64,000 nt of DNA. Origin: Takakia lepidozioides. Lineage: Eukaryota; Plantae; Bryophyta. Under the pieces are notes generated by a model, which saw only the letters and a program-made list of their open reading frames with translations, was not told the DNA's origin and searched no databases. The position numbers were made by a program, and so were the translations under genes. The stretch is from positions 16,244,001-16,308,000 of the forward strand of contig CM060733.1 of the NCBI GenBank assembly GCA_030704615.1. The letters run 5' to 3'. Shown piece after piece: positions 1 through 64,000 of this stretch; the first letter of the stretch is position 1, and each line of letters opens with the position of its first letter.

Positions 1-580
1 TAATATAGGGTCTATATAAACTCAACTGTGTCAATCCAATGGTTGAATGTTTTTTTTTTTTTTTTTTGGTCAATTTATGTACTCAATACAGGCTCACGAT
101 CTGCCTTTCATTGTGGGTTTGTGCAAATTCATGCAATTGTTTGCTAAGATTCAAGAGTGGAGAAGAGCACTCCAAACTCATGACCAATTGCCGCCGTTGC
201 AATCGTCCCAAGTGGAGATAGTTGTTCCAAAGAGATCCATGGATAGATGTGCGCAATTTATGTCGAGCTGTGAGTTGATACATTGTGTAGTAGCTTGAGT
301 GTAATTTACAATTCTAGAAAGCAAACGCGGCGAGGTGGTAGCACTGTATGGGCAAAGAACTCAAACAAAATACAACAATGGAGTTACCTGCTGGGGAACA
401 AGGATGCGACATATGCAATGTGAACGTGGGTAGGGCTAACTTACGCGGTAAGCTAGCCATGTGGGTAGAGAAAGGTCAATAAAAAAGGGAGAGAATTTTT
501 TTTCTTGTCACGAAAAGGTCTTGGGACAGCACGCCAAATATAAAAGTTTGCGATGTCGGGCTGTGCTGCCAAGGGGATGA

Positions 581-3037
581 TAGCTTTGAGGACCCGGAGA
601 AGCAGAGGGTGGCGGACGAGGTAATAATAAGACCTAAGTTGGACGCGCCAGGCCAGAGCACAGGTCCTTGTCAACGAGGGTTGACTGACCAGTGTCCCAG
701 TATACCCCGCCGCACACTGCGCTCACTCCCTCACACCATCACTCTCTCTCATCGCCTCCCTTCCTCCCCACCCGCTCTTCCCCGCTACCACCACCCTCAT
801 CTCTCTCTCTCTCTCTCTCGACGTGTCTGACAAATACACTGAGCTACACTCCGTCATCGGCCTCTGCACTACCCACACAGATCGGGTCTTCCTCAACACC
901 ATAATACCATGGGTCCGAAGGCGAAGATATCTGGGCCGGAGCCTTTCGATTACATTGAGAAATGCAGCTCCGATGGACGAGAGAAACAGACCGTGATATC
1001 CGATTTGGATGGCACCCTGGTCAGAGGGCGGAGCTCATTTCCCTACTTCATGCTGGTGGCATTCGAGGCCGGCGGCTTTCTCCGTTCCCTCCTCCTCCTC
1101 CTCTTCGCCCCCATTGCTTGGTTCCTTTATCACTTCGTCTCAGAAGCAGCAGGGATCCAGGTGTTAGTCTTTGTCACCTTTGCTGGTCTCAAAGTGACTC
1201 AAATTGAGACTGTAGCGCGCGCGGTTCTGCCAAAGTTCTACTGCGAGGATCTGCACCCAGAGACATGGCGTGTGTTTTCCCTCCTTTGGGAAGCGCTATG
1301 TTCTGACTGCCAATCCCCGCATAATGGTGGAGACCTTTGCAAAGGAGTATCTGGGTGCCGATGCGGTGCTTGGGTCCGAGATCGAGGTGACCAGGAACGG
1401 GCGCAACAGGTTTCCTCAAAGCCCCCGGTGTCCTTGTGGTGTGAAGAAAAATTGCTTTGAAGGCAGCTTTCGGGACGATGCACCGGACGTTGGCCTGGGC
1501 GACCGCAAGACTGACCACCCCTTCATGGCTCTGTGCAAGGAAGGCTACGTGGTGCCCGCCAACAAGGTACAAGCTGTGCAAAAGGAGGAGCTGCCGAAGC
1601 CGATCGTGTTCCACGACGGGCGGCTTGTGCAACGCCCTACTCCACTCAACGCTCTTCTCACCCTCGTCTGGATGCCTATCGGTTTCCTTCTTGCCGTGCT
1701 TCGGATTGCTGCAGGGTCCTTGCTCCCCATGTCCTTGACATACTACGCTTACGTTGCCCTCGGGGTGCGTGTAAAGGTCACGGGAACACCCCCACCTGCA
1801 GTGAAGGATGGAAAGCAGGGAGTCCTGTTTATCTGCTCCCATCGGACCTTGTTGGACCCCATCTTCCTGTCGGTAGCCCTCGGGCGACCTATCACAGCAG
1901 TCACATACTCCATTTCACGTGTCTCGGAGGCCCTTTCCCCAATCAAGACGGTTGCTTTGACTCGCAACAGAGAGCAAGATGCTGCCAACATCAGCAAGCT
2001 TTTGGAAGAAGGAGACTTAGCCATCTGCCCAGAGGGAACAACATGCCGGGAGCCATTTCTCCTACGATTCTCAGCGCTTTTTGCGGAGCTGACGGACAAG
2101 ATCGCCCCCGTGGCGATGTTCAACAGAATGTCCATGTTCCACGGCACGACCGCCACAGGGTGGAAGGCATGGATCCTTTCTTCTTCTTCATGAACCCAAG
2201 ACCTGTCTACGAGGTTACATTTTTGAACCAACTGCCTATGGAGCTTACATGTGCGGGTGGAAAAACATCGGTGGAGGTAGCCAACTACATCCAAAGGGTT
2301 ATTGCAGGGACACTGAGTTTCCAGTGCACAAACTTCACTCGCAGGGACAAGTACAAGGTTCTCGCTGGGAATGACGGCAGCGTGCCCGCAAAGACCAAGT
2401 CGCATTCCACCGGCAAGATTACTAGTTGCTAGTGCCCGAACTCGGCCATTGTAAGCTGCCACCCCCGATCTGAAGGAGACTGTTTTTCTTGCACGAATTC
2501 AGTGAATGGGTGTAACTTGATGGAGCGACTTGACTCGCTACTAAACTAGACCTTTGCCTGCGAGCTGCAGCCATTCATAGAATCTGCATTTCTCAATTCT
2601 TGGGATTTCTCTCAAAGAGAGAGGGCCCTTACTTTCAGTATACAGAACTTCACTGTAGAGTCGATCCATCCAAAACAATTGTAGTCTTAGAAACTCCAAA
2701 TTTAGAAAACAGAGTTTCCCATTGTACATATTGTACCATGAAGAGAATTTGCGTACTGCACAACTTGCAGGTACCATCTTCAATTAATCAAATTGATCCT
2801 GGAGTTCAGATGATGTTCACGAATTGTTTCTTTCAGATGGTCGTCCTCCTCAGGACTCACAAAATTTATTGTGCCAACCCACGGTCATTCTCCTCGCTGA
2901 CTGGATTACTCAATGGATCACGTCTTTGCTAACTGTACATACATCGAGTAAATAGAGAAGTACCTGCATTGACATTCATTTTCAGCAGTAATTTACACCA
3001 TGAATCTTGATCAGGATTGTGCTGCTATAGTCAACAT
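581..3037. repeat. Left arm of GPAT inverted repeat (partner ~10260-12687)
   Basis: tagctttgaggacccgg at 581 is the reverse complement of sequence ending at 12687; near-identical to ~2890, diverged homology to ~3037. Confidence 0.95.
909..2432 (+). CDS. GPAT: sn-2 glycerol-3-phosphate acyltransferase/phosphatase (GPAT4/6/8-like), copy 1; frameshifted in this sequence, probably indel errors
   Basis: Three overlapping ORF pieces reconstitute the 509-aa protein at 47031-48560; motifs [24 protein letters not shown]. Confidence 0.9.
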
Positions 3038-3187
3038 TTCAAGAACCCCACCCCAAGTGGCAGACTGTCAAGAAGTTATGCCAGAAACTCATCTAGAGCT
3101 GGATACGAGCTTCACAAAAATTACCAGACTCCGTCATTTGGTATGTTTCGAGCTGTCAAGTGCAAGTTCCAGACTTCTTCATTTTAC

Positions 3188-3266
3188 GTACATGGTTCTC
3201 GCCCGCTGGGAATGATGGTAGCGTGCCCACCAAGTCGCCAGTAGAAAGAGCTGACACTAGTTGGTA
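3188..3266 (+). pseudogene. Short degenerate relic of the GPAT 3' coding end
   Basis: tacatggttctcgcccgctgggaatgatggtagcgtgcccaccaagtcgc resembles tacaaggttctcgctgggaatgacggcagcgtgcccgcaaagaccaagtcgc at ~2352-2403. Confidence 0.7.
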
Positions 3267-4589
3267 CTTACACTTCCACTTCCCCATCAAAAGCTAACAT
3301 GGTGCCCCGCTATTTTCTAACTTACAGAGATTACTATACAGAACGATGCCCATATGTCAAAACTCTAGAGCCTTTGAGCATCATTCTGTTACACGAACTT
3401 TCAAACTCCAAGCTGTTAAACTTACTTTGCTTTCAGTTACTTTTGCTTTCAGCAATAGTTGAACAGTTTGAGGAGATCATCTAAGACTGAGAAACAGAGC
3501 ATTTGTTAAGAACGATGTATTTATTCATAGCTCACTGCAGTAAACAGTTGCGGTCACTCTGAAGAGAATATCTTGACCTGCCTACAACCCAAAACCCCAT
3601 GGCCCTAAAGCTGTGAACAAGGCATGTCGATGGTACCTTGCTTAGCTCTCCTAGTTGTACACAGTATTAGATGTGTCTCAAGAACTCGCCTGCAAAAACG
3701 AGCTTAAACAGAGCTGCCAATGATGTGAAGAGTTTGGAAGTTCTGCTCCAAAAGTCTCTTCTGCACAGTGCAGATGGACATAGGATGCTGACTTCGGTAT
3801 TCCAGATATGTCAAACATTCTTTCTAGCACCAAGTCATTTCAATATGCATCACTTACTATCTAGACTAAATGCACTAGTTAAGAATCTTGAGTTTGTGAG
3901 ATAAACAAAGATGGATCCGGATATGTATAGGCCTGGAAAGTGGGTGGAGTAGAAGCCAGCTGCGTATGGGTTGCATAGTAGAAAGAGTGCTGGTCCTGGA
4001 TTTTGAGGAAGTAGTTGTTCTGCAGAGAGGCTGTATGGTTTGAAGAAAGTTGAAACATACATATCTACATGTCCTCGAGTTCCGCGTTCTCGAGTCTAGA
4101 AGAGAAGTTATGGGGGGCTAATTAGTGGGGGTTGGAGCAATTGCAATCTTGTCAAGAACATTATAGAGCTCTGGGAGGGGCGGCAAGCATCATTCCTCAT
4201 TTTATGCTTGGCGACACCTGCATCATGTTTAGAGCTCTGATGCATGCATTAGAAATCCAAATACTTTTAACCTCCAATCGCTCTGGCTTGTTGGCTCTAG
4301 AGATCTTGTTCTCGAGAGGGCTTCTTTAGCAGCACCAATACCAGCCCTGAAATCAGCACTCGGTGAACTTGCGACTTGGGTGGGCATAGGGGCTGTGCAT
4401 GAGACTAATGGTGATTTTAGCGTTGACAGCCTGGTAGGTTTTTGCCCGGGCAAACCACTGTTTTCAAGGGTATGCGTAACCAATCCTCAAGAGCAGTGAA
4501 TTAGTAAGTTTCACAGAGCTGGACAAAGTCTTGGTCTCTCATCCACGTAATGGTATCAACCCCCTTTTGGTGAGATTGACAACAAGCCT

Positions 4590-5480
4590 GTGGTTGTATT
4601 TGCTGCAGATCATACCCACTACAGAGCAGCTGTGATTGAAGCAGGACCAGCTGGACTAGCAGTGGTGGCCACCTTGTTGGACACCGAATGTACACCCATC
4701 CTGTGGATTGATCCCCACTTCCAGGCCGGTCGCCTCTCCACGTACAAAGAAGTACCAAGCAATACCAAGGTGAAACTGTTTCAGCAGTTTGTGACAATTT
4801 TACCTAGCTTAGTGCAATTTCCTGACAAGGCTCTCTCTCCCTTTCTTGGGAGGGATCCTGACAGCGGGTGCCCTCTCTCTCTTGCAGTTGATGGTGAAGA
4901 CTCTTATCCATGGCATATGGACAGTGGCTACATGCTGACCCCCTCACATTCCAAAACGGGTGGCCCCTTTCGATACAATTGAAATAGTGGGAAGCAGCCA
5001 AGTTCAGCTGTGCTGGTGGCGCTCAAGAATCTGCGTGAATGTGAACAACGACCTCAAAAGCTAATCAACTTTTCTGGTCAGCCTCTATTGTACGCAAGCT
5101 ACATGCCAGACAACTGGATTTTGTTTGATAATACAGGGCTCAAGGGAGTGGCGGCTGACTGGGCCAGGGTGAATTTGGAAACAGAGAATTGGAAAGGGAG
5201 AAGCTTCTAGAACGTGTTTGTGTGAAGGATATGTGTATCAAAGAACAGGAGGAGCTTTGGAAGAAATGTACCAAACTTGTAGGTGCAGTTGGGTATAATC
5301 GACACCCCTTACCCAAAATTTCAGTGAACAGCCACCAACTGACTAAAGTTGAGTATGATCCACATAGAGGGAAAATTGCTGATAGTCTTTTCAGATTTGG
5401 AACAGCATTTCCTGAGCAACAGTGGATCCCTATGGTAAGGAAGAGTATGCTGACGTGGGATTATGGAAGTTCATGGAGTA
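4590..5480 (+). pseudogene. FAD-dependent pyridine nucleotide-disulfide oxidoreductase-like relic
   Basis: AAVIEAGPAGLAVV (degenerate GxGxxG), EVPSNTKV, WILFDNTGLKG, and in a shifted frame VDPYGKEEYADVGLWKFMEY; frameshifts present in both duplicate copies; abuts copia fragment. Confidence 0.7.
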
Positions 5481-8400
5481 CTCACTGGTTTGCAAAAGCT
5501 CATTCCAAACTTATTCAAAATAGTTTGAATATACTTCTTCTGACTTAAGTGTAAAGTACCCTTGTCCCTGTCTCGTTCAACTTGAATACCCATAAAATAA
5601 TGAATGTCTCTAAGATCCGTCATATCAAATGTAGCATGTAAACGTTGTTTTGCATGTTTCAATGCTTCCACATCATTGCTGACTAAAATTGAGTCATCTA
5701 CATATAGTGCAATGAGTACAAACTTGTCCTCTTTGAATTTAATGTACACATTACTATCTGCTGGAGATGCCACAAACCTTCAAAGATTAAATAACCATTA
5801 AACTTCTGGAACCAGGCTCGAGGTGACTGTTTCAAGCCATATAGGATTTTTATCAACTTACAGACCAAGTCTTCTTCTCCTGGAGCAATGAGCCCTTGAG
5901 GCCGCTCCATATAAACCTCCTCCTCCAAATCTCCATTTAAGAAGGCGGTTTTCACGTCCATTTGATGGACCTCCAGATTTGATAGTGCGGCAATAGCCAA
6001 AATAGTCATGATAGAAGATATCTTTGCAACAGGTGAAAATGTCTCATTATAATCCACTCCTTCTCTTTGAGAAAAGCTCTTGCAACTAGTCTGGCTTTAT
6101 ACCTTTCCACTGATCCATCTGCTTTAAGTTTGAGTTTATAGATCCACTTACATCCAACAGTCTTTCTCCCTTGTGGAAGTTTAGTTAGCTTCCAAGTACC
6201 ATTCTTTAGTAAGGATGCAAACTCTTTATTCATAGCCTCTTGCCATCTTGACGACTCTCTACAACTGAGAGCTTCCTTAAATGACATTGGCTCTTCATTT
6301 TCAACAAGCATTGTTTGTGACAAATCGAGAGATTTCTCTCTCTCATGGACCTGCGAACTTGGATATCAAGTTGAGCCCTAGGTGCTTGTAGTTGAGGTTG
6401 AGCCACTTGAACATTTGCTGGAATATACTTGGCTATGGTGTCTCTATTTCCTCATCAGCCAGAGTCACAATCTTTCGTCCATGTCCAAACCTAGATCCAC
6501 ATCTGATCCCTTCTCAGGCTCACCACCTCGAAGTGTCTTTGGTTTCCATGCTTCATTGAAAACCACATCAGGACTAACTAACAAGACTTTGTTAGCTAGA
6601 TCAAACAACCGATAAGATTTACTGGCTTCCGAATAACCCACAAAAATACTTTCTCTTCTCCTTAGTGACCAGTCCAAACTTCTTCTGGTGTCCTTCCTGG
6701 CACAGCACTTGTAGGTACCCTGTTTAATACATAGTTGGCGTTGCACAACATCTGCCCACCATTTGTTGTCTAACCCACTATGCTTCAACATTGTCCTTGC
6801 TGCTTCTACCAATGACCGGTTCTTACGTTCAGCCACCCCGTTTCTGCTCTGGGGTGTAATGAGCAGACAATTGATGCTCAATTCCTTCTCTCATGCAAAA
6901 TTGAGCAAAAACATTTGACTTGTACTCCCCTCCATTGTCAGAGCGCAATTTCTTGACTCGCTTCCCTGTCTGTGTTTCCACCAGAGACTTATAGATCTTG
7001 AACTTGTCTAAAACTTCACTTTTATTCTTCAGAAAATAAACTAGTGTTCTTCTAGACAAATCATCTATGAACGTCATAAAGTATTTTGCTCCTCCAATTG
7101 ATTGTTTGCATGGGGCCGCAAACGTCTGAATGTACAAGTCCAACAACTCCACAGCACGACTTCCTCCTCCTTTAGGAAATAAATGCCTATGTTGTTTGCC
7201 AATATGCACTCTTCACAAAAAGAGGTTCCAACTGAGCAATCAATATTGAAATCTTGAACCATGTTCTTAGAATGCATCAGACGTAGAGTTTTAATACTGA
7301 GATGGGCCAGCCTACGATGCCAAAGATCAACTCTTCTGTCTTTGACGATTAAGGCACTTTCAGACGCTTTATCGACTAAAGAAGCACACAACTTATACAA
7401 GTTACCTTCTCTCACCCCCTTCGCCACCACATCTCCATCTGTTGTCTTCAAAAGACAATAATTAGCATAAAACTCAAGTTGTAATCCAGAGTCAGTAACT
7501 TTACTCACTGACAATAAATTCTTGGTCAACCCTGGAACAAATAACACATCATCTATATACTTCTTTCTTTCTTCTTGCATAAAACAAATCTGGCCTTGAC
7601 CCTGAATTATGTGACTACTGTCGTCTCCCAAGTAAAACTGCCGAACAAGATCCCATTGTTTGTACTTTACAAACAGATCTTTGTTAGAGGTCATATGTTG
7701 AGAAGCCCCCGAGTCAATATACCAGTCATCAAGATCCTTTGAGAAAGAAGTAGAAAGAGCTGTAACAAATAATTTCTCACAATCAATACTATCAGCATCC
7801 TCCACTGAATGAGCTTGGGTATTTCCATCTCCCTTCTTCATCTGCCCGTCTGTCATTCTCTTCCTACATTGCTTCGCCATGTGACCGACTTTCTTGCAAT
7901 AAAAGCATTTACCCTTAAATTCTTTTTTCGTAGGTGTAAGAGAATCACTTGACAAACCATTTGATGATCCTTTTGTTGGTGTACTACTAAGACTCATATT
8001 GTTATTTTTATTTGCTTATGAGGTTCCTTTCTTTTTATTAAGACCTGATTTCCTTCCAGCAAATAAAGCAACACTCTCAGTTGTCCCAACCCCGAAATCT
8101 CTTCGCCTCATCTCTTCTTGTAGTAGCATTCCAGTTACCCTTTCTATAGTCAACGCTTGCTGACTACTAAGAGAAATGACTAGGCTATCAAAATTCTGGT
8201 AGACTACCTAATAAGGTGACTACCTGATCGTCTACAGACACAGGAGACCCTACCCCTGCCAATTGATCAATCAATGATCTAAAGTTACTAACATGCTCTG
8301 CTATAGATTCTGATTCAGACATTTTTAAACGGAGCAGTCGTCTTTAAATAAAGCTTAGAAGTAACATCTTTTGTTTCAAATACTGTCACTAAATGATCCC

Positions 8401-8751
8401 ACGCTGCCTTAGATGTTGTAGCTTGACTAACGTGCAAAAGCTGAGAGTTTTTTAAGTTTAATAGGATTGATGCAAGTATTTTTCCATCTCTCTTCTCCCA
8501 CTCTTTCACAACATTTTGATCTGTAGCAGCAGGCTTCGCTTCAGTCCCGTCTACTATGGACCAAAGATCTCTATCTAATAATAGCATTCGGATCTTAAGC
8601 TTCCAAATATGGAAATTTTCTCCATAAAACGTATCTATTAAACGGAGTTTTCCCGAGTTCCTGACTACTCCAGCCATGCTTACGAATTGATCTAGTTCTC
8701 TCTTAGAAACGACACTGTCTTTCCGCCTTGCTCTCTAAGTGGCTCTAATAC
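5471..8751 (-). mobile_element. Truncated Ty1/copia retrotransposon (gag-protease-integrase-RT), no LTRs seen
   Basis: Gag start at 8677, CFYCKKVGHMAKQC knuckle, WYIDSGAS protease, LRSDNGGEY and NGVAERKNR integrase, QMDVKTAFLNG and LYVDD RT; degenerate iMet PBS (gtattagagcc on minus) at 8741-8751; ends inside RT. Confidence 0.92.
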
Positions 8752-10259
8752 TCGGCAGCCCCTTCATTGATGGTAAAAGGGATCTCGGGAGATCGAGGCC
8801 TCTTCTTCTTACCTTGTCAAGTCTATGGGATTTTAGGAAGTGTGACAGTACTTTTGACACATTTTTAGGGAAATGATATGATTTTTTACATAAAAGCTTT
8901 CCTTTACTCTGTAACTCCTTCATTTCTTCTCTCTTGCTGCCTCTATATCTAAACATCTTTGAAAATTTCAAGGCCAAGCCTAAAGCCATGGCCCTTCTGG
9001 GGTCTTAACTGCAGGGCAGATCACACACACAGCATACTGATGCTTGTGTGTAGGGCTCTCTAGAGGAAATCTGATTTAAGCCCAAACAATTGTTAGTGCC
9101 CAGCAAACCAGGACTTGATTGGAGCAACGAAAACATTCTTAACATGAGGATTTTGCAGTGGTGCCAGCAGCAATCGAACCTGTACAGATCTGTAGTCCTA
9201 CTCGGTTCCATGAAATTCAAAGAGACAACAGGTCTTCTGGGAGAAAACATGCAGCTGCATCCTCAATCAGAGGTGATGGGGATATCAAGATTGTCCTGTT
9301 TTGAAGAGCTTCCCTAGTCATTCGACTGCAGACAAGATTGTGGCACAGGTGTAGGGAGAATGCCCAATGAGCTGGAGACGGGAGATTCGTTTCCAGGCTC
9401 CGATCCAGACGTCTGCTAGCACCAGCCGTGGGACGCCCCATTGTCGATGAGCGCCTATTAATTATGAAAGTAAATTATGACTTGTCAAGCGTTGTCTGTT
9501 TCTAACTTCGACTTTCCAGGAATGGGCAGAAATACATCATGTGCGATTTCACTGTATATATTTCCGATGCACAAGCTGCAGTAGAAGAGCATACTTCCCA
9601 GTCACATCTGGAAGAGCCCGTGTGGTGTAGACAGGCCTCCTCTTGGCGACCCCCCGGATATGCGTCAACAGCATGCATCCCAGGTGTACAAATGTGGCCC
9701 AGGATCATGCACATTTCCTAGGTAAGATTTCATTTGAATTATCTGATGTCGATTCCGGTCCGTGGATGGTGGTGGAGAAGCTTCGTAGTTGGGAAATGCC
9801 AAATGTAATCTGAGCTGTAGGCTGCTCCGAGGAAAGTTGTTTAAAGTTACACTGAGTTTCCAAAAACATCCCTTGATTTTCAGCTCCCCAGGTGAGGCAA
9901 TTTGGAGCTGAAACTGCAGCCTGGCCGGCTAACTGCCCGCTTTCAAAAAAACACGGAGATGATTTGGCAAGTCGGATCCGTATAGATTCATGATCCTGTA
10001 TGTGTGTATTTGTTTAATTAGAGAACACAAACCAGTTGAGCATTCATGAATGACGATAACCGGTCATTGATCCTGAATTCAATCAGAGCTGCGAGTTGAA
10101 CGACGTCGAGGACCAAGAACCCAGACTTTGATCTTGCTGTTAATAGTGCCGCACCGCAACCAACGCTACCAGGAACTATCAGTCAGTGATATTGACGACT
10201 GAATTTGGGGGATCTCATCATATCAAAGAGACATGCTTGCGTGAAACCGCCTTGTCAAC

Positions 10260-12687
10260 AATGTTGACTATCCCAGCACAATCCTGAGGAAGATTCATGA
10301 ATATCATTGCAGGTACTCGTGTCTATCTAATCCACAGTTAGCAAAGACGTGATCCATTGAGTACTTCAACTGTCAGCTAGAAGAATGACCGTGGGTTGGC
10401 ACAAAAATTTTTGTGAGTCCTGAGGAGGACGACCATCTGAAAGAAACAATTCGTGAACATCATCTGAACTCCAGGATCAATTTGATTAATTGAAGATGGT
10501 ACCTGCAAGTTGTGCAGTACGCAAATTCTCTTCATGGTACAATATGTACAATGGGAAACTCTGTTTTCTAAATTTGGAGTTTCTAAGACTACAATTGTTT
10601 TGGATGGATCGACTCTACAGTGAAGTTCTGTATACTGAAAGTAAGGGCCCTCTCTCTTTGAGAGAAATCCCAAGAATTGAGAAACGCAGATTCTATGAAT
10701 GGCTGCAGCTCGCAGGCAAAGGTCTAGTTTAGCGAGTCAAGTCGCTCCATCAAGTTACACCCATTCACTGAATTCGTGCAAGAAAAACAGTCTCCTTCAG
10801 ATCGGTGGGGTGGCAGCTTACAATGGCCGAGTTCGGGCACTAGCAACTAGTAATCTAGCCGGTGGAATGCGACTTGGTCTTTGCGGGCACGCTGCCGTCA
10901 TTCCCAGCGAGAACCTTGTACTTGTCCCTGCGAGTGAAGTTTGTGCACTGGAAACTCAGTGTCCCTGCAATAACCCTTTGGATGTAGTTGGCTACCTCCA
11001 CCGATGTTTTTCCACCCGCACATGTAAGCTCCATAGGCAGTTGGTTCAAAAATGTAACCTCGTAGACAGGTCTTGGGTTCATGAAGAAGAAGAAAGGATC
11101 CATGCCCTTCCACCCTGTGGCGGTCGTGCCGTGGAACATGGACATTCTGTTGAACATCGCCACGGGGGCGATCTTGTCCGTCAGCTCCGCAAAAAGCGCT
11201 GAGAATCGTAGGAGAAATGGCTCCCGGCATGTTGTTCCCTCTGGGCAGATGGCTAAGTCTCCTTCTTCCAAAAGCTTGCTGATGTTGGCAGCATCTTGCT
11301 CTCTGTTGCGAGTCAAGCAACCGTCTTGATTGGGGAAAGGGCCTCCGAGACACGTGAAATGGAGTATGTGACTGCTGTGATAGGTCGCCCGAGGGCTACC
11401 GACAGGAAGATGGGGTCCAACAAGGTCCGATGGGAGCAGATAAACAGGACTCCCTGCTTTCCATCCTTCACTGCAGGTGGGGTGTTCCCGTGACCTTTAC
11501 ACGCACCCCGAGGGCAACGTAAGCGTAGTATGTCAAGGACATGGGGAGCAAGGACCCTGCAGCAATCCGAAGCACGGCAAGAAGGAAACCGATAGGCATC
11601 CAGACGAGGGTGAGAAGAGCGTTGAGTGGAGTAGGGCGTTGCACAAGCCGCCCGTCGTGGAACACGATCGGCTTCGGCAGCTCCTCCTTTTGCACAGCTT
11701 GTACCTTGTTGGCGGGCACCACGTAGCCTTCCTTGCACAGCCATGAAGGGGTGGTCAGTCTTGCGGTCGCCCAGGCCAACGTCCGGTGCATCGTCCCCGA
11801 AAGCTGCCTTCAAAGCAATTTCTTTCTTCACACCCACAAGGACACCGGGGGCTTTGAGGAAACCTGTTGCGCGCCCGTTCCTGGTCACCTCGATCTCGGA
11901 CCCAAGCACCGCATCGGCACCCAGATACTCCTTTGCAAAGGTCTCCACCATTATGCGGGGATTGGCAGTCAGAACATAGCGCTTCCCAAAGGAGGAAAAC
12001 ACACGCCATGTCTCTGGGTGCAGATCCTCGCAGTAGAACTTTGGCAGAACCGCGCGCGCTACAGTCTCAATTTGAGTCACTTTGAGACCAGCAAAGGTGA
12101 CAAAGACTAACACCTGGATCCCTGCTGCTTCTGAGACGAAGTGATAAAGGAACCAAGCAATGGGGGCGAAGAGGAGGAGGAGGAGGAACGGAGAAAGCCG
12201 CCGGCCTCGAATGCCACCAGCATGAAGTAGGGAAATGAGCTCCGCCCTCTGACCAGGGTGCCATCCAAATCGGATATCACGGTCTGTTTCTCTCGTCCAT
12301 CGGAGCTGCATTTCTCAATGTAATCGAAAGGCTCCGGCCCAGATATCTTCGCCTTCGGACCCATGGTATTATGGTGTTGAGGAAGACCCGATCTGTGTGG
12401 GTAGTGCAGAGGCCGATGACGGAGTGTAGCTCAGTGTATTTGTCAGACACGTCGGAGAGAGAGAGAGAGATGAGGGTGGTGGTAGCGGGGAAGAGCGGGT
12501 GGGGAGAAGGGAGGCGATGAGAGAGAGTGATGGTGTGAGGGAGTGAGCGCAGTGTGCGGGTAATATACTGGGACACTGGTCAGTCAACCCTCGTTGACAA
12601 GGACCTGTGCTCTGGCCTGGCGCGTCCAACTTAGGTCTTATTATTACCTCGTCCGCCACCCTCTGCTTCTCCGGGTCCTCAAAGCTA
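10260..12687. repeat. Right arm of GPAT inverted repeat
   Basis: Reverse complement of 581-3037. Confidence 0.95.
10855..12364 (-). CDS. GPAT: GPAT4/6/8-like copy 2 (504-aa variant ending HSTG); frameshifted in this sequence
   Basis: ORF pieces match the intact 57008-58522 copy; same AAG>TAG early stop. Confidence 0.88.
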
Positions 12688-14638
12688 AGGACAGCGGGTG
12701 ATTGTGGGTAAAAGATCCCGACTGCCACAGTGCGCTTCCTGCAAGTTTCCCAGCAACTTAAGTATTCCTGCTCTTGTTGGAAACAAAGTAGATAACACAG
12801 AAATGATATAATATCCCAGCGAATGACACGGTAGGGGAGCAGACAACTTCCCGTGTTTGTACGCAGAGTAAACGCGGTTGATTCGCTTGGTCGCAGTCAA
12901 CTGCGGGGCCCACTTACAGACCGCGGACACGTTGTGGGCCCTAAAAAGGCGCCTAGCTATTTTCTATGTGGAAACCTTCTCAGACGGGAAGTTTTCATCC
13001 TGATACGAGAGGCACCTTAAGAAAATTGGAACTCGATGATTTTTGGTTTTTTTTCCCCTTAAAACCCAACTCACCATGCCATTAATGGCGCTTGTATGAA
13101 CTAGTAATGTCGGTATCTTCAAATATTACCGATAGGATCAGCCCTTCAGTTTTTTTTCGATTTCTGTTGACAGTCGATAGGTGGGCCAAGAACTAATTTA
13201 GAATGAACAAATCAACATTGTTTGGAATAGCTCAGAGACTCAGACCATTGATTATCATGCAAGACACTAAAATCGCATGTTGAGATTTGAGTTGCATGTT
13301 CAGTTTATAAATTAGCTCAAGGAGCAAATCTGTTGATATATATGTAGTGAATTGTTTGTTGTCGGCTGTGTATTGCTCCATAGATTTATACATGCTATGA
13401 ATGTTGTATATGAAGATGTCATTCAGTGGCATTTGCAGGTGATTATTACTATTTCAAACTGGTGGCTACAATAGAGAGAAGACTCCGGCCAAAGCCGACT
13501 TAACTAAGAGCTATTTCACCTTGCCCCTTTTGGGGGGGGGGGTGCTTCGCGTGAGCGTGAGAGCGCGTGAGCCTAGGCGGGCTCATGCCATGTCATCAGT
13601 TATTGCCACGTTGGCTGACGGGTCTGACGCCACGTCAGCCGACTTCGCCAGCGTGCCCGACGTCACGTCATGCCACGTAATTTTCATAGGCATGGCCCTA
13701 TAACCGCGGACCGAACAGGCAAATGGGGGCCTATAGCCGTGGATTGCGCATTTGGCAGACAGGGAACCATGTGTGGGCGATGAGGCGAGGTGCAGAAGAA
13801 AGTTTAGGGTTTGTTGGTGAATGTTGCAGAATGATAATGTTTGTAGAGACTGAAATGGTTGTGGATGTATTAATGTCCAGGTCATTAGTCTACAATGGTC
13901 CTCAGATGATTTAATGCCATGCTAATGTGGTATTTTACGTTGTTTGTCATCAGTGTAGAATGGTTGTGGATGAGTTAATGAGGATGAAGCAGAGCCAATG
14001 TGGATGGGACACTGCTAGTATGGATGAATGAGGATGAATAGTTGTGGACAAATATGGATGAAATATCGTGAATGGATGATAGAGTGGATGAATGTTGAGC
14101 GAGGATGTCATTCTAACATTTATGAAAACCAAGCACAACGATCAATGTCGTTTGCACAAACATTAGAAATTGTGCCTAAAATCCGTCCTGAAGCACTTGA
14201 TAAGATTTAGTGAATGTCTGGCATTTGGGGAAAGGTAGACAGATGACAACAATGTAGAATAAGACAACAGAACAGATGTGAGAGTGATCTTTCATTCTGC
14301 GACTTGTCCGAGTGCTTACTGCAACATTCTGGTGTGCAGCACGCTCCTCTTTAGTTATCCTCTTCAGTGTCGACACATTGCGAGCCATTTCAGCACTATA
14401 CTTCCTGCAACGCACCACCTGACCACGGTAAACATGGTGTGGACTCCAATGCGTATTGCGGTCCCTGCCAGTGAGGTAGAAATGTGCACTTGTATGTTAC
14501 GAGTACTGCAATTTTCATGGTTTTTCATCAGGACCATTATACAACAACATTCAAAATGAATTTGGCTCTCGTTTGTGCATGAGGAGGAATTCCGGGTCTT
14601 ACAACATTGTGTAACAGAAATTGACAAAACGTCTGCAT

Positions 14639-14960
14639 TGTCTTCTTGTTTGACCCATAACCAATATTATGCATGAGGATGTTGTCCTTGAACTTGCGCT
14701 AAAACCGAGAGTCCACCAATCATCCCCTAGGTGCCTTGTCTTCTTGTTTGACCCATAACCAATGTTATGCATGAGGATCCCGCCTTTGAACTTGCGCTGA
14801 AACCGAGAGCCCATACACCATCCACTAGGTGCCTTGTCTTCTTGTTTGACCCATAACCAATGTTAGGCATCAGGAGGCTGCCTTAGAACTTGCGTTTGAC
14901 CCGAGAATCAATACATACATCATCCCCTAGGTGCCTTGTCTTCTTGTTTGACCCATGACC
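14639..14960. repeat. ~98-bp minisatellite, 3 full units plus partial
   Basis: Recurrent tgtcttcttgtttgacccataaccaat...gaacttgcg...ctaggtgcct. Confidence 0.9.
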
Positions 14961-15511
14961 AACCATTTGCTGTACATTTCAATCAAAGCCTACAAGCCAA
15001 GATATAACTATCTACTGTATGAAGTGCATAGAAGCCATTGTTGTAAATGCATACACGGCAAGAAAATGAGAAACCATCTTTTAACAACATTACAACGAAC
15101 ATGCACAAATTTTTATTACAAAGTTGTGGAGGGACACAAAATGTCTGAAACTGTGAACATCACGAGACCCCCCAAAATGATGAAATTTGCATTTCAGTCA
15201 CTAGAACTATCCCCTGAAACTTGTGCAGTATCATCGACGTAAACCCGAGCTCTGAGGTGCTTGTTGTGCTTTCGAGCACATGGGGGAGATAACATGAAAC
15301 TCTGTTGACGAGCAATGGCCTCCGCGTAGTCGGGTAGGATGTATGAACGTGGAGGGCTGCACCACAAGTCACTGTGAATAAAAGAGACGTCGACCAAAGG
15401 AATAGCTTTCAATACCCTGCCACCCAAAGAACCACAATTGCATTAGCCACCATTAATGGGAAAGGGGGGGCCGTTTCCGAGGGAGAAATCGGATGCTTAC
15501 AGAAAAACAAC

Positions 15512-18500
15512 TTACTCACATGCGAAATCGTCGTCCAAAACTTTGTCGTCCCCTTCGTTGATTTCCACATGCACTATACCCTCCTGTTGTTGGGCGGCAG
15601 GTGCCGGCGCTGGCGCTTCCAAGTTATAGAGGAGGTCATTGAAAATGTCCGCATCCCCTTCCATACCAAACAAATGCCTCCCCGCTGCCTTGCAAGCATG
15701 GTACGAAGCTCCTGCAAGACATAGTACTCTTAGGACACATATAAACAAATTTTGCACCAAGAAGAAAACACCACAGCAGGTTCGGGGTGAAACCTGTGCC
15801 AAGAGTGAGGTCCACGATACGTGCCCCCGGATGGGAACAAGTCTCCACAATTGTTTGAATAAATGCTGGGCTCTTCTCCTTGGCCCCTCTCCATGGTGTG
15901 CAGTTGGATTTTTCGCAAGCATACATTGGAATCCACGTAATTGTAGTGCATGTCGTCCACCACTGGATCAAACTTATCGTTGATGAAACAACCTCCCCCA
16001 TGAAGCCTGAACTCCTTCACTGCTGTGGGAGTTGAAGCAGGGTGCACTCTGACGAGGCAGACGGCCTCAAAAAAGGCGGGTCTACACACAAGACAACATG
16101 AGGCACATATTAGTGAATCCAAAAATTCATCTGGAAAGAACAGTGCTTGCAACCTCCGAAAATGAGTGCGTTGACGCACTCATTTCTGCAGGGGTGAAAT
16201 GGAACTTCAAATGAAGCAGGTAAGAGAAAGTCGATTACCATTTGTCCGGGACAGTCGCCCTTTGTCAAGTACAGGCTGTTCACACCATTCCACATTTTGA
16301 TGATTTCATCCCCGAGGCCTTGAGTAGCTTGCAAGCTCATGGCGACATTTCGTATTGACCGACTGGATCATTACAAGAACCCATGCATCCGATAAAAAAA
16401 ATTGCAAAATGAAAAGACCCACCCGCCAGTACCTCTCATCAAATGCATTCCATGTTGGGCAAGTGCCTGTGGGTAGAATGTCCGGTACTGGCAACCTATC
16501 CGGAATGTCCACAATCACCATGTCGGCACAACATGGTTTCAGGGAACCATTGACCCAACACTGCCCTTTCGAAACCTGAAAACAGACAGACGGCAAAAAA
16601 ATTAATATCCAAAGGGAAAACAGTAAATGAGACAAACAATGGGAATTGGCTTATCGAGTCAAGGAATGCACACAGCTTGCCCCAAGTTCGAGAGGGTTCT
16701 CCAGCGTAACCAGATTTTCTGCTTTCCATCATGGCAAGGAATGAATCATTGACAATCTCGCATTTACATTCTCGCTGGATTCTGGATGGGTGCTCCACTG
16801 CGTCGTATGGCTCAATCTTCCCCTTACGTTTTCGTTCCTTGTTTCCAATTGGGGTCTGCGCTACCTCACCCCCCGCAGTCTCCCTTGGGTGGCTTTCTCC
16901 TTCCCTTTGTCATTTGTACCATTTCTCTTTCCCTTCCCTCTCGCAGGAGTTTTGTTGGCTGCGGGTTCCTTCTCAGCGAGGTTTCGCAGATTCCTCTCAT
17001 GCAATTCCTTGTCAGTAAGAGGGGCCAAAGACTCTGCATTGTCGTTCTGGTTCCGTGTCTACAACTCATACCAGGGGCAATCTGATTTCGGAATGTCTAG
17101 ATACCAGCAGCAGTCTTTCAGATGATATCTCCCGTAGTCTCTGAGGATGGCTGCAATGTACATGGTCTGACTGTTAGAGGGGTCAGACCACAAGTCGATG
17201 AAGGCAGGGTACTTACTGAGGTTTTTTCCCAGAATGAGCACGTTCTTGATATACCTACAAAACAAAAGAGGTACACTTTTAGACATTGAAGGCAAAAAAG
17301 CATATACTGCAGCCCTCCAAAATGCGTGCGTCGATGCACACAGTTTGGGGTGCACAAATACTTGAGCATTAGGCAACCGAAATACACTCACTAGTACCAA
17401 TGCAAGAACATGAGAAACAAAGGGTTCCATATGCAGAAAGATATCCCTTTCTCGGCAGACAGATATTCCATTCAGAGCTGCCAACGAAACAATGAAATCC
17501 ATGATGGAGGAGAGAACACATCTGAGTTTTGGCTTTCCAAAACTGCGTGCGTTGGCGCACGCAGTTTTGCATGGCCAAAAACTGCCTGTCTACTGATTGC
17601 CAAAGATAGTTTTCAAACATAAAACAAAACTAATGAACCTGTATAGGACCCTCTTCATGGCTCCCTCCGCCCCGTACTGCTGGTCAAAGTCATTTGTGCG
17701 GGAGATTCCTCCATCTCGGGAAAACTCTCTGAAGAAGCAGTTGCTCCAAGCAGTGGCCTTCCACTGCCTCAAGTAATCCTCCAGAGTGTCCTCGGGCACG
17801 GTCATGGTAATTTTGTAGTCATAAAGCTGTTTCTCCAGCACCTGGTTTGCACGAGCTTTAATCTGCAGGTATTCATATGCATGCGTTAGAGTCCATTCAT
17901 GGGAAGATATTCTCAGAAATTTCAAGCAAAGAAAGTCCTTAAAAGTACGTGGCTCCAGTAGGTGGCTTTGTACAACCATGTATCAAGAACTTGGTCGTTG
18001 ATGTGCCCGGTGTTCTCATCTCTTTCACCCCTAGGGAAGCAGTATGTATCCTTGACAGTTGGGTCGGAATTCCAAATCTCCAACCATTTCACTTTCTGGT
18101 CAGCTTCCACAGATGCAGTTGACAACCGGTGAAGCTTTTCCTGTGTCATCTCCGGTTTGGTGTTATTGTTCCAGTGGATCCTCACCTGATTAAGAAACTC
18201 GGGACCAAAATCAGGGTCAACTATTCTCAGCTATTTCACGAAAGCGCTCATGAGCTTCTTCCGTATCTCATTCATCGTAAATTTCATGGCTTCTGCCACT
18301 CCCTTGGACGTCCTCATACCCTCCGGGTTTTTCAAATAGTGCTCCGCTTTTCCTCTCTCTCCAGCTTCAACTATTTCTGCTGCAAAACGTAATCCGGAAT
18401 GAGATCACTTGTTACTGACAATCACAACAGACAATGGAAGGCCGGAGCGATGGAATACTTACAGTGTACATGTACTCCATGAATGTTTCCCTCGTTAGAT

Positions 18501-18995
18501 TGTACCAGGTATCTGACGTTTTCGATGTCAAACATTTCTTGAATGACTCCGCACGCAGGATGCTCTTGAATGAATTGAGGGGCATCTGGCCGATATTCTG
18601 GATCCTGAATAGTGTGTGAAGAAGGTTCATTGTCACATGGGCGGTTTCAGTTCCCCTGTCACATACAATGGTGTGTCGTCAGTGAGTGCTAAAAGCGAAC
18701 AGACAGTCAAGGAAAAAATGCGGACAATAACAAGTGAAGAAGACACTTACTTGTTAACGTCATGCATTGCCGTCAACAGTGCAGTGATGTTTCCCTTGCG
18801 ATCCAGCACCATTGAGGCCACAGAATAGTGCCACTCCTCCTCGGTGCTATGATATCTCTCTCGATCATGTTCCTCCAGGCAAGCAATCGGTGGTTGCCAT
18901 CCCAGACATGAAACTTCTTGCCAGAGAAAGGTTGGGTGACGAGCCTCTTGCAAATGATAGATTCAAACTCCTCATTTATCTGTCGCCAGATAGGA
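15512..18995 (-). pseudogene. 3' part of multi-exon cargo gene: end of ParB/Srx-like domain plus C-terminal N6-adenine/N4-cytosine (beta-class-like) DNA methyltransferase domain
   Basis: FHVWDGNHRLLAW (DGNHR at 18887-18901); DMVIVDIPD at ~16498-16524; KSPAFIQTIVETCSHPGARIVDLTLGTG spliced across GT-AG intron 15712-15793 to ASYHACKAAGRHLFGMEGD. Confidence 0.7.
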
Positions 18996-19177
18996 TGTCG
19001 TGCGCATACATATCGCTACACAACTACATCGCTATCCAAAACCACACAACACATGTGCACGCCACACACACTAGTATATCACTAGTCCACCACTAGTCCA
19101 ACCACTAAGGTATAACTAGTCAGTCACTAGGCTGCCACTATGCTGTCCACTATGGCAGTCACTAGTCCACACAATCG
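18996..19177. repeat. Terminal repeat A (outer copy)
   Basis: Near-identical to 19506-19685. Confidence 0.95.
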
Positions 19178-19503
19178 ATAAAGACAGAAGAAAGAAGAGG
19201 ACATACAAGCACAAGCTCACAAGCTGAAGCATAAACTCATGCATATATAACCTCATCACTCAAATACAAGTCAAACCAAGTGCACCCCACGCCATGGAGA
19301 ATCCACACTACGGCGCCATAGCTAGGCGCGGTGAGGCTCAACTCGAGAAAGATGAGCCTCCCGCGCTTGCCGTGAAGATAACCACTCCAGGGCCTAAATC
19401 TGCCTTGACCCCTGGATTGACACTTGGGCCAATCCCAAATGTCAATATGTAAAAACTAGCTATTTTCTAGCTAGTTTCACACTAGTGGTAAAATAACTTG
19501 ACA
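19177..19503. repeat. Terminal repeat B (inner copy)
   Basis: Near-identical to 28129-28455. Confidence 0.95.
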
Positions 19504-19505
19504 GC

Positions 19506-19685
19506 TGTCGTGCGCATACATATCGCTACAACTACATCGCTGTCCAAAACCACACAACACATGTGCACGCCACACACACTAGTATATCACTAGTCCACCA
19601 CTAGTCCAACCACTAAGGTATAACTAGTTAGTCACTAGGCTGCCACTATGCTGCCCACTATGGTAGTCACTAGTCCACACAATCG
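19506..19685. repeat. Terminal repeat A (inner copy), adjoining polypurine tract AGGGGGG (minus strand, 19686-19692)
   Basis: Direct repeat of 18996-19177; adjacent cccccct on plus strand. Confidence 0.93.
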
Positions 19686-19939
19686 CCCCCCTAGCTGGTG
19701 CTTCGGTCCCTCTAAGTCCAGGTAGCCATAAGATGTGATAGTGACCATAGCCTGACTAAGTCTTCCACCACTGTCCCTACTACACTCAAACTCGATAGAT
19801 CAAGAGGCCGGGTGCGAGAGTTGCCCCAACATTAGTCGCCGTCTTGCAACCTGTGAACTTGAGCTTGGGATCTCATGTATTGACTATGAGCTTGGCCTCC
19901 CATGTCTTGTTAGTTGCCTCCAGTCATGTCCACTGCCAC

Positions 19940-20090
19940 TATCCCAAGCAGTGTGGACACAACCAATCTCCATCAGGAACCCTCTCAAGAGGTGGTGTCA
20001 AGCATCCCATATGCCAACCTTTGAGCATCGATCACACACCAGCATGGTGGCTGCCGCTTTGGCAGACCCACAGAACATGCACCTCAAACC
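19940..20090 (-). CDS. PHD finger at the integrase C-terminus (one frameshift)
   Basis: CMFCGSAKAAATMLVCDRCSK/GWHMGCLTPPLERVPDGDWLCPHC read on the minus strand (C4HC3 pattern). Confidence 0.85.
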
Positions 20091-20206
20091 TGCAGGTACC
20101 ACTGCCAACTGTTGGGTCAACTCTGCCATCGACATTGGGAAGGTGACATGGCGCACAATTACGCACATGGTCCTTCCAAGTCATGCCATCTTCAAGACAC
20201 TCCAAT

Positions 20207-21300
20207 TCAGGACATGAGCTGGACATAGTGTCCACAATTGAGTACAGTAACCAAGATCAGGACCCCTGAGGGCAACACCTCTCGAACCCTCAGAATAACA
20301 CGCCCTGCATTGACATCCATGGTCGTAGGAGCAGTCTGCTGCAAATAAACATAGTCACCAGGGCTAAACCTCCAAACCCCAGGACGATATCCTCCACCAC
20401 GTATAGTGGCATACCTCAACGTATCACGGTGCTGTGCAATGGCAAGGTTCTCAAAAGCCATGGGCATGACTTTCTTAAACAACTCTGCACGCTGATCACA
20501 TGCACGTACCCACACGTCCGGATCGTCAAGGTTAAGGACTTGAGCAGTGTCCTTACGAATGGCTGCAGGCAAATCCGGCTCTCGGCCAAAGAGAAGGAAA
20601 TATGGTGAGAAGGAGGCAAGTGATGCTTGTTTGCTGAACCTGTAGCCCATGGCTAACCAAGGAACCTGAAGATCCCAATCTCCTAGGTGTCCCTTCTGCA
20701 AGCCATACTTGCGCAAACCCCTCTTCACCGTCTGGATGACTCTCTCTGCCAAGCCATCGGCCTCAGGATGATCCCGAGAAGTGGTGCGGTGGTCTATCAA
20801 GGCTTTATCACACAAAGCCTGAAACTCCCCCAAGAACTCTCTCCCTTGGTCCATGAGTACCTCAGCTGGAGCACCAAATCGGCTAAGCACACGATCCAAG
20901 AATGCATACGCAGCCCCCTCACTAGCCTTGTCAGGCAATGGAACCAACTCAATCCACTTGGAGAAGTGCTCCACCATCACCAACACATATCTGTGGTGGC
21001 GCATAGTCAGTGGCAACGGTCCTGCGAAGTCAAGACTCCACCTGTAGCCCAATCCCATGATTGGTAAAGGATGCAACTGTGGTGTAGGGGCGTTGAATGA
21101 AGCACGCACCCTGTCACACACATGCACCTAGCCACGAACTGTTGCACCTCTGTATGCATACCACGCCACCAATACTGCCCTTGCAGTAAACTGTGAGTGC
21201 GTCGCACTCCAAAATGCCCCAACTCCTCATGGGCATGCCGCACTAACCGTGCACGCTGTGTGGGGTGAGGCACAATCCTCACCCGACCATCCTCCCACAC
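20207..21300 (-). CDS. Gypsy-type DDE integrase with HHCC zinc-binding region
   Basis: HAHEELGHFG...YWW, WSLDFAGP, VLMDQGREF, DGLAERVIQTVK. Confidence 0.93.
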
Positions 21301-22149
21301 TCAAAGTAGGTGTATCCCCTCCCACTTGAACCTCTTGGCTCGTTGCAGGATCCGATCCCTCTCCCTGGCAGTCACAGTGGCTGCCGTGTCTCCAGTGCGG
21401 AGGTAGTCCAACACAACTGAATCCTCATGTATATCTTTGGCACCACCTGGCTCATCACTAGCCTCAGGGTCCTCAGACACTCTGTCTACAGTCATCCCTG
21501 CTGGAGGTCCAACCTGACCTCCCGATGCCAAGATACACAAAAATGCAGATGCGTGCCATCCCGGCACCATCTCCTCGTCCGTCTCACCATGCCCCGAGCT
21601 CCAGTGTCATCCTGCTGGCTCGTGCATGGATTGCGACTCAATCCATCCGCATCCCTATTGACCAAACCCGGTCGATGCACAACCTGAACATGTCTCTCAT
21701 GCTCCTCCACCGTAGCACGAGAGGCAAAGCAATTCCTGTAAGCCTCAGGAACCGCCGTATACGTCGTCTCTCTTCCTCTAATGACAATAGGTCCAATGTC
21801 AAGCTCCCAATTGCCCTTTGTAACTGCAACCTTAAGTCCAGCAGACTTAGAGGTAGAGGACGCGTCCGTGGTTGCTATGCCGCAACCTCTTGAGCAGTAC
21901 TCCCTGCCTGCTCAGTCAATGACAAGGCCTCATCCTGCCCCATCATCTCATCATTGAGAACCTCCTCAACCCGAGAAGAATCCCCAACCTCATCCATCAC
22001 AGCTGCCTTGGCTGCCAACTCCCTCTGAATCTCGAGCACCTCCCACATGTGCCATGGATGTCTACACCCCGTGGTCCTCACCGGCTCGCCCCCACTCGTT
22101 GCCTGTACCGTCTCGGTAGGCAGAGAGACTGTAAAGGGAAGTGCACTCC

Positions 22150-23130
22150 GCACTCTACGTTGCTCAGCCATAGCCAAGTTGATAATCCAGGTCAAGCAAT
22201 TGAGATCCATTGCTTGCCCCAACACCTGACGACGTGATGCCTCAAAAAGAGACGGCACCGCCGTGGTACCAGTGGTAAAACCCATTGCCCACTCACGCTC
22301 GTCAGCATTAGGCTCCACTAACTGCTGCAACTGAGCATCCCACAGGAGGCCAGGTCCACTATCCTGGAAAGCATGCGATCCTGGGAAGCTGAGCAGTGTA
22401 GGTAGTGCTACTCGTGGTTAACCCACCTTGTTGACCACTGCCAAAGGCGAACGGTCATCGTGTCTCACACGTTGAGACTGCCTCCGTGTCCAAAATGCTA
22501 TCCACTGTGAGATGTGCTGGCCGCTGCACCCCATCAAATGCACGCTTGAGCAGTGCGGGTGGCATCAAGTTAGTCCACCATAGCCGTGGACGATGAGCCC
22601 GTGATCCCACTGCAGCTGCATCCAGCAGCACTCTGACCCAAGCCACGTCTGGACTTGATGCACACTGGCCATCACCCTGGCCCAAGAATCGCCCATCAGT
22701 GGCACATTCTCCAAGATGTATGCTGGCGATACAGCTTGATGAAGCTGCAAGTGGTGGCAAAATCCGCACCATCTCCCAAAAGACCCGTCCTCGAGTCTCG
22801 CAATCCATTGTCATGCCCGGCTGATGAATGCCCTTGGCAGGGCCAACCTGCCACTACCAGATCAATGGAGCCAACCTGCTCCAAATCCGGCGCCCCCAGC
22901 AAAGAAATGTCTGCTGGCAAGGCCTGCTGATATCCACGAACTGCAACACCCGGCAACAACTCAGGGTACTGCTGCACCATCTGAGCAACATGACGGAGTG
23001 AGACGCGTCGTGCAGTCTCATCCCTCTCCACATACAAGTAATGCCTTACCCGCCACCTGCCTGTAGCATAGCAGCCAATCCGGTGCTGATCCCACCAAAC
23101 AAGTCCAGAAGACAAATGCCTTCATCTGGA
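22150..23130 (-). CDS. C5 cytosine DNA methyltransferase domain inside pol (frameshifted)
   Basis: LDLFGGI (motif I), YLYVERD (II), IDLVVAGWPCQG (IV, catalytic PC), YILENV (VI), AHRPRLWWTN (VIII), EREWAMGF (IX), RRQVLGQAMD (X). Confidence 0.9.
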
Positions 23131-23559
23131 TACTGCCACACAATAGGTGTGGTGTCCAATGGAGACAACTGAGGTGGTCCTGGTGCAATCCCGCACTCTC
23201 CTCCTCTCCTGACGGTACAAAAGCCTCCACCCAGGCTTGTTGCACCCGTTGATCAGCATCCCGCTGCAAATCCTTGCTCGTGCCCCATAATGGAGTCTGA
23301 GCAACCATGGTAGGCAACTCCGCCATACCATACATGTCATCCTGCTCTCCCGGAGGTGGCACATCCTCTGAATGAGCGTTGCCCTCAAGCAACTCTCTAG
23401 GCCAACTCACTGCCGCTGTGAATGCTGCTAGTGTCGGCATCTTGCCTCGCTGGGCAACCGCAACTCCTCATATGAACGTCACAGGGAGCTGCACACGCCG
23501 GCCCTCCCCTGACTGCCATCCAGGCCTATAGGAAGCTGACTCCTCCCAAAAATCCAGGT

Positions 23560-23900
23560 GAAGCCCATGGGGTACAATACTGCCCCACCAACCAGGACAT
23601 CGTACGAGACCGCGTCTGTCACAATGGCCTTGGCTCGCATCACTGAGCCATCTATAGGATGATCCGGCTATAGTCTGATAGCCAACTCACGCCGTGTCAT
23701 GCCTCGAGCCTGCTCCAATCCTCCCAGAGACGTCTGTATCTGGTAAGGACAAGGCTCCATATCCGCCTCCGTGAGGCCCAAGCCTGCAACAGCAGCTTGC
23801 CCAGCATCAATGGCTGAGCTCCCGAGTCTAACAAGACCCGCAGTGGCCGGTACCTCTTGCCTGCCGGTCCACTCAAACAGAAAATACCATCCTGGTTGTC
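23560..23900 (-). CDS. Retropepsin-type aspartic protease
   Basis: RVLLDSGAQPLMLG; downstream YDVLVG-like motif. Confidence 0.8.
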
Positions 23901-24013
23901 TAACAAGACAACTCCGGGTGTCACCATGGCGCGCTCAATGGCTGGCCTAGCTGGCAGCTCCATCAACCTGACAGCTGCAGCTTGCCAAGGCGCCGCCGTG
24001 GCAGTCTTGACCC

Positions 24014-25920
24014 TCAAATCCGAGGATCCTCCGGTACTACACCTCCCACTATCTCCGCAGAAGATGAAGTAACCTCCACACTCTCACAGAGTGTAGCTGC
24101 CAGCCTGAACACCTCAGCTGGTCTTACCCCCGGCGTCGCAATCATGGTAGCCGAGAACAATGGAGCCTGGCACACAGATGTGGCCGCTCCCAGCAGCACA
24201 CTAGCTGCCGTAGTGTTGGCAACACTAGGTAGTGGTGCTACCCGTGTAGCTCTCCCCAATGGCATAGTAACCTCCGCCTCGGTAACAGTCGGGCGAGAAC
24301 TAGGTGCCATGGATGGCGTCGACACTGTCTCTGCCAATGTGAATGACTGAGGAAGCCTAGCCTGACGGCTTGCCTCCCCACGTTGTGGATCCAACTCCAC
24401 CTCTGCACCTCGTGGCTCAGGAACTTGTGCTGTTCCTCGAGTCACGGCTGCAGCAGACTTGACCTGCACTAGTGGTAGTGCTGCTCCACACATGAATCCC
24501 ATGTCTCTCATATCTCCTCCCTCAGGAACAGGAGGTGGACCATCCGGCCTTGGAGCCGGTACCACCTGAGCTGTAGCCATGGCAGCGAGCCTTTGCTCTA
24601 GCTGCTGAAGCCGGTTGGCCATGCCTTGGCCACCACCTTGACCTCCGCGTCCTTGGCCATGTTGAGCTTGCCCTTGGCCTGCACCTCGTGCCTGCCACCG
24701 TCCTCTCTGGGCTGCTCCACCTCGCCCCCGGCCACCATTGTTCCCTTGGAACTGGCCTGGGCAACTCAGGATGCAAACCATAACAATCTATGTGCTTGCC
24801 ACAATGCCCACACTGCAACTGTGCAGGCTGTGCATGTGCTAGCCCTTTGCCTCCTCTGGCAATCCTTCTTGACATGGGGTCCTCCACATGTCCAACACAC
24901 ACATCCGCCCGTTGTTGGCCTGCAAATGAAGGGAGAGACCCCTGCATCTGAGGTTCTCTCTGTCCTTCCCTGGGCTTCACCTAAGCCCCCTTGTTGCCTT
25001 GAGCACGTTGAGGTAGTGGTTGGCTAAGCACCACTACCCCGTGGTGTCTCCTTAGCAAATCCCACCATGACCACTCGTTCCTCCACCATGTTGAGCTCTA
25101 TCCGCTCTGCCAGCAAAAACACATTTGCTAAGGTGGGTTGGGCCGCTTGTAGGAGAGTTGCATCCCGCACCCTTCTCCTCAGCTCCTTGTCCAATATCCC
25201 ATACCAAATTGGACTGCCTGAGCTTCCGTAACCCCTTGGGTTACATTTATCAAGCGCCTCATGCGAGTGAAAGCCTCCCTCAAGCTCTCAGTCGGCTTCC
25301 GTTGGAACTCTTGCAAGCTCCGCAACTTCTCTGTCCTCACCCCTTGGTAGTTCCCTCTCAACTCTTCGAAGAACTCCACAACAGGGTTGAAGGCAGGCAC
25401 CGCCACTGGTGCTGGTGCAGGTAGCTTGGGTGGACGTCGTAGCTATGGTACACCAGTCCCACTGCTGCTGCTGAAGCTGCCGGTGCAGCGGCAGCTGTAG
25501 CCACTGCCCTCGTGGCTCTAGTGCCCCTAGTGATGGAGACATAGTCGGGTGACCAGTACATCCTCCACTCCTCGATCTCAACCTCATGCCCCCGCCCGAA
25601 CTCATGGTAATCATCCATAGGCGGCCCTCAAGGTGCTGACAACCCTTCCATGCCATGAAAGGCGTAAATAGTTGTGGATTGCGCATTTGCTGCAAATCAC
25701 ACCAACTATCAAACTCTTGGATAAAATCATCCAACTCAATGGTGCCCACCGCCCCAGAGTACCTTCGTGGCCCCTTGGTAGCTCCATACATCTCCTCCAT
25801 TGTGTCCCACAACAATGACAAGGAAACAACTTGCACCGCCGGTATGAGTCCTCCTAATTCACAATCCGAATCAGAACCTTCCGTAGAAGACACAGGAGGT
25901 GAAGGTGGCCTAAACCGCAC
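24014..25920 (-). CDS. Gag-like region (frameshifted) with zinc knuckles
   Basis: ELDDFIQEFDSWCD, FQRKPTESLREAFTRMRRL, CWTCGGPHVKKDC, GRGRGG-rich tract. Confidence 0.75.
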
Positions 25921-26549
25921 ACCTCGTCTCGTGTACCCTAGTATCGCTAGTGCTCAAACCGGCACTTCCCCAGCAACTAGTGGCACCTCCGTGTTGACAC
26001 ACTCAACCGGTCATGAACATGTCCTAACCCCCTCTCCACAAGGTTACCGGGTAGAGAACCTGTTGCGCTTATGGTTTGGAATACTAGATTCCTAACATAG
26101 CCTACACCTGCACCTGCATCCACCGCAAGCACTCCTATGGTTGGCTGGTCATCACCTCCAACCTCACCACAGGAGAAACAATGATGTCTGACTGGTCATC
26201 ACCCCAGCCTCACCATCGACAGCATGCTCTAGGACTGGCCGGTGATCAAATCCGGACCAATCACCTATAAAAACAAGTGCCCACACAAAACTAACATGGC
26301 GCACAGTCAAGCATGATGCAGGTGTGGGGGGGATCCAAACACAAAGAAATCAGAACGACAACTCCCCCACACCAAAAACAACTCCACGGTGTTGCTCCTG
26401 CAATGACACCCCAGCCCAAACCCGGACTGACTCTTGCCTCCACCTACGGAAAGGTCTTGGCCTAATGAGAGGGTGGAAAACTACAAGGAAGAGAAGCTAA
26501 AGCAATGCCTAACCCCAGCATGCTCTCATCCCGTCCAACAGTTGGAATC

Positions 26550-26850
26550 TGTCGCCAGTCAGTCCGCTTGTCAGTCGCCAGTCTGCTGGTGTCCACTTGC
26601 CAGTCTACCGGACTGAGTCAGTCTGCTTGCCAATCGCCAGTCCGCTCGTCAATCACCGGTCTGCTGGTGAGTCCACTCGCCAGTCTACTGGACTGAGTCA
26701 ATCCGCTCGCCAATCACCGGTCTACTGGTGAGTCCACTCGCCGGTCTACCGGACTGAGTCAGTCCGCTTGCCAATCGCCAGTCTGCTCGTCAATCACCGG
26801 TCTGCTGGTGAGTCCACTCGCCAGTCTACCGGACTGAGTCAGTCCGCTGC
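26550..26850. repeat. Short-period tandem repeat in the retroelement 5' region
   Basis: Recurrent cgccagtctaccggactgagtcagtccgc and caatcaccggtctgctggtgagtccact. Confidence 0.85.
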
Positions 26851-27359
26851 AGAGCTGCAGAGAACCAAAAAGCAAGTGGAAGGAGCAGGGCTGCCCACAG
26901 CCTCTTCTTCATCAGTCGACTCAGTCTCAGGAGAAGCTGGAATGGCTTTATCACCAGCCCCCTTACATCTGGGGATCCAGTCCAAAGGTAAGGGAAAAGC
27001 CTCTCCAAACACGCCACTAAACTCAATGGCAAACAACCAAGCCCTGCTGGCTCCCAGCCCTTGTGAGCACTCATTCAAGCACTCTCCTTGGCCATAGCAT
27101 CTGTCTTAGAGCCTATTCCAGCCCCCTACACCTGCCACTTCAAGAGCCATGCTCTACCTAGGCTTGGGGTTGAAACCTCAACTCACATATGCCCTACAAG
27201 TGGTCTTCTTTCACCCAAGTGGGAACCAGCCCTAGCCCTTCCATTCTAGCTCTCTAAAGCTTGAAAACAAAAGCCTCAATGGGCTGAAGGCATGCTCCAC
27301 ACATGCCCCACTCTCACCATGAGAGAATCAGCTCTTTTGCTTCATTTCTTGCACCCACA

Positions 27360-27600
27360 AACCTGAAAATACAAGCTTCAGCAGGCTGAAAACATGCTCC
27401 ACACATGCTCTACAGGGCAACCAGCCCCTTCCTTCCTTTCTTGCACTCCCAAACCTGAAAGTACAAGCCTTCAACAGGCTGAAAGCATGCTCCACACATG
27501 CTCTACAGGGCAACCAGCCCCTTCCTTCCTTTCTTGCACTCTCTCCAAGCTTGAAGATGGCAGCTTCAACGAGCTGAATACATGCTCCACACATGCAACC
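27360..27600. repeat. ~95-bp tandem repeat in the retroelement 5' region
   Basis: caggctgaaa..catgctccacacatgctctacagggcaaccagccccttccttcctttcttgcactc repeated. Confidence 0.85.
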
Positions 27601-28110
27601 TCTTCACACAAGAGGTATCAGCCCCCTATCTTGGCTCCTTGGCTCCTTGATGCTCTCTAAGACAAGACTAAGCACTCCACAGCCCTTGCCAAGCTCCTGA
27701 AACCCTAAGGCTTACATTTCCAGCCCCAAGAGACTCCTCTTGTGGTGCAAGAGCTCTTCTTCCAAGCTCTGAAACCCTAGGTGCACATTCCATGGCCTTG
27801 CCGCACATCTTAGCTTTTGTTCTAGCCCTACTCTTGCCATGACAAGAGCCCTCTCAATGCTGAAGCTCGAGATTGAAACCCAATCTCCACATACTCCACA
27901 AAGTGCACTGATTTGCCCCGAGCCAAATCAGCCCTTTCGCTTGGTCTTACAATCCTTCACACAATGAAAGCTCGCATTCCCAAGTCCAGTTCTCAGCTTT
28001 GCCACCAAGCCACTCCATGGTGCTCCTTGCATAACAACCTGGTTTCTCTCATTTCTCAAGCAAAAACCACAAGTGCTACAACTAACTCGAACCTGGCACT
28101 CACAGACTCG

Positions 28111-28128
28111 GGCTGATCTTTCTCGAGT
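28111..28128 (-). other. Candidate self-priming primer-binding site
   Basis: Lies immediately inside repeat B; 17/18 complementary to 28293-28310 (and to the equivalent site in the other B copy); no canonical TGG-starting tRNA PBS. Confidence 0.6.
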
Positions 28129-28455
28129 GATAAAGAAAGAAGAAAGAAGAGGACATACAAGCACAAGCTCACAAGCTGAAGCATAAACTCATGCATATAT
28201 AACCTCATCACTCAAATACAAGTCAAGCCACGTGCACCCCACGCCATGGGGAATCCACACTACGGTGCCATAGCTAGGCGCGGTGATGCTCAACTCGAGA
28301 AAGATGAGCCTCCCGCGCTTGCCGTGAAGATAACCACTCCAGGGCCTAAATCTGCCTTGACCCCTGGATTGACACTTGGGCCAATCCCAAATGTCAATAT
28401 ATAAAAACTAGCTATTTTCTAGCTAGTTTCACACTAGTGGTAAAATAACTTGACA
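28129..28455. repeat. Terminal repeat B (outer copy, 5' end of element)
   Basis: Near-identical to 19177-19503. Confidence 0.95.
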
Positions 28456-29960
28456 AGGATCCCAGCCTCCAACAATGGACTCGTCCACCAACACCTCTCT
28501 GCCAACGGAGTCCGCCAAGGAGACGTAAAAAACAGATTGACCCTCTACGTACCCATGGCAAAAATCACGTTCCAACTTTTGAATGTCATTCATCAGAGCT
28601 GGTCGAACAAAGGGCATGGAGATCAAACGACATAGGGGTATCATTATTTTTCCCCCAGGGACGCCCATGGCCTTGATGACTTGGGCAGAATTCACTTTGG
28701 AGAATGAAAGCAGATCTTTCGCTTTGTCTTCATATGACCTGCCATCGTCCTCCTCCTCAACAACCACCAGTTCCTGCTCAATCACTTCTTCCTCGACCTG
28801 AGTAGCACCTTTCATTTTCTTTGTCTGCACTCAAAACGATATATTATGAATGTAAAAGACTTGCCAGAAATTGCGTGCTTCAACGCACGCAATTTTCTAC
28901 CCTCTGAAAGGTACTCATTTCTTTGCCTATTTCATACCCAATGTCAATCTACTCTCTTGCATCAAACATTTAATCTAATCTCGCTGTAGGCTGAAAGGTG
29001 AGTGCGAGAGAACCTCCAGAAACTGCGTGCGTTGACGCACGCAATTTCTGGGGGTTCTCTCACACTCACTTTTCTGCCTATTCATGGCTTCTGTCGCAGT
29101 TAACACAGCACAGCTGAGAGAAGGTCATAGAGAGAACATTCAGAAATTGCGTGTGTTGACGCACGCAATTTCTGGAGGTTCTCTCTATGACCTTCTCTCG
29201 GCTGTCGAACTCTAATCGAACTACTTGGGATGGTACAACCATTGTGCAATGTGAAAGTCTCCCCTCCTATGCAGTACATGAAAAGTGAGAAGTGGGTCAC
29301 ACCCGGGTTTGGTTGTTATGCATTGCCTGCATCCCTGTGGTCTTACTCTAAATGATCAAGCATAAAAAAGCAGAAGAGATGGCAAGAAAAATGTGTGCGC
29401 CACCGCACGTAGTTTTCATGCCCTGGAAACTTGACAGAAAATGGCAAGTAAGAGAATCACCTGAGGTCCTTTGGCCGCCTTTGATGTGGCAACAACGGCG
29501 GTCGTCCTCCCAGTTTGGGCAGCCTTCTTAACCTTTGGTGTCGCCTCCTCCTCCACAATGTTCTTCCCCTTCGGCGTGGATTCCTTTGCAAGAGCGTCTG
29601 CCTCGTCTGTGTCCATAGAGTCTGTGTCGTCCTCTGACACAGTTTCGTCCGCAACTTCATCAGGAGTTGGCGGCTGGTCCTCCCCCGCCATGTGTTCGGT
29701 TTCCAGGGCTGCGCTCTCCTCTGCGATCTCCTTCAGTGTCATGTTCAGCTTTCGGCCTTTCATTCTCTCTCTTGCCTTCTTCCTCTCTCGCGCTGAAGTA
29801 AAAAAGAATGACTGTCTTCTAGGCCTTCCACTCTCTTGCGCGGAACTCTGTCTCCTGCTACTCTCCAGCTTGAAAAACTACGATCTACTGGAATGAGAGA
29901 CGTCGTGCGATGAGTAGCAGCCGGGGCATCGCTCTCGGCGGTTATACATGTATTCACTGC
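28456..29960 (-). pseudogene. 5' part of the MULE cargo gene (acidic/low-complexity N-terminus and first half of ParB/Srx-like domain)
   Basis: IMIPLCRLISMPFVRPALMNDIQKLERDFCHGY...VFYVS continues in frame across the gypsy insertion to DGNHR; exact start uncertain. Confidence 0.6.
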
Positions 29961-30429
29961 ATACGTGTCCCCCTCCTAACGGCACACTCGTCCATTCTGC
30001 GGTGGCTGCCGTCTTTCATTATGGAGGTATGGCCATCGCATGGATTTGATTCGGATGGATGACTAATTTCAGTAGATTTTTTGGATTCTCCCAGATCAAC
30101 ATCTTCCATTCGTTCGACGCCGATTCGTCTTAAACCCTACACTCAATGCATTGTCGAGTTCCACGTAGCTGAACACCTTGGGGTGGCATGGGATGTTGGT
30201 CCCCGCCGTCATTTCACATGGGTCTGTAAAGGCAGATAACTGCTTAATAACTGTTTTATGAACTGTTTTGACAACTGTTTCTGAAAGGCTCTTTAACGGT
30301 ATGTCAGCTTTTAAAATAGGTCTTGACTGACCCTTCCATAACGGTTTGGGACATACATGACGAGTTGTCCTTTGCCGACCTCGTTAGTAAAGGTGACGGA
30401 CTTTTAGGTTTCGGTCTGAAATGTAAAGC

Positions 30430-33400
30430 ATGAGAAATGTAATCCCCACTATTGTTTGTAACAAGAATCCGCACAGAAGTTGTGGCTTCCGCACTTTTGC
30501 GAGGGAATTTCTTTTGCAGCAACATGGCTTCTCCGAAGCGGAGTTTTACTCTGTGGAGAAACCGGTACCTTTCTCGAAGGAGACCGATGACAATGGTTTT
30601 GCAATTGCGGAGGAACATCTCCTAGCAATGCGTTTCGAGTTCCAGTATGGTACTGTGTGGCTAGAAAGAGAGGTTTACGGTGTCGGTGGGAAGTTGAAGA
30701 AGTATGCTTTCCAGAAACCAGATGAAAACGCACTTATGAGTCAGTGGAGAGTTCCTCCAGGAAGATACAGAGTCTTTGGAGCTCATTGCCGGCAGTCGAT
30801 TGGTTCGTATGTGGCGTCGGAAACTGCTGCTTCTGTTGTTCAAGACAAGATGAATGTGGTCGTGAAGACGGAGCCCACAACTTCTAGACAAATTGTTGAG
30901 CTCTCCGATTCCTCGGAGGAGGACGTCCCGAAAATTCCTTTTGTGGCTCCTTCTCTGGTGGTGTGGTGCCCCAATTGAAGGACCTGTGTAGTGTCATTCC
31001 TAAACTGAAGTCAATGGGAGGAATGCCCGGTTTCAAGAGTGAATTGCGGGGGATTGACTAGGACACTGTCCCTGTTGAGCGTGTGCAGTACCTTCCAAAA
31101 TCTTTTGATGGGGATGTCGTCTTCGAGCTGCCTCCACCTGGGCGGGGTGGACCCGTTTGGAGCCTCATGCACGGAATGGACAAGAGACACGATGGACACC
31201 TATGGTGCAGAACGAAGACATCCAATATTCAACATGATGACAAGCTCGTGTTCAGGAGAGCGGTGTGCAATGGGCACCTGAGGTGCGAGAATTTGAGTTG
31301 CAGACATTTCTGCGGTCAGAGGTTCAGAACCAGAGCGAGAGCCCGGTGAAGCACCTCCAAGCTCCAACACTTTCGTTTGCAAGTTCTGCAAACGAGCGCC
31401 TTCCTGTGTGCAGTGTGTGGAGCAAGAATGTACTATGTGGTGCACCGTTTTCCAACCTTGACTAGAGCCGGTGTGCATTTCGGGTTCCACAACCATCCAG
31501 TGTCGAAGGGGATTACAGGGAAAGCGTTGAAACAGTATCTAGGTTGATAAGACAAGAGTATGAGAGCAATCCAACAGCCACCACCTCCACAATTGTTCTT
31601 GGAGCAAACAAGACTTCCTGGAAACCATATTCTTAGTGAAGGAGATTCTGTGGGCAGGAAACTCGACGGGTCAGCCTTGGACAATGTTATGGATCACTTC
31701 TCTACCTCGAGCTCGCCGAACATTAAAACCAGGTGAATGCATTGAGGATGGGCTCTGCTAACAGAGGGTACGTTGATAACATTTTCGAGTTGAAGCGATG
31801 GAGCAGTATGACTACATTCAAGAGAGTGTGTTCCCAGGTCAAAGGTCGAACAAAGTGTACGTTTTCAAAATGTCCACAGCTGGGGAGGGCAGCGGAGTCA
31901 GTCTTGTGAAGCGCATGCAGAAGGGTGGCGATCTTCAAAAACTGTTTCCTTATGTTTGATCACGTCAAATGAGTGAAAAGACTGGACTACAATGGCGTGT
32001 CATGTTTACGATCCTTTCTACCAGCGAGTCATGACAATTGCAGTGTGTGACATGCAATCAGAGGATGTGGATTCGCAGCAGCTAATGTGGAGAAATCTCA
32101 TTCGCGTTATGGACTCCCAAGGTGTCCCATGTCCAAATTTCGCCAGATTTATGGCAGATAGTGCTCAAGCGAATTTCAATGCTATTCGCATTGTTTGGAT
32201 CAGGAGATCCAAAGGTGCCAATGCCAGGAAGAGAGCGAACATATCTTTTCCATTGACCAGTCCCTTGAGAAACATACAAAGGCAGACATCAAACCGAAAA
32301 TGCAGCCTATTCATCTTAGGCTATGCAAAAGTACAAAGATGCCAAGAAGCATGGCAGAGGCGAATACATTGTTCCAGACAATTTGTGCCTAGAGGTCATC
32401 TGGGTGCATCAGAAGACAGTATGAGAGCGCTAGAAGACTGGTTGGCATTTTGGCACTTCCGGTACAGACAATGGGAGCATGCATGACAACGGTGCGTGCA
32501 TTGAAAACTTGAAAATTTCATTGAGTTTGTATCCATTTCCAATCATGTCTGTTGTGGTGAGGTGTGCATGTCCTCTTTCTGATATATGTTTTTCCATTTT
32601 GCAGCACTTCTCAATTGAGGAGATGGCGGACATCCCCTCTTGCAATCTGGCGGAGACGGTGCACAATGTATGGTTGCAGCAATCTGGAAAGCGGGGCGGG
32701 ATTTGTATGTGGCGACGGCAGATGATCTGATTCAAGCTCTACTGCAATAGACGAGATATCGGGAGTTCTTGCGGGGTGGCGTTGGTGGCAAGGGTCCAGA
32801 CAAGTCCGAGTTGATGTTGCGAGTAGCAAGAAGATCAGGGGATCCGAACAAGAGTTCCAGGGCTGTCAGCATGTGTGCGGAAGGAACTCCTCTGGTGTCC
32901 AGAGTTCCCCATCTGGAGGGTGAGAGAGATTCGGGTCTTGTAAACGGAAATTGAACACCTTTCTTGGGTCGGATGCGGACTCCCACAAGCCGGACAGGGA
33001 CAACTTCTCCATGCCGCGTGTTCCATTTCATCAGAGGTTCGTTTCCGGCATATCCAGTGTGAACGATCCTTTGTCACAAAGCCAAAGGCAGCCATCCCCA
33101 CAGTGAGTGCAATGGGGCAGGAGGCGAACGTGCTCCCCCTGTGGTGGAGTCCATGTGCCCCGACGAAGTCTGGCACATAGAACGCACCACTGCTGGGTCT
33201 CTCGAGTGAAGTGCACGGCAATCAGAGCAACCAATCGTGAGAAATGCAAGTCCTCCATATCCAGAGGCAAGGTCCGAACTCCGGCTCCGACCTTCACTGG
33301 TTTGTTCACGCCTTATGGGCAAGCCGAGGCGAAGAACCACAAATTCTGGTTCTGCCCTGACGACTGGTAGGTGCGTGCGTGGGACTGTGCGACCATCGGT

Positions 33401-33980
33401 TATCATGAAGCCTCCTCCACCAAGCGTTTGGCCTGTGAAGGTGGGGACACATCTCACAACTCACGAGATTGCCATGCTGGGAGGAGGCAGGCTTCTCCCT
33501 TTAGCGAGCCCCCTCTGTACATGCAGGTGCTTCTACTTCAGCAAGTTCTGGAGTGCCACCACCGAATGCTGATGCATGGCCAACAAAACGAAATGGGAAG
33601 CTGGTTCGTCGTTTCCCTCCGACTGCCGAGCATTTCGGCAAGGTGGAATCCGCTTGAATGCTTCAAGGTCGTGTTACAGGCACTACGGAAGTTCCACATC
33701 CCAGGTATGGACGAATCTACACTATGATGACCTCCACATCCGCTATGCACGACCGGTTGTACGACACCGTTTCAAATTTCCCCAACTGCACCTGTCCTGA
33801 TTTTGTTGGCATGCTTACAACAAGTTTGGAAAGACAGACAAATTTATACCCTGCAAGCATCTGTATTTTATTTCTTGAACAGAATGGTTTGTGATCCCAG
33901 ACACGACATCTTCATTCACCAGGCCACCATGAGTTTCAACGAGGTGAATACACTTATGCAGCGGGATAGGAGCACATAGC
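30430..33980 (+). pseudogene. MULE-type DDE transposase with N-terminal Cys/His zinc-finger region and SWIM finger; disrupted
   Basis: CNGHLRCEN...HFGFHNHP; MFDHVK (D1), FMADSAQANFNAIR (D2), YLFH, SCNLAETVHN (E), CTCPDF...PCKHLY; in-frame TGA after FDHVK and several frameshifts. Confidence 0.8.
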
Positions 33981-34828
33981 ATCCTCTTCACTTTGGTCAT
34001 CTACAAATTCCATTACTGGATTTTACAAGAGTTGAAACTTGAACTTGATGTCCCTTCATATATTTGATGCCAATGCAGCCTCCAATTATGTTGTGCAATG
34101 TGTGCCATTTCTTTCTTGTGTGTAGTCGTTCGAATAAAAATGGAATGGATGCAAATGCTTTCACAAGTCGTTCCTGTATTTTAATTTCTGGTGTTTTGCA
34201 TGAATGAATGTCACGGCTATAGGCCCCTCGGCTATAGGTGCTACATGTTTCTGATGATATGGCATCTGCCAAGTTGTCCAGATGCCACGTCAGTCGGATA
34301 TTGACATGTCAGCAGACCCGCCACGTCAGCCTCACGCTCACGCCACGTCAGCGCGACCCCACGCTCACGTCACATCAGCTGGTGTGAGCCTGCGCTCACG
34401 CCACATCACCTCCGCGTGAGCGTACGCTCTCACGCTCACGCGGAAGTCACGTCCTTTCGGGGGTGGGCTCTATGTGGCTACAGTTCTATTGTGTTCTATT
34501 GTAGCACAAGCTATTATAGATTGTAATAAGAAGTTCTTCAATGTCATAGGGCCCACCCCCGAAAAGAGGGCAATAGCGGCGAGGCAAAGTGACTTTAGTT
34601 ACGCCGGCTTTGATCAAAGTCTTTTCTCTCTCTATTTCATTGATATCTTTATGGGTTTACCTGGGTTTGTCAATGATTGTCGGGTGTGGGAACAGTGCAT
34701 CTCTATTGAAGTTTGAAGATAGATTCCAGATTTTCGTGGAATGACATCTTATGGTCGAAGAACGGATTAGAGTCAAACACAAGGTATGGTGGACTGTGAG
34801 TATGCTAGCTGGTCTGGCTTTAAGGCGG

Positions 34829-35002
34829 GCCTTGTACATGGCGTCGGCCTAATAATATTGCAAAGCATGATTTTCTTAACTCAATATTAATCACTTTGCA
34901 ATAGAAAAGGTATTGGCTGGCCTTGTACATGGCGCCGGCCTAATAATGTTGCAAACCATGGTCTTTTTAACTTGAGTATATTATTCACTTTGCAATAGAA
35001 AA
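34829..35002. repeat. Diverged ~90-bp direct duplication
   Basis: ggccttgtacatggcg.cggcctaataat.ttgcaaa.catg...tcactttgcaatagaaaa occurs twice. Confidence 0.8.
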
Positions 35003-35269
35003 TGAATCAACATTAGCTGGGCCAATCAATGCACATATTTATGAAGTTAAAGGTACAGTCAATGTCAAATCCCTTCAGAACAACTGGTTCATTAAAAGCC
35101 AAACCGTTCATATGTAAACAAGGAAGGCAATTGTTTTCCATCTCAAAGAATTACTAGGCATCATGGGATGTCTTAATTTTGAAAAACAAGGCTAAAACAC
35201 GCAATCACAAGTAGACACGTTGTGGTACACTTTAACAGTAACCAGATGTTTTATAGAATACAACGCTGA

Positions 35270-36530
35270 CAATTGGCAAGAACATAGGCCCATTTGAGTA
35301 CCTGAACGTCCGGAAACTTGAACAACAAGTGCAGATCTGTTGGGGGCAAGACCACAACCCCTTAAGAACATTCAGAGTCAAGAGGCCACCATAACTTGAT
35401 CACACTAGTTTTAGGAATGTTTCAAGCCATAGCACACCCAAACTAGAGCAATTGCAAGGAGATAGGCCAATCTAAGTACGTGAACGTCCGGATACTTCAA
35501 AAACAAGTGCAGATCTGTTGGGGCCAGACCACAACCCCTTAAGAAAATTCAGAGCTCAAGAAGCCACCATACCTGATCACACTAGTTGTTAGAAATGTTC
35601 AAGCCATAGCACATCACAACTGGAGAAATTGCCAAGGAGATAGGCCCATCTGAGTCCGAATGTCGGAAACTTGAACAACAAGTGCAGATTTGTTGGCGGC
35701 CAGACCACAACCCCTTAATGAGATTCAGAGCTCAAGAGGCCACCATACCTTGATCACACTAGTTGTTAGAAATGTTTCAAGCCATAGCCCACCACAATTG
35801 GAGCAATTGGCAAGAAGAGAGGCCCATCTGAGTACCTGAACGTCCGGATACTTGAATAACAAGTGAGATCTGCTGGGGGCCAGAACCACAACCCTTAGAA
35901 AATTCAGAGCTCAAGAAGCCACCATACCTTGATCACACTAGTTGTTAGAATGTTTCAAGCCATAGCACATCACAACTGGAAAAATTGCCAAGGAGATAGG
36001 CCCATCTGAGTACCCGAACGTCCGGAAACTTGAACAACAAGTGCAGATTTGTTGGTGGCCAGACCACAACCCCTTAATGAGATTCAGAGCTCTAAAGGCC
36101 ACCATACCTTGATCACACTAGTTGTTAGAAATGTTTCAAGCCATAGCCCACCACAATTGGAGCAATTGGCAAGAAGAGAGGCCCATTTGAGTACTTGAAC
36201 GTCCGGATACTTGAATAACAAGTGCAGATCTGCTGGGGGCCAGACCACAACCCCTTAAGAAAATTCAGAGCTCAGAAGGCCACCATACCTTGATCACACT
36301 AGTTGTTAGAAATGTTTCAAGCCATAGCACACCACAACTGGAGCAATTGCCAAGGAGATAGGCCTATCTGAGTACCTGAACGTCCGGAAACTTGAACAAC
36401 AAGTGCAGATTTGTTGGGGGCCAGACCACAACCCCTTGAAAATTTTTATGGCTCTAAAGGCTAGCATATCTTCATCACCCTACTTGCTACAAATCCACCA
36501 AGCCATAGCACACCCAAATTGGAAAAATTG
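35270..36530. repeat. ~180-bp satellite, about 7 units, alternating dimer structure
   Basis: ggcccat-type unit starts near 35287, 35465, 35643, 35821, 35999, 36180, 36361. Confidence 0.93.
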
Positions 36531-36819
36531 GCATGCAGATAGGGCACAACATAAATGAATGGGACTCGGTCTGGCTTCACCCCCTGCTGATGTGCATTTG
36601 CTCACAGGTCTCCAAAGCCTCCATCCCCCATATCCATGATGTGCATGTCCTGCAATCATAGCACTCCAGAACACCACATCTCGTTTGCCCATTAAACACT
36701 TCATTTGCATCCATAGTGCTCCCACATTTGGCATACATATCAACAAGGGTATTGTTCAGAATGACATCTGGTACTATTCCAGCCTTGACGATGTCACCAT
36801 GGACCTCTTTTTCCTTCAT
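36480..36819 (-). pseudogene. PLS-class pentatricopeptide repeat gene fragment
   Basis: EVHGDIVKAGIVPDVILNNTLVDMYAKCGS...RDVVFWSAMIAGHAHHGYG; frameshifted. Confidence 0.88.
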
Positions 36820-37879
36820 GAATATATAAATGGTTGAGCCCTAGAATACAACTTCCTGGCAATGGTGCAAAGAATCGGCAACAGAAGACCCAAGCCTGGA
36901 GCGACCTACTGCAACAAAAGCATGAGAAATGAAGAGGGTGGGAGCGAGATTGATGGAGAGTTGGAGAGCGCTTGGGTGTGGACTAAGGAGAAGCAGACAA
37001 TGTGAAAGAAAGATGGGGTAGAGAGGCGGGTGGAGAGGACAATATTATGAAAAAGCTAGGAAGCTGTCGAGCTTCAACCCTCCCCGCATCAATTGCGCGC
37101 ATGTCTCCAAAGCTGTTGAGCTCAACCCTCCCCGCATCGCTTGAGCGCAGGTGGTCTCCAAAGCTTCCATCTCGGACCCTAGCTATGCACGTGCAAATCA
37201 TCCCACGACACAAACAAAGAAAACGACCAAGTCCAAGACTCATCGTTCAACACACAACCCCGCAACCCTAAATCCATTTTGAATGATTTTGAACTTTTAT
37301 TGGATAGTACACTTTTTGTTACCCCAGTGGTTTGGTGCTCAAATCCTGCTACGTCATTTTTATATGTGGTACGGTATGTGAATTTCACTTTATTGTAATA
37401 GTACAATGTTAACTTTTATATGAAGTGATAGTAGAAATCGATAAAGGCAGGCCAAAATGAACTAATTAATATGACCAAATTTAAATTATGTAATGTATGT
37501 TTGGCCATATCCGGGTCATATGAAACCTGTTTGACATAGTTTTTAGGGGGATAGCTTCAGGGCTTACAATGCTACCCACCTACACCTCATTTTTGGGCTC
37601 TTACAAAAAGTCTATAGATTTTTCCAAAGTATATTAGATTATCTATTTTTTTAAATAAAAAATAAAATAAAACACCTATGAGCTACAGCTCACAAATCAG
37701 GCTTATCTACGAGATGTGACATATAAAAAATTGAATGAAATATAAACAAATGTTGTCAAGCCTTGTAGTGAGTTCAATTATTTGGAAATTTTATATTTTT
37801 GGAACTGGCTTAACTTATTTTCATTCTAAAATTCATCGTTGAAGTTTGGACATTGGAGAAAATAAATTTTTTGATGGTC

Positions 37880-39581
37880 TACGGGCACCCTCTACCTTAT
37901 CAGATCAGCCCATACCTAGGTCATTAGATGGTGCCACGGCTCTAAGTGGAGAAGAGCTGGCTATGTTGGATACCATATTTCAAGCTAGTTTCGTATGACC
38001 AAACATTGTTCCAGTTGAGGAAAGTGCTTCAGAGAATGGATACTGTGATTCAGATTCAGAATAAAGTTGATTGTTTGGAACCATTTGTTCAATAGCATCA
38101 TCCTACAATGATTTGGACACTTGTATATTTTTTAAAGTCTGCCACAAGTGCACAAACCACTTAGGGTATGGGTCAACATTGGTTGACTGCCATATAAGCT
38201 CGAGGCTGAGGCAGTTGGGCATCTCCTATGGTGGGGTTCGGGAGCAAGCCACCAGCGTCATCACCCTCCGGACATTCACGGGACCAGTTACCCAGCTTCT
38301 TACACTTCCAGCAGGGTGTAACCTTCTTCTGCTCAGCAATAAGCCGGCGCCGCTCTTGGCGTTGCTCGTACGTCAACTGTGGCTGGTTGCCATTACTAGC
38401 GGTTGTGTTATTGGTGGATCCCTTGCTAAACGAAGCGACATAGGCAGAGGAGACCTTAGACTCTAACTGTGCGGATTCTTGCTCTTCGGCACTGAGCAGT
38501 CTGGACTCTTGACGAATGAGACGAATGGTGAGATTACTGAGGGTGGCGTCATCAACGTTGTCCCATGAAGAAAGAAAATTGACATACTTGGGAGGAAGGT
38601 TAGCAATAATCTTGGCGATTGTTAGTGACGGTACTGTCGCCCATGTTGACAAGCTGAGACTTAATGATTTTGAGTTTGCCAAGAAAAGATGTTATAGTGT
38701 CGTCGCTATCCATCTTACACTTGTAGAAACGTTGCTGTACATGGTGCACAGACTCATGGGCTTGCTGATCATGGAGCAGTTTTAGCTCATCCCAAATAGC
38801 CTTTGAGGTGGTGCAGTCCATGAGGACTTCGAGAATACTCTCATCGACTGCTTTACAGAGCAGGGAGGTACATTGATTGTCCTTCTGGATCCAATCGCGC
38901 TGGGCTTCGCCAGCATCAGGTTTAGGGACGGTGCCATCAACAATGCCCATCAGATCCTGGCCAAGGAGTATGGCACGGATCTGAAACTTCCACAGATGGA
39001 AGTTCATTCCATTATAGAGCTTGACGTTCCGCAACTCGGCGGTGGTATCCATGGTGCACTATGACGTATTGGACTATTACTTTGGTAAACGTGCTGTAGA
39101 CACAGCAAAAAATAGGACACGTACTGTGAACACAGTACTTCACGCGTGGGGTATACTGGAAGGAATAAAAGGCCATTTTCCTGAGCTACTGCGCTACAGG
39201 ATGCGTGTCTGTGGGCCCATAACCTATTGTAGTCTCAAGAAAAGATCAACATACAAAGTGAAAAAAGGCACAAGCAGGGATTGACACAGGCAAACGCTTA
39301 CGAGACAAGAGTAAAGATAAGGCCCTGATTCTCTTGATTAAAGTACACGAGCAGTACAGAAAAGCTCAAGCTGACATTGACACAGCTCACACGCTTGATA
39401 CTACGGTTCTTGGAGCAAAGCAAACAGCACACACGCCAAGCTAGAGAGAGAGAGAGTTAAAAGGGGGAAAAACGGGGAATATACACCCAGACGGCCAGGG
39501 AGGGAAAAGCCAGATCATGATGGTTGGCACAGGGGTTTAAAAGGGGCCTACGTGGTGATGTACAAAGGTTTGCATTCTACA
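37880..39581 (-). mobile_element. Second copia family, 5' fragment: LTR, half-tRNA PBS and gag
   Basis: LTR 39228-39581 with TGTAG...CTACA ends; PBS GGTTATGGGCCC at 39213-39224; gag YNGMNFHLWKFQIRAIL, CWKCKKLGNWSREC; low boundary approximate. Confidence 0.85.
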
Positions 39582-39800
39582 TAGCCGAGCTGGACATTCC
39601 AGCTGTACAGTTACCTCTCACGTAATGATTACAACACAATGTACTCAGATTTGGTTGTGCTTCCCGACGTACAAGGTGCTTCTGGCTGAGCCATGTTACA
39701 TGGCCGTTGTTGAGGAACAAAACAACTCCACTGTATGACTTCCGATCATCAATATCAGCCGCATAGTCAGAGTCACAGTACGCAGTCAAGACATGTGGAT
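39582..39800 (-). mobile_element. Copia RNase H fragment
   Basis: LTAYCDSDYAADIDDRKSYSG...VTWLSQK. Confidence 0.85.
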
Positions 39801-41406
39801 ACAGTACACAAAAGGATACGCAAAGCGAGACTCTGTGTATCGCTCGATCTCCCATCTGCGTTCAACTTCAACTTATAGATCTCTTTTCAGCTGATACGTT
39901 TCCGACCTGGGGGTAATGGCTGCAATTCTCATGTATTGTTTTCAAGCATAAACTTTGCATTCATTGTCTGCTTCCACGTACTGATCTATTTCATTCGTTA
40001 ATGCATGGCTCACTGACCTTAGCTATTACCAAGAAAACTACAACATACACAAGCACATATGTAAAAGCTAAAGTGCATCCTGCAAAAGCTGATCACGAGA
40101 AGACAAAATATTAAGTAAAAGTGGAGCATTGCTCTCTATGTCCATGTACCAGTTATAGTAGAGTTCTCACACAATTTGGATGAGTGACCTTTTATAAGTG
40201 GGGTACTAGTTCTTGATTAGTTACTTGATCAAGAAGGCTTATCAAGAAGGCTTATTAGGAAGGCTACCGTATGTCGTAGAATAAATACATCCAATACTTC
40301 ACTCTTTTTCGTCAACGACATCATCATGTGGAAGATTAATAGAAGCAATCTCTAACATGCGGATGTGTACAAATGGTGCATGACAAGTGCATGACAAACT
40401 GGATAGATGTGTTCGTTTGCATAATTTGCGTCTATTTGCAAATGCTCATCACGTGTGTAAGTCGTATGATAACATTGACCAAGTTCATTTGGGTGACATT
40501 GACAGCACTATCATGAGACCTGAAGTAGTCCAATTGCTTAAATTACAAACCTTTGATCACTTACTATCCTCAATTACAAGGTTGGAACTTGCGTGTACAG
40601 ATGGTCGATGGAATCAACAAGATGTTGGCTCCTTTTCTCAGTGGCTTTGGCATGCATTGTCTTATCACGAGCCTGAAAATAGCTACGTTTAACTCTTATA
40701 TCTCCCACAGATCGGCCTCATCTGTTAATTGAACTTGGAGTCATGGAGACGGCTTGTGTTGTGATTGGGTTGATGGGGGGTTGCTTGTAGAGTCACTGGG
40801 TCAAGATAGGGGTGACCTGGTGGGATATGAAGTACATTGTGCATTGTCACTGGAACGTCTTTTTTGTGCACTGTGGTTGTAGGGAAACATCCAAGTTTTG
40901 CCATCATGGCAAATTTTAGGAGCATATTCATCTTCACCATATCTTTGGCTCTTCTCATTCAAGTTTATAGCATCTTCAAGTATGAGCCCTTATATGCGGT
41001 ATCCACCTATATTGTCAATTTTTTGCTGTCACAACAAATCATCATATTCCTAATTGCTATTAGTGAGAATGGACCAGACAAACATATAAAGGCTCATCTA
41101 TATATTCCAAGTCTTATTACAAAAAATCCGAATCTCTATAGGTTATTTACCATAAAAAGTTACCACATTTCATTAAAAAAAAAGGCGTCATGGATTTTTT
41201 TTTTCGTAAGATTCATAACAATATTAAAAAAAAAATGACTTACCCAAAATGTGCTTTGAGGGATGAAGAATCTAGAATGAAAACATTCAATCAAAAGTAT
41301 TAAGTTAAACAATATTGACGTCCTATTTTGAGCCTCTAAAATAGCTATGTTCGTAAAGTCATGTATGAAATGAAATTATTTGAAATAACAAAATTACCTT
41401 CCTTAA

Positions 41407-42181
41407 CCCCTAAAGGACGACGCGACTCTTTTTGCCACGCTCCAGTTTGATAGTGGATGGAAGTGAACCCTAAAGATAAATTGTGGATGTCAGAGAGGAG
41501 CACGTGTGGGAATTTACAGTGCCAATAAATCATAAAGGCTATGCTCCCTAGAATTTTTCAAAGTGCCAAGGGGTCAGAAAATCCAGTGTTAAAGCACCAT
41601 TGACCTGCCTACGTGGCAGCCAAATGGGCAATCTTCGAAAAACATCTAGGGCTGAAAATTTATCATAATCCCAAATTTTTTGGACAGGGCACATTGAAAT
41701 GTTACTGGGCACTTACTTACCAGAGGAATTGGAAAACATATATCATCTCATGGGTGTAATTGTGAAAGAAGCCAAAACAAGACAATTTACCACCCCAGAT
41801 TTCACATACAAAGCAGCCTATCTGAATTTTTGGAATTTTGGTCTGATTTTTGTGGGAGGCAGTGGTTTAGGTGCCATATAATTAGATTATGGAGGGCCTT
41901 TGTCTAGGAAAATTCAACTCGATATTGTAATATTATGGTCAAACAATTTGCATGCAATTTTTGAATACACTTACAAATTGGGGCATATTATTTTGTTATA
42001 ATCTCCCAAATGTAATGGTCAATTTGCCTACATTTTTTACAGGACGTGAACATAGTAGATATGCACATAAGTATAAGGTTCATCCCCCTGGATGATTGGG
42101 GGTAAGAAGTTATACCCCCATCCATAAGTGTATATACTCTTTTTTAGTGGGCCCACCAAAAAATAGCTCGTCCTTTAAGGG
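41407..42181. mobile_element. Non-autonomous piggyBac-like element (775 bp)
   Basis: TTAA flanks at 41403-41406 and 42182-42185; TIRs cccctaaaggacga / tcgtcctttaaggg; no long ORF. Confidence 0.85.
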
Positions 42182-42227
42182 TTAAACATGTTAGTTTATG
42201 TTAGATGAAGGGTGGATAGAAGTTTAA

Positions 42228-45200
42228 CCCTTAAACGCCCAGAAGCCCGGTTTGGGCCTTTGAAATCAGGAAATTTGCAATAACTTCACAGGATCTTAGC
42301 CATTTTTTTTGAGTTTTGGATATGTTATGCCCAGCCACCTGGGCTAATCTGAACCGTTGGGCGATTTTCCCTGATCAAGGTTAGGGTTCCGGAATTGCTG
42401 CGAGAGTGGCGGGGGGTCAGCTCCCGCCATTTTGCTTCTCTCTCCCAAACACTGTGCTCTGGGTCCCGCGCTTTCTGAGTTCCTCGCGCGAGTTGGAGGG
42501 TGCTTGCAGGTGGCCGTTTGGATTCCTTGCAGGTTGCCGTTGCGTTTCCTTGCTCTTGTCTCCTTCTATAACTGAAGCTCCCGCCGTCGCTGCATTAGGA
42601 AGCTCTTAGCATTCAAGGCGTTGTTGGCTCATTGCGGCTAGTATGACACCTCTCTTCTATTGCCTGTCATCAAGCTTTGTTTCTTCATGTATATTGTAGA
42701 TGCGAGCTTCTTCTTGCATTGAAGGCTTTGCTTCATTCCTGTAGGCTTGCAGGCAGAGGAACTTAGGGAGACAAGTTGCCAAGATTCCCTGTTGTCATTG
42801 AAGGAGAAAGAAGGCCCGTTACTGGTGACTATATAGGAGAGGAAACATGGGTTCTGCAGACATGCCTCCAGCAGCTCCTGTGCATTTGCTAGAAGAGTCT
42901 CTTGTTATTGGCAATTAGGCTCGCGCTTTGGGCGCCTCTCCAGAGCAAGTCGCCCAATTGATTGGGTGTTTGAATGAGGATTATCTTATGTGCTTGAAGA
43001 GGCCCAAGCGGGTGAAGTGGCCCGCATTTCCAAAACCAGCCAATTTTCGGTACCTATTTCGTCGTCAGGCTGCGGAGATTCTCGGGTGGGTTGATCGTAA
43101 AGAGGAAGGTGATCCACATGGCTTTTCTCCTGAGGTAAATGAGTGTTTGAGGCTATCTGTGTGGCCTGATTTTGATGGATCCTCATCTGCCACCAACGAT
43201 GAGACTGAAGGTAGTAGCAAGGTCCAGAGGTAAGAACGATTATGGGCATGTGAGACTTGATGACATTGCGAGTTCAATTTCTGGTTTTGATTCGGGTCTT
43301 GCATATTCTCTGCGTAGTTCTCAAGTTGCTAGAGATGTTGCAGGTCATAGCCAATCTTGGGAAGATCTAGGGGTGCTGGGATCCACTGTAAAGGTTGCAA
43401 TGAACCATTTGTACCTGCCTAACATGGCTTCTTCTTCCAACGTCCAAGAATTTGGTTATGGTACTGTCGTGGACAAGTCGTGGGACATTGTGAGTGCGTC
43501 TGATACATATGTTGTCTCCTTCTTTGCTGGGCTTGGGGTGCATACCGTGCCCTCTCATGTTTGCCTTCCTGTGGACCTTGACGAGCCTATGCCAGTTACA
43601 GTAAGTGCCATGCTTGGTTTGGATGATGTTGTTGAGAACACGGTAGGGTCTGAATCTGAGACAGAATGTGACTCGGACTCTGACTATGATCCGGTAGAGG
43701 AAGAGAGAGGTAATCCAGATGCTGGTCAGGATCCAGACTTGTGGGATTACTGTGTGGACACTGGAAATGCGGCCCATGAGCTCGGGCTTTATGATTTGGC
43801 TGAATCTTGGCGTGAATGGCCACCGAAAGATAAATTCGCAGATGACATGTGGAATTCACAGTGCACAGAGCTGCCTCAGGTAACGTGGAGTGGGGGGGAG
43901 ACGGATCATAAGGTGCCTTTGGATGATAGTGCTCTCCCTGTAGATTTTTTCAATTTGTTCTGGCCGGCACCTGTGATGCGGAAAATCTGCAGAATGACAA
44001 ACCTGTATGCCCAGACCTTATATAGAAGGGGGCAAATGAAGGGGGGAGAGTGGTGGTATCCTGTGAGTGTTGTGGAATTGAAGGCGTGGTTGGGAGTTCA
44101 TATTCTCATGGGAATCAAGAGATTGCCCAACACAAGATGTTACTGGAAATGTAACAATGAGTTCTTCAAGTGTCCTTCCATTATGCGCATCATGAGTCGC
44201 AATAGATGGGAAGCAATTTTGAGGTGTTTGCACCTAGTGGACAACCGGTTAGTGGAGGTGGATAAATCAGCCCCTGCTTATGATAAAATCGCAAAGACCC
44301 GTTGGTTGTTAGACCAGCAAAATGACTTGTATGCTCGCTACTGGCAACCCGATCAAAACCTGTGTGTGGATGAGATGATGGTGAAGTACAAAGGTAAGTA
44401 CTCTAACCTGCAGCAGTATATGAGCAAAAAACCAGTGAAATGGGGTATAAAGTGGTGGTGCTTGGCTGGTGCCAAAAGCCGATATGTTCACAAGATGGAG
44501 GTGTACCTTGGCCGTGATGATGCAATTGATTTGACACACGGGCAGGGATATTCTGTTGTAACCAGACTGCTGGCTGGTTTTGAGGGGAAAGGGCACATAG
44601 TGACCATGGATAATTTCTTTACTAGTCCTATTCTTTTCTATGACTTGGCTGTCCAGAATATCTATGCTACTGGTACTGTGAAGACAACTCGGGTGGGATT
44701 CCCTTCATGTCTTGATTTTGGAAAGAGAGGAGAGAGAAGCACTATGCAGTACCGCATGCATAGATCTAACAAATTGGTGGCACTGTCTTGGTTTGACAAC
44801 AAACCAGTCACATTGTTGAGCACTGCTTGCAGCCCTGTGGGGGCAGATTGCTTCATTGAGCGGTGGCACAACGGTGCTCGCCGCATGGTCCCCACTTCCC
44901 CCATTGTGAAGCACTATCAAGAACACATGAGGGGGGTTGATGTGCAGGATCAATTGAGGGGCTACTACAATGTGCAAACGCGTGATTACAAGTGGTGGCA
45001 CTGCTTGTTCTTTCATAGCATTGACACATCGCTGGTGAATTCTTATTTGTTGTATCTGGCTTGGATGAAAGAGAAGGACAGGAAGCCGCGGTCTCATGCG
45101 CTCTTCAACATTCAAGTGGCCAATGGGTTGATTGTCGGGTGGGTTGCTCCCATGAGAACTGTCTTGGAAGGGGCTTCTGTTCCAAACCCGGGAGCACTTC

Positions 45201-46049
45201 ACTTCTCCCAAAAAAGTGCTAGGAGAAGGAAGTGTGTCGAGTGTGGTGCCCGACAAAGGTTTTTTTGTGCCTTGTGTGGAGATGTTAGCATCTGTTTGGG
45301 GACCTGCTTTGTGAAACGTCACAGCCTGGTTTGAGACAATGTCAGTTGGAATTCATGGCTAGAATTCATGGCAATGTGAGTTCATGGCTGCAAAGAGGTG
45401 GTAGATTGCTTTAGTGGTTAGTCCCCTTGCCAAGTGGGGGTGCACACAAGGGGGGATCCTCCCCCTTGTGTTCATGTGTGAGCTGCCAGTTGGGGCAGCT
45501 TAGTGGGTTCAAACCCTACTCACACATTGTTCCTTGGTGTGAGGAGGGTAGGAGTGGGGTGGTGGGATATCTTGCTTTGCAAAGCGCTTGCTGCAGCAAA
45601 CACTCCAGGGTACAGGTAGCATTGGCATTTTTCCAAAGAACACTAAATCCTCAATTTTGACCCACTCTGCTTTGAACAAATGTCAGCAGCCCATTTTTTG
45701 TCCAAATTGCATTTTGTTTTCTGCAATGGATGTGAGATCCCACCAGATGAATGGGGAGCAGAATCAACTCATTTGGAAATCATCCCGTCACCCATTTCTG
45801 CAAATTACTCATTCTAATTTACAATTTTGGTATGTGGGTCCCAAAAAAGGGCCCCAGTCTCAACGGTGGCATTTTCTGGATTTTCATCTGATTTCCCTCA
45901 AAATTGGCATGCACCTGCATCAGTTAGGTACGCTTCTGGTGTGCGGTCAAAATTTTCAAACTCCAAATTTTTCGAAAATTACACCTGTTTTTAGCACCAG
46001 GGGTCAGGTTTTTGGAAAAAGTCAAAAATAAGTACTGGGCGTTTAAGGG
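42228..46049 (+). mobile_element. Full-length piggyBac DNA transposon
   Basis: TTAA TSD at 42224-42227 and 46050-46053; perfect 15-bp TIR cccttaaacgcccag. Confidence 0.96.
43172..45334 (+). CDS. piggyBac transposase, open frame (true start uncertain; first in-frame ATG at 43400 or spliced 5' exon)
   Basis: LCVDEMM, KPVKWGIK, VTMDNFFTS, MRGVDVQDQ (DDD triad) and C-terminal Cys-rich domain CVEC...CALC...C...CFVKRH. Confidence 0.95.
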   Translation: MMDPHLPPTMRLKVVARSRGKNDYGHVRLDDIASSISGFDSGLAYSLRSSQVARDVAGHSQSWEDLGVLGSTVKVAMNHLYLPNMASSSNVQEFGYGTVVDKSWDIVSASDTYVVSFFAGLGVHTVPSHVCLPVDLDEPMPVTVSAMLGLDDVVENTVGSESETECDSDSDYDPVEEERGNPDAGQDPDLWDYCVDTGNAAHELGLYDLAESWREWPPKDKFADDMWNSQCTELPQVTWSGGETDHKVPLDDSALPVDFFNLFWPAPVMRKICRMTNLYAQTLYRRGQMKGGEWWYPVSVVELKAWLGVHILMGIKRLPNTRCYWKCNNEFFKCPSIMRIMSRNRWEAILRCLHLVDNRLVEVDKSAPAYDKIAKTRWLLDQQNDLYARYWQPDQNLCVDEMMVKYKGKYSNLQQYMSKKPVKWGIKWWCLAGAKSRYVHKMEVYLGRDDAIDLTHGQGYSVVTRLLAGFEGKGHIVTMDNFFTSPILFYDLAVQNIYATGTVKTTRVGFPSCLDFGKRGERSTMQYRMHRSNKLVALSWFDNKPVTLLSTACSPVGADCFIERWHNGARRMVPTSPIVKHYQEHMRGVDVQDQLRGYYNVQTRDYKWWHCLFFHSIDTSLVNSYLLYLAWMKEKDRKPRSHALFNIQVANGLIVGWVAPMRTVLEGASVPNPGALHFSQKSARRRKCVECGARQRFFCALCGDVSICLGTCFVKRHSLV

Positions 46050-47030
46050 TTAATGGACAAAATAATGTCCACCTACGTACGAAATCAACGATTTTTGAAA
46101 ACGCTTCTAAACTGTCAATAATATAGGGTCTATGTAAACTCAATTGTGTCAATCCAATGGTTGAATGTTTTTTTTTTTTTTTTTTTGGTCAATTTATGTA
46201 CTCAATACTGGCTCACGATCTGCCTTTCATTGTAGGTTTGTGCAAATTCATGCAATTGTTTGCTAAGATTCAAGAGTGGAGAAGAGCACTCCAAACTCAT
46301 GACCAATTGCCGCCGTTGCAATCGTCCCAAGTGGAGATAGTTGTTCCAAAGAGATCCATGGATAGATGTGCGCAATTTATGTCGAGCTGTGAGTTGATAC
46401 ATTGTGTAGTAGCTTGAGTGTAATTTACAATTCTAGAAAGCAAACGCGGCGAGGTGGTAGCACTGTATGGGCAAAGAACTCAAACAAAAATACAACAATG
46501 GAGTTACCTGCTGGGGAACAAGGATGCGACATATGCAATGTGAACGTGGGTAGGGCTAACTTACGCGGTAAGCTAGCCATGTGGGTAGAGAAAGGTCAAT
46601 AAAAAAAGGGAGAGAATTTTTTTTTTCTTGTCACGAAAAGGTCTTGGGACAGCACGCCAAATATAAAAGTTTGCGATGTCGGGCTGTGCTGCCAAGGGGA
46701 TGATAGCTTTGAGGACCCGGAGAAGCAGAGGGTGGCGGACGAGGTAATAATAAGACCTAAGTTGGACGCGCCAGGCCAGAGCACAGGTCCTTGTCAACGA
46801 GGGTTGACTGACCAGTGTCCCAGTATATTACCCCGCACACTGCGCTCACTCCCTCACACCATCACTCTCTCTCATCGCCTCCCTTCCTCCCCACCCGCTC
46901 TTCCCCGCTACCACCACCCTCATCTCTCTCTCTCTCTCTCCGACGTGTCTGACAAATACACTGAGCTACACTCCGTCATCGGCCTCTGCACTACCCACAC
47001 AGATCGGGTCTTCCTCAACACCATAATACC

Positions 47031-48560
47031 ATGGGTCCGAAGGCGAAGATATCTGGGCCGGAGCCTTTCGATTACATTGAGAAATGCAGCTCCGATGGAC
47101 GAGAGAAACAGACCGTGATATCCGATTTGGATGGCACCCTGGTCAGAGGGCGGAGCTCATTTCCCTACTTCATGCTGGTGGCATTCGAGGCCGGCGGCTT
47201 TCTCCGTTCCCTCCTCCTCCTCCTCTTCGCCCCCATTGCTTGGTTCCTTTATCACTTCGTCTCAGAAGCAGCAGGGATCCAGGTGTTAGTCTTTGTCACC
47301 TTTGCTGGTCTCAAAGTGACTCAAATTGAGACTGTAGCGCGCGCGGTTCTGCCAAAGTTCTACTGCGAGGATCTGCACCCAGAGACATGGCGTGTGTTTT
47401 CCTCCTTTGGGAAGCGCTATGTTCTGACTGCCAATCCCCGCATAATGGTGGAGACCTTTGCAAAGGAGTATCTGGGTGCCGATGCGGTGCTTGGGTCCGA
47501 GATCGAGGTGACCAGGAACGGGCGCGCAACAGGTTTCCTCAAAGCCCCCGGTGTCCTTGTGGGTGTGAAGAAAGAAATTGCTTTGAAGGCAGCTTTCGGG
47601 GACGATGCACCGGACGTTGGCCTGGGCGACCGCAAGACTGACCACCCCTTCATGGCTCTGTGCAAGGAAGGCTACGTGGTGCCCGCCAACAAGGTACAAG
47701 CTGTGCAAAAGGAGGAGCTGCCGAAGCCGATCGTGTTCCACGACGGGCGGCTTGTGCAACGCCCTACTCCACTCAACGCTCTTCTCACCCTCGTCTGGAT
47801 GCCTATCGGTTTCCTTCTTGCCGTGCTTCGGATTGCTGCAGGGTCCTTGCTCCCCATGTCCTTGACATACTACGCTTACGTTGCCCTCGGGGTGCGTGTA
47901 AAGGTCACGGGAACACCCCCACCTGCAGTGAAGGATGGAAAGCAGGGAGTCCTGTTTATCTGCTCCCATCGGACCTTGTTGGACCCCATCTTCCTGTCGG
48001 TAGCCCTCGGGCGACCTATCACAGCAGTCACATACTCCATTTCACGTGTCTCGGAGGCCCTTTCCCCAATCAAGACGGTTGCTTTGACTCGCAACAGAGA
48101 GCAAGATGCTGCCAACATCAGCAAGCTTTTGGAAGAAGGAGACTTAGCCATCTGCCCAGAGGGAACAACATGCCGGGAGCCATTTCTCCTACGATTCTCA
48201 GCGCTTTTTGCGGAGCTGACGGACAAGATCGCCCCCGTGGCGATGTTCAACAGAATGTCCATGTTCCACGGCACGACCGCCACAGGGTGGAAGGGCATGG
48301 ATCCTTTCTTCTTCTTCATGAACCCAAGACCTGTCTACGAGGTTACATTTTTGAACCAACTGCCTATGGAGCTTACATGTGCGGGTGGAAAAACATCGGT
48401 GGAGGTAGCCAACTACATCCAAAGGGTTATTGCAGGGACACTGAGTTTCCAGTGCACAAACTTCACTCGCAGGGACAAGTACAAGGTTCTCGCTGGGAAT
48501 GACGGCAGCGTGCCCGCAAAGACCAAGTCGCATTCCACCGGCAAGATTACTAGTTGCTAG
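47031..48560 (+). CDS. GPAT: Intact, intronless sn-2 GPAT4/6/8-like acyltransferase/phosphatase, 509 aa
   Basis: HAD-like N-terminus SDLDGTL...GLGDRKTD; acyltransferase [19 protein letters not shown]; central hydrophobic segment. Confidence 0.97.
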
Positions 48561-50722
48561 TGCCCGAACTCGGCCATTGTAAGCTGCCACCCCACCGATC
48601 TGAAGGAGACTGTTTTTCTTGCACGAATTCAGTGAATGGGTGTAACTTGATGGAGCGACTTGACTCGCTACTAAACTAGACCTTTGCCTGCGAGCTGCAG
48701 CCATTCATAGAATCTGCATTTCTCAATTCTTGGGATTTCTCTCAAAGAGAGAGGGCCCTTACTTTCAGTATACAGAACTTCACTGTAGAGTCGATCCATC
48801 CAAAACAATTGTAGTCTTAGAAACTCCAAATTTAGAAAACAGAGTTTCCCATTGTACATATTGTACCATGAAGAGAATTTGCGTACTGCACAACTTGCAG
48901 GTACCATCTTCAATTAATCAAATTGATCCTGGAGTTCAGATGATGTTCACGAATTGTTTCTTTCAGATGGTCGTCCTCCTCAGGACTCACAAAATTTATT
49001 GTGCCAACCCACGGTCATTCTCCTCGCTGACTGGATTACTCAATGGATCACGTCTTTGCTAACTGTACATACATCGAGTAAATAGAGAAGTACCTGCATT
49101 GACATTCATTTTCAGCAGTAATTTACACCATGAATCTTGATCAGGATTGTGCTGCTATAGTCAACATTTCAAGAACCCCACCCCAAGTGGCAGACTGTCA
49201 AGAAGTTATGCCAGAAACTCATCTAGAGAGCTGGATACGAGCTTCACAAAAATTACCAGACTCCGTCATTTGGTATGTTTCGAGCTGTCAAGTGCAAGTT
49301 CCAGACTTCTTCATTTTACGTACATGGTTCTCGCCCGCTGGGAATGATGGTAGCGTGCCCACCAAGTCGCCAGTAGAAAGAGCTGACACTAGTTGGTACT
49401 TACACTTCCACTTCCCCATCAAAAGCTAACATGGTGCCCCGCTATTTTCTAACTTACAGAGATTACTATACAGAACGATGCCCATATGTCAAAACTCTAG
49501 AGCCTTTGAGCATCATTCTTGTTACACGAACTTTCAAACTCCAAGCTGTTAAACTTACTTTGCTTTCAGTTACTTTTGCTTTCAGCAATAGTTGAACAGT
49601 TTGAGGAGATCATCTAAGACTGAGAAACAGAGCATTTGTTAAGAACGATGTATTTATTCATAGCTCACTGCAGTAAACAGTTGCGGTCACTCTGAAGAGA
49701 ATATCTTGACCTGCCTACAACCCAAAACCCCATGGCCCTAAAGCTGTGAACAAGGCATGTCGATGGTACCTTGCTTAGCTCTCCTAGTTGTACACAGTAT
49801 TAGATGTGTCTCAAGAACTCGCCTGCAAAAACGAGCTTAAACAGAGCTGCCAATGATGTGAAGAGTTTGGAAGTTCTGCTCCAAAAGTCTCTTCTGCACA
49901 GTGCAGATGGACATAGGATGCTGACTTCGGTATTCCAGATATGTCAAACATTCTTTCTAGCACCAAGTCATTTCAATATGCATCACTTACTATCTAGACT
50001 AAATGCACTAGTTAAGAATCTTGAGTTTGTGAGATAAACAAAGATGGATCCGGATATGTATAGGCCTGGAAAGTGGGTGGAGTAGAAGCCAGCTGCGTAT
50101 GGGTTGCATAGTAGAAAGAGTGCTGGTCCTGGATTTTGAGGAAGTAGTTGTTCTGCAGAGAGGCTGTATGGTTTGAAGAAAGTTGAAACATACATATCTA
50201 CATGTCCTCGAGTTCCGCGTTCTCGAGTCTAGAAGAGAAGTTATGGGGGGCTAATTAGTGGGGGTTGGAGCAATTGCAATCTTGTCAAGAACATTATAGA
50301 GCTCTGGGAGGGGCGGCAAGCATCATTCCTCATTTTATGCTTGGCGACACCTGCATCATGTTTAGAGCTCTGATGCATGCATTAGAAATCCAAATACTTT
50401 TAACCTCCAATCGCTCTGGCTTGTTGGCTCTAGAGATCTTGTTCTCGAGAGGGCTTCTTTAGCAGCACCAATACCAGCCCTGAAATCAGCACTCGGTGAA
50501 CTTGCGACTTGGGTGGGCATAGGGGCTGTGCATGAGACTAATGGTGATTTTAGCGTTGACAGCCTGGTAGGTTTTTGCCCGGGCAAACCACTGTTTTCAA
50601 GGGTATGCGTAACCAATCCTCAAGAGCAGTGAATTAGTAAGTTTCACAGAGCTGGACAAAGTCTTGGTCTCTCATCCACGTAATGGTATCAACCCCCTTT
50701 TGGTGAGATTGACAACAAGCCT

Positions 50723-51620
50723 GTGGTTGTATTTGCTGCAGATCATACCCACTACAGAGCAGCTGTGATTGAAGCAGGACCAGCTGGACTAGCAGTGGTG
50801 GCCACCTTGTTGGACACCGAATGTACACCCATCCTGTGGATTGATCCCCACTTCCAGGCCGGTCGCCTCTCCACGTACAAAGAAGTACCAAGCAATACCA
50901 AGGTGAAACTGTTTCAGCAGTTTGTGACAATTTTACCTAGCTTAGTGCAATTTCCTGACAAGGCTCTCTCTCCCTTTCTTGGGAGGGATCCTGACAGCGG
51001 GTGCCCTCTCTCTCTTGCAGTTGATGGTGAAGACTCTTATCCATGGCATATGGACAGTGGCTACATGCTGACCCCCTCTCACATTCCAAAACGGGTGGCC
51101 CCTTTCGATACAATTGAAATAGTGGGAAGCAGCCAAGTTCAGCTGTGCTGGTGGCGCTCAAGAATCTGCGTGAATGTGAACAACGACCTCAAAAGCTAAT
51201 CAACTTTTCTGGTCAGCCTCTATTGTACGCAAGCTACATGCCAGACAACTGGATTTTGTTTGATAATACAGGGCTCAAGGGAGTGGCGGCTGACTGGGCC
51301 AGGGTGAATTTGGAAACAGAGAAATTGGAAAGGGAGAAGCTTCTAGAACGTGTTTGTGTGAAGGATATGTGTATCAAAGAACAGGAGGAGCTTTGGAAGA
51401 AATGTACCAAACTTGTAGGTGCAGTTGGGTATAATCGACACCCCTTACCCAAAATTTCAGTGAATAGCCACCAACTGACTAAAGTTGAGTATGATCCACA
51501 TAGAGGGAAAATTGCTGATAGTCTTTTCAGATTTGGAACAGCATTTCCTGAGCAACAGTGGATCCCTATGGTAAGGAAGAGTATGCTGACGTGGGATTAT
51601 GGAAGTTCATGGAGTACTCA
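50723..51620 (+). pseudogene. FAD-dependent oxidoreductase-like relic, copy 2
   Basis: Duplicate of 4590-5480. Confidence 0.7.
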
Positions 51621-54600
51621 CTGGTTTGCAAAAGCTCATTCCAAACTTATTCAAAATAGTTTGAATATACTTCTTCTGACTTAAGTGTAAAGTACCCTTG
51701 TCCCTGTCTCGTTCAACTTGAATACCCATAAAATAATGAATGTCTCTAAGATCCGTCATATCAAATGTAGCATGTAAACGTTGTTTTGCATGTTTCAATG
51801 CTTCCACATCATTGCTGACTAAAATTGAGTCATCTACATATAGTGCAATGAGTACAAACTTGTCCTCTTTGAATTTAATGTACACATTACTATCTGCTGG
51901 AGATGCCACAAAACCTTCAAAGATTAAATAACCATTAAACTTCTGGAACCAGGCTCGAGGTGACTGTTTCAAGCCATATAGGATTTTTATCAACTTACAG
52001 ACCAAGTCTTCTTCTCCTGGAGCAATGACCCTTGAGGCCGCTCCATATAAACCTCCTCCTCCAAATCTCCATTTAAGAAGGCGGTTTTCACGTCCATTTG
52101 ATGGACCTCCAGATTTGATAGTGCGGCAATAGCCAAAATAGTCATGATAGAAGATATCTTTGCAACAGGTGAAAATGTCTCATTATAATCCACTCCTTCT
52201 CTTTGAGAAAAGCTCTTGCAACTAGTCTGGCTTTATACCTTTCCACTGATCCATCTGCTTTAAGTTTGAGTTTATAGATCCACTTACATCCAACAGTCTT
52301 TCTCCCTTGTGGAAGTTTAGTTAGCTTCCAAGTACCATTCTTTAGTAAGGATGCAAACTCTTTATTCATAGCCTCTTGCCATCTTGACGACTCTCTACAA
52401 CTGAGAGCTTCCTTAAATGACATTGGCTCTTCATTTTCAACAAGCATTGTTTGTGACAAATCGAGAGATTTCTCTCTCTCATGGACCTGCGAACTTGGAT
52501 ATCAAGTTGAGCCCTAGGTGCTTGTAGTTGAGGTTGAGCCACTTGAACATTTGCTGGAATATTACTTGGCTATGGTGTCTCTATTTCCTCATCAGAGCCA
52601 GAGTCACAATCTTCGTCCATGTCCAAACCTAGATCCACATCTGATCCCTTCTCAGGCTCACCACCTCGAAGTGTCTTTGGTTTCCATGCTTCATTGAAAA
52701 CCACATCAGGACTAACTAACAAGACTTTGTTAGCTAGATCAAACAACCGATAGGATTTACTGGCTTCCGAATAACCCACAAAAATACTTCCTCTTCTCCT
52801 TAGATTCTTCCTTCACTGAGTGACCAGTCCAAACTTCTTCTGGTGTCTTCCTGGCACAGCACTTGTAGGTACCCTGTTTAATACATAGTTGGTCGTTTGC
52901 ACAACATCTGCCCACCATTTGTTGTCTAACCCACTATGCTTCAACATTGTCCTTGCTGCTTCTACCAATGACCGGTTCTTACGTTCAGCCACCCCGTTCT
53001 GCTCTGGGGTGTAATGAGCAGACAATTGATGCTCAATTCCTTCTCTCATGCAAAATTGAGCAAAAACATTTGACTTGTACTCCCCTCCATTGTCAGAGCG
53101 CAATTTCTTGACTCGCTTCCTGTCTGTGTTTCCACCAGAGACTTATAGATCTTGAACTTGTCTAAAACTTCACTTTTATTCTTCAGAAAACTAGTGTTCT
53201 TCTAGACAAATCATCTATGAACGTCATAAAGTATTTTGCTCCTCCAATTGATATTGTTTGCATGGGGCCGCAAACGTCTGAATGTACAAGTCCAACAACT
53301 CCACAGCACGACTTCCTCCTCCTTTAGGAAATAAATGCCTATGTTGTTTGCCAAATATGCACTCTTCACAAAAAGAGGTTCCAACTGAGCAATCAATATT
53401 GAAATCTTGAACCATGTTTTAGAATGCATAGACGTAGAGTTTTAATACTGAGATGGGCCAGCCTACGATGCCAAAGATCAACTCTTCTGTCTTTGACGAT
53501 TAAGGCACTTTCAGACGCTTTATCGACTAAAGAAGCACACAACTTATACAAGTTACCTTCTCTCACCCCCTTCGCCACCACATCTCCATCTGTTGTCTTC
53601 AAAAGACAATAATTAGCATAAAACTCAAGTTGTAATCCAGAGTCAGTAACTTTACTCACTGACAATAAATTCTTGGTCAACCCTGGAACAAATAACACAT
53701 CATCTATATACTTCTTTCTTTCTTCTTGCATAAAACAAATCTGGCCTTGACCCTGAATTATGTGACTACTGTCGTCTCCCAAGTAAAACTGCCGAACAAG
53801 ATCCCATTGTTTGTACTTTACAAACAGATCTTTGTTAGAGGTCATATGTTGAGAAGCCCCCGAGTCAATATACCAGTCATCAAGATCCTTTGAGAAAGAA
53901 GTAGAAAGAGCTGTAACAAATAATTTCTCACAATCAATACTATCAGCATCCTCCACTGAATGAGCTTGGGTATTTCCATCTCCCTTCTTCATCTGCCCCT
54001 GTCATTCTCTTCCTACATTGCTTCGCCATGTGACCGACTTTCTTGCAATAAAAGCATTTACCCTTAAATTCTTTTTTCGTAGGTGTAAGCTTGACAAACC
54101 ATTTGATGATCCTTTTGTTGGTGTACTACTAAGACTCATATTGTTATTTTTATTTGCTTATGAGGTTCCTTTCTTTTTATTAAGACCTGATTTCCTTCCA
54201 GCAAATAAAGCAACACTCTCAGTTGTCCCAACCCCGAAATCTCTTCGCCTCATCTCTTCTTGTAGTAGCATTCCAGTTACCCTTTCTATAGTCAACGCTT
54301 GCTGACTACTAAGAGAAATGACTAGGCTATCAAAAGATTCTGGTAGACTACCTAATAAGGTGACTACCTGATCGTCTACAGACACAGGAGACCCTACCCC
54401 TGCCAATTGATCAATCAATGATCTAAAGTTACTAACATGCTCTGCTATAGATTCTGATTCAGACATTTTTAAACGGAGCAGTCGTCTTCTTAAATAAAGC
54501 TTAGAAGTAACATCTTTTGTTTCAAATACTGTCACTAAATGATCCCACGCTGCCTTAGATGTTGTAGCTTGACTAACGTGCAAAAGCTGAGAGTTTTTTA

Positions 54601-54897
54601 AGTTTAATAGGATTGATGCAAGTATTTTTCCATCTCTCTTCTCCCACTCTTTCACAACATTTTGATCTGTAGCAGCAGGCTTCGCTTCAGTCCCGTCTAC
54701 TATGGACCAAAGATCTCTATCTAATAATAGCATTCGGATCTTAAGCTTCCAAATATGGAAATTTTCTCCATAAAACGTATCTATTAAACGGAGTTTTCCC
54801 GAGTTCCTGACTACTCCAGCCATGCTTACGAATTGATCTAGTTCTCTCTTAGAAACGACACTGTCTTTCCGCCTTGCTCTCTAAGTGGCTCTAATAC
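51607..54897 (-). mobile_element. Truncated copia, copy 2
   Basis: Duplicate of 5471-8751. Confidence 0.92.
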
Positions 54898-57007
54898 TCG
54901 GCAGCCCCTTCATTGATGGTAAAAGGGATCTCGGGAGATCGAGGCCTCTTCTTCTTACCTTGTCAAGTCTATGGGATTTTAGGAAGTGTGACAGTACTTT
55001 TGACACATTTTTAGGGAAATGATATGATTTTTACATAAAAGCTTTCCTTTACTCTGTAACTCCTTCATTTCTTCTCTCTTGCTGCCTCTATATCTAAACA
55101 TCTTTGAAAATTTCAAGGCCAAGCCTAAAGCCATGGCCCTTCTGGGGTCTTAACTGCAGGGCAGATCACACACACAGCATACTGATGCTTGTGTGTAGGG
55201 CTCTCTAGAGGAAATCTGATTTAAGCCCAAACAAATTGTTAGTGCCCAGCAAACCAGGACTTGATTGGAGCAACGAAAACATTCTTAACATGAGGATTTT
55301 GCAGTGGTGCCAGCAGCAATCGAACCTGTACAGATCTGTAGTCCTACTCGGTTCCATGAAATTCAAAGAGACAACAGGTCTTCTGGGAGAAAACATGCAG
55401 CTGCATCCTCAATCAGAGGTGATGGGGATATCAAGATTGTCCTGTTTTGAAGAGCTTCCCTAGTCATTCGACTGCAGACAAGATTGTGGCACAGGTGTAG
55501 GGAGAATGCCCAATGAGCTGGAGACGGGAGATTCGTTTCCAGGCTCCGATCCAGACGTCTGCTAGCACCAGCCGTGGGACGCCCCATTGTCGATGAGCGC
55601 CTATTAATTATGAAAGTAAATTATGACTTGTCAAGCGTTGTCTGTTTCTAACTTCGACTTTCCAGGAATGGGCAGAAATACATCATGTGCGATTTCACTG
55701 TATATATTTCCGATGCACAAGCTGCAGTAGAAGAGCATACTTCCCAGTCACATCTGGAAGAGCCCGTGTGGTGTAGACAGGCCTCCTCTTGGCGACCCCC
55801 CGGATATGCGTCAACAGCATGCATCCCAGGTGTACAAATGTGGCCCAGGATCATGCACATTTCCTAGGTAAGATTTCATTTGAATTATCTGATGTCGATT
55901 CCGGTCCGTGGATGGTGGTGGAGAAGCTTCGTAGTTGGGAAATGCCAAATGTAATCTGAGCTGTAGGCTGCTCCGAGGAAAGTTGTTTAAAGTTACACTG
56001 AGTTTCCAAAAACATCCCTTGATTTTCAGCTCCCCAGGTGAGGCAATTTGGAGCTGAAACTGCAGCCTGGCCGGCTAACTGCCCGCTTTCAAGAAAAACA
56101 CGGAGATGATTTGGCAAGTCGGATCCGTATAGATTCATGATCCTGTATGTGTGTATTTGTTTTAATTAGAGAACACAAACCAGTTGAGCATTCATGAATG
56201 ACGATAACCGGTCATTGATCCTGAATTCAATCAGAGCTGCGAGTTGAACGACGTCGAGGACCAAGAACCCAGACTTTGATCTTGCTGTTAATAGTGCCGC
56301 ACCGCAACCAACGCTACCAGGAACTATCAGTCAGTGATATTGACGACTGAATATTTGGGGGATCTCATCATATCAAAGAGACATGCTTGCGTGAAACCGC
56401 CTTGTCAACAATGTTGACTATCCCAGCACAATCCTGAGGAAGATTCATGAATATCATTGCAGGTACTCGTGTCTATCTAATCCACAGTTAGCAAAGACGT
56501 GATCCATTGAGTACTTCAACTGTCAGCTAGAAGAATGACCGTGGGTTGGCACAAAAAAATTTGTGAGTCCTGAGGAGGACGACCATCTGAAAGAAACAAT
56601 TCGTGAACATCATCTGAACTCCAGGATCAATTTGATTAATTGAAGATGGTACCTGCAAGTTGTGCAGTACGCAAATTCTCTTCATGGTACAATATGTACA
56701 ATGGGAAACTCTGTTTTCTAAATTTGGAGTTTCTAAGACTACAATTGTTTTGGATGGATCGACTCTACAGTGAAGTTCTGTATACTGAAAGTAAGGGCCC
56801 TCTCTCTTTGAGAGAAATCCCAAGAATTGAGAAACGCAGATTCTATGAATGGCTGCAGCTCGCAGGCAAAGGTCTAGTTTAGTAGCGAGTCAAGTCGCTC
56901 CATCAAGTTACACCCATTCACTGAATTCGTGCAAGAAAAACAGTCTCCTTCAGATCGGTGGGGTGGCAGCTTACAATGGCCGAGTTCGGGCACTAGCAAC
57001 TAGTAAT

Positions 57008-58522
57008 CTAGCCGGTGGAATGCGACTTGGTCTTTGCGGGCACGCTGCCGTCATTCCCAGCGAGAACCTTGTACTTGTCCCTGCGAGTGAAGTTTGTGCA
57101 CTGGAAACTCAGTGTCCCTGCAATAACCCTTTGGATGTAGTTGGCTACCTCCACCGATGTTTTTCCACCCGCACATGTAAGCTCCATAGGCAGTTGGTTC
57201 AAAAATGTAACCTCGTAGACAGGTCTTGGGTTCATGAAGAAGAAGAAAGGATCCATGCCCTTCCACCCTGTGGCGGTCGTGCCGTGGAACATGGACATTC
57301 TGTTGAACATCGCCACGGGGGCGATCTTGTCCGTCAGCTCCGCAAAAAGCGCTGAGAATCGTAGGAGAAATGGCTCCCGGCATGTTGTTCCCTCTGGGCA
57401 GATGGCTAAGTCTCCTTCTTCCAAAAGCTTGCTGATGTTGGCAGCATCTTGCTCTCTGTTGCGAGTCAAAGCAACCGTCTTGATTGGGGAAAGGGCCTCC
57501 GAGACACGTGAAATGGAGTATGTGACTGCTGTGATAGGTCGCCCGAGGGCTACCGACAGGAAGATGGGGTCCAACAAGGTCCGATGGGAGCAGATAAACA
57601 GGACTCCCTGCTTTCCATCCTTCACTGCAGGTGGGGGTGTTCCCGTGACCTTTACACGCACCCCGAGGGCAACGTAAGCGTAGTATGTCAAGGACATGGG
57701 GAGCAAGGACCCTGCAGCAATCCGAAGCACGGCAAGAAGGAAACCGATAGGCATCCAGACGAGGGTGAGAAGAGCGTTGAGTGGAGTAGGGCGTTGCACA
57801 AGCCGCCCGTCGTGGAACACGATCGGCTTCGGCAGCTCCTCCTTTTGCACAGCTTGTACCTTGTTGGCGGGCACCACGTAGCCTTCCTTGCACAGAGCCA
57901 TGAAGGGGTGGTCAGTCTTGCGGTCGCCCAGGCCAACGTCCGGTGCATCGTCCCCGAAAGCTGCCTTCAAAGCAATTTCTTTCTTCACACCCACAAGGAC
58001 ACCGGGGGCTTTGAGGAAACCTGTTGCGCGCCCGTTCCTGGTCACCTCGATCTCGGACCCAAGCACCGCATCGGCACCCAGATACTCCTTTGCAAAGGTC
58101 TCCACCATTATGCGGGGATTGGCAGTCAGAACATAGCGCTTCCCAAAGGAGGAAAACACACGCCATGTCTCTGGGTGCAGATCCTCGCAGTAGAACTTTG
58201 GCAGAACCGCGCGCGCTACAGTCTCAATTTGAGTCACTTTGAGACCAGCAAAGGTGACAAAGACTAACACCTGGATCCCTGCTGCTTCTGAGACGAAGTG
58301 ATAAAGGAACCAAGCAATGGGGGCGAAGAGGAGGAGGAGGAGGGAACGGAGAAAGCCGCCGGCCTCGAATGCCACCAGCATGAAGTAGGGAAATGAGCTC
58401 CGCCCTCTGACCAGGGTGCCATCCAAATCGGATATCACGGTCTGTTTCTCTCGTCCATCGGAGCTGCATTTCTCAATGTAATCGAAAGGCTCCGGCCCAG
58501 ATATCTTCGCCTTCGGACCCAT
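57008..58522 (-). CDS. GPAT: Intact, intronless GPAT4/6/8-like, 504 aa (lacks terminal KITSC)
   Basis: Translation matches 47031-48560 up to HSTG, then TAG. Confidence 0.97.
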
Positions 58523-59632
58523 GGTATTATGGTGTTGAGGAAGACCCGATCTGTGTGGGTAGTGCAGAGGCCGATGACGGAGTGTAGCTCAGTGTATTTG
58601 TCAGACACGTCGGAGAGAGAGAGAGAGAGATGAGGGTGGTGGTAGCGGGGAAGAGCGGGTGGGGAGGAAGGGAGGCGATGAGAGAGAGTGATGGTGTGAG
58701 GGAGTGAGCGCAGTGTGCGGGGTAATATACTGGGACACTGGTCAGTCAACCCTCGTTGACAAGGACCTGTGCTCTGGCCTGGCGCGTCCAACTTAGGTCT
58801 TATTATTACCTCGTCCGCCACCCTCTGCTTCTCCGGGTCCTCAAAGCTAAGGACAGCGGGTGATTGTGGGTAAAAGATCCCGACTGCCACAGTGCGCTTC
58901 CTGCAAGTTTCCCAGCAACTTAAGTATTCCTGCTCTTGTTGGAAACAAAGTAGATAACACAGAAATGATATAATATCCCAGCGAATGACACGGTAGGGGA
59001 GCAGACAACTTCCCGTGTTTGTACGCAGAGTAAACGCGGTTGATTCGCTTGGTCGCAGTCAACTGCGGGGCCCACTTACAGACCGCGGACACGTTGTGGG
59101 CCCTAAAAAGGCGCCTAGCTATTTTCTATGTGGAAACCTTCTCAGACGGGAAGTTTTCATCCTGATACGAGAGGCACCTTAAGAAAATTGGAACTCGATG
59201 ATTTTTGGTTTTTTTTCCCCTTAAAACCCAACTCACCATGCCATTAATGGCGCTTGTATGAACTAGTAATGTCGGTATCTTCAAATATTACCGATAGGAT
59301 CAGCCCTTCAGTTTTTTTTCGATTTCTGTTGACAGTCGATAGGTGGGCCAAGAACTAATTTAGAATGAACAAATCAACATTGTTTGGAATAGCTCAGAGA
59401 CTCAGACCATTGATTATCATGCAAGACACTAAATATCGCATGTTGAGATTTGAGTTGCATGTTCAGTTTATAAATTAGCTCAAGGAGCAAATCTGTTGAT
59501 ATATATGTAGTGAATTGTTTGTTGTCGGCTGTGTATTGCTCCATAGATTTATACATGCTATGAATGTTGTATATGAAGATGTCATTCAGTGGCATTTGCA
59601 GGTGATTATTACTATTTCAAACTGGTGGCTAC

Positions 59633-62600
59633 AATAGAGAGAAGACTCCGGCCAAAGCCGACTTAACTAAGAGCTATTTCACCTTGCCCCTTTTGGGGGG
59701 GGGGGGGGTGCTTCCGCGTGAGCGTGAGAGCGCGTGAGCCTAGGCGGGCTCATGCCATGTCATCAGTTATTGCCACGTTGGCTGACGGGTCTGACGCCAC
59801 ATCAGCCGACTTCGTCAGGCACGTCATGCCACGTAATTTTCATAGGCATGGCCCTATAACCGCGGACCGAACAGGCAAATGGGGGCCTATAGCCGTGGAT
59901 TGCGCATTTGGCAGACAGGGAACCATGTGTGGGCGATGAGGCGAGGTGCAGAAGAGAGTTTAGGGTTTGTTGGTGAATGTTGCAGAATGATAATGTTTGT
60001 AGAGACTGAAATGGTTGTGGATGTATTAATGTCCAGGTCATTAGTCTACAATGGTCCTCAGATGATTTAATGCCATGCTAATGTGGTATTTTACGTTGTT
60101 GTCATCAGTGTAGAATGGTTGTGGATGAGTTAATGAGGATGAAGCAGAGCCAATGTGGATGGGACACTGCTAGTATGGATGAATGAGGATGAATAGTTGT
60201 GGACAAATATGGATGAAATATCGTGAATGGATGATAGAGTGGATGAATGTTGAGCGAGGATGTCATTCTAACATTTATGAAAACCAAGCACAACGATCAA
60301 TGTCGTTTGCACAAACATTAGAAATTGTGCCTAAAATCCGTCCTGAAGCACTTGATAAGATTTAGTGAATGTCTGGCATTTGGGGAAAGGTAGACAGATG
60401 ACAACAATGTAGAATAAGACAACAGAACAGATGTGAGAGTGATCTTTCATTCTGCGACTTTGTCCGAGTGCTTACTGCAACATTCTGGTGTGCAGCACGC
60501 TCCTCTTTAGTTATCCTCTTCAGTGTCGACACATTGCGAGCCATTTCAGCACTATACTTCCTGCAACGCACCACCTGACCACGGTAAACATGGTGTGGAC
60601 TCCAATGCGTATTGCGGTCCCTGCCAGTGAGGTAGAAATGTGCACCTGTATGTTACGAGAGTACTGCAATTTTCATGGTTTTTCATCAGGACCATTATAC
60701 AACAACATTCAAAATGAATTTGGCTCTCGTTTGTGCATGAGGAGGAATTCCGGGTCTTACAACATTGTGTAACAGAAATTGACAAAACATCTGCATTGTC
60801 TTCTTGTTTGACGCATAACCAATATTATGCATGAGGATGTTGTCCTTGAACTTGCGCTAAAACCGAGAGTCCACCAATCATCCCCTAGGTGCCTTGTCTT
60901 CTTGTTTGACCCATAACCAATGTTATGCATGAGGATCCCGCCTTTGAACTTGCGCTGAAACCGAGAGCCCATACACCATCCACTAGGTGCACTGTCTTCT
61001 TGTTTGAACCATAACCAATGTTACGCATCAGGATGTTGCCCTTGAACTTGCGTTGAACCCGAGAGTCCACAAATCATCCCCTAGGTGCCTTGTCTTCTTG
61101 TTTGATCCATAACCAATGTTAGGCATCAGGAGGCTGCCTTAGAACTTGCGTTTGACCCGAGAATCAATACATACATCATCCCCTAGGTGCCTTGTCTTCT
61201 TGTTTGACCCATGACCAACCATTTGCTGTACATTACAATCAAAGCCTACAAGCCAGGATATAACTATCTACTGTATGAAGTGCATAGAAGCCACTGTTGT
61301 AAATGCATACACGGCAAGAAAATGAGAAACCATCTTTTAACGACATTACAACGAACATGCACAAATTTTATTACAAAGTTGTGGAGGGACACAAAATGTC
61401 TAAAACTGTGAACATCACGAGACCCCCCAAAATGATGAAATTTGCATTTCAGTCACTAGAACTATCCCCTGAAACTTGTGCAGTATCATCGACGTAAACC
61501 CGAGCTCTGAGGTGCTTGTTGTGCTTTCGAGCACATGGGGGAGATAACATGAAACTCTGTTGACGAGCAATGGCCTCCGCGTAGTCGGGTAGGATGTATG
61601 AACGTGGAGGGCTGCACCACAAGTCACTGTGAATAAAAGAGACGTCGACCAAAGGAATAGCTTTCAATACCCTGCCACCCAAAGAACCACAATTGCATTA
61701 GCCACCATTAATGGGAAAGGGGGGGCCGTTTCCGCGGGAGAAATCGGATGCTTACAGAAAAACAACTTACTCGCATGCGAAATCGTCGTCCAAGACTTTG
61801 TCGTCCCATTCGTTGATTTCCACATGCACTATACCCTCCTGTTGTTGGGCGGCAGGTGCCGGCGCTGGCGCTTCCAAGTTATGGAGGAGGTCATTGAAAA
61901 TGTCCGCATCCCCTTCCATACCAAACAAATGCCTCCCCACTGCCTTGCAAGCATGGTACGAAGCTCCTGCAAGACATAATACTCTTAGGACACATATAAA
62001 CAAATTTTGCACCAAGAAGAAAACACCACAGCAGGTTCGGGGTGAAACCTGTGCCAAGAGTGAGGTCCACGATACGCGCCCCCGGATGGGAACAAGTCTC
62101 CACAATTGTTTGAATAAATGTTGGGCTCTTCTCCTTGGCCCCTCTCCATGGTGTGGAGTTGGACTTTCGCAAGCATACATTGGAATCCACGTAATTGTAG
62201 TGCATGTCGTCCACCACTGGATCAAACTTATCGTTGATGAAACAACCTCCCCCATGAAGCCTGAACTCCTTCACTGCTGTGGGAGTTGAAGCAGGGTGCA
62301 CTCTGACGAGGCAGACGGCCTCAAAAAGGTGGGTCTACACACAAGACAACATGAGGCACATATTAGTGAATCCAAAAAAAATCATCTGAAAAGAACAGTG
62401 CTTGAAACTTCCGAAAATGAGTGCGTTGACGCACTCATTTCTGCAGGGGTGAAATGGAACTTCAAATGAAGCAGGTAAGAGAAAGTCGATTACCATTTGT
62501 CCGGGACAGTCACCCTTTGTCAAGTACAGGCTGTTCACACCATTCCACATTTTGATGATTTTCATCCCCGAGGCCTTGAGGTAGCTTGCAAGCTCCTGGC

Positions 62601-64000
62601 GACATTTCGTATTGACCGACTGGATCATTACAAGAACCCCTGCATCCGATAAAAAAAATTGCAAAATGAAAAGACCCACCGCCAGTACCTCTCATCAAAT
62701 GCATTCCATGTTGGGCAAGTGCCTGTGGGTAGAATGTCCGGAACTGGCAGCCCATCCGGAATGTCCACAATCACCATGTCGGCACAACATGGTTTCAGGG
62801 AACCATTGACCCAACACTGCCCTTTCGAAACCTGAAAACAGACAGACGACAAAAATTAAATAACTATCCAAAAGGGAAAACAGTAAATGAGACAAACAGT
62901 GGGAATTGGCTTACAGAGTCAAGGAATGCACACAGCTTGCCCCAAGTTCGAGAGGGTTCTCCAGCGTAACCAGATTTTCTGCTTTCCATCATGGCAAGGA
63001 ATGAATCATTGACAATCTCGCATTTACATTCTCGCTGGATTCTGGATGGGTGCTCCACTGCGTCGTATGGCTCAATCTTCCCCTTACCTTTTTGTTCCTT
63101 GTTTCCAATTGGGGTCTGCGCTACCTCACCCCCCGCAATCTCCCCTTGGGTGGCTTTCTCCTTCCCTTTGTCATTTGTACCCTTTCTCTTTCCCTTCCCT
63201 CTCGCAAGAGTTTTGTTAGCTACGGGTTCCTTCTCAGCGAGGTTTCGCAGATTCCTCTCATGCAATTCCTTGTCAGTAAGAGGGGCCAAAGACTCCGCAT
63301 TGTCGTTCTGGTTCCGTGTCTGCAACTCATACCAGGGGCAATCTGATTTCGGAATGTCTAGATACCAGCAGCAGTCTTTCAGATGATATCTCCCGTAGTC
63401 TCTGAGGATGGCTGCAGTGTACATGGTCTGACTGTTAGAGGGGTCAGACCACAAGTCGATGAAGGCAGGGTACTTACCGAGGTTTTTTCCCAGAATGAGC
63501 ACGTTCTTGATATACCTACAAAACAAAAGAGGTACACTTTTAGACATTGAAGGAAAAAAAGCATATACTGCAGCCCTCCCAAAATGTGTGCGTCGACGCA
63601 CACAGTTTGGGGTGCACAAATACTTGAGCATTAGGCAACCAAAATACACTCACTAGTACCAATGCAAGAACAGGAGAAAACAAAGGGTTCCATATGCAGA
63701 AAGATATCCCTTTCTCGGCAGACAGATATTCCATTCAGAACTGCCAACGAAACAATGAAATCCATGATGGAGGAGAGAACACATCTGAGTTTGTGGCCCT
63801 CCAAAACTGCGTGCGTTGGCGCACGCAGTTTTGCATGGCCAAAAACTGTCTGTCTACTGATTGCCAAAGATAGTTTTCAAACATAAAACAAAAACTAACG
63901 AACCTGTATAGGACCCTCTTCATGGCTCCCTCCGCCCCGTACTGCTGGTCAAAGTCATTTGTGTGGGAGATTCCTCCATCTCGGGAAAACTCTCTGAAGA
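59633..64000. mobile_element. Left part of second MULE copy (runs off window)
   Basis: Matches 13470-17735 with more substitutions; ~98-bp minisatellite has one more unit (60797-61215). Confidence 0.8.
61767..64000 (-). CDS. 3' exons of the amino-methyltransferase cargo gene, copy 2 (partial)
   Basis: DMVIVDIPDGLP; KSPTFIQTIVETCSHPGARIVDLTLGTG / ASYHACKAVGRHLFGMEGD. Confidence 0.7.

Follow-up and report, generated by a model that had tools for sequence, protein, structure and literature searches.

A Ty3/Gypsy-Type Element With Split Repeats in Takakia lepidozioides and Its Probable Integration by Way of an Opened Circle

Organization of the Element

The window, by which is meant the whole 64,000-nucleotide stretch of Takakia lepidozioides DNA analyzed here (GCA_030704615.1, contig CM060733.1, positions 16,244,001 to 16,308,000), contains at 18996-28455 a retroelement whose sense is the minus strand. 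Read in that sense, its modules follow one another in the order B-body-PPT-A-GC-B-A. The 5' B module (B1, 28129..28455) begins the element with TGTC... and the terminal A module (A2, 18996..19177) closes it with ...GACA, the inserted termini of this copy being TGTC...GACA. Between the PPT and A2 are found A1 (19506..19685), which adjoins the PPT, then a GC spacer (19504-19505), and then an internal B module (B2, 19177..19503) as delimited by repeat comparison. The A copies are 96.7% identical, with a single 2-bp indel, and the B copies 97.9% identical. At the B/A joint (19177..19178), i.e., where LTR end is joined to LTR start, one base is shared, and this joint varies in relatives. Centered on the GC spacer is an intact att palindrome, GACA-GC-TGTC (19500..19509), which is conserved in relatives as well as in the Chlamydomonas library; within the 64-kb window, GACAGCTGTC is found nowhere but at 19500.

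The PPT (19686..19696), a G6 run, abuts A, and in relatives a G-run is found 300-630 bp past the integrase. The PBS (28116..28128) directly follows B. This placement supports the proposal of a first-pass annotation, every one of whose coordinates holds, that the replicative LTR is A-GC-B, which for this copy would be A1-GC-B2. The inserted ends derive from a palindrome internal to that LTR, as had also been proposed and as is similarly supported. The same annotation described the LTR's own ends as other than TG...CA. The absence of TG from the LTR start is firm, but the CA-less LTR end is not: in all three families, counting the first base of the PBS with B allows a ...TCA reading.

The PBS of this copy is predicted to be of the self-priming type. 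It is a 13/13 complement of 28293-28305 (0/500 shuffles), which from that complementarity would be the self-primer and transcript start inside B, likewise on the minus strand. Self-primer and PBS co-vary in three families, with matches of 12-17 nt, and in two related families the self-primer site lies 30 bp downstream of a TATA box. Across twelve elements, matches were equaled in 0-1/500 shuffles in six, the other six not being above shuffles.

The coding content, also minus-strand, is broken. Nearest the PPT is a frameshifted PHD finger (19942..20190; tblastn against the PHD-bearing relatives P0003, P0004, and P0013), followed upstream by the integrase core and C-terminal part (20210..21127; PF00665, E 8e-14), whose triad of D33, D93, and E128 is invariant across 24 aligned sequences, and by a frameshifted integrase zinc-binding region (21124..21480) that matches P0003 and P0013, relatives in which PF17921 is found. 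The last residues of RNase H, recognized by their match to relatives, together with a break from an RT/RNase H deletion, occupy 21585..21790. Near that break, run X1 has loose ends at 21718 and 21773 and a depth of 6,400 at 21779 versus 506,000 at 21842. As residues 1-467 of P0003 have no match in this copy, RT and most of RNase H are lost, and the copy is dead. Further upstream are a broken C5 cytosine methyltransferase domain (22160..23121; PF00145, E 2.8e-6; 43-53% to Klebsormidium nitens protein P0024), a broken aspartic protease region (23474..23860), and a broken gag-like region (24014..25953). The protease region matches P0024 residues 67-183 and is labeled from its LLDSGA motif, the Pfam scan giving no match; the gag-like label, for which the Pfam scan similarly gave no match, is suggested by Cys/His knuckles seen in translation. 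The 5' leader contains tandem repeats (26557..27622) with units of 61/80 bp and 93-102 bp. No Pfam tyrosine recombinase family was found in the 11 open frames of the element nor in P0003, P0013, or P0024. The element is of Ty3/gypsy type, with protease, DNA methyltransferase, DDE integrase, and PHD finger.

Target Site

The 4-bp AGGA TSD that had been described is indeed present beside both ends, at 18992..18995 (element 3' end) and, matching it, at 28456..28459 (element 5' end). Although a 5-bp reading, AGGAT, fits as well in this copy alone, 4 bp is the sole length that fits all seven relatives tested, the 5-bp reading being impossible in three of them. Among ten relatives with both ends, the TSD is an exact 4 bp in seven, has one mismatch in two, and is eroded in one. 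An empty site is seen in contigs of three of four runs (two studies), these contigs skipping from 18992 to 28457, and joining the flanks with one TSD restores a single open frame across the insertion site.

End Forms Among Relatives

Relatives were gathered as 80 metagenome loci from short-read assemblies; none were found in viral contigs. A PPT-A-NN-B-A end is seen in 21 of these loci, representing 14 distinct insertions, and five relatives are complete as B-body-A-B-A. It had been suggested that independent insertions would share B...ABA with different 4-bp TSDs, and in the relatives that is borne out. The commonest form is nevertheless B-body-A, with a single-A 3' end present in 21 independent insertions. 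Ordinary LTR-body-LTR copies, which the first-pass annotation had set against its own reading, are absent among the 11 distinct 5' ends and 35 distinct 3' ends classified, as are two co-linear, PBS- and PPT-bounded LTRs, all classified copies being B-body-A-GC-B-A or B-body-A. Nor is A found upstream of B (i.e., B-A-B in front) at any of the 11 distinct 5' ends, one of which, L037, has 58 bp upstream only; complete relatives of the form B-A-B-body-A number zero. These end counts leave out 28 of the 80 loci, which have short DNA past the integrase or no recognized module. In L007, L008, L045, and L063, A-NN-B is present with the end unseen, and L022 (other family; a single A judged by eye) and L039 are tallied separately. 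L039 ends as A-AC-B, followed by a copy of the PBS and by B(1-179) in inverted orientation, the latter breaking off precisely at TGACA; this one case reads as a fold-back product that was trimmed back to the palindrome.

In age, the single-A copies do not fall below the ABA copies (p 0.96 and 0.28), and they carry TSDs. The terminal A2 most resembles the A1 of its own element in 8/13 comparisons, which is no consistent tendency and lends no support to a copying of A2 from A1 in each round.

The spacer within the palindrome is 2 bp in length, GC or its C-to-T decay forms, in 14/14 ABA insertions. Moreover, GACA-GC-TGTC is kept between families at 55-80% integrase identity whose LTRs are otherwise unlike, BLAST aligning only some 40-55 bp of them, at the A end. 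The B/A joint differs between copies and behaves like a freshly made end-join, in keeping with what had been claimed for it. In family F2 there are five joint classes in eight insertions, variants including loss of about 215 bp of B (L061) and of 5 nt of A, and in family F1 one of five insertions (L023) has a templated 17-nt filler at the joint. The dominant class makes up 3-4/5 in F1 and 3/8 in F2, a dominance that could also come from inheritance, and at dominant joints the A start has 0-2 nt in common with the B end/PBS start.

Contigs of organism A span the palindrome at family-level depth; among contigs over 19120-19560, record no. 21 of X5 stops at 19503 and continues with 31 unlike letters. 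A 200-fold depth dip at 19180-19209 is set aside as evidence of joint variation, since over 19178-19220 the sequence of this copy is unlike that of most others.

Comparison With Known Systems

With retroviruses and LTR elements, linear cDNA is regarded as the substrate for integration and LTR circles as dead ends, cleavage of circle junctions being a debated side activity. In IS3/IS30-type elements, TG...CA ends abut in a circle with a 2-3 bp spacer between them, and it is there that a DDE enzyme opens the circle, much as is proposed here. Ngaro, PAT, and TOC1 employ a tyrosine recombinase and usually lack a TSD. The IS3/IS30-type elements are DNA transposons that build their junction every round, with no RNA step, whereas this is a retroelement. 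The element resembles Ngaro, PAT, and TOC1 in having one repeat at one end and alternating repeats at the other (PMC5890265), as well as an internal copy of the joined ends, but differs in its DDE integrase and 4-bp TSD. In vitro, tetramers of HIV-1 integrase cleave the palindrome at a 2-LTR junction (Delelis et al. 2007, PMC1905944; for circle junction cleavage see also PMC1180852, PMC4372172), and by analogy the DDE integrase here would cut an att palindrome on both strands. The retroviral palindrome arises only upon LTR-end ligation, as a side path, whereas that of the present lineage is already part of the LTR sequence, and its inserted ends appear to have no other source.

Placement within Ty3/gypsy is consistent with several findings. 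The best solved match to the RT of relative P0013 is the Ty3 RT (E 3e-73 versus 6e-48 for the next), RT is present in 13/16 loci tested, domain order in relatives is PR-RT-RH-INT as in Ty3/gypsy, and TG...CA termini with a 4-bp TSD agree with the TG...CA and 4-6 bp TSD of Ty3/gypsy. The nearest named integrases are those of Riccia and Marchantia. An integrase tree that has no outgroup, and that leaves the lineage unplaced among named clades, separates two K. nitens sequences from each other and puts one of them on a long branch. Against the comparison set of Neumann et al. 2019 (PMC6317226), i.e., canonical Ty3/gypsy along with the self-priming Tf1/Sushi, Tcn1 group, the element is alike in PR-RT-RH-INT, PPT, self-priming PBS as predicted (as with Tf1/Tcn1), TG...CA, and short TSD. 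Canonical LTRs, however, start with TG at the PPT and end with CA at the PBS, while here the att ends stand head-to-head inside the LTR. Chromoviruses (Tf1/Tcn1/Chlamyvir) also carry a chromodomain at the integrase C-terminus, where relatives of this element instead have a PHD finger, P0003 and P0013 both having the latter and lacking the former.

The first-pass annotation had allowed that related algal elements might already be described, and one has been. KnitGypsy-Dnmt3 of K. nitens is noted as having repeats arranged as in DIRS elements (Fig. 4c legend, PMC5890265), and it is like the present element in combining those DIRS-like split repeats with a C5 DNMT inside a Gypsy Pol. In its accessible part, that account is silent on mechanism, TSD, palindrome, and PBS/PPT placement. 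The host of KnitGypsy-Dnmt3, compared here by protein only, is an alga, while that of the window is a land plant, as its GPAT gene indicates; K. nitens protein P0024, with the order DNMT-RT-RH-INT, matches this copy at 43-58%.

In Chlamydomonas reinhardtii, the accessible entries of PMC9940879 have, as read by eye, CA-GC-TG at the PPT-side boundary in 14 of 24 numbered Gypsy families. As with the element here, internal entries end with PPT, a short A, and CA-GC, followed by the TG start of the LTR entry. Among these families is the lab-active Gypsy-7a_cRei, which has 86 insertions unique to one lab strain, which also encodes a PHD finger, and whose left LTR is without its last 8 bp, i.e., an 8-bp A. 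A left LTR without A is stated there for 7a only and is read for 14a/14b only, these last being B...A-GC-B...A with identical integrase motifs. The Chlamydomonas A is 6-55 bp versus 108-180 bp here, and Gypsy-7a to 10 have a TGG-type, tRNA-like PBS rather than a self-priming one. That source, in the part available, leaves the 8-bp asymmetry uninterpreted.

Two figure legends, one in de Mendoza 2018 (PMC5890265) and the other in Craig 2023 (PMC9940879), already note the layout. No mechanism for it was found in the literature searched, most subscription journals, theses, and Repbase reports being outside that search, and curators may have described the layout there already. The LTRs of REM1 reportedly are unequal, and the REM1 study is possibly further prior art.

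A Proposed Mechanism and Its Alternatives

We infer, at a probability of roughly 0.6, that the cDNA ends are joined into a circle which is then opened by the DDE integrase at the LTR-internal att palindrome. RNA would start inside B1 and self-prime, with ordinary LTR reverse transcription giving A-GC-B-body-A-GC-B. The B end and A start would then be joined imprecisely, whether via host end joining or an RT jump. Integrase would nick each strand of GACA^GC-TGTC directly behind its CA, leaving CA-3'OH ends with 2-nt 5' overhangs that resemble processed retroviral ends and that would be joined to target DNA at positions staggered by 4 bp. Were the palindrome of the 5' LTR the one cut, the product would be B-body-A-GC-B-A, replication-competent again. 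The dead form that is common, B-body-A, would come from circles with one LTR or from a repeat pair that collapsed. If the 2-LTR circle were plainly symmetric, though, B-A-B-body-A and B-body-A-B-A should be equally frequent. Given five versus zero complete relatives, and with B-body-A commonest, circle opening needs an added asymmetry or collapse step: either a bias toward the 5'-LTR palindrome, which would be the earlier of the two to become double-stranded, or B x B collapse that removes BAB. Of the first-pass interpretation, the LTR, the termini, the shared layout, and the joint stand, and the circle with its cleavage by integrase is a probable reading that needs one of these additions.

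The variability of the joint could instead reflect cutting first and joining later, with integrase cutting the 5'-LTR palindrome in linear cDNA, keeping and integrating both half-sites, and the host repairing the break between B end and A start, end joining then giving ABA and A-A annealing a single A. Here the att site is unchanged but a free circle is absent. Both end forms and a variable joint would come from one path, and large losses such as that of L061 are accounted for. We nonetheless consider this unlikely, as each insertion presumably would leave a chromosome break, and the 8-bp A of Gypsy-7a_cRei presumably would have to be held and rejoined at every insertion. An A of 8 bp seems too short to be carried loose, which favors joining before cutting. 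A different origin for the joint, less probable again, is that RT, on reaching the end of one LTR, switches to the start of its partner and continues, the resulting terminally redundant linear or lariat DNA being trimmed by integrase at two different palindromes. The 0-2 nt shared at dominant joints and the strand switching at the primer copy in L039 are consistent with such jumping, and a late plus-strand jump would account for the occurrence of ABA only. The templated filler of L023 and the 215-bp loss of L061, however, resemble host end joining, and half-sites from two palindromes need no fixed spacing, yet that spacing is exactly 2 bp.

That the split-repeat layout equals that of Ngaro/PAT-type elements, so far as PMC5890265 describes these, raises another reading, in which a long transcript passes on both the joint and the ends, and integration of the circle is the work of a tyrosine recombinase acting in trans. 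This is very improbable given the 4-bp TSDs, TG...CA ends, a DDE integrase with its triad, joints that vary, and Pfam scans of this copy's open frames and of P0003, P0013, and P0024 in which no recombinase domain appeared. Least credible of all is that the layout arose just once, through tandem or nested insertion, or is an artifact of assembly. High-copy repeats do misassemble easily, and a single A could be a collapsed ABA, but recurrence in 14 independent ABA insertions in other organisms, along with the curated Chlamydomonas entries, refutes that reading of ABA. The organism A contigs likewise cross the palindrome at family-level depth, and the ages and TSDs of single-A copies leave assembly collapse, to go by these comparisons, not supported as their source.

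Significance

The copy described here, judging from the sequences compared, is a member of a widespread plant and algal lineage whose elements insert from mid-LTR to mid-LTR. With this family, Gypsy elements that carry a methyltransferase are seen in land plants as well as in a charophyte alga. Programs that look for a pair of equal LTRs will miss or mis-split elements with split repeats, and the B-body-A form offers no terminal repeat for them to detect. Because TG...CA ends are unobtainable from the cDNA termini of this lineage, it would be a natural case of palindrome cleavage serving as the main route. We lean slightly toward a broader statement, that in a large green-lineage branch of Ty3/gypsy, from Chlamydomonas to bryophytes, obligatory circle opening at an att palindrome internal to a circularly permuted LTR has replaced the 3' processing of linear ends. 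If true, then this would be a third integration route for LTR retroelements, one bridging retroviral integrases and circle-forming IS3-type transposases, with Gypsy-7a_cRei as its naturally active laboratory model.

Structure and Ends of the Element

The element lies on the minus strand. In plus-strand order the window reads AGGA, a terminal A module (18996-19177), an internal B module (19177-19503), the 2-bp spacer GC, a second A module (19506-19685), the plus-strand priming site (PPT), the body, the minus-strand priming site (PBS), the 5' B module (28129-28455), and AGGA again. The two A copies are 96.7% identical and the two B copies 97.9%. Removing the element along with one AGGA restores the open frame of the flanking gene, and empty-site contigs are present in three of the four sequencing runs that were compared with the window. 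The ends and the target-site duplication (TSD) therefore are real, and the B-body-A-GC-B-A layout of the first-pass annotation, that is, with an AGGA TSD, is confirmed.

The interrupted gene (minus strand; 28456-28830, then 18991 downward) has no Pfam match but carries a DGNHR motif that presumably recalls ParB-like domains. It is multi-copy in organism A, i.e., the organism of public sequencing runs whose contigs match the window, and is flanked by repeated palindromes of 28-56 bp (17319, 17540, 28864, 29020, 29144). Gene and palindromes together are possibly an unclassified transposon. Elsewhere in the window are an approximately 18-kb segmental duplication, 97-99% alike (1-17735 and 46119-64000), each copy holding two RAM2-like GPAT genes, inverted relative to each other, around copia-type gag/pol remains, with the GPAT-bearing 2.4-kb unit present four times; a tandem array of approximately 178-bp units, 81-90% alike (35270-36543); and a 727-codon frame (43151-45331) matching PF13843, a piggyBac-like/IS4 transposase.

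The Predicted Replicative LTR and Its Palindrome

A G-run, the PPT, adjoins an A module, and the 13 bases directly following the 5' B exactly complement a stretch within B, a predicted pairing as in self-priming elements such as Tf1 and Tcn1 (PMC6317226). Two other families have this pairing too, with other letters, approximately 30 bp after a TATA box; the self-primer match exceeds shuffled sequences in 6 of 12 elements and is decayed in the other 6. As the PPT adjoins A and a PBS of self-priming type directly follows B, reverse transcription should make an LTR of A-GC-B, one lacking TG at its start, which is as had been proposed. The inserted termini, TGTC and GACA, are instead the halves of a perfect palindrome at the middle of that LTR, GACAGCTGTC, which occurs once within the 64-kb window. 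The claim that the inserted ends derive from within the LTR thus also stands.

Recurrence Among Related Loci

One scan of metagenomes yielded 80 related loci, 28 of them uninformative and outside of the counts. A PPT-A-NN-B-A 3' end (ABA) is seen at 21 loci, representing 14 distinct insertions, with five relatives being complete B-body-ABA. Another 25 loci, representing 21 distinct insertions, have only one A at the 3' end; five of these are complete, as B-body-A. Among the ten relatives with both ends, TSDs are exact 4-bp repeats in seven, have one mismatch in two, and have an eroded end in one. Independent insertions thus do share B...ABA along with 4-bp TSDs, and ordinary LTR-body-LTR copies, against which the first-pass annotation had set its proposal, were not found among the 11 distinct 5' ends and 35 distinct 3' ends classified. 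In the two large families none of the insertions ends at the B end. No A was found upstream of the 5' B among 11 distinct 5' ends.

The palindrome is common to at least six families with integrases 55-80% identical to that of the window, families whose LTRs are unrelated except for the last 40-55 bp of A. Spacer variants in relatives (GT, AC, AT) are consistent with GC having decayed by C-to-T change. In one locus (L044, 879 onward) the next letters after the single-A end are GCTG, matching the first four with which the palindrome continues, and unrelated DNA comes after them; the GCTG is either chance or uncut spacer. In five of eight insertions checked, at 18992-18996 of the window and at the ends of L003, L025, L037, and L080, the base beside the TSD is the same as the one that terminates the element, either an A preceding it or a T following it, hinting at a target preference.

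Proposed Integration Mechanism

The cDNA, as inferred from these layouts, would be made as A-GC-B-body-A-GC-B, its ends would be joined to each other, and integrase would nick each strand of one palindrome just past CA. That integrase cleaves an att site inside of the LTR is the main reading (probability roughly 0.85). HIV-1 integrase shows such chemistry to be possible, being able to cleave the palindrome at a 2-LTR junction (PMC1905944). That joining precedes cutting, i.e., that there is a true circle, is favored less strongly.

In related families the palindrome is precise while the joint between LTR end and LTR start (B|A) is imprecise. Family F2 has five joint classes among eight insertions; in one of them (L075) A is shorter by 5 nt, and in another (L061) B is shorter by approximately 215 bp. 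Family F1 has one dominant class plus one 17-nt filler (L023). One locus, L039, ends (1165-1798) in A-AC-B, followed by a PBS copy and then by B(1-179) in inverted orientation, which stops at TGACA. A mirror artefact was rejected here because several positions distinguish the two B copies; this single case likely is a captured plus-strand fold-back intermediate that arose at the primer site and was trimmed at the palindrome.

Symmetry is the weak point of the circle model, as a circle has two palindromes and yet B-A-B-body-A goes unseen (0 versus 5 complete ABA relatives; one-sided binomial 0.03, by hand). Either the 5'-LTR palindrome would be used because it is double-stranded first, or BAB forms would collapse to B, thereby feeding the single-A class, which makes up 21 of 35 distinct 3' ends.

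Algal Counterparts

In the C. reinhardtii repeat library (supplement of PMC9940879), GACAGCTGTC occurs at least 11 times, nine of them soon after a G-run. With entry boundaries read by eye at 139 of 158 places, CA-GC-TG is on the PPT side in 14 of the 24 numbered Gypsy families (2, 3, 5-11, 14, 18, 21, 22, 24), with seven canonical and three unassignable. Gypsy-14a and 14b read B...A-GC-B...A and share the integrase motifs. In Gypsy-7a_cRei, 86 of whose insertions are confined to a single lab strain (PMC9940879), the A module is 8 bp long, and a figure legend describes its left LTR as without those 8 bp (Craig et al. 2023, PMC9940879).

Coding Content and Kinship

The body holds gag-like, protease, C5 methyltransferase (PF00145), integrase (PF00665), and PHD regions, all broken, with the D-D-E residues of the integrase invariant here and in relatives. 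The window copy is without RT and most of RNase H, with a deletion near 21700-21790, where other copies in organism A, in which the family's copy number is very high, differ in sequence. Full relatives are ordered DNMT-RT-RH-INT-PHD, with RT nearest to that of Ty3; named relatives are from Riccia, Marchantia, Calypogeia, Klebsormidium, Pleodorina, and Tetrabaena. The GPAT gene marks the host as a land plant, probably a bryophyte. The element is classed as Ty3/gypsy type, though without two co-linear LTRs.

KnitGypsy-Dnmt3, described in a legend as having Gypsy domains alongside repeats of DIRS-like type (de Mendoza et al. 2018, PMC5890265), shares both the split repeats and those domains with the window element. 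In the literature searched, no description of the palindrome, permuted LTR, or circle route was found; REM1 work, theses, and Repbase could hold more. The methyltransferase domain is present in 31 of the 80 related loci (e.g., L003, 6709-6969; L075, 6144-6419). It is kept across related families from plant-associated metagenomes, with DNMT-bearing Gypsy elements thereby extending beyond Klebsormidium, and the integration route of this lineage is possibly new.
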